Below, piece after piece: positions 1 to 64,000 of a stretch of 64,000 bases of DNA; within the stretch, counting starts at the first letter, position 1, and each line of letters begins with the position of its first letter. Source of the DNA: Macrostomum lignano (taxonomy: Eukaryota); NCBI GenBank assembly GCA_002269645.1, contig NIVC01000650.1, positions 310,126-374,125 of the forward strand. The letters are read 5' to 3'. Made by a program: the position numbers and the translations under genes. The notes under the pieces were generated by a model, which was given only the letters and a program-made list of their open reading frames with translations, ran no database searches and had not been told where the DNA came from.

Positions 1-514
1 TTAACTATGTAGATGGCAAGCTGCCCATGAATTCGGCTCATTCTGTTGTTCATTCTCGTTCTGTATGATTCTAATTCACTTTAACAGATTTAACAGAGTA
101 AGCATATTTAGCCTGTGCCAGAATTAATCGGGGTTAGCATTGGAAGTGACTTCATTACCGTACATATATGCTGTTTTTTTATTAACTGCATATGCTCTTG
201 AATGCATTCGATTTCCTGATTTAGTAGAACCATGGCATCCTATTCGCACACTGTAATTCTTTCTTATTCAGAAATCTGACGTCAGCGACCCAAGCTGACG
301 TTTAAGGCGTCTACCGACGTCTACCGCGTCGCTAAATTGCAGCGAAGTTCGGCCGACATGCCAGAATATTATGGACGGGTTTTATGCTGATATTTCGATC
401 GTATTAGTTCAGTTGACAATTTTATCGCTTCAAATGTTTTGAATAGACTTTCTGATTGCCTATACCTAATTTAATCAAGGGACAGCTATCACGAGGTTTT
501 ATCTGAGATAACAC

Positions 515-620
515 TTGACCAATAGGCGTTGGCTGAAGAATCAAATTTACGATGCACCCATTCATCAAACGGACCAATCAGGACTTACGCTCGTACCTAC
601 TGAAATCAGTATAAATGCAA
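515..620 (+). promoter_or_regulatory. Candidate core promoter of the GPCR gene (2 CCAAT boxes + TATA)
   Basis: CCAAT at 519 and 574, TATAAAT at 610-616, about 85 nt upstream of the ATG at 700. Motif match only. Confidence 0.35.
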
Positions 621-699
621 ACGCTCTACGAGTACGATACAATTTAGCTGAAACTTTAGTTTAAAAACAAAACTCACTGACAAAATTCTGTAGACAAGC

Positions 700-1883
700 A
701 TGTCGAGACTCGAACCCGAATGGTTTGATGACGGCTTGCCGAGCTTCAACGTCTCTCGGAACTCATCAACGCGAAAACCGAGCTGGCAGCTCGACTATCG
801 TCAGTTTCATGTCCACGTCTTCTCGTGGCTCTTCCCGCTGCTGATGTCGCTGGGAGTCTGGGGCAACGCCAGCTGCCTGCTGGTGCTGCTGCGGCACCCG
901 AAGTGCTTCCCGTTCTCTGTGCGGCTCTGGATGCTCACCACCTGCTGCGTGGACCTCCTGCTGGTCGGAGGAAAGTCGGTCACGCACTACCTGGCGCCCA
1001 GCGTCCTCGGACAGACTCTGGGCGTGCCGATCTTCCGAACCGAGTCCAACTTCCCGGTGTGCGTGGCCTACTACCTGGCCACCCTGTGGCTGCTGCACGG
1101 CAGCCCTTTCTTACGCCTGGGCTTCTGCCTGCACTCGCTGGTCGTCACTCTGGCGCCCATGCGGCAGCGCAGTCTGCTGCGTCAGCGGAACATTGTTGCC
1201 TGGCAGGCGCTGCTGCTGCTGCTCAGCCTCCTGCCCTGCGTCCGGGTGGCCAGCGCCTTCTGGAGCAGACAACAGTCGCGCTGTCTGTTCCGGAAAAACG
1301 ACTGGATTGAAGTAGTGTACCGGCTGTACACAGTATTAGCCTCTCGCCTGCTGGTGTTCGTGGCTCTCCTGACGTCCCTGGCCGTTATCCTGGTCAGTCT
1401 GAGACGCAGCCAGCACAATGTCAACAGCTCCATAACGTCTGGCCCTGGCGTCAGAAGCAACGTCAGCCATCTGGCAGCTACCGCAGCCTCCGCGCAGACG
1501 CGGATCTTTGCCTTTACCAGCCTGATCTTCATTGCTTGTGAAGCGCCGTATTGCGTTCTAAAGCTGCTGCCCACCTGGGCGCGGTGGACTGTACCCAGGT
1601 CACTCACCGGCTAGCTGTCCTGCTCAATCATGTGATGTATCTGAATCCCGCGCTGAATTGGCTGCCCTATCTAGTTGCGACGAAGTTTCGACGACACTAT
1701 CGAGCCATGCTGACCCCAGCTGGATGCTGCTGTAGCTGCTGCGATGGTGGGAATTTCAAGCACTGGCAGTCTGGATCTTCTAGAGCAGCTACATGTAACA
1801 TGCCAAGTGCCTATGATGCTGCAATCGGGGCTGTTGAGACCGCGACCCCGATTGCTTGTTCCGACAGAGTGTGCCAATTATGA
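700..1883 (+). CDS. Rhodopsin-like (class A) orphan/peptide-type GPCR, intronless, with one frameshift near 1594
   Basis: ORF 700-1614 gives an N-glycosylated N-terminus (NVS, NSS), TM1 with GN (LGVWGNASCLLVLL), TM2 (CVDLLLV), TM3 Cys, TM5 and TM6 (FIACEAPY). TM7 and helix 8 (LAVLLNHVMYLNPALNWLPYLVATKFRRHY) lie in the frame of ORF 1551-1883. One extra C in the CCC at 1594-1596 fuses them into about 394 aa. Confidence 0.8.
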
Positions 1884-2359
1884 GCAGGAGGTTATCTTCC
1901 GTTTAAAGTTTGTGAGAAGATTTACGAGAAGCTTGTAGAAATAGTGACAATTTCTTCTGGTCTGGTTTCATCTGAGTGGTTCCGGCATGGATGTTTGATG
2001 GCTACGAGCGAGTTGACTCGCCGTATTCATTCGACATACAATCTTGTTGTTATTTATCGCACGAAATGTAGGCAAACGCCATGCAGTTGAACGCAGACCC
2101 TATAGTCACACTGTGTCTAGATGCAAGCAAAGGCTATTTAGGTCCTGGCGTCCATATTCAAGGAATTGTAAGCAATCGAGTCAGATTACCGAATAAATGT
2201 TGTAAGCTGCGCCTCATTCCCTTGCCCTGACCCCTGCGCTCTCCACCTCTCCTCTCCCTGTCGCTGGTTCATTCTGATCTCCCCCCTCCGTCTTAAGCTG
2301 CCATTCTTCACTTTATTTGTCTCGTTTTCATTTTCATTGGCTGGCGTCTTTTCACCTCT

Positions 2360-2380
2360 CTCTCTCCCTCCCCTCTCTCC

Positions 2381-2422
<42 letters not shown>
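2360..2422. repeat. (CT)n microsatellite
   Basis: CT dinucleotide run read directly. Confidence 0.95.
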
Positions 2423-2427
<5 letters not shown>

Positions 2428-2781
2428 TGGGCTAGTCCAATCATGTCTCTCGCCGCGGAGACACCTGATTGGCTGGCCTTCCCCTTCTTTCTCCCTCGCC
2501 CTTCAACTCTGTGAGTTTTGCCCCCCCCCCCGGACCCCCAGCCCTGCGTGGCTTAGTCCCACCCAGCCCCCTGCTCTCACCCTTGCAGTATTTATGTGTG
2601 CGCGCGGTCCTTGCCCGGCTTTCGCCCTCCCTGCTCTCTCTACCACTACATACTTTGAGTGATTCGCTCGGGTCTGTGAATGTCCGTACGCCTCTGCAGA
2701 CCCGTGTCCACGTCTCTGGTGCTGCTGAGTCTCCTCATCCGAACCGATCCTTCTTGTCGTAGGGCTGGGCAACTGTCCGTC

Positions 2782-2868
2782 TGTCCGTACGCTCCCCGCC
2801 CCTCCACTTCCGCCCTGAAGTGTCCGTAAGCTCCTCGCCCCTCCACTTCCGCCCTGAAGTGTCCGTAC
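2782..2868. repeat. 39-bp tandem repeat, about 2.2 copies
   Basis: TGTCCGTA(C/A)GCTCC(C/T)CGCCCCTCCACTTCCGCCCTGAAG starts at 2782, 2821 and (partial) 2860. Confidence 0.9.
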
Positions 2869-3591
2869 TCCTCAGGGGTGGCCGCTCTCCCACCTATTAT
2901 ACCCGGCAAGCTCTGGGAAATCCCTAATCCGTCCGGATGGACGGAAGCGGGAAATACAACATAAATATATTGTTTAAGCAACGATGCATCAGAAACATAA
3001 CTGCAAGCAAAGAACTTTTGAAACAACAGTCTATCATTTTTTCGCGTTTTTGCATTTATTTCTCTTTATACGCACCGTACAATGTATGTACGAGTACATG
3101 TAGCTATAGAAGTTAATCCAAGTGCTTGCGTGCAGCCATCAATTTCGTATATGAGTTTGGGACTAGAACTAATGGGAAAGTTTTTAAATCACATATGCTG
3201 GACAGTGGGGGGGGGCAGAGCAACTCATCGTTAAAAAAACGCGTCTGGCTCCTGGGATTCGATTCCAAGCGCGGCCACAATAATTTGTTCCGGCAAATTG
3301 GTCAGGAAGTTGTCGTACGATTAATACGACATATAACTACGTAAATATACTTAATTATGTAAATATTTGCACTCTACATGGGGCATAGCACGTTTAGTCT
3401 ACCAGCACTGAGGCGATTCTGCCCATTCCAGCGCTCCTGACTTCTGAGCACATACAAGCGCGCGGAGACTGTACGCAGGCACGCACTTATGCATGTGCCA
3501 CACACTAACACAGGGGGTAGCCGAGGTGCACGGAAGCGAACCAGGGGTCGTGGCGCAAGAGTCAGACGCGACTACCGCTGAATGATTCCGC

Positions 3592-3635
3592 AATGAGCCC
3601 TGAATGAGCCCTGAATGAGCTCCTGAATGAGCCCT
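3592..3635. repeat. Short tandem repeat (GAATGAGCCCT)n
   Basis: About 4 copies of an 11-12-bp unit. Confidence 0.85.
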
Positions 3636-5761
3636 ACGACAATGATTCCGAATGCTTCGCGCACTCGTGCTTTTGCCATTAACGCACTCATCGGCGTGTT
3701 GGAATCCCATTGTCGATTGACTGCTGAACGTCTTGAATAAATCGCACGAATAAAGCTTGTGCAGGAAAGACATCCTGCACGCATAAGTGTGCAGGAATGA
3801 AATCTTGCACGCGTGGTCAATCGACAATGTGCTGCTCAGCTGTCCCGCTCTCTTTGTTTCTGTACACAGTTAAATTGCATCCTAAATATGTACACGTGCA
3901 CTCTCCGTAGCGCTCTCAAACTTCAAAGACACAATCTGCTTTCATTTGGAAGTTTTGTACAGCCGGTCTCCAGAGAAATATTCGTAATGAGAAGCATGAT
4001 AATGGCGGTAAAATTACTCGTAGTCCAGAATTAAAACTTTTATTAAATCTCACCGACAAATTGCGAGTTATACAGTGTATGTGCGTACGTACATAATCCA
4101 ATCCAATTTTTAGCTCGAACTATCCTACCTACAAGCCTCATAGCCCACTTGTCACTTTTACGTTGTGACATCGTCTCTCATTAGACTAAACGGTACGCAT
4201 CAGTTGGATGATGCTCTCTGCAGTCTACCAGGCTGCCCCCAAAAAGAATCATTTTGCGTACGCCTTTGCGTAATAATGCAGCGTAACTGTCACTGATTGT
4301 GCTGTCTGGGTCACGAGTATCTCGTATCGTTGTTAAAGTTTGTCTGTTGCCCAAACAAGACCGAGACTCCCAAATGTACGAAGTTTGCGACGGTATTTTT
4401 CCTATCTTTAATGGTTTGAAACACTGCCGGCTACGAGAGCACACAGTGCATGCAAGGAATTAAATGATTACACGATTGATTCTTAGCAGAATTGGGAGTG
4501 TAACGCTTCTCTGCGTAAAGTTAGCAGTTATTTTGCTTCAGAATCTATTTCACTTCTACGAGTTACTTTCTTTAATATTTTCACAACAGAAGATAACAAA
4601 ACTAACTTTAAAAGTAAATAATCAAAACTGAAATTTTCTTCTTCCGTCAATCGCTGTCTCGCGCTCCATCTGCTGCTCAGACGGCTGCTTTCGCAGTTTC
4701 CGGTCAAATGCGCAGTCTAGGAAACCAAGTTCTCCAACGCTTCGAAACTAGTATAGTGTGCCTCAGAACCTGCTTCTGCAACTGGTTGAGCTCATTGTCG
4801 GCGTAACCAGCTCTGTTTTTCAGTCCTTCTCCTGAAGTAGCCGCAGCAGATACAGATGGGAAGCGCTCTTCCACCGGTTCGCCCCTGAGCTTCGTGTTCG
4901 GTAGCTCTTCTTCCATCAATTGCGGATCAGCTAGAACAGAATGGCGCTCTGAAAATGAAACAAATGCCACTATATTTTTTATCAAGGATATTCAATTGCA
5001 TGAAATGTTGTTCGCTGACTAGACCTAATTAGACTCACGGTGCAGCAGAGTCAGCAGAAGGCAGAGCAGAGTCCAGAGAGTCCAACTACAATCGCGCATG
5101 TCTCTTCTTGTCTGTCAGTTTGTCTGCGTTTCAACAGTCGATTTTGGAATAGAATTCTCCTTAGTCGATGCCTGCCTCTCTTATATAGACTTCTGCAGCG
5201 CCTGCTACCTGCTACAAACCAGAAAAAACAGCTGGTATTGGCACCTGCGACCACGCGGCGGAGCTAGACGAATCTCTTTGACTTTGAAGAACCTCCCAGG
5301 CTTTAATTCTGTTTGATACTAACTTGCTCAGGTGTCTAGAGATACTGAAATTATTTCACCAAAGGGACCAATTGGTAAAGCTTTGTGCCTGGCACACGTG
5401 GATAAAATTTTCCTACCCCAAAATTGATTCAGCCCAACAGCCTCTGCGTCACGGCCGGTTAGAAACCAAAAGATGCCTTTCTTTGCCAACAGAAAGAGTT
5501 TTTGGTAGTTTAAGCTACACATATTTAGCAAAAAGCAACAGCAAAACTGCTGAAAACCGCTCTTTCTTTTTCATACGAGATTTTTTTAAACTACGCGTTT
5601 TTTTTCTATATTCATCAAGTTGATACCGAGACCTCTAAAATTTTCAAATAAGTTGTACCTGTTTCTTCTTTTAAAAAAGAAATCCACACAGGATAACCAA
5701 TACTGAGAATGGTGAGCACAAAACATCTAAAGTGGCCCGTTCTGTAAACACCCGTCGTTGC

Positions 5762-6073
5762 CAGCGGCGTCGCCATGGATTTTATGGTTGGGGACAAAGC
5801 CATCAAGAATTCTACATGTACCGTGTACACTATTTTCAGAATCAGTGTTGTCAGCGGTCATAGGCACTCATTTTGGCGCCGCAGGCACTCATTTTAGCGC
5901 CGCAGGTACTTATTTTGGCGCTGCAGGCGCTATATTTTGTAGCCCTGAAGCAAAATTATTGATTTCCATAACGGGTCAGAGGTTGAGTGGGGGACAAAAA
6001 ATTGGCATGTCCCCCCATAGCTTTTACTGGGGGGGGGATTGTCCCGCCTTGTCCCCCGGTGGCGACGTCCCTG
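5762..6073. mobile_element. MITE (312 bp) with imperfect 14-bp TIRs and internal 21-bp GGCGCC repeats
   Basis: Left end CAGCGGCGTCGCCA; reverse complement of the right end is CAGGGACGTCGCCA. Flanks GTCGTTGC / ACCGTTGC (6/8 match, possible 8-bp TSD). About 3.5 copies of CACTCATTTTGGCGCCGCAGG inside. Homologous inverted copy at 34395-34719. Confidence 0.7.
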
Positions 6074-6395
6074 ACCGTTGCTGATGCAAGCTTTAGTTGC
6101 TAATGTAGACAACCGTTGCTCATGCAAGCTTTAGTTGCTAATGTAGACAACCGTTGCTCATGCAAGCTTTAGTTGCTAATGTAGACAACCGTTGTTCATG
6201 CAAGCTTTAGTTGCTAATGTAAACAACCGTTGCTCATGCAAGCTTTAGTTGCTAATGTAGACAACCGTTGCTCATGCAAGCTTTAGTTGCTAATGTAGAC
6301 AACCGTTGCTCATGCAAGCTTTAGTTGCTAATGTAAACAACCGTTGCTCATGCAAGCTTTAGTTGCTAATGTAAACACCCGTTGCTTATAAGCTT
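6074..6395. repeat. 38-bp minisatellite, about 8 copies
   Basis: Unit ACCGTTGCTCATGCAAGCTTTAGTTGCTAATGTAGACA; period 38 (6074, 6112, ...). Confidence 0.95.
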
Positions 6396-8061
6396 TAACT
6401 AGTTGCTAGTGTAAGCTACTGTTACTAGTTTGAACGCTTGCTAATGTAAGCAACTCACACCCGTTGTGGATGTAAACATTCGTTACTAACGTAGACCACG
6501 CGTCTTCGATATACTTCAGTTGTGAAATGTACAGTATGTAAGAATCTGTATAGATTGCTTGTGATAAAACGGCTTATTTAATGCTACATGCTGCAGCATG
6601 CTTTTTGCAAAAAACGTTTTGAGAATAGCTGCTGTATACAGGGTAACTACATGTGTAGCATTTCCTGGCCTTCAGCAGATACGTCGAGTATATTACGAGC
6701 CTATAAAGGAATTTTACACTGTTCTCCACGAGTCGATATGCATCAAAAAATGAATGACAGAATAATTTCGATAAAATTGCAGATTTCAACAGCCAATTAT
6801 AATGATTATTCAAGGCAGCTGGATACACAGCCCTAGAAATAAATTAGTGCTTTCGAACCACACCTGGCAAATTATGAAGCAATCTTCAGCCTCCCTAGAG
6901 AACAATTATAGAACTGATTCGTGGACGTCATATTGAGAGTCTTATTGTTCGTTTTGTATCTTAAACCCGTGCCATTTGAAAATAACCCAGCGTTATTTTC
7001 TTATAATCACAGCTAGATAACAATACAACGAGGGTCACACACTACTATGGTTGACCTTTCATACAGTCAGAAGCTTAAAGTTGTTAAAACTAATGTGTAA
7101 ATGTTTACGTGTTATAGATAAAATTAACTTTTTTATAAAAAAATATTAATGTAGTCACGTTCTGCCCCCCCCCCCTACTATTTTTTGCGCACCCTTCCCT
7201 CCTTCGCCTGTGGTTCCTGCGCCCAGTGATGACTCATTAGGTTCATGATGACTCACGCACCAATTCACGCTTATCCCACACCCCACTCCTCCGCGCACCA
7301 ATCCTCACCTTTCTATTGTTTAAAATCGTGTGACAGTTTTATGATCCCCTATCTTCCTAAGCTTCTTCCTGCCTGTACGTTACACGTAATCCCCCATTAT
7401 AAATCTTTTTTATTCGCTGCGCCCCACCCCAATTTCTCGTCCAATCACAGCGCGGCTGACGGATGACGTCATCAGGGTTGTTTGGTCAAGTACAATTAAG
7501 TCACGGCCTTCAATTAATATCTCGCATCACGCTCTCGTGATCGCGTGACACGTGATCTCAGGGCTGTAAAATAAGAGACTGTTTTGAGGCCTGAGCGGCA
7601 CTTTCCATTTCCATGTCACTTTGCTCCCCCCTTTCCACTTTCCGCGTTTCCTTCCCCTTCCCCTACTGTTTCCTTAAACGGACCTTTCGGAGCTGTAACA
7701 ACCGTTCGGAGCCCTTTCTCCCTTTTCGGTGCTGAGCTGCAACCACCGTGCTGAGCTGTAACTTCCCTTGGCTTTATAACCTCCTGACGCGTCTCGTCTG
7801 GACTGATCGTCCGTGACTGTAGCCGCCGCCGAGACTATCCGACGACCACCTTGCCAAGCAGACCCGCCGTCGGCCGCATCTGTACGGTACATGTATTTCT
7901 TTCTTTGTTGCGCTGCCCTGGGTATAGTCAGCCCGGTGTAGCTCAATCATCTATATAGCTCCTACTTTTTCAATCTTAACTTATTAATATTAGGCCAAGT
8001 TGAGGGCTAGTAATTCAGGAAATTAGTTATTCAACTATCGTTTGCTTCTGACTGTTAACTT

Positions 8062-8257
8062 TATAAGACCGTGGGTTGAGTTGCAGTGAATAACAAAACG
8101 TGAGGAGACCTCACTGGCTCACGCCAATATATTTATTGCCAAAGTTGGGTTGGGTGTAATCACCCTAAGCACACACACGCCGCAGCGTTAAACCCCAACC
8201 CCCAAACAAGCCAGACGTGCACATCTAAGTGCACGCGCACCCACAAGCCAGACTACA
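8062..8257 (-). repeat. 3' LTR
   Basis: Direct repeat of 12239-12452. Minus strand starts TGTAGTC and ends TCTTATA (CA end mutated). AATAAA on the minus strand near 8133. Confidence 0.9.
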
Positions 8258-8269
8258 CTACTTCCCCCT
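8258..8269 (-). other. Polypurine tract (PPT)
   Basis: AGGGGGAAGTAG on the minus strand, directly abutting the 3' LTR. Confidence 0.85.
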
Positions 8270-8292
8270 AGAAGCAAAAGACATTTCCCGAG

Positions 8293-11200
8293 TCAAGCAA
8301 AGCCCGCCATGTACAAATCAGGTGGCCGCCGCTCTCTCGCCGACCGCCGCGGAACCTTGACCGGCTTGGCCGGTGCCGCCGGCGGCTCCTCCGGTGCCTT
8401 GTCTGCCTGCAGCTCGGGCCAGAAGGTCACTGCGTCGCCGCTAGGATCGGCCGCCTGCCCGGGCGGCTCTGCGGCGGTGCCGTCGTTGTCGAAGTCGGCG
8501 GCCAGCGGCCGGCGGTCTGCTGCGGCCGGAAGCTCCAGTGACGCCCGCCGCTGCACGAAGCGCTTGAGGCGGTCGTGGTGCACCACCAGCCGGCGCCTGC
8601 GGCCGGTCTCGTCCTGGATGCGGTAATTGACCTCGCCCAGGCGCCTCAGGACTCGGTACGGCCCCTTCCACTTGGCGCTCAAACACTGCGTCTGGCCGCG
8701 CTTGATGACGGAGTTGCATCATCACGAGCTGGCCCTCTTCGAACGGTACGAACCGAGAGTCCTGGTTGGCCAGCCGGTTGCGCTCGATCTGGGCGCTCCG
8801 CAGTCGGCCGTGCACCGTGTCGAAGGCGCTCTGCAGGTTCTGAGTCCGTCGCAGAAAGCCATGATGTCCACTGTCGGCTGCCGGCCGGTCGCCGCTTATC
8901 AGCCAGCTGTCGAGAGCCAGCCTCGGTGGCCAGCCGTGGAGGACCTGGTACGGACTGAGGCCGGTGGTGCTGTGCACGGAGGTGTTGTAGGCCCAGGTCA
9001 CATACGGCAGCTTGCTGTCCCAGTCCTGCTGGTTCTCGGCCACCATCGTCGCCAGCATGTCGCCGAGCGTCCGGTTGCCGCGCTCGACGATTCCGTTGCC
9101 GCGCTCGACGATTCCGTTGCCGCTCGGATTAAACGACGACGTGCGCGTCTTCTCGACGCCCAGCTGCTCACAGAGCCGGCCGAACACCTCGCTCTCGAAT
9201 TGTCGCAGCTGGTCACTGAAGTGCAGCACCTGAGGAGCGCCGTAACGCAGAACCACCGACTTGAGCAGCGCATCCGCCACCGTCACCGCACCGCCAGGAC
9301 TGCCGTCTCTATCCACTTGGAGAAGGCGTCGCACATGCTCAGGATGTACGCCTTGCCATCCGTCGTACGCCGAAGCGGCCCTTTGATGTAGATCTGCACC
9401 AGCTGCCACGGAGCCGTCGGCTGGCACGTCGACTGCAGCGGCGCCATCTGCGGCTTGGTTGGACTCTTCTTGGCCAGGCAGACCGCGCAGCTGGCCACCC
9501 AGTTCGTCTCGTCGCAGACCAGGCCACCAGCAGCGCTCAGACAACCTCGCTCCGGTCCTGTCGACGCCGAGGTGTCCGCTCTGGTCGCACGAGTGCGCCT
9601 GCTGCAGGAAATGTGGCCGCAGATGACCGGGAATGACTGGCCAGCCACGCACCAGCAGGACACCCGCCGAGCTCACCAAGGCCTCGTCCTGCGCCGCCCA
9701 TGAATCGGACAGGTTGTCAATCCCTTCAGTCAACGCCTGGAACGTCCTGCTAAGCAGCGGCTCTTGCAGTTGCTCCTCGTGCAGGCTGCTGTCGTCCCAC
9801 CGAGGCTGCAGGCGCGTGCCGGCCACCCGGCTCAGCGCATCCGGCACGACGTTGTCCATGCCAGGCCGGTACAGCAGTTCGAACGAAAACTGCTGCAGCG
9901 TCGAAAGCCATCGCGCCAGCCGACCTTCGGGGTCCTTTGTTGCCAGCAGACCTTTGCAGTGGCCGGTGGTCCAAGTAGACTCTGAAGCTCGGGACACTCA
10001 GCAGGTACGTCCTGAAGTGCTTCAGACTCCAGACCAGCGCCAGCAGCTCGCGGTCGGTCGCCGAGTAGTTGCGCTCGGCCTTGTTGAGGGTGCGCGAGGC
10101 GAACGCCACAGGCAGCTTGGCGTCTCCGTGCAGCTGGCTGAGCACCGCGCCGACGGCGAACTGACTGCTGTCGCAGATGAGCACGAACTGCTTGGTGAAA
10201 TACGGCAGCCTCAGCACCGGAGCCGTCGTCAGCCGGTCCTTCAACTCGTGGAACGCTCGCTCGCAGTCGCTGCTCCACGCGAAGTCCCTCGATTTCACGC
10301 TGACGTCGTGCAGGACCCTCGCCGTCTGGCTGAAGCCTGGGATGAACCAGCGGTAGAACCCCAGCATTTCGAGAAACCGCTTCACCTCCTCGGTCGTCGG
10401 TGGGCTGGGCATGCTGCGAATGGCCTCAACCTTGCCGGGATCCGGTGCAATGCCCTGCTCGCTGATCAGGTGTCCCAGGTACAGCACCCGGCGATGGCCG
10501 AACGCGCTCTTGGCCATGTGCAGCTTGAGTCCCGCGTCTCGCAACCGCTAAAAACTTCCGCCAGCCTCTCCAAGTGCCGGTCGAACGTCCTGCTGAACAC
10601 AATGCTGTCGTCGATGTAAGTCAGCACGGACTCCCAGTACAGGCCGGACATCACCAGCTCCATGAGCCGCTGGAACGTCGCCGGGGCGTTGCACATCCCG
10701 AAACCCATCTTCCAACCGACCGGGGTCTCCTAGGCCTCCTCCTGGCGACCGTCCCCGTCTGTCATCGCGCCTTCGAACGTGCCGACCGTCTTGTTGGTGT
10801 ACAGCAGCACGGGCTCCTCTGCCAGGTTGCACATTTTCACCGGGATGCGGCAGTCTTCCGAGACCGCCAGCACGCGGGCCGGCAGGACGGCAGTGGACTT
10901 CACGAAGTTCTCAGCCGGCTCAAAGACTCCCTGCTCGCCGCTGGAATCAACCTTGAGCCACACCAGCGTCTAGCAGCGGGCGGGCAGCTCCGTTGTTGCT
11001 CGCTGCTAAAAGGCACAGCTGTGCTGTCGAACTTGACGACGCCTTCTTTAATGTCGATGGTCATCGCCCGCGACACCTCGCCGATGAAGTCCATGCCGAT
11101 GATCAGGCTGGGCTGGATGCCGTCCACGACTGTGAAGCGATGGCGCACGCGGATGGTCTGGCCGATCGAAACATCCGCTGCTGACAGGCCAAGGCAGCGC

Positions 11201-11568
11201 AGTCGGGATCTGTCGACAGCCGTCGGCAGCGCACCGATATCGGTGAAGTTGATCTTGCGCGGCAATCTGTCGAACAGCGACTTGTCCATCAACGAAACTT
11301 GCGCGCCGGTGTCGAGCAAAGCAGGCGCTGACACGCTGCCAAAGTGCACCTTCACGAAGACTGAAGGCGCTGATCTGAGGGCCCCTTTTGAGCGGGTCGG
11401 TGCTGGCCCCAGGCTGCCGACCCTCAGAAGTTTCCATGCGGCTGACCAGTTGGTGTCGGGCACACCGCGGCGGAGTGACTCTTGCCTGAGCACCGGCTGC
11501 AGCGGCTGCCGATCGCTTTTTGGGCACCGCCTAGTGATGTGACCCGGCTTGCCACAGCTGAAGCACAT
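8293..11568 (-). pseudogene. Gypsy gag-C/pol remnant (zinc knuckle, protease, partial RT, RNase H, integrase)
   Basis: CFSCGKPGHITRRC; ALLDTGAQVSLM; FGMCNAPATFQRLM...YIDDSIVFS; FVLICDSSQFAVGAVL...ERNYSATDRELLAL; HLGVDRT...WWPGL; FNPSGNGIVER...WDSKLPYVTWAYNT; WKGPYRVL. Spread over several frames. Confidence 0.93.
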
Positions 11569-11939
11569 GATGGGTCCCTTCTGACGCCTGTCTCTTCCGG
11601 GTGGTCCCGTTCACCCACTGGCTGTCAGCTGCTGCATCTGCTGCTCCAGCTGGCTCAGTCGTCTGTCTTCCACCGAAACCGCAGCTGATGAGGCTATAGT
11701 TGCGTGGCTCAACAGCTCAAGCTTGCAGCTCTGTTGACGATGGCGGCCAGCGAACACGAGTCCGCGTCCTGGTCTTCAACAGCGCATCTCTCACGGCAGA
11801 TGGCAGGAGGCGCATCAGGCGAAACTTCACGTCCTTTTCCCGAGCCGCCACGGAGTCGTCTGGGCGGGCCCGAAGGTGGAGAAGCTTCAGGCTGTAGCCG
11901 AGCTCCCTCAGCGACTCGTTGGGCTTTCACTTTCGCCCT

Positions 11940-12218
11940 TCAAACTCCTCCATTTGCTCTGTAGTAGCTCAGACTATTGCCGAAGAACTCGATCAGCTTT
12001 TCCTTCAGCTTTTCATAGCTGGCTGACACGTCTGCCAGCTGCTCCCAGACGAAGATTTGCGCTTCTCCTGTCACCAGCAGTCTCAGCTTCTTTGCCTTCT
12101 TCTTGTCGTCCCATTCGCAGTCGTCGACGAAGTCTTCAAAGGTGCTTAGCCTCATTCTCACGTTGGAGTCGCCGCTAAACTTTGGAGGCAATAAACTGGC
12201 TTGCTCTGATTTGGCCAT
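11940..12218 (-). pseudogene. Gypsy gag N-terminal fragment
   Basis: ATG just downstream of the PBS. PPKFSGD...FEDFVDDCEWDD...KLRLLVTGEA...YEKLKEKL is a typical retrotransposon capsid start. Frameshifted afterwards. Confidence 0.8.
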
Positions 12219-12221
12219 ACT

Positions 12222-12234
12222 GAGACTGCTGCCA
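12222..12234 (-). other. Putative primer-binding site (TGGCAGC..., tRNA-Leu-like)
   Basis: TGGCAGCAGTC begins 4 nt after the 5' LTR. TGG is complementary to the tRNA CCA end. The tRNA identity is an inference. Confidence 0.5.
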
Positions 12235-12238
12235 CAAG

Positions 12239-12452
12239 TGTAAGACCGTGGGTTGAGTTGCAGTGAATAACAAAAACGTGAGGAGACCTCACTGGTTCAC
12301 GCCAATATATATATTGCCAAAGTTGGGGGGGGGGGGGTGTAAAACCAACCCTTATAAGCGCATACACACACACGCCGCAGCGCTAAACCCCAACCCCCAA
12401 ACAAGCCAGACGTGCACATCTAAGTGCTCACGCACCAACAAGCCAGACTACT
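12239..12452 (-). repeat. 5' LTR
   Basis: Direct repeat of 8062-8257. Ends ...TCTTACA on the minus strand. Confidence 0.9.
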
Positions 12453-13786
12453 TGGGGGTAGTCTTATTATTTATACTACCAGCATGAGACGTGGTATGAA
12501 AGGTGAGTGCGCCTGCAGTCGCAGAATATTGGATAGACGCTGCATGAGGATCAGAGGGTAAGATCACCAAAGTATTGAGCCGAACTTAACCAAATCAATA
12601 GCAGTAACTTCTAAATTAGTCCCCATACGATGCGAACCACGAGAGAGCTCTGGGACCAGCACTGATCCCCATCCCCTGCGCTGCATCGAACCTAATCTAC
12701 GTATACTGTAGGAAGGAAATTGCATTAAGATTGATTAAGATATTATTATCCACTCTTGGAATCTTGGGGCTTAGGAGGGAATTATAGTCTAAAACCGCTG
12801 ACCGCTAAAAGATCCCCCTATTGCAAGAGTCTAAAAGGGTTAATCAGGCTAGAACCTTCGTCAGTTACAGTGTACAGATCGGGAGTCCAGTCTCGTTAGC
12901 TATAGTGGGAGTTTTTACCGGGTGTACGATCCTACACAGGTACCTGGTGGCGGCCGCGCCTCTTGGCGTGTATACCTTCAAACAAAACACCGCGCGGGCC
13001 GCTGTCATTTACTGATGGCCGGGGGGATCTTGGCCACAACGTCAGCTTAATACCACATGCAGCATCCAGAGGCGGACAAAGTCCTAGGGGACAAGAGGGC
13101 CTAATGGTTGTACGCGTACCTTTCAGTGCCAGAGTCAATTTGCATGCATGCAGGGGTTTGCGAGATACTAACGTGTTTTGTATTGTACAGTACATAAATA
13201 ACGACCACAAACGGGATTATACATAGCTATACTCAGCTAAAAATCATCAGAGTTCCATCAAAAGCGTATTTTGTTGCATAGGAAATAACGTAACTTTCAT
13301 ACATATTGAAGAATTCCTTCGTAAAAATATTCGCTGGAAAAATCTGCGCTATAAAAACTACATGCACCATCTATTCTACTTTAGCAGCTTCCAGCCATTT
13401 TACTTTGGTAGACCATCCAATGGTTTCAATAATAAATGCATTTTTAGATTGCTTAGTTATCAAAACAGCAACCCTCAGACTCTTGGCAGGCAGAGGTCCA
13501 CTTTATCTTGTTTAAACCAGTGTATGCTTTTGCAGAAATTCAGCGTCAAAGTCAAACTCAGGATAATCACGTATTCATTTCCCGATTGACATTCAGATTC
13601 ACATTCAAATTTTAACAAAGCCGCTGTAACTTTTCTTTACTTAAACGAAACGCTTTAAAATTTTACAAAAACTTTGACGCAATCAAGAAAAAAAACTACG
13701 TAAAATATCTCGGCATTTAAAAATAGACTGTACAAATTATTCACATATAAAGTTTGTTCCTATCTCCTTAGTGTATTATTTACAAT

Positions 13787-14210
13787 GGGTCTCCCTAAAA
13801 CACGCACCGCACCGCCCCGAACCGCTACACATTATAACATTTTTTGTCAATGCAGAATTTGATTTCAAAGAAAACAATTTGTTGTAAGAGTAATGTAATA
13901 AATATCTTTAATTATTATTTTAAATATTATTATTATTTTTTATATTCTCGTCTTCATTACTAAATTATATTATTATTATTTTATTAATATTATTATTAAT
14001 ATCACTTATTAGTCACCGAATTTTATATTTCGAATTCAAAAAACTAAATTTAATAAAAACTTTGAAGCTTAACAGAAAACGCATTTTGAAGTGTCTTCAG
14101 TTATAGTCCAATTTGTTTTAATGTGTAGCGCTGCAGGGCGGTGCGGGGCGTGTTGGGTCGGGTGTGTATAAAAGCTGGCACTGGCACATTGGACACATTG
14201 GACACCCCTT
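13787..14210. mobile_element. MITE-like element with GC-rich inverted arms and an AT-rich core (left tip truncated)
   Basis: AACACGCACCGCACCGCCCCGAACCGCTACACATTA (about 13799) is inverted at 14119-14154. The arm continues to ...GGACACCCCTT at 14210. 13787-13970 is homologous to 22619-22808. Confidence 0.65.
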
Positions 14211-16441
14211 TTTATAACAAAATTAGATATGAAAATGCAGAATAAACTTGCGGAGATACTTTTAAATAATTTAAAAAATTGATAATAATAGAAATGACAT
14301 CCTTGCTTTCGTGATAGATGATTTGTTAAATATTCTTTGTATTATCGTTTTTTGTACATGTTTAATTTGGCATTCGATTTTTTAAAATAATCGCACATGC
14401 AAAAACTGCAGCTTGCAATGCTATTACACTGTGATTTTACTACCCCGAAGGTTCTGTACTACAGGCGTACCGATTTAATGCTAAATATGCCTGATATATG
14501 AAATGATCAAACTAATAGTCAGAACTCAATTTTCCATAAAATGATGCAGCATTCTGCTCTTATCAAAAAACCACAACTTATTTTGTTAGGATTACTTCAT
14601 GAAGAACGAACTTTGGATATTCCAAATTGCAAGTATTTCTATATTAAAAAAGTTAATACATTGGCAGATTATTTGATGAAAAAATTGCACCCAAAAAGTT
14701 TTTTTTACTTTGTAAGATGATGATTAAATTAATAATTTCCAAGCTTCTTCTTTTATTAGTTCAATTACTTTTTGTATGATTTCAACCAACAAAAAAAGGA
14801 ATAGCTACTCAGTGAAAGTTCAAATTACAGTCTCTTCTTTATATACAATCCTTTTAAGAAAACATTATTATGAATAATTTGCCAAGTCATGATATTTAAG
14901 AAATTGTGCTAATCATTTAAATTATGAGTTAAAAAATGCAAGCATATAAGTAAAAAATCTACCTCACAGACCAAGAAGTCTTTTTACTGAAAGTTTATAT
15001 GTGACGCTTTGAAAAAACAACATATAAACCATCTTCACATAACATTTATTGTCATTTATTTCAGACCTAAATCCTTTAGCACATAAATATTCTGCACGTA
15101 TGTTGCAGGGTATACTTCCTTCTTCTAAAATCCTACAAATGCCACAAAGTTTTAATAGGCAAATTTATTCGTATTGTTTATATTAATATTTCTATATTTA
15201 TGAGAAGTTTTCCAATAAGAACAAGTTCCCAATCAGTAAAACACTATATTTTAATTCTAATGTCCAAAATTATGGCATTCTAAGGGACCAAGTGATAGGT
15301 TTTAAGCTACCATTAGCACCTGCATGATTTATTTATTTAATACCTACACATTCCTTAATGTCTATAGTTCGCCTAATTGCCTAATTGCTAACCCTAATTC
15401 TAGCCTTCTTGGCTTACAAGTTTGAGTCTTCACAGCATATTATTCAATTCAAGCCCTACTAATTTTATTAGCATCTCTTAATTTTATAAAATAATAATTT
15501 TCTTTAGTGTAACTGCTCCAAAAATTTCAACTTTAATTTAAGTGGTGTGCCGAAACACCACTTGCACCATTACAGCCGTCTATAATTTTTTGTGCTAATT
15601 GGTTGACCACTTTCAATAATTTTCTTGGGTCAAGAGTGTGATATTTGCATATTGCAGCATGAATTTTTTAAAGAATCCCTAATTTTATATAAGGAATCAA
15701 TATATTTATAGAAAGTTAGCTCTTAGAGTAGAGATAAAGTACATAAGACTATTAATAGCAACTTTTCATACAATTGCTTATGGTAATGATTTCTATTGTT
15801 ATAAAGTTACAAATAAATAAAAAGTTACATTGCATTTAAACTGTACTTTATGAGTTGTAAGCCTTTCAACTCAGAGTGCACTTCAATTGCTTTAATATAC
15901 ATTGCTAGATGTTATTTAGCATTTCTTTGTTATTTATCATTTAACTCATTGCATTGTTTAATTGCTAATTTCATTTGCTCAGCTGCAATATTTATTACTT
16001 TTTTATTAATGCCAATGTTTGTAATACTTTTTCTCCCCATTTTTAGTGTTTGTGGTATTCTTTTGTCAAATTTTAATTTTCCGCTGTATCTATCTTTACA
16101 AAAAATTGTACCTGTAAACTTATGGTTTTTTGCTTACAATGGTACTGTACTAAATTATATTTATTTCCTTGTTAGATTCTCTAAATTGAAAAAGTAATGC
16201 ACTGCTTTATTATCATGCATATTGAATATTAAGGATAGTTAGTATTCCTTCCTTGAAAAAGATTCTAGAGTTGGATTCTATTTGATAAGAGAATAAATAA
16301 TTTATTGAGTTTAAATGTTTTTAAAACATTAATTAATTGCATTTTGATGGAAATCACAACTTAAAAAATTATTCGTTTTTTATTTAAGACACGGGGGATT
16401 TTAAAAATCCATATTAACAGCAAATCAAACATTAACATTAT

Positions 16442-16469
16442 GGGAGAGAGAGAGAGAGAGAGAGAGAGA
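16442..16469. repeat. (GA)n microsatellite
   Basis: Read directly. Confidence 0.9.
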
Positions 16470-17244
16470 AGGATTAGATTCACTTTCACCATTGCTGTTG
16501 ATTTATGGAAAGGCAGTAAACAAGCCAGAGCAGCTGCAAATAGTCAAATATGCCATGTCCGGCAATAAAATTCTGCAACTAGTCTGCTGCTCACTTTTTC
16601 CAACGTTTATTGAGGACAAGAAACGGCATTTAATGTTTCTATGTTTTCTGTAAGTGCACCAACTAGGTAAATGAAAATGACGTACCGAAAGTAGTTCGAC
16701 AATAAAGCAAGATAAGAAATGAATTTAAATGTAGAATAAAACTTGTTGATACTACCAATCTCATGGTTGTTAGAAGTATACTAGCTAAAGTTTTGCCCCC
16801 CTTCGGGGAGCAGAAATAATTAATATTCGTCTAATATAATATACCTTTTAGCAGGAGTACTTTAAGTGTCTTTCTTAAGCTTAAGCTTAAAATAGGAATT
16901 TTTGGAGATCGTTAATAACGCATTTTAGGTAAAACAAAACTATCAACTTTTTACAGTTTTTTAGTTTAGAGCCCTGTATATGTCAACGTGTTTGATAAAA
17001 ATTATTTTTATCATTTTTGATAAAAAATGGCCTTCGGGTGGCCAATAAGCAAGGGACGAATCCTTTTAAATGAAAAAAAATTCTTAGGGAGGGGGGCTAG
17101 GAATCGAATTCTCATTTTAATTCCAGGCTTATGTACCAATAAAACATGTTTGTGCAGAATTTTATAACAGACATTGAAATTCAACCATACTTGCCTTCTT
17201 TCAGAGCTACTTCTACCAGTATGCTTCAGTACGCTACCAGTACC

Positions 17245-18180
17245 CTTGTAAGCCTTGACATGTCAGCAATCCCCCCACAAGCCTTAACATATCAACTCCC
17301 CCTTGACATCTCAGCAATGCTCCCACAAGCCTTGAAATCTTAAAAAATCTGTCTATTTTCTAACCCTAACCCTAACCCTAACCCTAACCCTAAAGCATTG
17401 AAATTTCAGTAATTCTCTCTAAGAGTCTATAGCACTACTACAGCATTATAGCGATTCCCTGCAAGCCTCGACATCGTAGGGATTCCCAAATGAATCTCTT
17501 AACTTTGACATGAAGCTTCTTTTTTTTTTACATTACGCTTTTTCTATCAGCGATCCCTCCCGTGAGGAGCCAACAAATAATGTAATAACTTTTTTCCAAT
17601 AAACTACATGTAGCTTCTGACATTAGCCTTGACATCTCATTTATTCCCCCGTGAGCCTTGACATCTCAGCTATAGATAGATAGATAGATTCCCCTCGTAA
17701 GCCTTGACATGTCAGCGATGCCCCCCATAAACCTTGAAATCTAAAAAATCCCCTGTTAACCTTGAAACGCGCTAAAATCTAACCCTCAACCCAAACCTGA
17801 CGTAAACCTAACTTTCACCCAACCTAAAGCCTTGAAATCACAGCAATTCTTCTTCCCTAAGCCTTGGCATTTAAGTGATTCCTTCTTTAAGAATCACAGC
17901 ACTATAACGATTCCCTCCAAGCTTTGACATCGTAGCAATTCCCAAATGAATCTTTTAACTTTGACATGACTTTTATTTTATGTATACATAGTGCTCCTTT
18001 TATTTTTACATGACTCTTCTTCTATCAGCGCCCCCCCCCACCGTGGCAAGCCAACAAAGAATGCAATAAAAAACTTAAGTAAAGTACATGTACTTTGAAG
18101 TAGCTTCTGACTTTTGCTTTAACATCTCAGAAACCCCCCTGTAATCTCAGTTATTCTCTGTGAGCCTTGACGTCTCAGTA
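17245..18180. repeat. Diverged tandem duplication of an about 450-bp unit built from GCCTTGACATCTCAGC-like subrepeats
   Basis: GTAAGCCTTGACATGTCAGC at about 17248 and 17697, followed by collinear motifs (TTGACATCGTAG, TTCCCAAATGAATC, TTCTATCAGCG, GCCAACAAA, GTAGCTTCTGAC). Confidence 0.75.
17360..17393 (-). repeat. Interstitial telomeric repeat (TTAGGG)5-6
   Basis: CTAACC x5 plus CTAA read directly. Confidence 0.9.
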
Positions 18181-18359
18181 ATTCTCCCCAGCACAGCACT
18201 GTACTATAGCTTCATTTAATTTTTATATGACATTTCTTTCATGTCTGACATGACGCTTCTTTTGATTTTTACGTTACGCTTCTTTTATTCTTCCATGATG
18301 CTTCTTAATTTTTTAAATGACACACTTTCATTAGTTTTTATATGAGGCTTCTATAATTT

Positions 18360-19055
18360 TTTCATGACGCTTCTATGATTTTTACATGACGCTTCTATGA
18401 TTTTTACATGACGCTTCTATGATTTTTTACATGACGCTTCTATGATTGTTTACATGACGCTTCTATGATTGTATACATGACGCTTCTATGATTGTTTACA
18501 TGACGCTTTTATGATTGTTTACATGACGCTTCTATGATTTTTACATGACGCTTCTATGATTTTTACATGACGCTTCTATGATTGTTTACATGACGCTTCT
18601 ATGATTGTTTACATGACGCTTCTATGATTTTAACATGACGCTTCTATGATTTTTTTACATGACGCTTCTATGATTGTTTACATGACGCTTGTATGATTGT
18701 TTACATGACGCTTGTATGATTTTAACATGACGCTTCTATGATTGTTTACATTACGCTTCTATGATTGCTTGCATGACGCTTCTATGATTTTTTATGACGC
18801 TTTTATGATTTTAACATGACGCTTCTATGATTTTTTTACATGACGCTTCTATGATTGTTTACATGACGCTTGTATGATTGTTTACATGACGCTTTTATGA
18901 TTTTAACATGACGCTTCTATGATTGTTTACATTACGCTTCTATGATTTTTACATGACGCTTCTATGATTTTTACATGACGCTTCTATGATTGTTTACATG
19001 ACGCTTCTATGATTGTTTACATGACGCTTGTATGATTGTTTACATGACGCTTCCA
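18360..19055. repeat. 22-23-bp minisatellite
   Basis: Unit TTTACATGACGCTTCTATGATT(G), about 30 copies. Confidence 0.95.
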
Positions 19056-19113
19056 TAATTTTTTTTGTCTTGGCGTTAAAAGGCTTTAATTAAAAAAACT
19101 CTACTCTCTAAAA

Positions 19114-19174
19114 ATTCGAACCATCGTCCCTGCATTTAGCAGTTTAGTCTGTTTACCTCTAGGCTAGCTCTCAT
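19114..19174 (-). mobile_element. tRNA-derived Pol III head (SINE-like), copy A
   Basis: Minus strand GAGAGCTAGCCTAGAGGTAAACAGACTAAACTGCTAAATGCAGGGACGATGGTTCGAAT: A-box-like TAGCCTAGAGG and B-box-like GGTTCGAAT. Homologous to 21868-21928. Confidence 0.6.
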
Positions 19175-19214
19175 GAATTTTAGTCATTACCCCTAAATAG
19201 AAAATATTCCCAAG

Positions 19215-19415
19215 ACAGCAAGCATCCCCCAGTAGCAAGCATCCCCTAATACTCCTAGCAAGCATCCACCCAGATAGCAAGCATCTGCAGATAGCAAGCA
19301 TCTTGCAGATAGCAAGCATCTTGCAGATAGCAAGCATACCCCAAATAATGTAGAAGCATCCTTCCAGATAGCAAGCATCCTGCACATAGCAAGAATCCCT
19401 AAATAGCAAGCATCC
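19215..19415. repeat. 18-bp minisatellite
   Basis: Unit GATAGCAAGCATCTTGCA and variants. Confidence 0.9.
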
Positions 19416-19457
19416 CTGGATAGAAATAATCCTATACATGTAGCCAAGCTTATCAAG

Positions 19458-21790
19458 CGCAGTAATCCTTGGCTATCGAGTGCAGTAATCCTTGGTTTAT
19501 TAATAGCAATAATCCATGGCTTATCGAGTGCAGTAATCCTTGGTTTATTAATAGCAATAATCCTTGGCTTATCGAGTGCAGTAATTCATGGTTTATTAAT
19601 AGCAATAATCCTTGGCTTATCGAGTGCAGTAATCCTTGGTTTATTAATAGCAATAATCCATGCCTTATCGAGTGCAGTAATCCTTGGTTTATTAATAGCA
19701 ATAATCCTTGGCTTATCGAGTGCAGTAATTCATGGTTTATTAATAGCAATAATCCATGGCTTATCGAGTGCAGTAATCCTTGGTTTGCCAAGAGCAATAG
19801 TCCTTGGCTTATCGAGTGCAGTAATCCTTGGTTTGCCAAGAGCAATAGTCCTTGGTTTATTGAGTGCAGTAATCCTTGGTTTATTAATAGCAATAGTCCT
19901 TGGTTTATTGAGTGCAGTAATCCTTGGTTTATTAATAGCAATAATCCTTGGCTTATCGAGTGCAGTAATCCTTGGTTTGCCAAGTGCATAATCCTTGGTT
20001 TATCGAGTGCAGTAATCCTTGGTTTATTAATAGCAATAATCCTTGGCTTATCGAGTGCAGTAATCCTTGGTTTATTAATAGCAATAATCCATGGCTTATC
20101 GAGTGCAGTAATCCTTGGTTTGCCAAGAGCAATAGTCCTTGGCTTATCGAGTGCAGTAATCCTTGGTTTGCCAAGAGCAATAGTCCTTGGTTTATTGAGT
20201 GCAGTAATCCTTGGTTTATTAATAGCAATAATCCTTGGCTTATCGAGTGCAGTAATCCTTGGTTTGCCAAGAGCAATAGTCCTTGGTTTTTTGAGTGCAG
20301 TAATCCTTGGTTTATTAATAGCAATAATCCTTGGCTTATCGAGTGCAGTAATTCATGGTTTATTAATAGCAATAATCCTTGGCTTATCGATTGCAGTAAT
20401 CCTTGGTTTGCCAAGTGCATAATCCTTGGTTTATTAATAGCAATAATCCTTGGTTTATCGAGTGCAGTAATCCTTAGTTTATTAATAGCAATAATCCTTG
20501 GCTTATCGAGTGCAGTAATCCTTGGTTTATTAATAGCAATAATCCATGGCTTATCGAGTGCAGTAATCCTTGGTTTGCCAAGAGCAATAGTCCTTGGCTT
20601 ATCGAGTGCAGTAATCCTTGGTTTGCCAAGAGCAATAGTCCTTGGTTTATTGAGTGCAGTAATCCTTGGTTTATTAATAGCAATAGTCCTTGGCTTATCG
20701 AGTGCAGTAATCCTTGGTTTATTAATAGCAATAATCCTTGGTTTATCGAGTGCAGTAATCCTTGGTTTATTAATTGCAATAATCCTTGGCTTATCGAGTG
20801 CAGTAATCCTTGGTTTATTAATAGCAATAATCCATGGCTTATGAGTGCAGTAATCCTTGGTTTATTAATAGCAATAATCCTTGGCTTATCGAGTGCAGTA
20901 ATCCTTGGTTTGCCAAGAGCAATAGTCCTTGGCTTATCGAGTGCAGTAATCCTTGGTTTGCCAAGAGCAATAGTCCTTGGTTTATTGAGTGCAGTAATCC
21001 TTGGTTTATTAATAGCAATAATCCTTGGCTTATCGAGTGCAGTAATCCTTGGTTTGCCAAGAGCAATAGTCCTTGGTTTTTTGAGTGCAGTAATCCTTGG
21101 TTTATTAATAGCAATAGTCCTTGGTTTATTGAGTGCAGTAATGCTTGGTTTATTAATAGCAATAATCCTTGGCTTATCGATTGCAGTAATCCTTGGTTTG
21201 CCAAGTGCATAATCCTTGGTTTATTAATAGCAATAATCCTTGGTTTATCGAGTGCAGTAATCCTTAGTTTATTAATAGCAATAATCCTTGGCTTATCGAG
21301 TGCAGTAATCCTTGGTTTATTAATAGCAATAATCCATGGCTTATCGAGTGCAGTAATCCTTGGTTTGCCAAGAGCAATAGTCCTTGGCTTATCGAGTGCA
21401 GTAATCCTTGGTTTGCCAAGAGCAATAGTCCTTGGTTTATTGAGTGCAGTAATCCTTGGTTTATTAATAGCAATAGTCCTTGGCTTATCGAGTGCAGTAA
21501 TCCTTGGTTTATTAATAGCAATAATCCTTGGTTTATCGAGTGCAGTAATCCTTGGTTTATTAATTGCAATAATCCTTGGCTTATCGAGTGCAGTAATCCT
21601 TGGTTTATTAATAGCAATAATCCATGGCTTATGAGTGCAGTAATCCTTGGTTTATTAATAGCAATAATCCTTGGCTTATCGAGTGCAGTAATCCTTGGTT
21701 TGCCAAGAGCAATAATCCTTGGCTTATCGAGTGCAGTATTCCTTGGTTTGCCAAGAGCAATAATCCTTAGCTTATCGAGTGCAGTAATCT
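19458..21790. repeat. 2.3-kb satellite of 24-bp monomers in 48-bp dimers, with a 790-bp higher-order duplication
   Basis: AGTGCAGTAATCCTTGGTTTATTA / ATAGCAATAATCCTTGGCTTATCG alternate. Rare variants recur at exactly +790 (20281/21071, 20412/21202, 20471/21261, 20841/21631). Confidence 0.95.
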
Positions 21791-21867
21791 AAGTGTTTTT
21801 ATTTAGTCCTTTAATAAAAGCTTTTAATAAAAAATTTTACACTACTACTTTTAAACTACTTAGATTA

Positions 21868-21928
21868 GATTCGAACCCAGGTCGCTGCATTAGCAGTCTG
21901 GTCTGCTCAGCTCTAGGCTAGCTCTCAT
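21868..21928 (-). mobile_element. tRNA-derived Pol III head (SINE-like), copy B
   Basis: Minus strand GAGAGCTAGCCTAGAGCTGAGCAGACCAGACTGCTAATGCAGCGACCTGGGTTCGAATC: A box, GACTGCTAAT (resembles the tRNA-Ser-GCT anticodon loop) and B box GGGTTCGAATC. Confidence 0.65.
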
Positions 21929-22299
21929 CGAAGTTATCAGTGAATTTGTACCACTTATATAATTAATTCAACACTCACACCAAGTCAGGTAGAGTAAAAA
22001 GTCACGCGAAGCAGTTATGACATAATCAATTTCTTAGGCAAGTCAGTACCAGTGTCTATGAAAGTTAACAATATGGTTACGTAATATAAATTCAGTACTG
22101 CACTATACTTTCACCCTCAAAGCTGTGACGCAATTCAATTGAGTGTCAAATTCAGCCAGTACACAGACGATAAATAAAGTGTATTGTGATGCAATCTATT
22201 TCAGAATCAGAATTCAACCAGTCAGATTTTTCTCTAGCATTCTTACAATGCATTTCAGGTCGAAAGAGCTGCTTGACCTTTGCAAAAAATCATGTTTTT

Positions 22300-22468
22300 C
22301 GAATATTTAATCCCTTTAACATTGAGCAATTTCTTAGCCAATATGCATGTACCGTCCCGGGAAAATTTCTGATCGAATGGTGCAAGTTTGAAGAAAATCG
22401 GTTGAGCCGTTCGGGAGAAAATCAATTACAAGCAAGCAACCAAGCATTTCATTTTTAGTATATTAGAT
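22300..22468 (+). mobile_element. Possible 3' end of a non-autonomous Helitron/Helentron (HINE, DINE-1-like)
   Basis: CAAGTTTGAAGAAAATCGGTTGAGCCGTTCGGGAG, then a (CAAG)n-like stretch and ...TTTTAGTATATTAGAT, resembling the usual invertebrate HINE terminus. Recognised from memory, not aligned. Confidence 0.45.
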
Positions 22469-22568
22469 GAAAAAGTGCAATTATAAATAAATATTTACAT
22501 TTTTATTCGAAAGCCAAAGTATATTTATTCAAGCAAAACAACGATCAAAACTCGATTTTTGTTAACAT

Positions 22569-22808
22569 AAGGGGTATCCAATGTGCCAATGGTGCCCTGC
22601 TTTTATACAGACCCTGTTGGGTCTCCCTAAACCCTAAAACACGCACCGCACCGCCCCGACCGCTACACATTATAACATTTTTGTCAATGCAGTATTTTGA
22701 TTGCAAAGAAAACTATTGGTTGTAAGAGTAACATAATAATTAACTTTAATTATTACGTTAAAAATTATTATTATTTTTCATATTCTCGTTTGCATTATTA
22801 AATTATAT
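22569..22808. mobile_element. Left half of the MITE family seen at 13787-14210
   Basis: Starts AAGGGGTATCCAATGTGCC (matches the reverse complement of 14180-14210) and continues collinear with 13787-13970. Confidence 0.65.
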
Positions 22809-24189
22809 CACCCGTGTCAGCAGTTTATACGCGAATTCAGCACAATTTTAGGTACGATAAACATGCATATCCTGCATGCTGGTTGCCTTTACTGCATGCT
22901 GGATACTCGTACATATTGCCTGCACAATGACAAACAAACTAGTACCGTCAAAATTCAATATTGTAGCCTAATCACAACTGAATAGTATTGCTTTCTATTC
23001 GTTTATAAAAAAAACGGGAGTTACATACATTTCACTGTACAGAGTTAGTTATTCCTAAAGCAACTTTCGATACATCATCAATTTTGAATATGCTTAATTT
23101 TGAGTACAAGTGCCAGCAGCAGGCTTGTTTAAGCTGACTGCGACTGCGATCCCTAAAATACAGATATGGATATTAGATATGACTTAGGGGCCTAGCCTAG
23201 ATAGATGGATTGTCAGAATATCATTAAAATATATCATATCATCATCGTTAGGCCTACTACCTGGTTCTGCCACACTGACTAGACTAGACTAGACCTATTC
23301 TATTGGTTTCATTTCAGATTGGGATCTAGAAAATTTGGAATGGGGTGATTGCAGATTACTAAGGTACTTTGATTTTTTATTTGATAGGCCTAATTTACAA
23401 CCTATTTAACAGTTGGCATAGGGGCCTAGGCCTAGAAAAATTAAAATCAAACTTGATGGGGTTGGGAAGCACATTGATCATTAAATATAGGCCTACCAAA
23501 TAAATCAAGTTTTAATGCATGGAGCATGGGGATAATAATAAGCTTTTAATATCAAAGCATTTTATTTTTTAAAACCAAACAAAAATTAAATGGTTAATTT
23601 CTAGCATAAAAAAGTCCATTAGGCCAGGCCTACATTTATGAAATAAGAATGTTTCGACTATATTCTCATTTTTGTTATTTAAATTTTGTTTTTGCCCCAA
23701 AATTATTGTGGCCATAATCATAGATATTTTGTATCTAGACTTTTCTTTCCTGCAAACATTTATTTTATCAAAGTCTAGGCCTAGTATAGCTAGGCCTATA
23801 CAAGGTTATATTATTATTTAATTATGATATATCTATATATTTATATAGCATTAGGTAAGATTATGTTATTTAACCATTTTCATATTATAGTTCTAAAAAA
23901 TTATAAAATTTAATGGTTACTTATAATATAAATCTATGTTTATATGCTAGTTTTGTTAATTAATATTTGTTGCCTTGGATTGGTAATTAAAATTGTTTAA
24001 ATAATCTATGACCAAATTGGCTTAGGGATAAAATAGTCTATAGGTTTTAGACTATTTTAGGTTTTAGTTTTAAATGCAAAATTTCCATAGCTAACATAGC
24101 TTAAGTGAATAATGACTAGTTATTTTTTAATAGGTTTGCTAATTTGCTTTGTTTTTTTACCCAAGAAACAATTTTTTTAGATGCAGAAT

Positions 24190-24830
24190 TATATACCTTC
24201 TATACCCTTCCTATATTCTCCCTGTACCTTCCATACTCTTCATATACCCATCTTTATTTCTCTACATCCTCCATACCCTTTCCCTATACCCTAATGCTCT
24301 CTATATACCCTCTGTACACTCTATACCTTCCTATACTCTGTATACTCTCCCTATATCTCTCTATACCCTCCATACTCTCTATACTCTCCTTATACCCATT
24401 TATACCCTCCTTGTACCTCCATACCCTCCATATCCTTCCTATACCCATCCATATCTCTCTATACTCTTCCTATATCCATCCATACCTCTCTACACCCTCC
24501 ATACCTCCTTATATCCCTTATGCCCTCCCTATACCCTCCATACCATTCCTATACCCATTTATACCCTTTCTATACCCTCCATACCCTCCCTGTACCCCTT
24601 ATGCCCTCCGTATACTCTTCATGCCCTCCCTTTACCTTCCATATCGTCCTTGTACCCCTTATGCCCTCCATACCCTTCTATACCCATTCATACCCTCCAT
24701 ATACCCTCCATACTCTCCCTATACTCTCCATACCCTTCTATACCCATTCATACCCTCCATATACCCTCCATACCATCCCTATACCCTCCATGCCCTCCCT
24801 ATACTCTCCATACCCTCCTGCTTTTCCTAT
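24190..24830. repeat. Degenerate pyrimidine-rich repeat (ATACCCTCC-like)
   Basis: Nearly G-free low-complexity tract. Confidence 0.85.
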
Positions 24831-24949
24831 ACTTCTCCTTCCCGCGTTATACTATCCGCGCTATCCAGCCTCTACTATCCCCTCTTTCCACCTCCAGCGC
24901 CTCCCCCTCTCTAGCCCCTACCCTCTCTTCCTTTACTTTCCAGCCCCCA

Positions 24950-25900
24950 TCCTCTACTCCACTCCAGCGCCCTCCCTCTCCTCCACTCCAGCGCCCTCTC
25001 TCTCCTCCACTCCAGCGCCCTCCCTCTCCTCCACTCCAGCGCCCTCCCTCTCCTCCACCCCAGCGCCCTCCCTCTCCTCCACTCCAGCGCCCTCCCTCTC
25101 CTCCACCCCAGCGCCCTCCCTCTCCTCCACTCCAGCGCCCTCCCTCTCCTCCACTCCAGCGCCCTCCCTCTCCTCCACTCCAGCGCCCTCCCTCTCCTCC
25201 ACTCCAGCGCCCTCCCTCTCCTCCACTTCAGCGCCCTCCCTCTCCTCCACTCCAGCGCCCTCCCTCTCCTCCACTCCAGCGCCCTCCCTCTCCGCCACTC
25301 CAGCGCCCTCCCTCTCCTCCACTCCAGCGCCCTCCCTCTCCTCCACTCCAGCGCCCTCCCTCTCCTCCACTCCAGCGCCCTCCCTCTCCTCCACTCCAGC
25401 GCCCTCCCTCTCCTCCACTCCAGCGCCCTACCTCTCCTCCACCCCAGCGCCCTCCCTCTCCTCCACTCCAGCGCCCTCCCTCTCCACTCCAGCGCCCTCC
25501 CTCTCCTCCACTCCAGCGCCCTCCCTCTCCTCCACTCCAGCGCCCTCCCTCTCCTCCACCCCAGCGCCCTCCCTCTCCTCCACTCCAGCGCCCTCCCTCT
25601 CCACTCCAGCGCCCTCCCTCTCCTCCACTCCAGCGCCCTCCCTCTCCTCCACTCCAGCGCCCTCCCTCTCCTCCACTCCAGCGCCCTCCCTCTCCTCCAC
25701 CCCAGCGCCCTCCCTCTCCTCCACTCCAGCGCCCTCCCTCTCCACTCCAGCGCCCTCCCTCTCCTCCACTCTAGCGCCCTCCCTCTCCTCCACTCTAGCG
25801 CCCTCCCTCTCCTCCACTCCAGCGCCCTCCCTCTCCTCCACTCCAGCGCCCTCCCTCTCCTCCACTCCAGCGCCCTCCCTCTCCTCCACTCCAGCGCCCA
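24950..25900. repeat. 24-bp C-rich minisatellite, about 40 copies
   Basis: Unit CTCCACTCCAGCGCCCTCCCTCTC with occasional 21-bp variants. Confidence 0.97.
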
Positions 25901-27024
25901 CCCTCTACTCTCCTTGGTTATGCCTTCGTTACGCTCTTCCCTCCTCTCTGTTTTACTTACTGTGTCATGCATAACCCGTCTGCTACAGTGTTTTTAAATA
26001 GCCTTTTATACCCTCCTCTTTCCCTTACCCCTCCTCCCCCGGCGGCTCCCCTTCTCGTAACTCTGCTAATAAAATCGTAATTCTTCTTCTCTTCAGAATA
26101 ATTTGCCCAGCTGCGAACTGTGATGGTGCATACCGGGTACTCGCAATTTAAAAAGCGTATGCTTCTTACTGATTTACTGATTTAATTCCGACGCAACCAA
26201 GCAAATCGTTTACTTTCAAGTCCGTGCATTTTCGTTCGGCGTTAATGCCGTGTGGCGTTGGTGTAATACTATCGCGAAATTCAATTTCCAATGTCATTAT
26301 CTAACTATTGTCGCTTTTCTGTATTACAACTATATACTATACTTCTGCATTTATTGACGTAACATTGTGCCAATAATGTCACATTGTGTGGCCCCAATAT
26401 GAATCTGTATGCAACTTATAGCACAATGATCATTTTAATCGCTTGAAATACATTGTAATGTAATACATGTACTGTATCGCTTTTGGCAATCGAAACGAGA
26501 CTTTAGCCAGACTCCTCACTGATCCAAATGCTCCTCAAGCAAAGGTACGAGTATATGGAAAGCAGACTGAGCTCCGCAGACTTGGTATATTTGATCTTCG
26601 GATCGCGGATAGAACCAAGGAAATCTTGGTACGTAAATAAAATTGGAGTCACTTTTCCTACTTCCACTTTCCCTGCTCTTTCCCTGACCGCAGTCTGTGC
26701 CCCAGGCTTAAGTTAGACCAACGCAAAATACTAACCTGAATAGGAAGCAAGCAACTCACTTCCCACTCTAGTCTTTTTCTGCCACTGTTGTCTTGCAATA
26801 CTCGCAAAGATCTCGTATGGCGTCCTATTTGAATTGGCGCAAGTCTCGTTTACATAGTCGAAAGCAATACTGGTGCCAATTATTTGTGTCGATCAAGTTT
26901 CCTAGAGAATGATTTGTTGATAACTGTATATTCGCTGTCTTAGAGCTGCACGCTGTGTTTAACCATTACTTTGTCGTAGAGGAGCTGATGAAGGGAGGCG
27001 TTGGGGCGGACCTTTTGCAGGGGC

Positions 27025-27312
27025 GGAGCTGATGGGGGGGCGGTAGCGGCGGAGCTTTTGAAGAGGCGGAGCTGATGGGGGGCGGTAGGGCGGAGCTGAT
27101 GGGAGTCGGTAGGGGTGGAGCTGATGGGGGGCGGTAGGGGCGGAGCTGATGGGGGCGGTAGGGGTGGAGCTGATGGGAGTCGGTAGGGTCGGAGCTGATG
27201 GGGGGCGGTAGGGGTGGAGCTGATGGGAGTTGGTAGGGGCGGAGCTGATGGGGGGCGGTAGGGGTGGAGCTGATGGGAGTCGGTAGGGTCGAAGCTGATG
27301 GGGGGCGGTAGG
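27025..27312. repeat. 24-25-bp G-rich minisatellite
   Basis: Unit GGAGCTGATGGGGGGCGGTAGGGG(T/C), about 11 copies. Confidence 0.93.
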
Positions 27313-30032
27313 TGTCAAGATGTCTTGTGCTAGTAGTGCTACTAGATTTAGTAGGTAGTATAATACCTGCTGTAAAGGGAAGTGTTTTTTGTTTTGCTAA
27401 TCTAATTTCATTAACAAAATCTGTCTTCTCCGAGACTTGAAGCTATAGGTCATACCCTACCCCAATCATAGCCAATAGGAAATAAGGAAATATATAGACC
27501 TATTCCTATCCAAGCAGCCATTCAGAGCTATGGCCATCTTAGTATATGGCCATCTTAGTCATGCGCCCTTATTTATATAGCTAGGTTAGTGGTCATTTCA
27601 TCTGTTACTAGACAAAATGACTTCAAAATAAGAAATAAAGAAAAGGTACATTTATTATGAAGCTTTTTTTCAAATTAGATAACAAGGCTAAGGCCTATTG
27701 TAATGTTTTGTATGTTAAGATGTAAAAAATTATGTTAAAGCCTAAAAGCCTAAGGTGTCATTTTTGTATGTCTATATAATTTTGTTTATGACAATGACAA
27801 TATTTCAAAAAAATTGATAACCCATTTAGGGCCTACGCATTATATAATAGGGCCTATTTAAGCATCTAATAATATATAATCATTTGTATCAAAGATTATT
27901 GAAATAAATAAATGAGCTTATTTCTAAAAATGGCTTACTAATAATAGCTAAACTATACACAAAGTATAGTATATATGACAAAATCCAAAAATTAGGGGAA
28001 AGTTTTTTGAAAATTAATTTTTAGAAATTTGATGAAAGCAATTAAGAAATAAAATAAATTTATTCTAGTTACAAAAAGTTAAAAAAAGCTAGATCTATAA
28101 TTATAAAAGCTCAAATTATATCCTTATCTTTAATAAAATGGTTTGTTAAAATTGTTATATTATGACTAAAATGATTCTACAAAAAAATGAAAGAAAAGCT
28201 TTTGATACAACAACAACTAAATATGTGACCCTACATGCATAGTCACAGTTAGAGCAGAATGTGTCAGATGGCACGCTGCAGAGCCTAGGAGCGAATAAAG
28301 TCTACTCCATTGGCAATGTTAGGTGCCCCAGCGTCACACAGTAGGCAGTCCACGTATCAATGGGTTTGGGCCTAACCCCGCCTGAATGGACCCTGCAAGG
28401 TGATCAGCAGGACATCCTGAACAGGTTGGGGGCAGTATCCCCTTGGCCTGGATCATGTGACCCACCAGTTGAGGTTGTTGCTGGCATAGATTTTGATAAT
28501 ATATTTATTAACTTTAGTTTAAGTATCCTATATTATTTAATTCTATAATGCTACAACATATTTAGCATTATTTTCAAGGGTTTATTTGTTTATCACTTTG
28601 TTAGGGCCTACTATTGACAACAAATATCTGCAATAATTATTGTATTCAGTATAAGTTTATTATTGAGTATACAAGTTCCCTAAAGGATTGTAAATCATAA
28701 TTTCTTGCTTTTAAAAAATCAATTTAGAAAATCCTTTTTTTATATATACAACACAATGATACATATTTAAGTGTAATTTCATTGTTTACTTGTCACTTAA
28801 TAGGCTATTTACTTTTTAAGAGAAATATTTGCTGGCAAACTTTGCACTCTGAGATAGCATGAATTTTTCAAAGTGTGTTTTTAGAAAAAAGTTAGAAATC
28901 CTTAAAAATCCTTTATCTTTTTAAATATAAAAGTAAAACACATAATACTTTCTATTTTGTAAGTATTAAATAATTAGCTATCTTTGAGGCCTACAAGTTT
29001 TAAAATTATTTGTTGAAATGAAACAATAAAACAAAAATTGTGAAGTGGTCAACTCAAACATTTAAAAAGTTTTTTTTGTGTTTTTTACTCATTTATTCAA
29101 CAATATTAAGAATGAAAACAATAGTTTTTATCCAGAACTATTTTTTAAAGAATTATCTGTCTTTCAAAAAGCTTTTGTAGATTTGTTTTACTATTTTATC
29201 TCACATTTTTTTGATTTTGCCATACAATATTCATAGGTTTTATAAAATAAAAGCATTTTGAAAACATTAATCATTTTTATGAATTTAGGCTTTATATTGA
29301 TCAGATAGAAATGAAAACACATGATATTTTATCCTATCTCCTAAATTTAAAACATTGTATAGCATTGTTTTAAAAAAAATTCTAAAAATAATATATACCC
29401 TACATCTCAAGAGCCTTTTTGCAATATAGCTTTGCTCTCTATAATATAGAACTTTTGTATCTGGAGATATTTTTGTCCTATGTACCTCTAAATGTTTTTT
29501 AGTGCTTGGTTGATCAGTTTAGGCCTACTTGCCTTAGCAATTTTTATAAAAAAATGAAACCCAGTTTAACTTTTAACTTTTGATTTTTAAATTTAAAATA
29601 GTTCTGCTGTTTTACTATTTAATTGAGTAGGTGTACAAGGAGTTGATATTTTGATGTTTTGTACTACACACAATTTTAGCTTATATTTTTGTCTGTACAA
29701 ATATATAAGAAAACTATACAAATTGCAAACAAGCATTATAAGATCAATAGAGTGATATGAAAGGCTATAAAGACAAGCTTTCACTCTGCTTTTATCAAAG
29801 CAAATTATCTTGTTATTTATTACAGCTCCTGTTTATTGAACTTTATATTGTGCTTGATAAGTTGTTGTTTATGTCAAGAAAGATAAAAAAGTTCTAATTT
29901 ATGAAGGAAGTTTTAAAAATCAAAAAATGAAACACTATAAACTGTACTCCAACTGTTTTGAAAAATTTCAGCTTAAAAAGCAACTAGTAACAGAAATCAC
30001 TGATTTTTTCAACTTTGCAAAATTAAGGCAGA

Positions 30033-30173
30033 ATGTCTTACCAGCAGCCACCACCGCCACCGCCGCCTTACTACCCTCCACCTGGTGGTCAGCCGCCTCA
30101 CACTACACAGCCGCCAAAGTATGAAAGCGATCCATTGAATACTGGAGTCGCTGGTGGCAGGGGCTATTATCAG
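30033..30173 (+). CDS. LITAF: LITAF/CDIP1-like protein, exon 1 (Pro-rich, PPxY motifs)
   Basis: MSYQQPPPPPPPYYPP...PPKY...GYYQ ends at a phase-0 donor CAG|GTAATG (30173/30174). Family-level call; orthology not established. Confidence 0.8.
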
Positions 30174-30231
30174 GTAATGCTTACAGTCTGTTGCTTGAAT
30201 TATGTATATGTCTCGCATTGGGTCAACAAAA

Positions 30232-30590
30232 GCCCGGATCCTCAGTTGCTGGGCCAGCTTCCTAGATCCTCAGTTGCTGGGCCAGCTTCCTAGATCCTCA
30301 GTTGCTGGGCCAGCTTCCTAGATCCTCAGTTGCTGGGCCAGCTTCCTAGATCCTCAGTTGCTGGGTCAGCCTCCCAGATCCTCATTTGCTGGGCCAGCCT
30401 CCCAGATCCTCAGTTGCTGGGTCAGCCTCCCAGATCCTCAGTTGCTGGGCCAGCCTACCAGATCCTCAGTTGCTGGGTCAGCCTCCCAGATCTTCAGTTG
30501 CTGGGTCAGCCTCCCAGATCCCCCCCCAGTTGCTGGGTCAGCCTCCCAGATCCCCCCCCAGTTGCTGGGTCAGCCTCCCAGATCCCCAGC
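30232..30590. repeat. 28-bp minisatellite in the LITAF intron
   Basis: Unit GATCCTCAGTTGCTGGG(C/T)CAGC(T/C)TCC(T/C)A; period 28. Confidence 0.93.
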
Positions 30591-30623
30591 TGTACACTAC
30601 CAGTCAATACTTCTCACCCGCAG

Positions 30624-30902
30624 GCCACCGGAGGCCCAGGCCCGTCCGCCGGCACCACCACCATCATAATCCGCGAGTTCGGGCCCTACCCGTCCAGCAT
30701 CGAGTGCCCGTTCTGCCGCTGTCACGTGCTCACTAGCGTGAGCTACACCCCCGGCTGTCTGGCCTGGCTCAGCGGCTCCCTGCTGTGCCTGTTCGGCCTG
30801 TGGCCCTGCGCCTGCATCCCCTGCTGCATCAACGACTGCCAGGATGCCAGGCACTTTTGCCCGCACTGCGGCCAGTATCTGGGCACCTATGCTAGAATTT
30901 AA
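30624..30902 (+). CDS. LITAF: LITAF/CDIP1-like protein, exon 2 (LITAF zinc-ribbon domain)
   Basis: In-phase acceptor TTCTCACCCGCAG| at 30623. GPYP...CPFC...hydrophobic WLSGSLLCLFGLWPCACIPCC...HFCPHCGQYLGTY. Spliced product about 139 aa. Confidence 0.92.
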   Translation, partial: ATGGPGPSAGTTTIIIREFGPYPSSIECPFCRCHVLTSVSYTPGCLAWLSGSLLCLFGLWPCACIPCCINDCQDARHFCPHCGQYLGTYARI

Positions 30903-31104
30903 ACTATACTTTTACTTTTCAATATAAAAAGTGTTTTTGAGGATGGTTTTAAACAAGCTTTGTTATTTTGCTTTTTTGTCTTAATTCACAAAGAACTAAA
31001 CATGTATTTTTTTCGTTTTTAGAAGTACCGACTGATTATTCTTGAATCATTAAAAAAATTATAATTTTTAATTTATACAATTTCGAAGCACTCACTTATC
31101 AATT

Positions 31105-31660
31105 CTACTCTGAGAATCGTCTCAAATCTATCCTAAGAATCACCTCAAATCTACCCTGAGAATTGCTTCAAATCTACTCTGAGAATCACCTCAAATCTAC
31201 CCTGAGAATTGCTTCAAATCTACTCTGAGAATCACCTCAAATCTACCCTGAGAATTGCTTCAAATCTACTCTGAGAATCACCTCAAATCTACCCTGAGAA
31301 TCGCTTCAAATCTATCCTGAGAATCACCTCAAATCTACCCTGAGAATCGCTTCAAATCTACCCTGAGAATCGCTTCAAATCTACCCTGAGAATCGCTTCA
31401 AATCTACCCTGAAAATCACTTCAAATCTACCCTGAGAATCACCTCAAATCTACCCTGAGAATCACCTCAAATCTACCCTGAGAATTGTCTCAAATCTGCC
31501 CTGAGAATCACCTCAAATCTACCATGAGAATTGCTTCAAATCTGCCCTGAGAATCACCTCAAATCTACCCTGAGAATTGCTTCAAATCTGCCCTGAGAAT
31601 CACCTCAAGTCTACCCTGAGAATCGCTTCAAATCTACCCTGAGCATCGCTTCAAATCTTC
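31105..31660. repeat. 23-bp minisatellite (partly alternating 46-bp dimer)
   Basis: TCTACCCTGAGAAT(CACC/TGCT/CGCT)TCAAA; period 23. Confidence 0.95.
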
Positions 31661-32134
31661 CTTCTTAAACTAAGATTTAAACCGCGTTCAAAACCACTCT
31701 GCAGAATTGCACTTAAGATGCAAATAGTTCCGCTACCATTTAAAGTACAAGAATTTGATAGGTGTACTTTTAATTATCAACATCGTGTTGATCTGTAAAA
31801 CAACCGCATGCCCGCATTTCGTGTCACTGTCATCACTATTTCTGATTTCAGAGACTCGCTTGTGATCTACTTTGAGTAGTATTTTTCTAATTAAAAATTA
31901 TTTTCTCCGGCACGGGTGGATAGCCTTGTGTATGGCTGTGTAAATTACAAGTTCTTCAAATGTACATTATAAATGGTGTATGGGCATTGTACCTCTTAAA
32001 ATGATTTTTTCAAGTCCTTGATTTTTATTCTTGATTCTATTGTCATTCACTGTCATTCCCTTCATGCGTTCTGAGCTTTCCGTAAAAGTTGTGTTATTTC
32101 TCAGTATTTATCTATTCCACTGGAAGAGAAAGGA

Positions 32135-32300
32135 GAACGGATATGAATTGGGATTAGAGGGATAAGAGGGGAGAGACAAAGAGGAGATAGAAGGGAGCGA
32201 GGAAGGGAAAGGGGGTAGAGAGGAAGGGAGAGAGGAAGGGAGGCGGGGGAGAAGAAGGGAGAGGGGAGAGAAGAAGGGAGAGGGGCGAGAATAAAGGATA
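32135..32300. repeat. Polypurine (GA-rich) tract
   Basis: GAAGGGAGAGGGG-like degenerate repeats. Confidence 0.8.
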
Positions 32301-32896
32301 TCATATTAAACAGAGGAGGATATTGAGAGGCTCATAATAACAGGGACTGAGCTGTTGACAAAAGGCAACATCAAAGGAACAAGAGTGCGCAAAGGAACAG
32401 ACCTATCTGTAAAAAAGCAGGCAACTGTGTTTGCTTTTTAGTCGATTTTGTCAAACTGAACAGCACAGACAGCGTTATGCTTGGCTCAGCTTCAGTCTCA
32501 ATGTATTCTAGAGCGTGTCTGTCATTGAGAGAAAGTGCAAATCTGGCTAATTGGTCTCACCCCTCTTTCCCAATGCTTCTTTCTATTTTGTTGCTGCGAA
32601 TGGGTATTGCTCGTAATTACAAAGTTTATCACAAGAAGGCTTTGCCTATTTTTTCTCTTTCCTAAATTCTCAATCCACTCTTTATCCAGCCTGTCGGAAT
32701 AATTGCGATAATACAGTTTTGTTAATTCGGTGCCAGCCTTTTGCTATTTATTCAGTGCAAAATACTTCAAAATCTTGATGCTGTTCGTGTTTGAATTTCT
32801 TTTAATTTTTGAAGTTTCTGTCGCCATGCTAGGCATGTCTGTAGAAAGAGTCTAATAATTCACTTCTAGAGCTGGGTAAAAATTAACCCAGGTGAC

Positions 32897-33890
32897 ACTT
32901 CATTTGGCGCCTCCTGTGACACTTAATTTGGCGCCTCCTGTGACACTTAATTTGGCGCCTCCTGTGACACTTAATTTGGCGCCTCCTGTGGCGTCATTTG
33001 GCGCCTCCTGTGACACTTAGTTTGGCGCCTCCTGTGCCATTTAGTTTGGCGCCTCCTGTGACACTTAATTTGGCGCCTCCTGTGACACTTAATTTGGCGC
33101 CTCCTGTGACATTTAGTTTGGCGCCTCCTGTGATACATAATTTGGCGCCTCCTGTGACACTTTATTTGGCGCCTCCTGTGACACTTAATTTGGCGCCTCC
33201 TGTGGCGTCATTTGGCGCCTCCTGTGGCGTCATTTGGCGCCTCCTGTGACACTTAGTTTGGCGCCTCCTGTGACACTTCATTTGGCGCCTCCTGTGACAG
33301 TTAGTTTGGCGCCTCCTGTGACACTTCATTTGGCGCCTCCTGTGACACTTCATTTGGCGCCTCCTGTGACACTTCATTTGGCGCCTCCTGTGCCATTTAG
33401 TTTGGCGCCTCCTGTGACACTTCATTTGGCGCCTCCTGTGCCATTTAGTTTGGCGCCTCCTGTGACACTTCATTTGGCGCCTCCTGTGACAGTTAGTTTG
33501 GCGCCTCCTGTGACACTTCATTTGGCGCCTCCTGTGACACTTCATTTGGCGCCTCCTGTGACATTTAGTTTGGCGCCTCCTGTGACAATTCATTTGGCGC
33601 CTCCTGTGACAGTTAGTTTGGCGCCTCCTGTGACAGTTAGTTTGGCGCCTCCTGTGACAGTTAGTTTGGCGCCTCCTGTGAAATTTAGTTTGGCGCCTCC
33701 TGTGACATTTAGTTTGGCGCCTCCTGTGACAGTTAGTTTGGCGTCTCCTGTGAAATTTAGTTTGGCGCCTCCTGTGAAATTTAGCTTGGCGCCTCCTGTG
33801 ACATTTAGTTTGGCGCCTCCTGTGACAGTTAGTTTGGCGCCTCCTGTGAAATTTAGTTTGGCGCCTCCTGTGACACTTCATTTGGCGCCT
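32897..33890. repeat. 24-bp GGCGCC-core minisatellite, about 41 copies
   Basis: Unit TTTGGCGCCTCCTGTGACACTT(A/C)A and variants. Confidence 0.97.
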
Positions 33891-34394
33891 GTAACACCTA
33901 ATGTGGCGCCCTGTGACACTCAAATGTGTCACTTCTTTGACACTCAAATGTGTCACTTCTTTGACACTCAAATGTGTCATCATTGTGACACCAATGTGTG
34001 ACACCTAATGTGACGCCACTGTCAGATGCCCAGTGCAGTGAATCGCCTGGGCGATTATGCTGAGTGAATTGCAGTCAGAGCCAATCAGCGATCTCGTCGA
34101 TATGCCTGCCTACTTGTACTCGAGTTACCCCGCTCTATCTTGCCTTTATACAGTCAAACTGCAGCTCTGCCGCAATTGCGTTGCCTCAAACGCATATCTT
34201 AGCGACCTAGTCGTATTATTGCTGCCTGCTTAAAAATTTAACGAATCTGCAGTGATACCGGCGCTTCGAGATTCGGTAAGTGAGCTAGCCGTTCACGAAA
34301 ATAAGTGATAATATCACTATTGTCCAATGTCATAAAGCTGATCATACTTGTGTTCATTAGTGACTTGCGCAATCAATTTTTATTAACTTGCCAT

Positions 34395-34719
34395 AATGAG
34401 TGCCTGAGGCGCCAAAATGAGTGCCTGAGGCGCCAAAATGAGTGCCTGCGGCGCCAAAATGAGTGCCTGAGGCGCCAAAATGAGTGCCTGCGGCGCCAAA
34501 AGGAGAGCCTGAGGCGCCAAAATGAGGGCCTTCGGCGTCAAAATGAGAGCCTGGGGCGCCAAAATGAGAGCCTGAGGCGCCAAAATGAGAGCCTGAGGCG
34601 CCAAAATTAGTGCTAGCAACACCGATTTTCAAAATAATGCACATGCAGGAACTTTAGTCGTGTACAAGCAGAGTTCTTGGCTTCCCCCCCCACCATGATA
34701 AAATACATGGCGACGGCCC
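34395..34719 (-). mobile_element. Inverted partial copy of the 5762-6073 MITE with its 21-bp repeat expanded to about 10 copies
   Basis: 34395-34607 is (AAAATGAGTGCCTGAGGCGCC)n. It is followed by CAACACCGATTTTCAAAATAATGCACA and ATAAAATACATGGCGACGGCCC, matching the reverse complement of 5762-5860. Confidence 0.7.
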
Positions 34720-35126
34720 ATCTCTCAGGTCAGCAGTCCTTGCTGTCATGCAGTCAGTCTCTTACTCCGCTAAATGCAGAGCCAGTATGGATTTATGCAT
34801 ATTTCATATTTCATATCGCGATATCTTCAAGTATGGGAACGCTGCCGCTGCAGGCTCCCTGCTGTGCGTGTTAGGGGGTGTAATGCTGCTGACACCTATA
34901 TTTAGCTGAGAATTCCCCAAGGAGCTGTAGGCCGCTGGCTCAGCAAATGTTGATTGCAGCTGTCGGCATATGCAATTTTTTGTTTCTGGCTTCAATGTAA
35001 TGTTTACACTTCCTGTATGACTGTTGCATGTACATAGCATGTGCATGTAATAGCTCAAACTACTTTCGTTATTATTGTCAATTTATGTAATTTATAGTCA
35101 TTTTTACAGCCCTACATAATAGATAT

Positions 35127-35870
35127 AGTAACTGAGTCTATTACTAGTAACTGAGCCTATTACTAGTAACTGTGTCTATTACTAGTAACTGAGCCTATTA
35201 CTAGTAACTGAGCCTATTACTAGTAACCGAGTCTATTACTAGTAACTGAGTCTATCATTAGTAACTGAGTCTATTACTAGTAACTGAGTCTATTACTAGT
35301 AACTGAGTCTATCATTAGTAACTGAGCCTATTACTAGTAACTGAATCTACTACTAGTAACTGAGTTTCTTACTAGTAACAGAGTCTATTACTAGTAACTG
35401 AGTCTATCTCTAGTTACTGAGTCTATTACTAGTAACTGAGCCTATTACTAGTAACTGAGCCTATTACTAGTAACTGAGCCTATTACTAGTAACTGAGCCT
35501 ATTACTAGTAACTGAGCCTATTACTAGTAACTGAGCCTATTACTATTACTAGAGTTTCTTACTAGTAACTGAATCTACTACTAGTAACTGAGTTTCTTAC
35601 TAGTAACAGAGTCTATTACTAGTAACTGAGCCTATTACTAGTAACTGAGCCTATTACTAGTAACTGAGCCTATTACTATTAACTGAGCCTATTACTAGTA
35701 ACTGAGTTTCTTACTAGTAACTGAGCCTATTACTAGTAACTGAGCCTATTACTAGTAACTGAGCCTATTACTATTAACTGAGCCTATTACTAGTAACTGA
35801 GTTTCTTACTAGTAACTGAGCCTATTACTAGTAACTGAGTTTCTTACTAGTAACTGAGTTCATATTACTA
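35127..35870. repeat. 19-bp minisatellite containing the palindrome TTACTAGTAA
   Basis: Unit TAGTAACTGAG(C/T)CTATTAC; period 19. Confidence 0.96.
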
Positions 35871-36344
35871 GTAGATGAATCCAATACGAGTAACTATTTC
35901 CAAAAACCTGTTTAAAACTTGAAGCTCATCTGAACTTTGCTTTTTCTGTATTTTCTGTGTATCTGACCATCAGGATTTCCCTAATCTATGTCTGCAGTCG
36001 AAGTTCAATGTCTCAAACACGAGCTATTTCGAAGAAATTGTCCAATTTCTAGTTCGCAAAAGTCTTAAGCCACTCGCTGGGATTTGAGTTGCAGAAAGCT
36101 GATAGCACCCGACCCAGTTTTCAGGCCGCGTCCGCTCGGCTGCATCAGAACTTGATCTGGCTTTTCCGCATGAAAAGTTTTCTTTCTCTGTAGCGAGTCT
36201 TTGACTATGAATTCGAGTTTGAATTCGCCTTGATGCGCGAGACTGTCTCGCAGCTTTTCTGCTTTGAGGAAAATCCCAGTTTTCAGACTCTCCATTGTCT
36301 ATTGATTGCTCAGCCATTTGTCTGCCTTTGTTCGACTAATTTTT

Positions 36345-36631
36345 TTCTGATTGATTGATTACCTGCTTGCTTTCTTTCTTGCTTGATTGATTGATGGACC
36401 GATTGGTTGATTGATTGGTTGATTGATTGATTGATTGATTGATTAACTGAGTGGTTGATTGATTGATTGATTGATTAGCTGATTGATTGATTGATAGATA
36501 GATTGATTGATTGATTGATTGATTGATTAGCTGATTGATTGATAGATAGATAAATAGATAGATTGATTGATTGATAGGTTGATTGATTGATTGATTGACT
36601 GATTGGTTGATTGATTGATTGATTGATTGAC

Positions 36632-36668
<37 letters not shown>

Positions 36669-36710
36669 TGTTGATTGATTGATTGATTGATTGATTGATT
36701 ATCTGATTGG

Positions 36711-36768
<58 letters not shown>

Positions 36769-36882
36769 ATCTGATTGATTGATTGATTGATTATCTGATT
36801 GATTGATTGAATGATTGATTGATTAGCTTATTGATTGATAGATAGATTGATTGATTGATTGATTGATTAACTGATTGGCTGG

Positions 36883-36939
<57 letters not shown>

Positions 36940-37020
36940 GGATTTATGGATTGATTTATCAACTGATTGATTGATTGATTGATTAACTGATTGATTAGTT
37001 CAATGATTAATTGACTAATT
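36345..37020. repeat. (GATT)n microsatellite, imperfect
   Basis: Read directly. Confidence 0.97.
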
Positions 37021-37264
37021 CATTTGATTTCTGGCGTACATATGCGAGCAAGATATTTCTGATGCTAATTTTTTACAAACAAGATTAGCAAGCAATTTTC
37101 GCTCTTAAACCAGACACCTTCAATTTCGTTCGACAAAAATCCCCATTTAGCTCGGGGCTTTACGGCTGAGCAACCTGAGACTGTCTCCATCAGTCAGCAT
37201 CTCTCCGCTGTTTCCAGTCGAACAGCAGATCGACTGTTAGAATTAAAATTTGAAAATTTCTACA

Positions 37265-37500
37265 ATATGAGATTCTCAGTTAGACAGTGAGAGTCTATGC
37301 TATGAGATTCTCAGTTAGGCAGAGAGTCTATCCTATGAGATTCTCAGTTAGGCAGTGAGAGTCTATCCTATGAGATTCTCAGTTAGGCAGAGAGTCTATC
37401 CTATGAGATTCTCAGTTAGGCAGTGAGAGTCTATCCTATGAGATTCTCAGTTAGGCAGAGATTTTATGAGATTCTATGAGAGTCCAGCCTATGAGATTCT
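37265..37500. repeat. 33/35-bp alternating minisatellite
   Basis: GAGATTCTCAGTTAGGCAG(TG)AGAGTCTATCCTAT. Confidence 0.92.
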
Positions 37501-37692
37501 AAGCTAAGGCTGAGTCTGCAATCCCGTGAACTTTCGCGGACTTGAGAAGAAAAGTTCGCCTGTGATCTTGGATTACCAAGTGATATTAAATGGAATTTGT
37601 AAGGAAAATTCCCTAATGACATTGAGAAGACTGCAAATACAGTGTAATCACTAAATATTCTTCTATTAGTGCACCAGAAGTCCAATATCGGC

Positions 37693-37991
37693 ATGTCTGG
37701 TGAGCCCCAAGAGCATCAGCAGCAGCAGCAGCTTCTACAGACGCCTGCCGGGTCATCTGCAGCGGCGGCGGCTGCTGCCGGAAGCAGTCGGCAGAGCAGG
37801 CGGCAGCAGCTGCAGGCGGCGACATCAAAGACGGCGGTCGATGCTCGCCTTCTGCAGCAGAGCAGCGGCGACACTGGACTGGGCAGCAGCTTTGATATCT
37901 CGCCAACGGCTACGCCAGTGCGGACCGGCTCTGCGGAGCATCCCGCGCCGGTGCAGCAGCAGCAGTCGCTGACGAAACCTCCGTCTAGAAG
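37693..37991 (+). CDS. Claudin/PMP22-superfamily protein, coding exon 1 (Q/A/S-rich)
   Basis: ATG at 37693; donor AG|GTATGG in phase 2, which joins the phase-2 acceptor at 39211. The true start could lie further upstream. Confidence 0.7.
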
Positions 37992-38074
37992 GTATGGAAC
38001 ATCCTGAAGCAGAAATTCTAGCTATGGTAGGATATTTATGATTGAAAATACCTGCAACCATGAGTCACCCGTAG

Positions 38075-39060
38075 AAGGAATACTCCAATGACCTTGGCAC
38101 GGCTGTGGAATCAAAACTCCAATGACCTTGACACGCCTGTGGAATGAAAACTCCAACGACCTTGACACGGCTGTGGAATGAAAACTCCAACGACCTTGAC
38201 ACGGCTGTGGAATGAAAACTTCAACGACCTTGACACGGATGTGGAATGAAAACTCCAATGACCTTGACACGTCTGTGGAATGAAAACTCCAACGACCTTG
38301 ACACGGTTGTGGAAAGAAAAACTTCAACGACCTTGACACGGCTTTGGAATGAAAACTCAAACGACCTTGGCACGGCTGTGGAAGGAAAACTCCAATAACC
38401 TTGACACGCCTGTGGAATGAAAACTCCAATGACCTTGACACGGCTGTGGAATGAAAACTCCAACGACCTTGACACGGCGTTGGAATGAAAATTCCAACGA
38501 CCTTGACACGGCTTTGGAATGAAAACTCCAACGACCTTGACACGGCTGTGGAATGAAAACTTCAACGACCTTGACACGGATGTGGAATGAAAACTCCAAT
38601 GACCTTGACACGTCTGTGGAATGAAAACTCCAACGACCTTGACACGGTTGTGGAAAGAAAAACTTCAACGACCTTGACACGGCTTTGGAATGAAAACTCA
38701 AACGACCTTGGCACGGCTGTGGAAGGAAAACTCCAATAACCTTGACACGCCTGTGGAATGAAAACTCCAATGACCTTGACACGGCTGTGGAATGAAAACT
38801 CCAACGACCTTGACACGGCGTTGGAATGAAAATTCCAACGACCTTGACACGGCTTTGGAATGAAAACTCCAACGACCTTGACACGGCTGTGGAATGAAAA
38901 CTCCAACGACCTTGACACGGCGTTGGAATGAAAATTCCAACGACCTTGACACGGCTTTGGAATGAAAACTCCAACGACCTTGACACGGCTGTGGAATGAA
39001 AACTCAAACGACCTTGGCACGGCTGTGGAAGGAAAACTCCAATAACCTTGACACGAGTGT
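38075..39060. repeat. 34-bp minisatellite with an about 340-bp higher-order block
   Basis: GAATGAAAACTCCAACGACCTTGACACGGCTGTG; the variant GGATGTGG recurs at 38237 and 38578. Confidence 0.96.
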
Positions 39061-39211
39061 AGAAGGAAGCAAGCAGTCCGGTAACCATGAAGTGGATGCT
39101 GGAGGTGTCGCGGGATTAAAATGGAAAATTCCTGTCACCTACTGAATAAAAAGCTTATGCGTCATCGCGCTGCCTTAAGCTGCAGTTAAATGGATTATTT
39201 TTTCACAACAG

Positions 39212-39942
39212 GGTGTCGGCCGAATCGGCTGGGGGAGAAGTTACTTCTAGAATCGATGGAGATCGGCCACAGAAGCGGCAGCAGCAGATTCAGACTCAGA
39301 GGCATCCAGACGAACCTGGCACCAGTGGCACCAGCGGTGGCATCGTCGGTAACACGCTGGCAACCACCGAGTCCGCCTGGATGCGCTGGTCACGTGACCG
39401 ACGCTCGATGCAGCAGAGACGACTGCGGCTCCAGCAACAGCAGCAGCAGCCGGCCAACCTGTCAGATCAGGATGCCGACTTCGATCCGGAGTGCAACGTT
39501 GCCGATGTGGTTGAATCGCCGATGCGTCGAATTTCCACGCCGATAATGAAGGCGCGCGAGGAGAGCGCCAACCTGGTGGCGCCGGAGCTGTACAATCGGC
39601 GCCTGCAGCACCTGCAACAGCACGGCCTCATCGATCCAGCCTCCGCCGCAACCATCGGCATCGCCGCGACCTCTAATCGGTCGACGGCATTGGTGTCGAC
39701 GTCGGCGAAAGCGCAGCCGCGCGTCGATGATCGCGGACGTAGCCGTCGACAGAAGAGGCGCCGGCAGAACCTGCGGATGGCTTGCCAGGAGCTCACGCCG
39801 GCGCAGTGGAGCCGTCTGCGCGAGTACTGGGAGCACCCGACTTTCATGCAGCTGCGCTTCCTGGCCGCCATCCTGGCTCTGATCAGCGTCGGCGTGCTCG
39901 GCTACTCAGCCGCCAGCGTCAGGTGGTCGCACCATGCCCCAG
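39212..39942 (+). CDS. Claudin/PMP22-superfamily protein, exon 2 (disordered region + TM1)
   Basis: Acceptor TTTTTTCACAACAG|; 731-nt open exon ending in TM1 FLAAILALISVGVLGYSAASVRW; phase-1 donor CAG|GTGAGT. Confidence 0.85.
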
Positions 39943-40004
39943 GTGAGTCAGGTGAGGGCTGGCGAGTGGACTTGACACAGGGTGTGCGGGGTCACATCAT
40001 TTTC

Positions 40005-40295
40005 ATTTGACTGTGGCGCCATTTTTATTTGACTGTGGCGCAATTTCAATTGACTGTGGCGCCATATTCATTTGACTGTGGCGCCATTCCATTTGACTGT
40101 GGCCCCATTTTCAGTTGACTGTGGCGCCATTTCACTTGACTGTGGCGCCTTTCCATTTGACTGTGGCGCCATATTCATTTGACTGTGGCCCCATTTCATT
40201 TGACTGTGGTGCCATTTTCATGACTGTGGCGCCATTTTCATTTGACTGTGGCCCCATTTTTAGTTTACTGTGGCGCCATTCCATTTGACTGTGCC
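40005..40295. repeat. 21-22-bp GGCGCC-core minisatellite
   Basis: TTTGACTGTGGCGCCATTTTCA, about 13 copies. Confidence 0.93.
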
Positions 40296-40829
40296 AGTTC
40301 TGCCTATTCCGCTGACCTCTGGGCAAATACAAGCGCGCCAATGCTGTACACAGAGACGCACACACTCACACATGGTGTACAGCGACCCCAATAGTCAGGA
40401 ATGCACACACTCTCTCTGCCTTGATGGCAGGCCCTCATGGCTGTGACTCGTACATTCTAGACCACTGGCAACCTCAAAATATTGGGCGTTAAAATATTGG
40501 ATGTTCATTTAACTCACATTGGTACACATTTGGATTTCACCACTTCTTCACCAATATCTTAGCTAGCTTCGATTTTCCCGAGATATTAACAAAAGTACAG
40601 AGAAAGAGATGAGCACTCGGAGTGGCACTTGAACTGCTCACAGGCCTTCTTCCTTCATCCTGGGCACACGCCCAGGTTCAAGTGCTCAGTTCTTGGTCCT
40701 CTTGAGACTCTCCTTGGAAACTCGAACACTTGCACTACTGTCCGATGTCAGTTGTACTTAGTTTGCTTGTTTTTGCAGTCCTAACAAATTCCTAGATCTT
40801 TTGGTTCTCATCTCAGCCTGTCTCTGCTC

Positions 40830-41540
40830 CCTGCATTGTGTCTCAGTCTGTATCTCTGATGTCTGCCTTGTGTCTCAGGCTGTGTCTCTGATGTCTGCCT
40901 TGTGTCTCAGGCTGTGTCTCTGATGTCTGCCTTGTGTCTCAGCCTGTGTCTTTGATCTCTGCCTTGTGTCTCAGGCTGTGTCTTTGATCTCTGCCTTGTG
41001 TCTCAGCCTGTGTCTCTGATGTATGCCTTGTGTCTCAGCCTGTGTCTCTGATGTCTGCCTTGTGTCTCAGCCTCTGCCTCTGATCTCTGCCTTGTGTCTC
41101 AGCCTGTGTCTCTGATGTCTGCCTTGTGTCTCAGCCTGTGACTTTGATCTCTGCCTTGTGTCTCAGGCTGTGTCTCTGATCTCTGCCTTGTGTCTCAGCC
41201 TGTGTCTCTGATGTCTGCCTTGTGTCTCAGCCTGTGTCTCTGATCTCTGCCTTGTGTCTCAGGCTGTGTCTCTGATGTCTGTTTTGTGTCTCAGGCTGTG
41301 TCTCTGATCTCTGCACTGTGTCTCAGCCTGTGTCTCTGATCTCTGCCTTGTGTCTCAGCCTGTGTCTCTGATCTCTGCCTTGTGTCTCAGGCTGTGTCTC
41401 TGATCTCTGCCTTGTGTCTCAGGCTGTGTCTCTGATCTCTGCCTTGTGTCTCAGCCTGTGTCTCTGATCTCTGCCTTGTGTCTCAGCCTGTGTTTCTGAT
41501 CTTTGGCTTGTGTCCCAGCCTGTGTCTCTGATCTCTGCTC
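40830..41540. repeat. 32-bp minisatellite (TGTGTCTC family)
   Basis: CTTGTGTCTCAG(G/C)CTGTGTCTCTGAT(C/G)TCTGC. Confidence 0.95.
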
Positions 41541-41889
41541 TTAATCTCATCCGCACAGCTCCATATCTGAGTATGTACTTTTACCATAAAGTTTTGATAA
41601 TGAATTATTACATTATTTTATGATTGCGGCCACTAGAATATTATGGAGTGGGAGCGAATGTGCATGTTTCTGTTTTTTTATAGCCACTACATCACACGCG
41701 GTAATCCAGTCTCTCTTTATCCCATAACCGACTTCCCAATGTTATAAAGTGCTTGTGCTTTGCTAGCACTCAGAAGCAGTGGACTTCCTTTGTCTGCTGT
41801 GAGACCACACGTTCGGTACTTCTGTACACTTAATCGAGGGGGTGGGTGTGTTACATGTAAAGAGGGCGGTAGAGAAGTCTGAAGAGGGA

Positions 41890-42472
41890 GACACAAAGAG
41901 ACACAGTCTGAGCCTGAGACACAAGTCAGAGATCAGAGACACAATTCAGAGATCAGAGACACAAGGCAGAGATCAGAGACACAATTCAGAGATCAGAGAC
42001 ACAATTCAGAGATCAGAGACACAATTCAGAGATCAGAGACACAATTCAGAGATCAGAGACACAAGGCAGAGATCAGAGACACAATTCAGAGATCAGAGAC
42101 ACAATTCAGAGATCAGAGACACAATTCAGAGATCAGAGACACAATTCAGAGATCAGAGACACAATTCAGAGATCAGAGACACAATTCAGGGATCAGAGAC
42201 ACAATTCAGAGATCAGAGACACAAGGCAGACATCAGAGACACAATTCAGAGATCAGAGACACAATTCACAGATCAGAGACACAATTCAGAGATCAGAGAC
42301 ACAAGGCAGACATCAGAGACACAATTCAGAGATCAGAGACACAAGGCAGAGATCAGAGACACAATTCAGAGATCAGAGACACAAGGCAGAGATCAGAGAC
42401 ACAAGGCAGACATCAGAGACACAATTCAGACATCAGAGACACAAAGCAGAGATCAGAGACACAGCCACTACT
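41890..42472 (-). repeat. 20-bp minisatellite, left arm of an inverted pair
   Basis: GAGACACAATTCAGAGATCA, the reverse complement of the 44075-44900 unit. Confidence 0.96.
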
Positions 42473-43276
42473 GAGCACGGGACACGAGCTCTACCTTAAT
42501 ATCAGGGTGTGGATAATGTACTTATGGCACTTGTTTGGATGCCAAGAAACTACGTCGTAAAATGAAGTACTTCTTGCATATTTGCTCTGGACAAAAGCGA
42601 GCGCTTATTAAGATACAAAAGCCAGTACGCTTGCAGACTTGCTACCGATTGCACTTGATAAAATATTTAAAGTAGTTTGAGACATTGAGACTCGGTGTGG
42701 TGGCGTTTGAGAGCTTAGAGACGATTTCTGGTGCGTTCGAGACCTACTTGTACGGGTATTGGCACTGGCTGCAGGAGCAGTCAGGAGTTTCAGTAGGGGG
42801 GCAGAGGATGTCTTGAAGGAAGCGCCGGAGCTGCTGGTCAGGAGACGCCATGTTCTTTAGTCAGCCAATGGGGATCACGGACCCCATTGACCTCTTGGCT
42901 ACGGCCCCGCTAGGCGCTACTGTGATAATGAAAAGCTTTGCACATAACACAAAAACTAGTCAGTAGGGTCAAACTGCTTTTGTCAGGAGTGTCAGGCCTC
43001 TTGTCAGGTCTGTGGATGGCTCAGCCGCTAGCGAGGCAGTCCCGAGCACGAGAGCAGCTGGTAGAAGCTGCTGCAGTACTTGTACCGATCCCAGAATCCT
43101 CTCTTCATCCCGCGCCACTTCTTCACAGCAAGCTGGTGGACTTCGGGGACTGACTGGCCGTCTCTCGGGCTGCCGTGGCCGACTTTGGGCTGAAAACTTT
43201 GAGGCTGAGGCTGCTGACGAAGCTGCGTGTGCTTGCATGCATGGGCAGTGCTAATCTTGTGGGATGTCTCACTCAC

Positions 43277-43365
43277 CTGAGCCACCTGGCCGTCAGGCGG
43301 AGCGACTCGGAGAGAGCGACGGTCGTCAGACACAGAAGGAGCAAACGGAGAGGCGTGTTGAGCAT
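43277..43365 (-). CDS. Candidate first coding exon (signal peptide) of a nested small gene
   Basis: TATAAAA near 43490 on the minus strand, ACCATG start, MLNTPLRLLLLCLTTVALSES signal-like peptide and a consensus donor AG|GTGAGT. The downstream exon frame is unresolved. Confidence 0.4.
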
Positions 43366-44074
43366 GGTGAGATGCGGCTTGAGCTGCAGGCAGGCAGGTA
43401 GGAAGCTGGGTTGAGGTTGGAGAACCGATGAGGCACCCGTAAGCCGATTGGTTCGATGGACAGGAGCTGCGAAAAGGTGCCGCATTTTATAGACTTTTGG
43501 CTCAGAAGCTCAATTGAGCAGATGCTTGATAGGCAAAATTATTCAATTACGAGTATTAGCCTTCGATTTCATCTAACGAAATGCTGCAATTACACCCACT
43601 GCAGAGCAGGTGTGATTTGGGGAATCGATGCTACCTATTAAAGACCGAGCGTGTCCGCAATTATGGAGGTGGACCAGGAGATTCGGTATTTTGTCTCAAT
43701 TAAAAGGAAATTGCCAAAGTTGCCCCCGGCCAGGCTCGAGTGGTAAATTATCTGACGTCAGCAGGCCAGGAGCAGACAAGTACAATGTGGTGGCTTATTG
43801 TGGCCGCTGGTTTGCATTGCATCATAATCAATTCCACCCCAAAGTCGCGACTTGGTACGATAAAAATTGGCGATGGGAATGGCGGTTTCAGTTGAACAAC
43901 TGGAACCTTGCGAGTAAGGTAAAGATTAGGACGCCCATCACGACAGAGGTGGCGGCAGGACATGTCAAGGACTTCTTCACAATCGCTGTTCGTCTGTTTC
44001 TAAGTGTTGAGGAACGAGACGGCTGGGCTGAGCCGGAGGAACGAGCTGGGATCACTTGAGGCGATTTGGGTCTC

Positions 44075-44900
44075 TGATGTCTGATTTGTGTCGCTGATCT
44101 CTAAATTGTGTCTCTGATCTCTGAATTGTGTCTCTGATCTCTGAATTGTGTCTCTGATCTTTGAATTGTGTCTCTGATCTCTGAATTGTGTCTCTGATCT
44201 CTGAATTGTGTCTCTGATCTCTGAATTGTGTCTCTGATCTCTGAATTGTGTCTCCTGATCTGTGAATTGTGTCTCTGATCTGTGAATTGTGTCTCTGATC
44301 TCTGAATTGTGTCTCTGATCTGTGAATTGTGTCTCTGATCTGTGAATTGTGTCTCTGATCTCTGAATTGTGTCTCTGATCTCTGAATTGTGTCTCTGATC
44401 TCTGAATTGTGTCTCCTGATCTGTGAATTGTGTCTCTGATCTCTGAATTGTGTCTCTGATCTCTGAATTGTGTCTCTGATCTCTGAATTGTGTCTCTGAT
44501 CTCTGAATTGTGTCTCCTGATCTGTGAATTGTGTCTCTGATCTGTGAATTGTGTCTCTGATCTCTGAATTGTGTCTCTGATCTGTGGATTGTGTCTCTGA
44601 TCTGTGAATTGTGTCTCTGATCTCTGAATTGTGTCTCTGATCTCTGAATTGTGTCTCTGATCTCTGAATTGTGTCTCCTGATCTGTGAATTGTGTCTCTG
44701 ATCTGTGAATTTTGTCTCTGATCTGTGAATTTTGTCTCTGATCTCTGAATTGTATCTCTGATCTGTGAATTGTGTCTCTGATCTCTGAATTGTGTCTCCT
44801 GATCTTTGAATTGTGTCTCTGATCTCTGCCTTGTGTCTTTGATCTCTGAATTGTGTCTCTGATCTGTGACTTGTGTCTCTGATCTCTGCATTGTGTCTCA
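44075..44900 (+). repeat. 20-bp minisatellite, right arm
   Basis: TGTGTCTCTGATCT(C/G)TGAAT, about 40 copies. Confidence 0.96.
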
Positions 44901-45719
44901 CCCTGTGTTTATTTCAGCTTTGCCCATCAGCGGATATCCACCAGGCTGCAATTCGCGTATCATATTTAAAAAATAACTTTCTGAATAGCTGGCTTTGTAG
45001 AGCGAAAAGTCTTTCGGATAATTTTACAGATAAATGGTTCCGGTATTTAACCTAAATTATTCGACAAGTTTTGTTTTTTTACAGTAGCCAAGCTTTGACT
45101 GTAAACCGTCAATTTTGCATTTGTCGCTTTTCTGCTAGTCTGTACATGCAAGCCATTGCTTCCGTCCAGTGCTTTCGTCCGAACTGAGCTGCTGGTCTGT
45201 CACTGCTTCTCTCTCTCTCTCTCTCTCTCCCTCTTTCTCCCTCTCTCCCTTTCTACTCCATCTCCCACTCTGTCACTTCTTTGTAATTAGAGTGCAATTC
45301 AACTTTCTAGTACAGAATTACTCCCTAACACACTGTGCTCAACCCATTTCCAAATAACGTCGCATTTCCATTAGGCTAAAGCAGCTCCATGTTGCAAACT
45401 ACAGGTAGCTTAAAACACTGCAGTCAGTCGGAATTAACTCAACCGTATTAAATTAAACGGCCCCAAACTACCCTATAAGTACCTGTCAAGTACTCGTAGT
45501 TTGGGGGACCTGAACCTAACCACCTATCTCTTTCAAGCCTTCTCAACCGAATTGAACCCCTGGAAACTATCAAAGGCGGAGCTTCCTCGCCGCTTGAATT
45601 CCCAGGGAGCAGTTAATTACCGACAATTAACTGGCTGTAGTCAGCTGCGCTCCGGAACCGCGGCTTGACAGCGCTGTGCAGTAGTTTGGGAAAAATGTTT
45701 CGCTTTTATTTCCGCCTAG

Positions 45720-45851
45720 CCAGTTTCAAAACTGCCATTTTTGCTCTGGCAGACAACGCCACTCTCGCCCTGTCCGGTCTGTGGAGTTCCTGCTTCCGGC
45801 CCAATGGCAGCTGCGCAACCAACTTCCATCTGACGCATCTGGAAGGTCGAG
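45720..45851 (+). CDS. Claudin/PMP22-superfamily protein, exon 3 (ECL1, GLW-C-C motif)
   Basis: Phase-1 acceptor TTTCCGCCTAG|; SGLWSSCFRPNGSCATNF is the claudin-family signature; phase-1 donor GAG|GTAGGG (alternative donor at 45845). Confidence 0.85.
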
Positions 45852-45974
45852 GTAGGGCTGCTGAGTGCGAGTTATTGTAGCTGCGACGCTCTAGCTTACT
45901 ACTCTTGCTGAGTAGTGCCTTGCAAGCATTGCTTATTGAGGTTATACTCTATGAATATTATAAATATGACTGTA

Positions 45975-46467
<493 letters not shown>

Positions 46468-46503
46468 TTACGCATTCTCAGTCCGCCGCACGCACTCCTT
46501 CAG

Positions 46504-46653
46504 ACTGGCAGAAGGCCATATTCGGCCTAGTGCTGTTCTCTGTGCTGTTTGCCGCCTGCGGCACTGTGCTGGCCGGCATGGGTATCTGCGTGAACTTTTT
46601 GCCTAAGAAATTGTACTACCTGCACTCTGCAGGCGAATTCTGCTTTTTGGCTG
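46504..46653 (+). CDS. Claudin/PMP22-superfamily protein, exon 4 (TM2, start of TM3)
   Basis: Phase-1 acceptor CTCCTTCAG| gives [30 protein letters not shown]...[10 protein letters not shown]; phase-1 donor CTG|GTGAGT. Confidence 0.88.
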
Positions 46654-46819
46654 GTGAGTAAATTTGCTGTTTTATATGTTCAAGCTGCCCCTATATTCGA
46701 GGACGACAAAATATCCTCTGGGAACCCGATTAGGGAAATCTCTAACTCTAAATAAGAATTCCTCTATTGAAAACCAACCACTATTACTGTTGGAAAACAA
46801 CAGTTGCAAAACCACCATT

Positions 46820-47410
46820 ACCCTCCAGAGCTATAAAGAGTCTATGACCTTGAAAAATCTCTCCAGGGCTATCAAGAATCTATATGACCTTGAAAAATCC
46901 CTCCAGGGCTATAAAGAGTCTATGACCTTAAAAAATCCCTCCAGGGCTATAAAGAGTCTATGGCCTTGAAAAATCCCTCCAGGGCTATAAAGAGTCTATA
47001 TGACCTTAAAAAATCCCTCCAGGGCTATAGAGTCTATATGACCTTAAAAAATCCCTCCAGGGCTATAAAGAGTCTATGGCCTTGAAAAATCCCTCCAGGG
47101 CTATAAAGAGTCTATGGCCTTGAAAAATCCCTCCAGGGCTATAAAGAGTCTATGACCTTAAAAAATCCCTCCAGGGCTATAAAGAGTCTATATGACCTTA
47201 AAAAATCCCTCCAGGGCTATAGAGTCTATATGACCTTAAAAAATCCCTCCAGGGCTATAAAGAGTCTATGGCCTTGAAAAATCCCTCCAGGGCTATAAGG
47301 AGTCTATGACCTTGAAAAATCCCTCCAGGGCTATAAAGAGTCTATGGCCTTGAAAAATCCCTCCAGAGCTATAGAAAGTCTATGACCTTGTGGAATCCCT
47401 CCAGAACTAT
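46820..47410. repeat. 38-40-bp minisatellite
   Basis: AAAAATCCCTCCAGGGCTATAAAGAGTCTATG(A/G)CCTT. Confidence 0.95.
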
Positions 47411-47453
47411 AAAAAAACAATATTACTTTTAAAAATCTCGCAAAAACTCGCAG

Positions 47454-47809
47454 GTCTAGCTAGCGGCGCCGGACTGTCGGTGTATCCTCACACAGTTCAG
47501 AAGCTTAGCTACCAGCGGCATCATTATGGCAATGCCTATTGGCTAGGCTGGGCTGCCTGCATCCTGCAAACCCTGGCAGCCCTGTGTCTGATGTTCGACC
47601 ATCTGGTGCGTGAGTCCAGCAGGCAGCGCCATTGTCCCAGGTGCTGCTGCCTCTGCTGCCGCCGAATCAAGCGCAGAAAAGTTCAACGCCAGCTGGCATC
47701 GGCTAATCAAAAGACAGCGGAAGCCATTGCGGATGCGGAGGAGCAGATCGAGTTGAAAGCGGCCGTTTCTAGTGATGCAGCTAGTCTGCAGCCTGTCCAA
47801 TTGGTGTGA
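47454..47809 (+). CDS. Claudin/PMP22-superfamily protein, exon 5 (TM3 end, TM4, tail)
   Basis: Phase-1 acceptor AAACTCGCAG|; YGNAYWLGWAACILQTLAALCLMF (YGxSYxLGW-type motif), Cys cluster CPRCCCLCC, stop at 47807-47809. The five exons sum to 1668 nt = 555 aa. Confidence 0.9.
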
Positions 47810-48556
47810 CACATTTTCAGATGCTCAGGTTCAAAGATCAAGACTTCACAAAGTCGCTTTATAATGTCTTCATAATAGCGAATGCACTTTTAGGACCAAG
47901 GATCAACGTGCATTGCGGATGCATCAGGAGAAAAAACCCTTATTTTTATGTACAATTTAACATGCGTTTTCTGGATAGAATATCCACCTTTTTAACCGCA
48001 TAATACATGATTGCTTAACTTCTGCTATTACAACTATCACATGAGAAGCTCTTTGTCAGGGAGCAAGACTAAAGCAGTCCTCATGCTGCGTGGCTTGGGG
48101 ACCCCAGACCTCGTTGGAACGTGGTTATTACGACCGTATCGTAGGCGAAGAAAAATCTTCCAGAAATCTTCGAGTCTTTTCCCTAGCCACCTACACGCAG
48201 TTGTTAATTTTATAAATTCATATAGGTAGCTTTGTACTCGTAAAAAAGAGACTGCCAGAATCCTGTGGAGTAAGATCAGTATTTTGCTATTTTGCTTACA
48301 GAACGTGACTACTAGTGGCGTTGTTTTTGTACTAATAGTGACAGATATCTACAATATTGCTATTGAATACATGAACATTTATTTTAAGTGTTCTGGTAAA
48401 CTACTTATTAATCTGTTGTTAATAGCCAAAACCGAGTATTATTACGGCATAATTAAGTTGCCAATGAATAACAAAACGAATAAATTGTTTGTTTTTTGCT
48501 GCATGCAGAGGAAGCCGTATTTTAACTGTTTCTGTATTTTATAGTCTTTAATCTTT

Positions 48557-48749
48557 GGGCCGTATGCAGAAAGCCTAGTCCAGACTAGCTAGTCCGGACT
48601 TGGGTAGTTCAGTCTATAGTCTATGGTCTAGCTAGCCTAGTTCTGCTATAGTAGACTGGTCTAACTTTGTATTTCTGCATACCAAATCCAAGTCTAGACT
48701 AGCTTTTGAAGACCGGACTACCCTAGACAGAGCTTTCTGCATACGGCCC
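48557..48749. mobile_element. 193-bp MITE with perfect 18-bp TIRs (PIF/Harbinger, Tourist-like)
   Basis: GGGCCGTATGCAGAAAGC ... GCTTTCTGCATACGGCCC. A 3-bp TSD is not cleanly preserved (TTT/ATA), so the superfamily is an inference from the termini. Confidence 0.75.
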
Positions 48750-49612
48750 ATAGCAAGTGCTTCACTCGTAATGCAATGGTTATTTAACAATAATAACCTC
48801 TCCCCTTATACTTTCAAACACTTCTCTGATGCAAACTCTGGTGTTCACTTTTCCCTCTTTTCAGTCAATCTTTCAGTCAGCACGATTGTTGTAGCGTAGA
48901 AAGCTCTTTAGGGTCGGGATTTGGTTTGAATTTATACGAGCCACAATACATGTGCATCACTTTCACTGAAAATCTGATAGGTTGCTGTGTGTATGTTGGT
49001 GAGTGCATGTTGCTGAGTGTACATATATGTTGCTGAATTTATGTTGCTGGGTGCATGTTGTTAGGTTTATGTTAATAGAACGACAGCTTGCTGTAAAAGT
49101 GAGCCTATAGTAGGAATTTTCACAGCTTACCAATAAGCTGACTGGCTTGACTTAAGTTCTCACATAAAGTGACTTTGCAATTCGAAACTTTCCAAACATT
49201 CTAACCAATATGCAATGGCTTAACGTTTCCTATTACAACCACGACAGTTGATGGATGAGAACTTCTAACAAGTTAACAGGAAAACAGCGAAGTGACGGTG
49301 CTTAATAATCTGCTGAACGCCTTTGGATCTGACGGGTATGCAAGATATCAAAGCGTCTGTCAAAAAAATCTATTTGCTCATTGGTTTGCTAAAATTAAAC
49401 TTGAATATCGCGAGCTTGAAGATGCACTCGTGCGTGACGAGTGTTTCCGTCATGCTTCTCAATGATTTTTAAGGTCGATATTTTGCCTTTTGATTTCACG
49501 GATAGATCAGCGATTTAAAAATCCGACCCTCGCTTGATGGATTATGTTTACCAAAGAAAGTTTATTGAATCCGCTCCAGAAGGGAGTCAAAGATTCTTCA
49601 GAATTTCCCTTG

Positions 49613-50743
49613 TCACGCAGTGGCCGGTGTAGCAGACCTCTGCCCGTCCGGACGCTCTGTCCTATTGACACACGAAAGCAGTTCCACAACTGACTGCCGG
49701 AAGCTGCGACTTTGGTGCAGCATCACCAGGACATTGCAGGCCTGATTCGTTATTGCCAGAGCCTTGACCACGAACACCATCTCGAGTAGGATGGGCACGG
49801 ATTCCTGGGTTCTGTTCAGGAAGAACAGGCTCCATTCCATGGGCAGTGAAGGCAGATTCGACAGCAAAGTCACCGTTGACAGGACAAGAACAATCTTTGT
49901 AGCGCGCAGTCTCGTGGCGTCTTGCTTGAGGCGGTCGCTCAATCCGATACCGGTGGATAGAGCTTGGCTGCGTTCGCGTCTCACTCGAAACATGCCAATC
50001 AAAAGGTTTAAGTTGAACATCAGGATGAGCAGCAGCAGCAGTGTTGGCGGGCTGCAGGCCATGTTCCAGTAGAACTGCTCCGCAAAGCTGCCGTCCGATG
50101 GCACGCAGCCAACAAGCACGTGACCAGATCCGTCCGGGAATCGAGCCTGCTTGCTAAAGAGCATCTGCGGGCATGACAAAAGCAGGGCAAACAGTCCAGC
50201 GGTCAGCATTGTCTTGACCGCGAACTTTGGACCGAAGCGATGAAATCGGAATGGAGCAGCCATCGACAGGGCCCGATCCGCCACCATGGCCAGGAGAAGA
50301 GCGGCAGGTAGGACCTGGCCCATACCGGCAATAAAAAAGTGCAGCTTGCAGCCCCACAGCTGTTGATTGTACAGAATGAATCCGTATTTGCCTCCGCTCA
50401 GCCAGGGCAGGCCTTTGGGTAGGAAGAGCGCGATCAGTCCTAGGCCTGTCACGGTGGCAGCGTCGGCCAGAGCGATGCAGCCAAAGTAGGTGTTCTGCCT
50501 CGTGAGCGGCCTCTGGCGAATGAGCGTCACGTATCCAACCAGACCGTTGCCTAGGAGGCTAAACACCATCACAACAGGTAGGACGCAGCCATAGACTGCT
50601 CCAGCCAGTGTCGATGCGATGCAAGCAGCTCTCTTGTCAACCAGGCAATCTTTGAGCAGACCCATCAGGCTAAACATTTCGATCTCGATGTCATGATAGT
50701 TTTTAGTAGTTGATGATGTGCCATTTCCATTTTGTTGCTCCAT
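49613..50743 (-). CDS. Rhodopsin-like orphan GPCR, intronless, 376 aa (resembles flatworm-specific orphan receptors)
   Basis: Seven hydrophobic segments: TM1 GN, TM2 IALAD, LPKGLP segment, GCKL, DRA in place of DRY, TM6 SNLP, TM7 NQACN, helix 8 SFRQSV. N-glycosylation site NGT at the N-terminus. Confidence 0.92.
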   Translation of the reverse strand: MEQQNGNGTSSTTKNYHDIEIEMFSLMGLLKDCLVDKRAACIASTLAGAVYGCVLPVVMVFSLLGNGLVGYVTLIRQRPLTRQNTYFGCIALADAATVTGLGLIALFLPKGLPWLSGGKYGFILYNQQLWGCKLHFFIAGMGQVLPAALLLAMVADRALSMAAPFRFHRFGPKFAVKTMLTAGLFALLLSCPQMLFSKQARFPDGSGHVLVGCVPSDGSFAEQFYWNMACSPPTLLLLLILMFNLNLLIGMFRVRRERSQALSTGIGLSDRLKQDATRLRATKIVLVLSTVTLLSNLPSLPMEWSLFFLNRTQESVPILLEMVFVVKALAITNQACNVLVMLHQSRSFRQSVVELLSCVNRTERPDGQRSATPATA

Positions 50744-50839
50744 TATATTGTTGCTCGCATACGAGTGTAATACTACTTATAACTCACAACAATAAAAAAT
50801 TATGTACGCCGTCAGAGGTATTTAGTTAAAATAAATTGC

Positions 50840-50950
50840 AGCGTCACTGGGCCCAAACGAATCTCGGGAGGTGGCGGCGTCTCAGCAGCAGACAGTCGAT
50901 AAAACGCCGAATGCGTGCCTGTCCTCGCTGGTAAGTGTAGCTGCTGCCGA
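50840..50950 (-). mobile_element. Small older fragment of the same RTE LINE 3' region
   Basis: CAGCAG(A/G)CAGTCGA(T/C)(A/G)AAACGCCGAATGCG shared with 52365-52400. Confidence 0.6.
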
Positions 50951-51589
50951 AAACTCAACGATCGTCACTTTGATGGGCTATAGGCCGAGTTGTGTTGCCT
51001 TGCTGGGACTCTTACACGGATATTGTTGGATATTAGCTAATAACGCAATTTAACGGGTCGTTTTAGTATATGTGTATGGATTTTGAATTCTGAAGAAGTT
51101 ATTTATAGAAAATCGCGCGTTACATTAGTTTTAATTGACCTTTGTATTCCCATCGGCGTACAGTACATATATTAGGCAGTCAAGAACCTGTGGGTAACAA
51201 ATCTTCCGAGTTTCCTCAAACAAGCGCCAATCAAGAGCTGTTACAATAATTTAACACAAAAATCCCAAAACCAATAGCACAAGATTTAATGCATTCATTA
51301 TCAGCGTTTGAGATCGGCTCTGCTCAATAGTAGCCAAGCTATCAGAATTGAATCTCACACCTCAGAATAAAAGTTTTGTATACATACAGTACATGTACAT
51401 GTATTTTTGGTCAAAAAGCTATTGCAGAAGTACTGCAAATCCGCTTAAAGTTCGCTAAATTTTATCAGTTTTTTATTCATTCCTTAAAAATCGCATTTTA
51501 AGAAATGAAGAAAGAGAACAAGACCAATTTAATTCATTCCATAAGACTATTAACACATCTCATTTACGTCTATATTTACACGTCTTATA

Positions 51590-52181
51590 TACTGTCCGTC
51601 AAAAGTTCCGGAACCCTTGCTACGATGTCTTCTAGCGGACATAATTTCAGTCCGTTTCAATTGTAACTTGATTCAAATGAAAGCTGCGGATCTCAGCTCC
51701 ATGATGTGGTCAAGAAAAAGTTTATTCGAAGGAGCGCGTGTGCGAACAGGCCAGTGTTATGTACATAAAGGTTAGAGAAAAAAAGTGAGGAAAAGACAAA
51801 CAAGCAATTGTCTATGGTTGCTGAGTCTATGGAGCAAACACACATGGGAAGGAATCAGTTTGCGCGCAGTGTTCAGCCTGGCTAACATTAGTCTATGGCC
51901 AAAACTTGTGTTGAAATCAACAGGCTCTTATGGATTCTTGTGCAGTCAGCTTTCATGGGAGAGTCAATTGCTTGTTTGTCTTTTCCTCACTTTTTTCTCT
52001 AACCTTTATGTATTAACACTGGCCTGTTCACACGCGCTCCTTCGAATAAACTTTTTCTTGACCACATCATGGAGCTGAGATCCGCAGCTTTCATTTGAAT
52101 CAAGTTACAATTGAAACGGACTGAAATTATGTCCGCTAGAAGACATCGTAGCAAGGGTTCCGGAACTTTTGACGGACAGTA
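51590..52181. mobile_element. Tc1/mariner-type MITE (about 590 bp) with about 220-bp near-perfect TIRs and a TA target
   Basis: 51590-51810 is the reverse complement of 51965-52181. Ends TATA-CTGTCCGTC ... GACGGACAG-TATA. About 155-bp spacer. Confidence 0.9.
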
Positions 52182-52945
52182 TATATACTGACGGCGGCTA
52201 TATAGTGCTTAAAAGACCGAAGCTCAATTATAGCTAGCACAACACCAACAACAACAAAATACGTTGTCAGTCAGTCAGCAGACAACGTCACAGGGCACGT
52301 TTCAAGGCCTGGGCGCGAACTTAGGCAGCACCGCCGGTGCAGTGTCCGGGGCGCCGGCATCAACCAGCAGGCAGTCGACGAAACGCCGAATGCGGGCCTA
52401 CCCCCGACGGTAGGGTGCCTGCAGCGTCAGCAGCAGCAACTCCTGCACCGGCTGCGGGCAGTACGACTCGGCTCGGATGAATGGCCTGTCAGCTGGAGTC
52501 GCCGACGGCGCAACAGTTCGCTGGGACGAGACAGGCCGGTGCGGCGATCGAGTGCCACATTGGTGACTCGCTCGTAGCCGATCTTGAAGGTGGCACGCAG
52601 CAGGCCAACGTGCGCCGCATCGACCAGCTGTTCGAGCGAATCCGTCAGCGTCCAGGTCTCAGCGTTGTACAACAGGACGGTCTCGATTACCGCCTGGAAC
52701 AACGCCGCCCTCTGGTGGTCGGACAGCTGGCCTCGGACTGCAGAACAGCCTTCACGGAACGAAAGGCAGCCCAGGGAAGTCCACGACGAGGTTGCAACTA
52801 GGTCCTCGCGAACGTCAGACACCGGTACCGTCAAAACGGTAGACGAACTGTTGACAGCACGGAAGCTTCGTCACCTGCCCACTAGCGCCTCGGCAGAAAA
52901 TTGCAGCCTCGATGTCTTCCGGTACGCAGAGCACGATGGTCTTCT

Positions 52946-52994
52946 CAAGGACTACTTAAGTATACATGTATATACGTTACTTTAGTCGTCCTTG
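52946..52994. mobile_element. 49-bp mini-MITE, 7-bp TIR CAAGGAC, perfect 8-bp TSD GGTCTTCT
   Basis: The TSD at 52938-52945 and 52995-53002 is identical. Removing the insert restores LINE codons NTQKT-IVLCVP. Confidence 0.9.
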
Positions 52995-53333
52995 GGTCTT
53001 CTGCGTGTTGACCACCAGGCCGACGCTTGCAACAACGCTCACCAGCCAGCCCAGCTGGCGCTGGGCACCCGCGACGGTCGAAGATAGCATGGGCGAGATC
53101 GTCGTAGCCAAGCACGCTGAGCCGACTCTCCGATTGGCGTCGACCCAGGCATTTCTGCATGCAGCAGGAATTGCCGTCATCGTTAGAAGGGAGAGCAGCC
53201 CGCAGCACCCAGTCAAGCACCAGAACGATCGGAACGGCTCAAGCGTATCTCCTAAAGCACCCCAGAGGATGTCTCAAAGAAATCCGACAGGCCGTCCATA
53301 GCACAGAAGCTAGCGTTCGTACTATTATACAGC

Positions 53334-53383
53334 CAAGGACGACTGAAAGTAATCTATATATATCTACTTAAGTATAGTCCTTG
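53334..53383. mobile_element. 50-bp mini-MITE, second copy in the opposite orientation
   Basis: CAAGGAC...GTCCTTG; flanks TATACAGC / GATGCAGC (6/8). Removal restores VMALYNS in the LINE frame. Confidence 0.82.
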
Positions 53384-53699
53384 GATGCAGCGCCATGACA
53401 GCAGAAATCAGCTGCTCTGGCACGTTGTACGCACGAAGCACCTTGAGGAGCAGGGTCCTCACAAACAGTGGAAATTAAAGGCTTCCTAAGTCAAATATCA
53501 GCTGAGAGCAATCAGTATTATAAGCTCGACATGGTAGGTCCGCGCTTCCTCGCGGAATCGGCAAATATATTTACATAAATTATAAATACACTATTATTGC
53601 CCGATTATTGCACAAAATTTTAGTCGCTGTCTTCGATCAGCATTCCGTCTAACGACGCTACATGTATATATGCTGCAGTACATGTATGTTAAATGATAT

Positions 53700-56600
53700 C
53701 CCAGTGAAAAATGATTCATGGATTCCACGTGGGTTCCACGTGGCCATGTGGAATTTAAATGTTTCTTTAATTTTTGCAAATTAATGACTTAAAGATGACA
53801 TAATGGTATGCAAAGTATTTTTTATGCATTATTTTTTTATTTTTACTGTCCTAATGTTGATGTGGATTTTACAAGGAATTCATGAGAAATAAGCGTATAT
53901 TGATTCAACATGGAATCCACTTCGATAAAAAACTGTGATACACCTTATTTAGACGTTTTTATGAAATTACTAAAATTAATTATTATATTTATATGCTTTT
54001 AAGTAAAAATTATTATCTAAAAGCTAAATTATAATCGGAAAATAAGACACTGTTTGTTAAAATAGACAAAATAGAAGTTAACAATAAAAAACGTTTCGTA
54101 CGTTTTAAAATTAAATTAATTTTATTTTATATTCGTCAATGTCTTGGTCCAAGGCCTTGAAAGATAAAGTGCCTTGTTTATGGCTATTTAAGCACCTTAA
54201 AAATTTTAGTAGACCTAGCCTATAGGCAATAACTTACGAGTATAAGGCCATGGCCTCCATGGGATTAGAAATTAGATAAATCAGTATTTTATCATAGATA
54301 GGCCTAGTACTTTTGGTAAAATCCATGATAAATTTATTTAGGCCTAGGCCCTATCCAATTTCTAGGAATCCCATGGCCATGTCCATAGATTGGCTACTCA
54401 TTTTTTAACTTAAATAGGCCTTTAGAAGTTCATAATTTCCTCTTAGTCCTACCTATCTATTTATATGTATGCTTATTAGGCCTATTTTAAGCTAGGCCTA
54501 TAACTATCAATTTAGGTCCTTCTATTTTAATTAAGGTTGGGAGTTGGGACTAGCTTGACTTTGTGAATTGTGACTAGTCAATCTAGTTAATCTGTTAAAA
54601 ATCTATTAATTTATGATTTTCTTCAAAAAAGCCTATTAGCATCTTTTGGACTTGTTGCATTTTTAAAAACAGTATTATTAATTATAATAAATAATTCTGC
54701 ATTTACACTTGCAACTTGCTTTTGGCATAGCTAGCCTAGCAGATCCCTAAGGTTGCTATTATAAATAAATAATGATTATTGTAAATTTGATCTGATTTAG
54801 GCCAAGTCCAGAATTTAATAGCCATAGGCATAGGGCATAGCTATTTAGGCTTAGGCCTAATGTTAAATCATACTAGGCCAGCAAATATAAAAAAACATGC
54901 ATTGCTTTGCCTAAATACTTTATAGTTTAAAATCAATTTTAAAATAAAAAATTAAATTTATAGAAACATAGGAATATTAATTATTTTTGTATTTATTATT
55001 TTATTGGTTTATTGATTGACTTAGGTAGGGTTTTCTTTTTTGCTAGAGACAAAGTGCAAAATTATATCCTATGCTCACTTTCAGGGTGTTACAGGTGTGA
55101 TTAATTATTATATAATATTCCACCGATGTTACCAAGTTGTCGTAGGGGGGTTGGCTATAATTCTATACTTTTATTATATTAGCTTATTAGATTTGTTATG
55201 AGCCACTAAAATACGGTGTTATGGAGGTAAGATTATGGGCTTTCACGTAAGTACGGATTGCCCTGGTAGCGCGCAGTGCCCGAGCGGCAAGACACTGTTC
55301 AGCTAGGGGGAGAGGGGGGGTGACTAAGTCCTAAGCAGCGTCCTCCAATGGATCGAGGTTGCCCGGTGAATTTCAATTTCCTCTTACAGATTTGCTCTTG
55401 TCAGGTACGACTTTCTCATTGGTTGTTCAATTCGAATATTTCTATTGGGATATTTCTCCCTTTTTTATTGGCTGGCTACGCCTCTGCTCTTTGCAAGTAC
55501 GCAATTGGCTCTTAGACTATTCGTCTTTTACTCTTGGTAATTTCTACCTTCTGTCCAATGAGCATTCGCTCTTAGTTTTCTAGCAAATGAAGGAAGACTT
55601 TAGCAAAATTAGCTTATTCAATTTGTTAGGCAGATAGCCTTGAACCAAAAACGGTTGCCTCTCTGGGCGCTGAATTCACTTGTATTTATAGTAGAATTGG
55701 GGTGGGGGACCAGCTACATTTAAACAAAAAATTCTTTCCCTAGTTATGTTTCTATATCAACGCGAAAATTTAAATTGGGCCTACAGCACAGGGTTTTATG
55801 ATTTTAAGGCTTAGAATGCAATTTCTCTTTTTTCTTATATAAAGGCAGTGCAAATAAGGCTTCAACAGAAAAATAGGTAATGAAATTGCACCTAAACTGT
55901 ATCCACTTTTTAATTTCAATTTTCAAGGTGCAATTTTAAAATTTAAGGCGCATATGCACACTTTGCGCTTAAAAAAATAAACCTAGAACTTAAGCCTAGT
56001 TAATTTTAAAATAAACTTTATTAAGTATTCATCCTTAAATTAGTTTTATGAATTATATCAATATAATCTATCAATCTTAATTGGCAACAATTATTTTTCT
56101 ATTTCATTTCAGCCTAACATTACATGGCCCATCCTCAAACTTGGATGTCACCTTGGTCTTTCCTTTGAAGAAGCATGCAAAGCTACTTGGAATTTGAATA
56201 TAGTATCTAGAATGCTACCTTTTGTGAAGCAATGGTAAGTTTTAGTTAAAAACTGATTTTTTTCTGTTATCAAAATCTATTATAAGATCAAAATCTATCA
56301 AAATCTATTACAAAATCTATCATCAATCTGTTATAAAATTCTGTAATTTAACCCCTTTCTTTTCTAAGGTTTCTCACCTGACCTGAAGAAGCAGCATTCT
56401 GGCAATTGGCAGCAGCATGTTTCTGACTGTTCTAATTCTGGTGCATTATATTATTGTTAATCAATTAATGCTATTGACAATGTCAATTTCAAATTATATA
56501 TTATATCATATGCGCAGCGCAACTTTAAATATATCAATATCTATATCAGTGTGTTTATTCTTTGTGTGCCAGTGACTCACTACTGTATATAAATACACCT

Positions 56601-56958
56601 TACTTATTGAGACATCCTTTTTGAATATATTTTTGTGCAGAAATATTTTTTCGCTATAGCTAGTGTTTTTATCTGTGTTTCAGTTTCTTTTATATGGTAT
56701 TGAGATCTGGGGTTCATATGAAGTTTTGAGATCTGATATTATTTTGAGATTTAGGATGCAACAATTTATTATGGCAACCAGTATAATGGCTGTTTACTCA
56801 ATGACAATGTGGATTCTATGTGAAATACATAATTACTTCCATGTGGATCTTCCATGTGGAATCCATATCTCAATTCCACATGGATGGACGGAGACAAATG
56901 CACATATGGATTTCATATGAAAAATCCACATGGAATCCATATACTTTTTTTCACTGGG
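53700..56958. mobile_element. 3.26-kb non-autonomous TIR element, CACTA/EnSpm (CMC)-like
   Basis: Ends CCCAGTGAAAAA ... TTTTTTCACTGGG; 2-bp TSD AT/AT; subterminal CCATGTGGA/TCCACATGG repeats at both ends. No transposase ORF seen. Confidence 0.78.
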
Positions 56959-59119
56959 ATTTGAAACATTTTTTTGGATCTTAAAACATCTTTCCAGGCG
57001 CGAAAGAGCCTTCGATCACAGCTGTGGAATGTGCTGGCCGCCATGATTGCTAGCTTTGCAAGCTGCTGAAATTTTGTCAAAAATCATGCAAGCGCGCAAT
57101 TTCTGTGATACTATACATACCTGCAGTCTATACTACGAGCTAAATTAGCGGAACAGAATTGAAAAACGGAATATCGCTAATCCCTTAAGAGAAAAAATAG
57201 CGAATTCAAAGATATAATATATATATATCTTTATATACCTATATATATAGGTATATATATATGTTTCTTCTTATCGATCGCTCGCGCTCGATCGGATCAT
57301 CGATTCTCCAAATTTTATGTTCCCATGACCCAGTTCTCTCAACCTAATGCTACGATTGTCGTATTTTCACAGAGTCACAACGTTTTTTATATAACTCACG
57401 CACCGTGGCATGTTTTTACTGAAGTTTGCAACCGACTTGCAATAATCCAGATGGCCATGACTTCGAGTGACATGTACATTAGGCTTACGTAATCAAGGTC
57501 AAGTATGTGCAGTTAATAAGGAATAAACCTTATTCTTAAGTGTAAAAATGTTATTATATCCTCCTATTAAATCTTACCTAAGCCATTATCACTTTCTTGG
57601 CTACATACTAAAGAATATCCAACCATAAAATGTTTTAATGCTTTGTACTTTGACCAGGAGTTTAAATATTGGGGATTTGGGTTCGCAGATTTCTATTTTT
57701 TTTTTAACGAACTCGAAAATTCGTGATCGAGGGGGGATCAAGCTTGAATATTGAGCATTGAGCAGCTCGGAGTTCTGGAAATAGGACTCTAGCCAGTAAG
57801 CCTAGATTTTATACCAGAGCCGTAAAACAGATTTTTAAGCATATTCGGGTTTAGTAAGGATCCCCTGTCCTAGTTATTCATAAAAAAAACTTTTCAATGT
57901 TTCTAGATTAGGCCTAGTTTCAAGCAACACGCCTACAGTGCCTGCATGCTTGCTAGTCTTGCAGGGCTACTAAAAATTAGGGATTATATAAGATTAAATT
58001 ATAACATAGGCCTAAGTTCAGTCTTGCCTGAATTGCGATGGCTGGAAGACCTAACCCCATGCCAAATGAAAAGGCTGAAGATGGTTTAGAACTTTTTTTG
58101 AAGATGACAGAACTTTGTGGAAAGACTGTAAGCTTTATTGTTCCATGTAAGTAAATATCTGAAATTGCCTCAGTTCATTCTCCATAGTGGTTTCTCCATT
58201 TGTCTAAGTATTAAATATGTCATACTGCTCATGAATGTAGGGCCTAAGAATTTTTTTGCTTTGCTTGCTATATCAGTATATGCAGGCCTATATCTAAAAG
58301 ATACAATGCATGCCAAAATTTTTCTAGCATGCATTTAAAAACATCAGTGTTCACAATGACAATATGCATTTTAAAATAGGGGCCTATCAGCATGCATTGT
58401 ATATGTAACTAAAACTAAAAGTCAAATGAGATCCCAATCCCAATCCAAAATCCAAAATCAATTGTATTCTCGCGGGACCAGGATCCCAACCCTAAAAAAC
58501 ATAAGAATTGGGAACAGGTCTTTTTATCAAAAGTTTATAGAATTAGTGATTGTATTTTGTTTTAACTTGTATTCATTTACATTATTATTTTGTTTGTTAC
58601 AAAACTTTGCATTAATTTTGTTGTTTTACTTTTGATCTTGACATTTTTTGCTCAATTTTTGTTTAACTTTATATGGACTTACAAACTACAATATACTAAA
58701 AGACCTGATCCCAAATCCCAATCCCAATCCTAAGAAAAAATTATTCCCAATCCCAATCCTGCCTAAAGATTTCAATCCCATCCGACCTCTATATATAACT
58801 GAAAGGAAGTGTCATTCTCAGTGTATATGATTACTTTATAATATGCATTGTGGCATACTAGTACAAGGCATATATATAATAGATAGACATTTAAGTTATT
58901 AGCAATAATGTTTTTTACAATTAGAGGATAAATTATAAAAATAGTTTTTCTTAAGATAAAAAATTTATTTAATTGACAATATATCAATAGTTTATTAACA
59001 TGGAGGCTATATAGATAGTTTAGTTAAAATTAAAGCTCATATTATAAAAAATTAAAACTACAAAAAGGTCCTTTATTATTGCAATTATGATCAGTATTGA
59101 TGCCAACTTAATTGTAGAA

Positions 59120-59860
59120 ACAGATGCGGATACCAAACAGATTCGTATACTAAAATGTGGATACAGATGCAGATTACTATTTTGCGGAATCAGATGTAAA
59201 TAGCAGATGTAAAAAATCTCTAGATTTAGTCTTCTGTCAAAACATTGATTTATATTTTGCTTTATACCTAGTTTTATTTAATTTGTAGATAAATTTTTCT
59301 TACTTAAATTTATTGTGAATAATGACAGAAAATCATTGTCTCTATTAAAAAAAACAAATCACAATGAGGAAATCATCAAGAGATTTATATGTACTTTACA
59401 CAATTAGCACAGGTACATGAAAACAAGAAACTAGTCAATCTAGACTTGAACTATCTACTTGAAATATTTAGAATCCAAACTTAAACTTTACATACTTGTG
59501 GTCTTTGGAAGTACATGTTATATATGTACATTTTTCTATTATATCTAGCAACAAAAATAACTTCAAACCTAATCAAATTTCTTATTTACTACTATCAGTA
59601 GTGTATTTTGGAGCAGCTTTACTTTTGAAAACAGAGAAAATGATTTTCCATCATTATTTCATAATAAATTTAAAAGAGAACAATTTACCTACAAATAGGG
59701 CCTAAACAAAAACAGAAATAAAGCAGAATATAAATTCATGTTATAACAGAACTAAATCTGGAAATTTTCTGCAGCTTCTATTTATATCTGTATTGATTCT
59801 GCAAAAGTAATCTGTATCCATATTTGTATTTTAGCATACAAATCCATTCCATATCTGTAT
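59120..59860. mobile_element. Old degenerate inverted-repeat element
   Basis: GGATACAGATGCAGATTACTATTTTGCGGAATC (about 59158-59190) is loosely inverted at about 59790-59820. Termini unclear. Confidence 0.35.
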
Positions 59861-60026
59861 CTATTTCCCCAATTTAGTTTGTACCATCAGTATCAATGTT
59901 TATTTACTTTGCATCAGTGTGCATTGCTTTGAAGCATTTAAGAATATACTCAGTATGATTTAGACTATGGTATAGTATGCAAAAGGGTTAGATCAAAGTC
60001 TATAGACCATAGCATATGTGCCAATA

Positions 60027-60812
60027 GGCTCATTCCATATAAGATGGACATTTTTGGAAAATAGAAAAAAGTCAATATTTGTGCTTGCCATTGCCTTATC
60101 AGCCAATTTTTTACCAAATGTTTTTTATATGTAATATCTACAATCTAAGAATAAATGAATGATAAAATGTTAGATTAGTATGCTATCAAGTGGCAAAAAG
60201 TCATTTTTGTAAAAATTTAGACATTTTTTTAAGCAAAAGACATCATTAAGTTTGTGTACCTTTTAAAAACAAATAGAAAGCTTTGGAAGGTTGAAACAAA
60301 CTATAGATAAAAGTATAGTACTTGCATCATCAGATAAAAGTATTGGTGACCAAATAATCTATTATATTTTTAATATATTGGTACCTCAAAGTTACTGAAT
60401 TGACAGAAAAAAATATGTTACGACCATAATGTTACGACCATAAGGCTGCCTTTTCTTTTGTATCTTTGTTGCCTTTTTGAGTTTATATATTCTACAAAAA
60501 GAGTATGATTACTAAAGATGTTCTTAGTCAAATTTTAAAAAATGTATTGCAAAATATCAAAAATAAAAATGTTATAAGACTTTTACCTTTTAGTTTCTAT
60601 ATGTCAAAAATCCTGTTGTTACGACCATAAGTGCCATTCAAGGTTTAATAGCATCTATACTAATGATGATATCTACATGAAACTCTATAAAAATATTTTT
60701 GACAAAATTATCTTTCATTTAAAATATTGGTTTAGTATATTCTATTATTATATTTCATTTTATAAGTAAAAATAGCCTGTCATGTTATGACCATGCTTAT
60801 ATGGAATGAGCC
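60027..60812. mobile_element. 786-bp MITE with perfect 17-bp TIRs and a 4-bp TSD (AATA)
   Basis: GGCTCATTCCATATAAG ... CTTATATGGAATGAGCC; AATA on both flanks; internal TGTTACGACCATAA motif repeated. Confidence 0.82.
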
Positions 60813-61639
60813 AATAGACTAAAGGAGGGGGGCAAAAGGAGATAGTAATAAAATTGCATTCAGAATTGAAGAATGAAGAATGGAATGGCACTCAGAACGA
60901 AATGAAATTTTATTATCTAAAATAAATTTCTTACCATTAGACTTATGCCAGGCTTAGGCCACTGCATATTAGGTATAATAGACTAGGAGAAAGGAAAGGG
61001 TGACATAGGCAGTTTGTATAAAAATTTTGTTACTCAAAAAAGTTTAGTGTTTCCAGTTTTGTATATTTTAATTGTAAATTTATAAATATAAAAATTAATC
61101 AAAATATTGATATAAAAACAGAAGTTATTGCATTTTTAGCAAAGTTTCATTTTTTAGAGTTTTTAGCACCCGGTACAGGATAAAAGATAACACGCAAGAG
61201 GGAAAATTAGGGATTCCACCTTATGAGCTTTAATTTACATAATGTCAATGCTCAACAAGCTTCTTAGTTATCCAAAAAATTCTGGCATCTTGGTCAAAAA
61301 TAGCCATTATAGTGGCCTTTAGTTCTTTAAATTGCAGAAATTGTATAATTTTTTTACTTTGATGAAAGCTACCCTAAGACAAACTGTTCATAGTGAACAA
61401 TCAGAAAGTGCACTATAGCAAGCAATATAGGAAGGAATAGAAACACAAATTCTTTATTGTCTTGCAAGCAGTCTATAAAGTACTCGTATGTTGCAGCTAA
61501 GTGCTTTTAGAAACATGCAATTTCTGAATCCCAATTTCTCTTAGAGTTGCTAAGTCTAATGTTGCAACCCTCAAACTAATGATAAACTGCTGTTAAGACT
61601 GGCACATCCAATAGCCATTTGCAAATTGTTTTTGCATCA

Positions 61640-61840
61640 AACAAGAGGCTCAGCAATGGTATAGTGGAAATTTAGATCCCATCAACTTCTGGTTCTGCAT
61701 TAATGAGCTCAACTGATACCCACTGCTTGCAAAGCTTTCTATCAGTATACTTAGTGTACTATGTGGCAATGCAACTACGGATAGAGTATTCAGTTTGCTG
61801 TCCCCATCAAGAGGTGCAATTCAGGACTGGCATCCATGAA
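61640..61840 (+). pseudogene. hAT transposase C-terminal dimerisation-domain relic
   Basis: NLDPINFW...*YPLLAKLSISILSVLCGNATTDRVFS fits the DPLxFW...YPxLAxLA..ILS.PAT.A..ERxFS pattern, with an in-frame stop. Confidence 0.65.
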
Positions 61841-62120
61841 CTTCGAGATCTCTGATTCACTTGTTAATCTGCATGTAATGCATATGCAGCAGTAATGAAG
61901 TGACTGAAACGATATAAGATGACATTCATGCACAACCTCAGAAATTACACAAGTCATGCAACTTAGTTTTGTGACTTACACAAAAAATATTCAATTTGTC
62001 ATCAAATGTTCTCAAAAAGTAAAAAAAAATCGTCAAAAATGTTGGCAGTCTTTCTAAGCACCATGATATATATTGTAGTAATTTCTTACCTAATCTTACA
62101 AATTAACCTTACTGCAACAG

Positions 62121-62239
62121 CTGTCTACAAAGTTCATGGCGACTTTCTTGCCGAGGTGCTCTATGCGTGTGGAAATTTTGCTGCTACAATCAGGAAATAT
62201 TATCATTCTGGATTGTTGTTAAAGACATTAAGTGGAAAT
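62121..62239 (+). CDS. PEX16: Peroxin 16, internal exon
   Basis: FLAEVLYACGN resembles the PEX16 ELSELVYSASN segment. Acceptor ACTGCAACAG|, phase-0 donor AAT|GTAAGC. The upstream exon/start is unresolved. Confidence 0.72.
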
Positions 62240-62334
62240 GTAAGCTTTTTGATATAATTTCTTTTAAATTCTGTAATAGCTTTCATATCAAGTTTTTTGC
62301 AATCTCAATTCATGCATGATTCTTTATATTCTAG

Positions 62335-62453
62335 ACTGTCGAGTTCATCAAAAAGTTTGTTGAAGTCTTTGAAGTGGTGCTGGAATGCTGCGCCTACAAG
62401 TTTGGCTCTAAGCAGATAAAATGGACTTCAATTTTATTTCTGCAAGGATTCAA
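62335..62453 (+). CDS. PEX16: Peroxin 16, internal exon
   Basis: VEVFEVVLECCAYKFGSKQIKWTSILFLQGFK resembles VEVFMEMGAAKVWG..GRWLVI..IQLAK. Phase-0 acceptor, phase-2 donor. Confidence 0.8.
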
Positions 62454-62599
62454 GTAGGCTTATGTTTATTATTTTTTATTTATAGGTGAGGTGTAATTTG
62501 AGGTCAAATAAGGGCGCTTTGCTGAGGCCATGTTAAAATTTATAAAAATAAGTTGCGAGATGACCAATTAAGCTCAGGGTTTTAGCGTCAATTGAAGTT

Positions 62600-62850
62600 A
62601 ATTTGTAGGGTCAATCAGGGTCAATTAAGGTCAAATTTAAGGTCAACTGAGGGTAGTTTACATGGTCAATTAAGGTCAGATTGCAGTGTCAATTAAGGTC
62701 AGGTTGCAGTGTCAATTAAGGTTTGATTGCAGTGTCAATTTAGGTCAGGTTGCAGTGTCAATTTAGGTCAGGTTGCAGGGGACAATTAAGGTCAGGTTGC
62801 AGGGGACAATTAAGGTCAGGATTTGATGGAGTTTAAGTTCATTTAGGTCA
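62600..62850. repeat. 23-bp minisatellite in a PEX16 intron
   Basis: GTCAATTAAGGTCAGGTTGCAGT and decayed variants. Confidence 0.85.
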
Positions 62851-62883
62851 GTTGAACCCGCCCTTTTTTAAAAACTCACCCAG

Positions 62884-63311
62884 GCTGCTGCTCCGCCTCT
62901 ATCTCATCAAAGTCCGCGGCCAGGTGCTAAACGATACCTGTCAATCAACGAGTGCTCGACAGTGCCGCTGTCCGAAACTGGCTGGCGCCGCTTCATCAAC
63001 TTGCCAGAATCGGCCTCGCTTAGCCGAGCTGTTGTATTCGGCCAGGCCATTGCTGCACACCTGCCTGTACGTGTGCCAGGGACCGGCCGCCTGGCTGCCC
63101 TGGGCCGCCTCAGCTGGCCTGGATCTGCTGTCGCTTGCCTGCCTGCCCAGCCCCGCGTGCCTGACTCAGCGGCAGAGAGACTGCCGATCTGCTCGGCTGA
63201 AATCGCTAGCTCTGGTGTACGCGTTTCGCACTCCGGCTCACGACAGCTGCGTGCAGCCAATTGTTGCTTGGCTGGCCGAGATTCCCCTGCCGTTGGTTAG
63301 ATCGTTTTTTA
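62884..63311 (+). CDS. PEX16: Peroxin 16, large exon
   Basis: LAELLYSARPLLH...WLPW...LDLLSL...LTQRQR...YAFRTPAHD matches PEX16 AEFLYIARPLLH...WKPW...VDVTSL...LTRRER...YLLRSPFYD. Phase-2 acceptor, phase-1 donor A|GTGAGT. Confidence 0.9.
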
Positions 63312-63329
63312 GTGAGTCTCCGTTCTTTT

Positions 63330-63680
63330 AATGAGCAGTCAGGTGAGACTGAGTGATTAAATGAGCAGTCAGGTGAGACTTGAGTGACCGAATGAGCAGT
63401 CAGGTGAGACTGAGTGATTAAATGAGCAGTCAGGTGAGACTTGAGTGACCGAATGAGCAGTCAGGTGAGACTTGAGTGATTGAATGAGCAGTCAGGTGAG
63501 ACTTGAGTGATTGAATGAGCAGTCAGGTGAGACTTGAGTGACCGAATGAGCAGTCAGGTGAGACTTGAGTGATTGAATGAGCAGTCAGGTGAGACTTGAG
63601 TGATTGAATGAGCAGTCAGGTGAGACTGAGTGATTGAATGAGCAGTCAGGTGAGACTTGAGTGATTGAATGAGCAGTCAG
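63330..63680. repeat. 30-31-bp minisatellite in the last PEX16 intron
   Basis: AATGAGCAGTCAGGTGAGACTTGAGTGA(TT/CC)G, about 11 copies. Confidence 0.95.
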
Positions 63681-63784
63681 GCGTAGAGAAGCTGAGTGAG
63701 CTAGCAAAAAATAAGCAAAAGATACTTCTTACCTGTGAGTAGCAAATGTAACAAACAAGCCTCTGCATCCCATGAAAATTTCAG

Positions 63785-63843
63785 AGCTAGTGCTAAACTA
63801 CATGATTTACTGGCGTCTGCACTACATGAATATGTGGAGCTAA
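63785..63843 (+). CDS. PEX16: Peroxin 16, terminal exon
   Basis: Phase-1 acceptor TTTCAG| gives (K)LVLNYMIYWRLHYMNMWS*, paralleling the PEX16 C-terminus PLMDYLPTWQKIYFYSWG*. Confidence 0.85.
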
Positions 63844-64000
63844 TTTTGCATCTTTATCCTATCCTGCCAATCTAATGATGACTTAATATTCGAGTTAACA
63901 GTTTTTCAAAATGAATATCTAGATTTCTTTTCATAGCTTCTACTTACAGTAGTCTGTAAGTGATTTTGCGACGCTTTTCTAAAATTACGTTTGTTGAATG

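What the first reader, a model, noticed from the sequence alone, without database searches (positions are those of the whole stretch)
52938..53391. A 49-50-bp transposon inserted twice into the same LINE, 340 bp apart
Seen: CAAGGAC TIRs and a perfect 8-bp TSD (GGTCTTCT) for copy 1, a 6/8 TSD for copy 2, and opposite orientations. In both cases removing the insert plus one TSD restores the RTE reverse-transcriptase frame, which shows they are true insertions. The interior is mostly palindromes (TACTTAAGTA, TATACATGTATA). Established: CANRG-type termini with 8-bp TSDs and local hopping characterise P-superfamily elements; hAT elements also make 8-bp TSDs. Inference: an extremely small non-autonomous DNA transposon, below typical MITE-finder size limits and near the minimum for transpososome assembly, so likely unannotated.
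Basis: partly seen in the sequence, partly recalled or inferred. Interest (0 to 1): 0.8.

Follow-up and report, generated by a model that had tools for sequence, protein, structure and literature searches.

The report
Tiny transposon-end scars in a flatworm LINE
Two 49-50-bp palindromic inserts with 8-bp target duplications really do interrupt an old LINE in the flatworm Macrostomum lignano. They look more like scars left when a full-size P-element-like transposon cut itself out than like a record-small jumping gene, though that reading is not excluded.

Summary
Copy 1 (52946-52994) has a perfect 8-bp duplication, GGTCTTCT. Copy 2 (53334-53383) has a 6/8 duplication. They lie in opposite orientation inside a 5'-truncated, decayed RTE LINE of Macrostomum lignano. 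Related RTE copies carry the copy-1 target once and are codon-colinear across the copy-2 site, so both are true insertions.

Each unit is two terminal arms of 17-19 nt plus a 12-14-nt TA-rich centre. The arms of the two copies show 0 substitutions in 35 aligned nt. The centres are no more alike than shuffled sequence.

A metagenome scan found three more units of 36-40 bp in an unidentified AT-rich eukaryote. Each has a perfect 8-bp duplication and near-identical arms, and all three centres differ.

This anatomy (duplication, about 17-20 nt of each end, a variable junction, duplication) matches published Drosophila P-element excision junctions, where the transposase cuts 17 nt inside each end.

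My best reading (about 0.55) is that these are donor-site excision scars of a P-like element. No full-length parent and no transposase was found. A genome-wide census of centres and arm lengths would decide between the two.

The parts
52246..53475 (-). Host element: 5'-truncated, frameshifted RTE-type LINE (C-terminal half of the reverse transcriptase plus the 3' tail ending in TTG repeats).
   Evidence: The stitched translation hits RVT_1-containing proteins at up to 68% identity. Named hits are Macrostomum lignano. Alignment A1. 80-83% DNA identity to L009 and L010.
52938..52945 (.). Left target-site duplication of unit 1 (GGTCTTCT).
   Evidence: Present once in the paralogous empty sites L009 and L010.
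52946..52962 (+). Unit 1, left arm, 17 nt (CAAGGACTACTTAAGTA).
   Evidence: Pairs with the right arm at 15/17 positions.
52963..52976 (+). Unit 1, centre or junction, 14 nt (TACATGTATATACG). Candidate filler or repair-synthesis tract.
   Evidence: Not significantly similar to the centre of unit 2. Its 12-mer TACATGTATATA recurs at 53659.
52977..52994 (+). Unit 1, right arm, 18 nt (TTACTTTAGTCGTCCTTG).
52995..53002 (.). Right target-site duplication of unit 1 (GGTCTTCT).
53326..53333 (.). Left target-site duplication of unit 2 (TATACAGC). This is the copy that matches the ancestral LINE codons (..ALY N..).
53334..53352 (-). Unit 2, right arm, read here as its reverse complement; 19 nt (CAAGGACGACTGAAAGTAA).
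   Evidence: Differs from the unit-1 right arm by a 1-nt indel only.
53353..53364 (-). Unit 2, centre or junction, 12 nt (TCTATATATATC).
53365..53383 (-). Unit 2, left arm, read here as its reverse complement; 19 nt (TACTTAAGTATAGTCCTTG).
   Evidence: Differs from the unit-1 left arm by a TA indel only.
53384..53391 (.). Right target-site duplication of unit 2 (GATGCAGC). Matches the left copy at 6 of 8 positions.

Best explanation
The two units are donor-site scars of a full-length cut-and-paste DNA transposon of the P-element type. They are not transposons in their own right.

Proposed sequence of events:
1. A full-length element with termini CAAGGAC[T/G]ACT.AAGTA inserted into the old RTE copy and duplicated 8 bp of target. 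This step is shown by the duplications and the empty sites.
2. The element later excised. Like Drosophila P transposase, the enzyme cut the 3' strand at the element boundary and the 5' strand about 17-20 nt inside each end. Both duplications and a 17-20-nt single-stranded tail of each terminal repeat stayed on the chromosome. This step is inferred.
3. The two non-complementary tails were joined by end joining, with microhomology, small deletions or templated TA-rich filler, possibly after a little repair synthesis. This step is inferred.

The result is duplication + arm + variable junction + arm + duplication. Two scars 340 bp apart in opposite orientation would be either the trail of local re-insertions or a local insertion hotspot. 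The units have no function of their own. They are fossils that record where the element sat and how it was cut.
For: (1) Both units are true insertions with 8-bp duplications.

(2) Each unit is only two arms of 17-19 nt plus 12-14 nt. The arms end at the same positions in both copies (17 and 18 nt in copy-1 numbering).

(3) The arms of the two copies show 0 substitutions in 35 nt, while the centres differ (4 of 12 positions plus a 2-nt length difference; Fisher p = 0.003). Uniform decay of one 49-mer does not explain that.

(4) There are three independent units in metagenome Ga0209450 (L001, L003, L005). They are 36, 40 and 37 bp, each with a perfect 8-bp duplication at unrelated loci. The outer 15 nt of their arms differ by one substitution in total, yet the centres are GTAATATTAC, GTATTAC and TACTAC. 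These read as a blunt 20+20 join, a 1-2-nt microhomology join, and a trimmed end with a 3-nt templated insert.

(5) Published P{wa} excision junctions have the same layout: acccagacCATGATGAAATAACATA | TATGTTATTTCATCATGacccagac, with microhomology, blunt and templated-insertion classes (PMC2895639).

(6) P transposase makes a 17-nt staggered cut, makes 8-bp duplications and hops locally. Its sequence-specific binding sites lie internal to the terminal repeats, so they would be absent from such short units (PMC7776569).

(7) The same pattern in 596 Gb of prokaryotic genomes gave only terminator hairpins without duplications, and gave nothing in viral contigs.
Against: - No full-length parent element, solitary end or P/THAP9-type transposase was found in the window, in L015 (20.7 kb of M. 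lignano) or in any fetched locus. The superfamily assignment is therefore by analogy only.
- Both M. lignano units carry long fillers of similar size (12-14 nt) and similar TA-rich composition. In wild-type Drosophila the mean insert is 5.5 nt. This similarity would be expected if the two descend from one 49-50-mer.
- All five units keep long arms on both sides. Random nibbling might be expected to give more short arms, although my search pattern selected for at least one long arm.
- The arm length reaches 20 nt in L003, which is longer than the Drosophila 17 nt.
- The sample is only five units.
Confidence: 0.55

Rival explanations
1. Mobile micro-MITE. The 36-50-bp unit is a non-autonomous transposon made only of two terminal repeats and a short spacer. 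It is excised and re-integrated as a unit by a P- or hAT-type transposase supplied in trans. The two window copies arose by local hopping or from two source copies.
For: - Discrete boundaries, inverted termini and 8-bp duplications in 5 of 5 units.
- The termini are similar in two different organisms.
- The two window copies have the same arm lengths and centres of similar size and composition.
- The two copies are clustered (p about 0.012).
- Centre differences could reflect instability of palindrome centres or of TA repeats.
Against: - No two of the five units share a centre, while the arms are nearly invariant.
- 36-50 bp is far below the length at which duplex DNA can loop to bring both ends into one synaptic complex (established DNA mechanics; my inference).
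- With a P-type 17-nt stagger, only 2-15 bp of duplex would hold the excised unit together.
- Drosophila P transposase binds sites internal to the terminal repeats, and such sites are absent here.
- There are only two copies in 64 kb and none in a further 20.7 kb of M. lignano.
Confidence: 0.3
2. In-situ internal deletion without a P-type stagger. A full-length element of another 8-bp-duplicating superfamily (hAT, Merlin, Novosib, Zisupton) was reduced to its two ends. The cause would be abortive gap repair: synthesis-dependent strand annealing that stopped early and annealed at palindromic microhomologies such as CTTAAG, CATG or TATA.
For: - The termini fit the hAT YARNG rule, recalled from memory.
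- The centres of unit 1 (..TATACATGTATA..) and unit 2 ((TA)n) are themselves palindromic. That is what annealing of two inverted nascent strands requires.
- SDSA followed by end joining is the commonest outcome after P{wa} excision (PMC2895639).
Against: - Arm lengths are tightly bunched at 15-20 nt in all five units. Abortive synthesis has no reason to stop there.
- The hAT target consensus nTnnnnAn is not met: no duplication matches both positions and only 3 of 10 half-positions match (from the sequences).
- hAT excision leaves flank-derived palindromic nucleotides, not remnants of the terminal repeats (established knowledge).
Confidence: 0.1
3. Not transposon-related. The units are chance palindromes, hairpin RNA genes or captured filler DNA.
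For: - The units fold as hairpins.
- There is a far-sub-threshold Rfam miRNA hit (19 bits against a gathering score of 96).
Against: - Four perfect 8-bp duplications and one 6/8 duplication at unrelated loci.
- The inserts are precise relative to paralogous empty sites.
- Zero matches are expected by chance.
- The Rfam hit is at noise level.
Confidence: 0.02

Closest known systems
Drosophila melanogaster P-element excision footprints (for example P{wa} donor-site junctions; 17-nt staggered cleavage by P transposase)
   Same: - An 8-bp duplication is kept on both sides.
- About 17 nt of each terminal repeat is retained as an inverted pair.
- The junction between the two remnants varies: blunt, microhomology, or templated AT-rich insertion.
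- P elements also re-insert locally.
(PMC2895639; PMC7776569.)
   Different: - The terminal sequence is unrelated: CAAGGAC... against CATGATG...
- Arms reach 18-20 nt here.
- The M. lignano junction inserts are longer (12-14 nt).
- These are natural, fixed or old scars in a flatworm and an unknown eukaryote, not laboratory events.
- No P-type transposase has been linked to them.
[quoted passage not shown]
   Same: Non-coding, with terminal inverted repeats, target-site duplications and discrete boundaries.
   Different: - 36-50 bp is below any MITE I know of.
- There is no evidence of a homogeneous multi-copy family.
- The centres differ in every copy.
- There is no subterminal sequence for transposase binding.
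hAT superfamily elements (Ac, hobo, Hermes, Tol2)
   Same: 8-bp duplications; 5'-CAAGG fits the YARNG terminus rule (from memory); terminal repeats of 10-25 bp.
   Different: - The target consensus nTnnnnAn is not seen.
- hAT excision makes hairpins on the flanks and leaves no terminal-repeat remnants.
- hAT elements need subterminal repeats.

Membership tests
P superfamily (as the source of the scars) | 8-bp (7-9 bp) target-site duplication | tested here: met
   8/8, 6/8, 8/8, 8/8 and 8/8 in the five units.
P superfamily (as the source of the scars) | Staggered cleavage about 17 nt inside each terminal repeat, so that the donor site keeps about 17 nt of each end | tested here: inconclusive
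   Arms are 17/18, 19/19, 20/20, 18/19 and 15/18 nt. This is consistent with a 17-20-nt stagger, but cleavage was not observed and there are only five cases.
P superfamily (as the source of the scars) | Transposase with THAP DNA-binding, RNase-H-like catalytic and GTP-binding domains, encoded between the terminal repeats | tested here: not met
   No other end of this type lies in the window, in L015 or in other loci, so no bounded ORF exists in the DNA available. Whether one exists elsewhere in the genome could not be tested.
P superfamily (as the source of the scars) | Terminal 5'-CANRG (Repbase rule, recalled from memory) | tested here: met
   CAAGG at all ten termini. The rule itself was not verified in a paper.
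hAT superfamily | 8-bp duplication with consensus nTnnnnAn | tested here: not met
   The length is met. The consensus is not: no duplication has both T2 and A7, and 3 of 10 half-positions match (sequences).
hAT superfamily | Terminal 5'-YARNG and short terminal repeats | tested here: met
   CAAGG; imperfect repeats of 17-19 nt.
hAT superfamily | BED-finger and hAT-dimerisation-domain transposase; subterminal repeats | tested here: not met
   There is no room for subterminal repeats in 36-50 bp, and no transposase lies between such ends in the available DNA.
MITE (mobile non-autonomous family) | Small, non-coding, with terminal inverted repeats and a target-site duplication | tested here: met
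MITE (mobile non-autonomous family) | Multiple copies of homogeneous length and internal sequence at unrelated loci | tested here: inconclusive
   Five units carry five different centres. Centre similarity between the two window copies is no better than shuffles (488 of 5000). The genome-wide count was not obtainable.
MITE (mobile non-autonomous family) | A related autonomous element with the same termini | not testable with these tools
   The M. lignano genome could be reached only through one anchor protein (L015).

The most novel reading that the evidence does not exclude
The units really are mobile: a 36-50-bp transposon family made only of two 17-20-nt ends, conserved between a flatworm and another animal.

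Because a P-type stagger would leave almost no duplex, each hop might integrate the two ends as separate pieces and re-create the centre by end joining. That would explain why every copy has its own centre. It would be the smallest eukaryotic mobile element known and a new way of moving, with the element rebuilt at each insertion.
Probability: 0.25. Interest if true: 0.75.

Novelty: new member of a known kind. Interest (0 to 1): 0.45.

Why it matters
**If these are excision scars.** They are natural fossils showing that the unusually long staggered cut of P transposase, biochemically shown only for Drosophila (17 nt), is used by distant relatives in flatworms and at least one other eukaryote. 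Such scars could be mined genome-wide to map where cut-and-paste elements once sat and how each species repairs the resulting breaks. They also warn annotators that a unit with inverted termini and a target duplication under 60 bp need not be a MITE.

**If they are mobile.** They would set a new lower size limit for a eukaryotic transposon and would challenge current ideas on how the two ends are brought together.

Tried and rejected
- **Other copies in the window.** Searches with each end at up to 3 mismatches, and with a degenerate end motif, found only the four known arms.
- **The excess of CAAGGAC in the window.** There are 25 against 6.7 expected, but the excess comes from an unrelated 48-bp minisatellite at 19450-21789.
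- **Reaching the same locus in other assemblies.** Exact look-ups of the neighbouring GPCR ORF and of two LINE ORFs were not on record. The GPCR has no homologue in the protein database.
- **The one M. lignano contig I could fetch.** L015 stops 12.6 kb short of the site and has no unit.
- **Longer RTE-bearing contigs.** L016 and L017 contain no ends of this type.
- **Viral-contig scan.** Zero hits.
- **Prokaryote scan.** Only terminator hairpins and one repeat, none with a duplication.
- **Other metagenome hits.** L002, L004, L007 and L008 are GTCCTTG satellites, and L006 has no duplication. I treat these as chance hits.
- **Literature.** No paper contains the terminal sequences or the sample identifiers. 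Searches for the smallest known MITE and for M. lignano transposon surveys gave nothing usable.
- **Rfam.** Only a noise-level hairpin hit.
- **Templated origin of the unit-1 centre.** A 12-mer recurs 670 bp away at 53659, but the motif is common in this window, so I did not build on it.
- **Pfam scan of all window ORFs for a transposase.** I prepared it and then dropped it, because no second pair of such ends exists to bound an element.

Full report
**What is there.** The pattern CAAGGAC-N25-50-GTCCTTG occurs exactly twice in the window, at 52946-52994 (49 bp) and 53334-53383 (50 bp). None is expected in shuffled sequence. Unit 1 is flanked by GGTCTTCT on both sides. Unit 2 is flanked by TATACAGC and GATGCAGC. 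The units are in opposite orientation. A generic scan for any 7-nt inverted terminus with an exact 8-nt flanking repeat finds only unit 1 plus one tandem-repeat artefact. A 6/8 flank match alone is at background level, 23 hits against 23 in a control. Unit 2 is therefore validated by homology to unit 1 and by the empty-site evidence, not by its duplication.

**Host sequence and organism.** The units sit in the minus-strand remnant of an RTE-type LINE at about 52246-53475. The LINE is 5'-truncated and has at least four frameshifts.
- Its stitched translation matches RVT_1 proteins at up to 68% identity. All named hits are Macrostomum lignano.
- A LITAF-domain ORF at 30330-30902 is 100% identical, over 49% of its length, to M. 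lignano BOX15_Mlig009274g1.
- The NCBI contig carrying that gene (NIVC01000650.1, fetched as L015) is colinear with window 9.7-40.3 kb. Identity is only 90-98%, and there is a length difference of about 10 kb.
- The window is therefore M. lignano, from another haplotype, homeologue or assembly.

**True insertions.**
- Deleting each unit plus one duplication gives ...SAVMALY|NST... and ...VVNTQKT|IVLCVP... These align without a gap to ten intact relatives.
- At DNA level, two related RTE copies from environmental assemblies (L010 and L009, 80-83% identical) carry AGAAGACC once where the window carries it twice around unit 1. The two BLAST segments overlap by exactly those 8 bases.
- L009 is colinear codon by codon across the unit-2 site.

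**Anatomy.**
- Each unit consists of two imperfectly inverted arms and a short centre. Unit 1 is 17 + 14 + 18 nt. Unit 2 is 19 + 12 + 19 nt.
- Between the two units the arms differ only by two small indels, with 0 substitutions in 35 aligned positions.
- The centres differ at 4 of 12 positions plus 2 nt in length, and are no more alike than shuffled sequence (488 of 5000 shuffles). The contrast between arms and centre gives Fisher p = 0.003.
- Uniform decay of one ancestral 49-mer does not produce that pattern.

**Relatives elsewhere.** One scan of JGI metagenome contigs with CAAGGAC-N0-6-CTTAAGTA-N10-30-GTCCTTG returned eight loci.
- Four are GTCCTTG satellites and one has no duplication.
- Three, all from sample Ga0209450 (L001, L003, L005), are units of 36, 40 and 37 bp at loci that share nothing else. 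The contigs are AT-rich and intron-bearing, so they are eukaryotic.
- Each of the three has a perfect 8-bp duplication: GTCGAATC, AAGAAAAC and GACCTAAC.
- L003 is a perfect 20+20 palindrome.
- The outer 15 nt of both arms differ by a single substitution across all three. All three centres differ (GTAATATTAC, GTATTAC, TACTAC).
- The shared motifs are partly there by construction of my pattern. The duplications, the second arm and the size are not.
- The same pattern found nothing in viral contigs. In 596 Gb of prokaryotic genomes it found only terminator hairpins without duplications.

**Interpretation.** The layout is duplication, then about 17-20 nt of one end, a variable junction, about 17-20 nt of the other end, then duplication. 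That is the layout of Drosophila P-element donor sites after excision.
- P transposase cuts the 5' strand 17 nt inside each terminal repeat, makes 8-bp duplications and tends to re-insert nearby. Its specific binding sites lie internal to the terminal repeats (PMC7776569).
- Sequenced P{wa} junctions read acccagacCATGATGAAATAACATA | TATGTTATTTCATCATGacccagac. They are joined blunt, by 1-10-nt microhomology, or with templated insertions (PMC2895639).
- The three Ga0209450 units read as a blunt join, a microhomology join, and a trimmed end with a 3-nt templated insert.
- The two M. lignano units read as full-length arms with 12-14-nt TA-rich filler.
- I therefore favour excision scars of a P-like element (confidence 0.55). 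The insertion step is shown. The excision, the stagger and the end joining are inferred by analogy.

**Why not simply a micro-MITE.**
- No two of the five units share a centre.
- 36-50 bp of duplex cannot loop to synapse its own ends (inference from DNA stiffness).
- With a 17-nt stagger, the excised 36-40-bp units would retain only 2-6 bp of duplex.
- The units lack room for internal transposase-binding sites.

**In favour of the micro-MITE.**
- The two M. lignano units have the same arm lengths and fillers of similar size and composition.
- All five units keep long arms.
- Palindrome centres and TA tracts mutate fast.
- I give this reading 0.3.

**Other readings.**
- A third reading is abortive gap repair of a hAT-like or other element. 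It fits the palindromic centres, but not the bunching of arm lengths at 15-20 nt and not the hAT target consensus (no duplication matches it). I give it 0.1.
- A non-transposon origin is excluded by the duplications and the empty sites.

**What is missing.**
- No full-length parent, solitary end or transposase was found in the window, in L015 or in any other locus.
- I could not reach the orthologous site in the NCBI assembly.
- The host of Ga0209450 is unidentified.
- No paper contains these terminal sequences.

**Clustering.** Two sites within 390 bp of each other in 64 kb has p of about 0.012. This fits local re-insertion or a hotspot under either reading, so it does not discriminate between them.

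**Verdict.** The evidence leans towards scars of an excised full-size element rather than a self-standing 49-bp transposon. Interest is moderate. These would be natural evidence for P-type long-stagger cleavage outside insects, with a minority chance of a record-small mobile element.

Noticed in passing
window 9715-40293 against L015 (NIVC01000650.1, GCA_002269645.1): The window is colinear with the published M. lignano contig, but at only 90-98% identity. About 17.4 kb of the window (12.3-29.7 kb, mostly minisatellite arrays) corresponds to about 7 kb in L015. This points to haplotype or homeologue structural variation.
   Followed up: partly
window 51586-52185: A foldback-type element of about 600 bp. 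Its arms are about 228 nt (97% identical overall, 157 nt perfect) around a 148-bp loop. The termini are CTGTCCGTCAAAAG... and it sits in TATATA sequence, so a TA or TATA duplication is possible. It lies directly next to the 3' end of the LINE.
   Followed up: partly
window 8192-12484: A GC-rich (62-63%) Ty3/gypsy-type retroelement on the minus strand, with integrase-, RT/RNase H- and protease/gag-like ORFs. It stands out against a 30-45% GC background.
   Followed up: no
window 49613-50743 (-) and 700-1614 (+): Two intronless seven-transmembrane receptor-like ORFs. The first matches Pfam 7tm_1 and Srw but has no homologue at E<=0.001 among 5.8 billion proteins. It is not in the NCBI M. lignano gene set.
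   Followed up: partly
window, whole length (for example 19450-21789, 24939-25910, 32892-33920, 38074-39055, 44066-44899): Very high density of minisatellite arrays (75 TRF rows; periods 19-48 bp, 20-50 copies each). Several create long spurious ORFs.
   Followed up: no
window 17360-17393: Interstitial telomere-like repeat: (CTAACC)x5.7, which is TTAGGG on the other strand.
   Followed up: no
window 53659-53670: The 12-mer TACATGTATATA from the centre of unit 1 recurs just outside the truncated 5' end of the LINE. It could be a template for junction filler or a coincidence; related 9-mers occur four times in the window.
   Followed up: partly
L009 (ENA ERZ2272135) and L010 (JGI 3300037309): Environmental assemblies contain RTE copies 80-83% identical in DNA to the M. 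lignano LINE. Either macrostomid DNA is present in those samples or the RTE family has spread horizontally.
   Followed up: no
L015 6383-6427: A 45-bp near-perfect palindrome, CACAAACCCAAGGACACGCGCG-AAG-CGCGTGTCCTTGGGTTTGTG. It contains CAAGGAC but its flanks are inverted, not direct. It is unrelated to the units.
   Followed up: no
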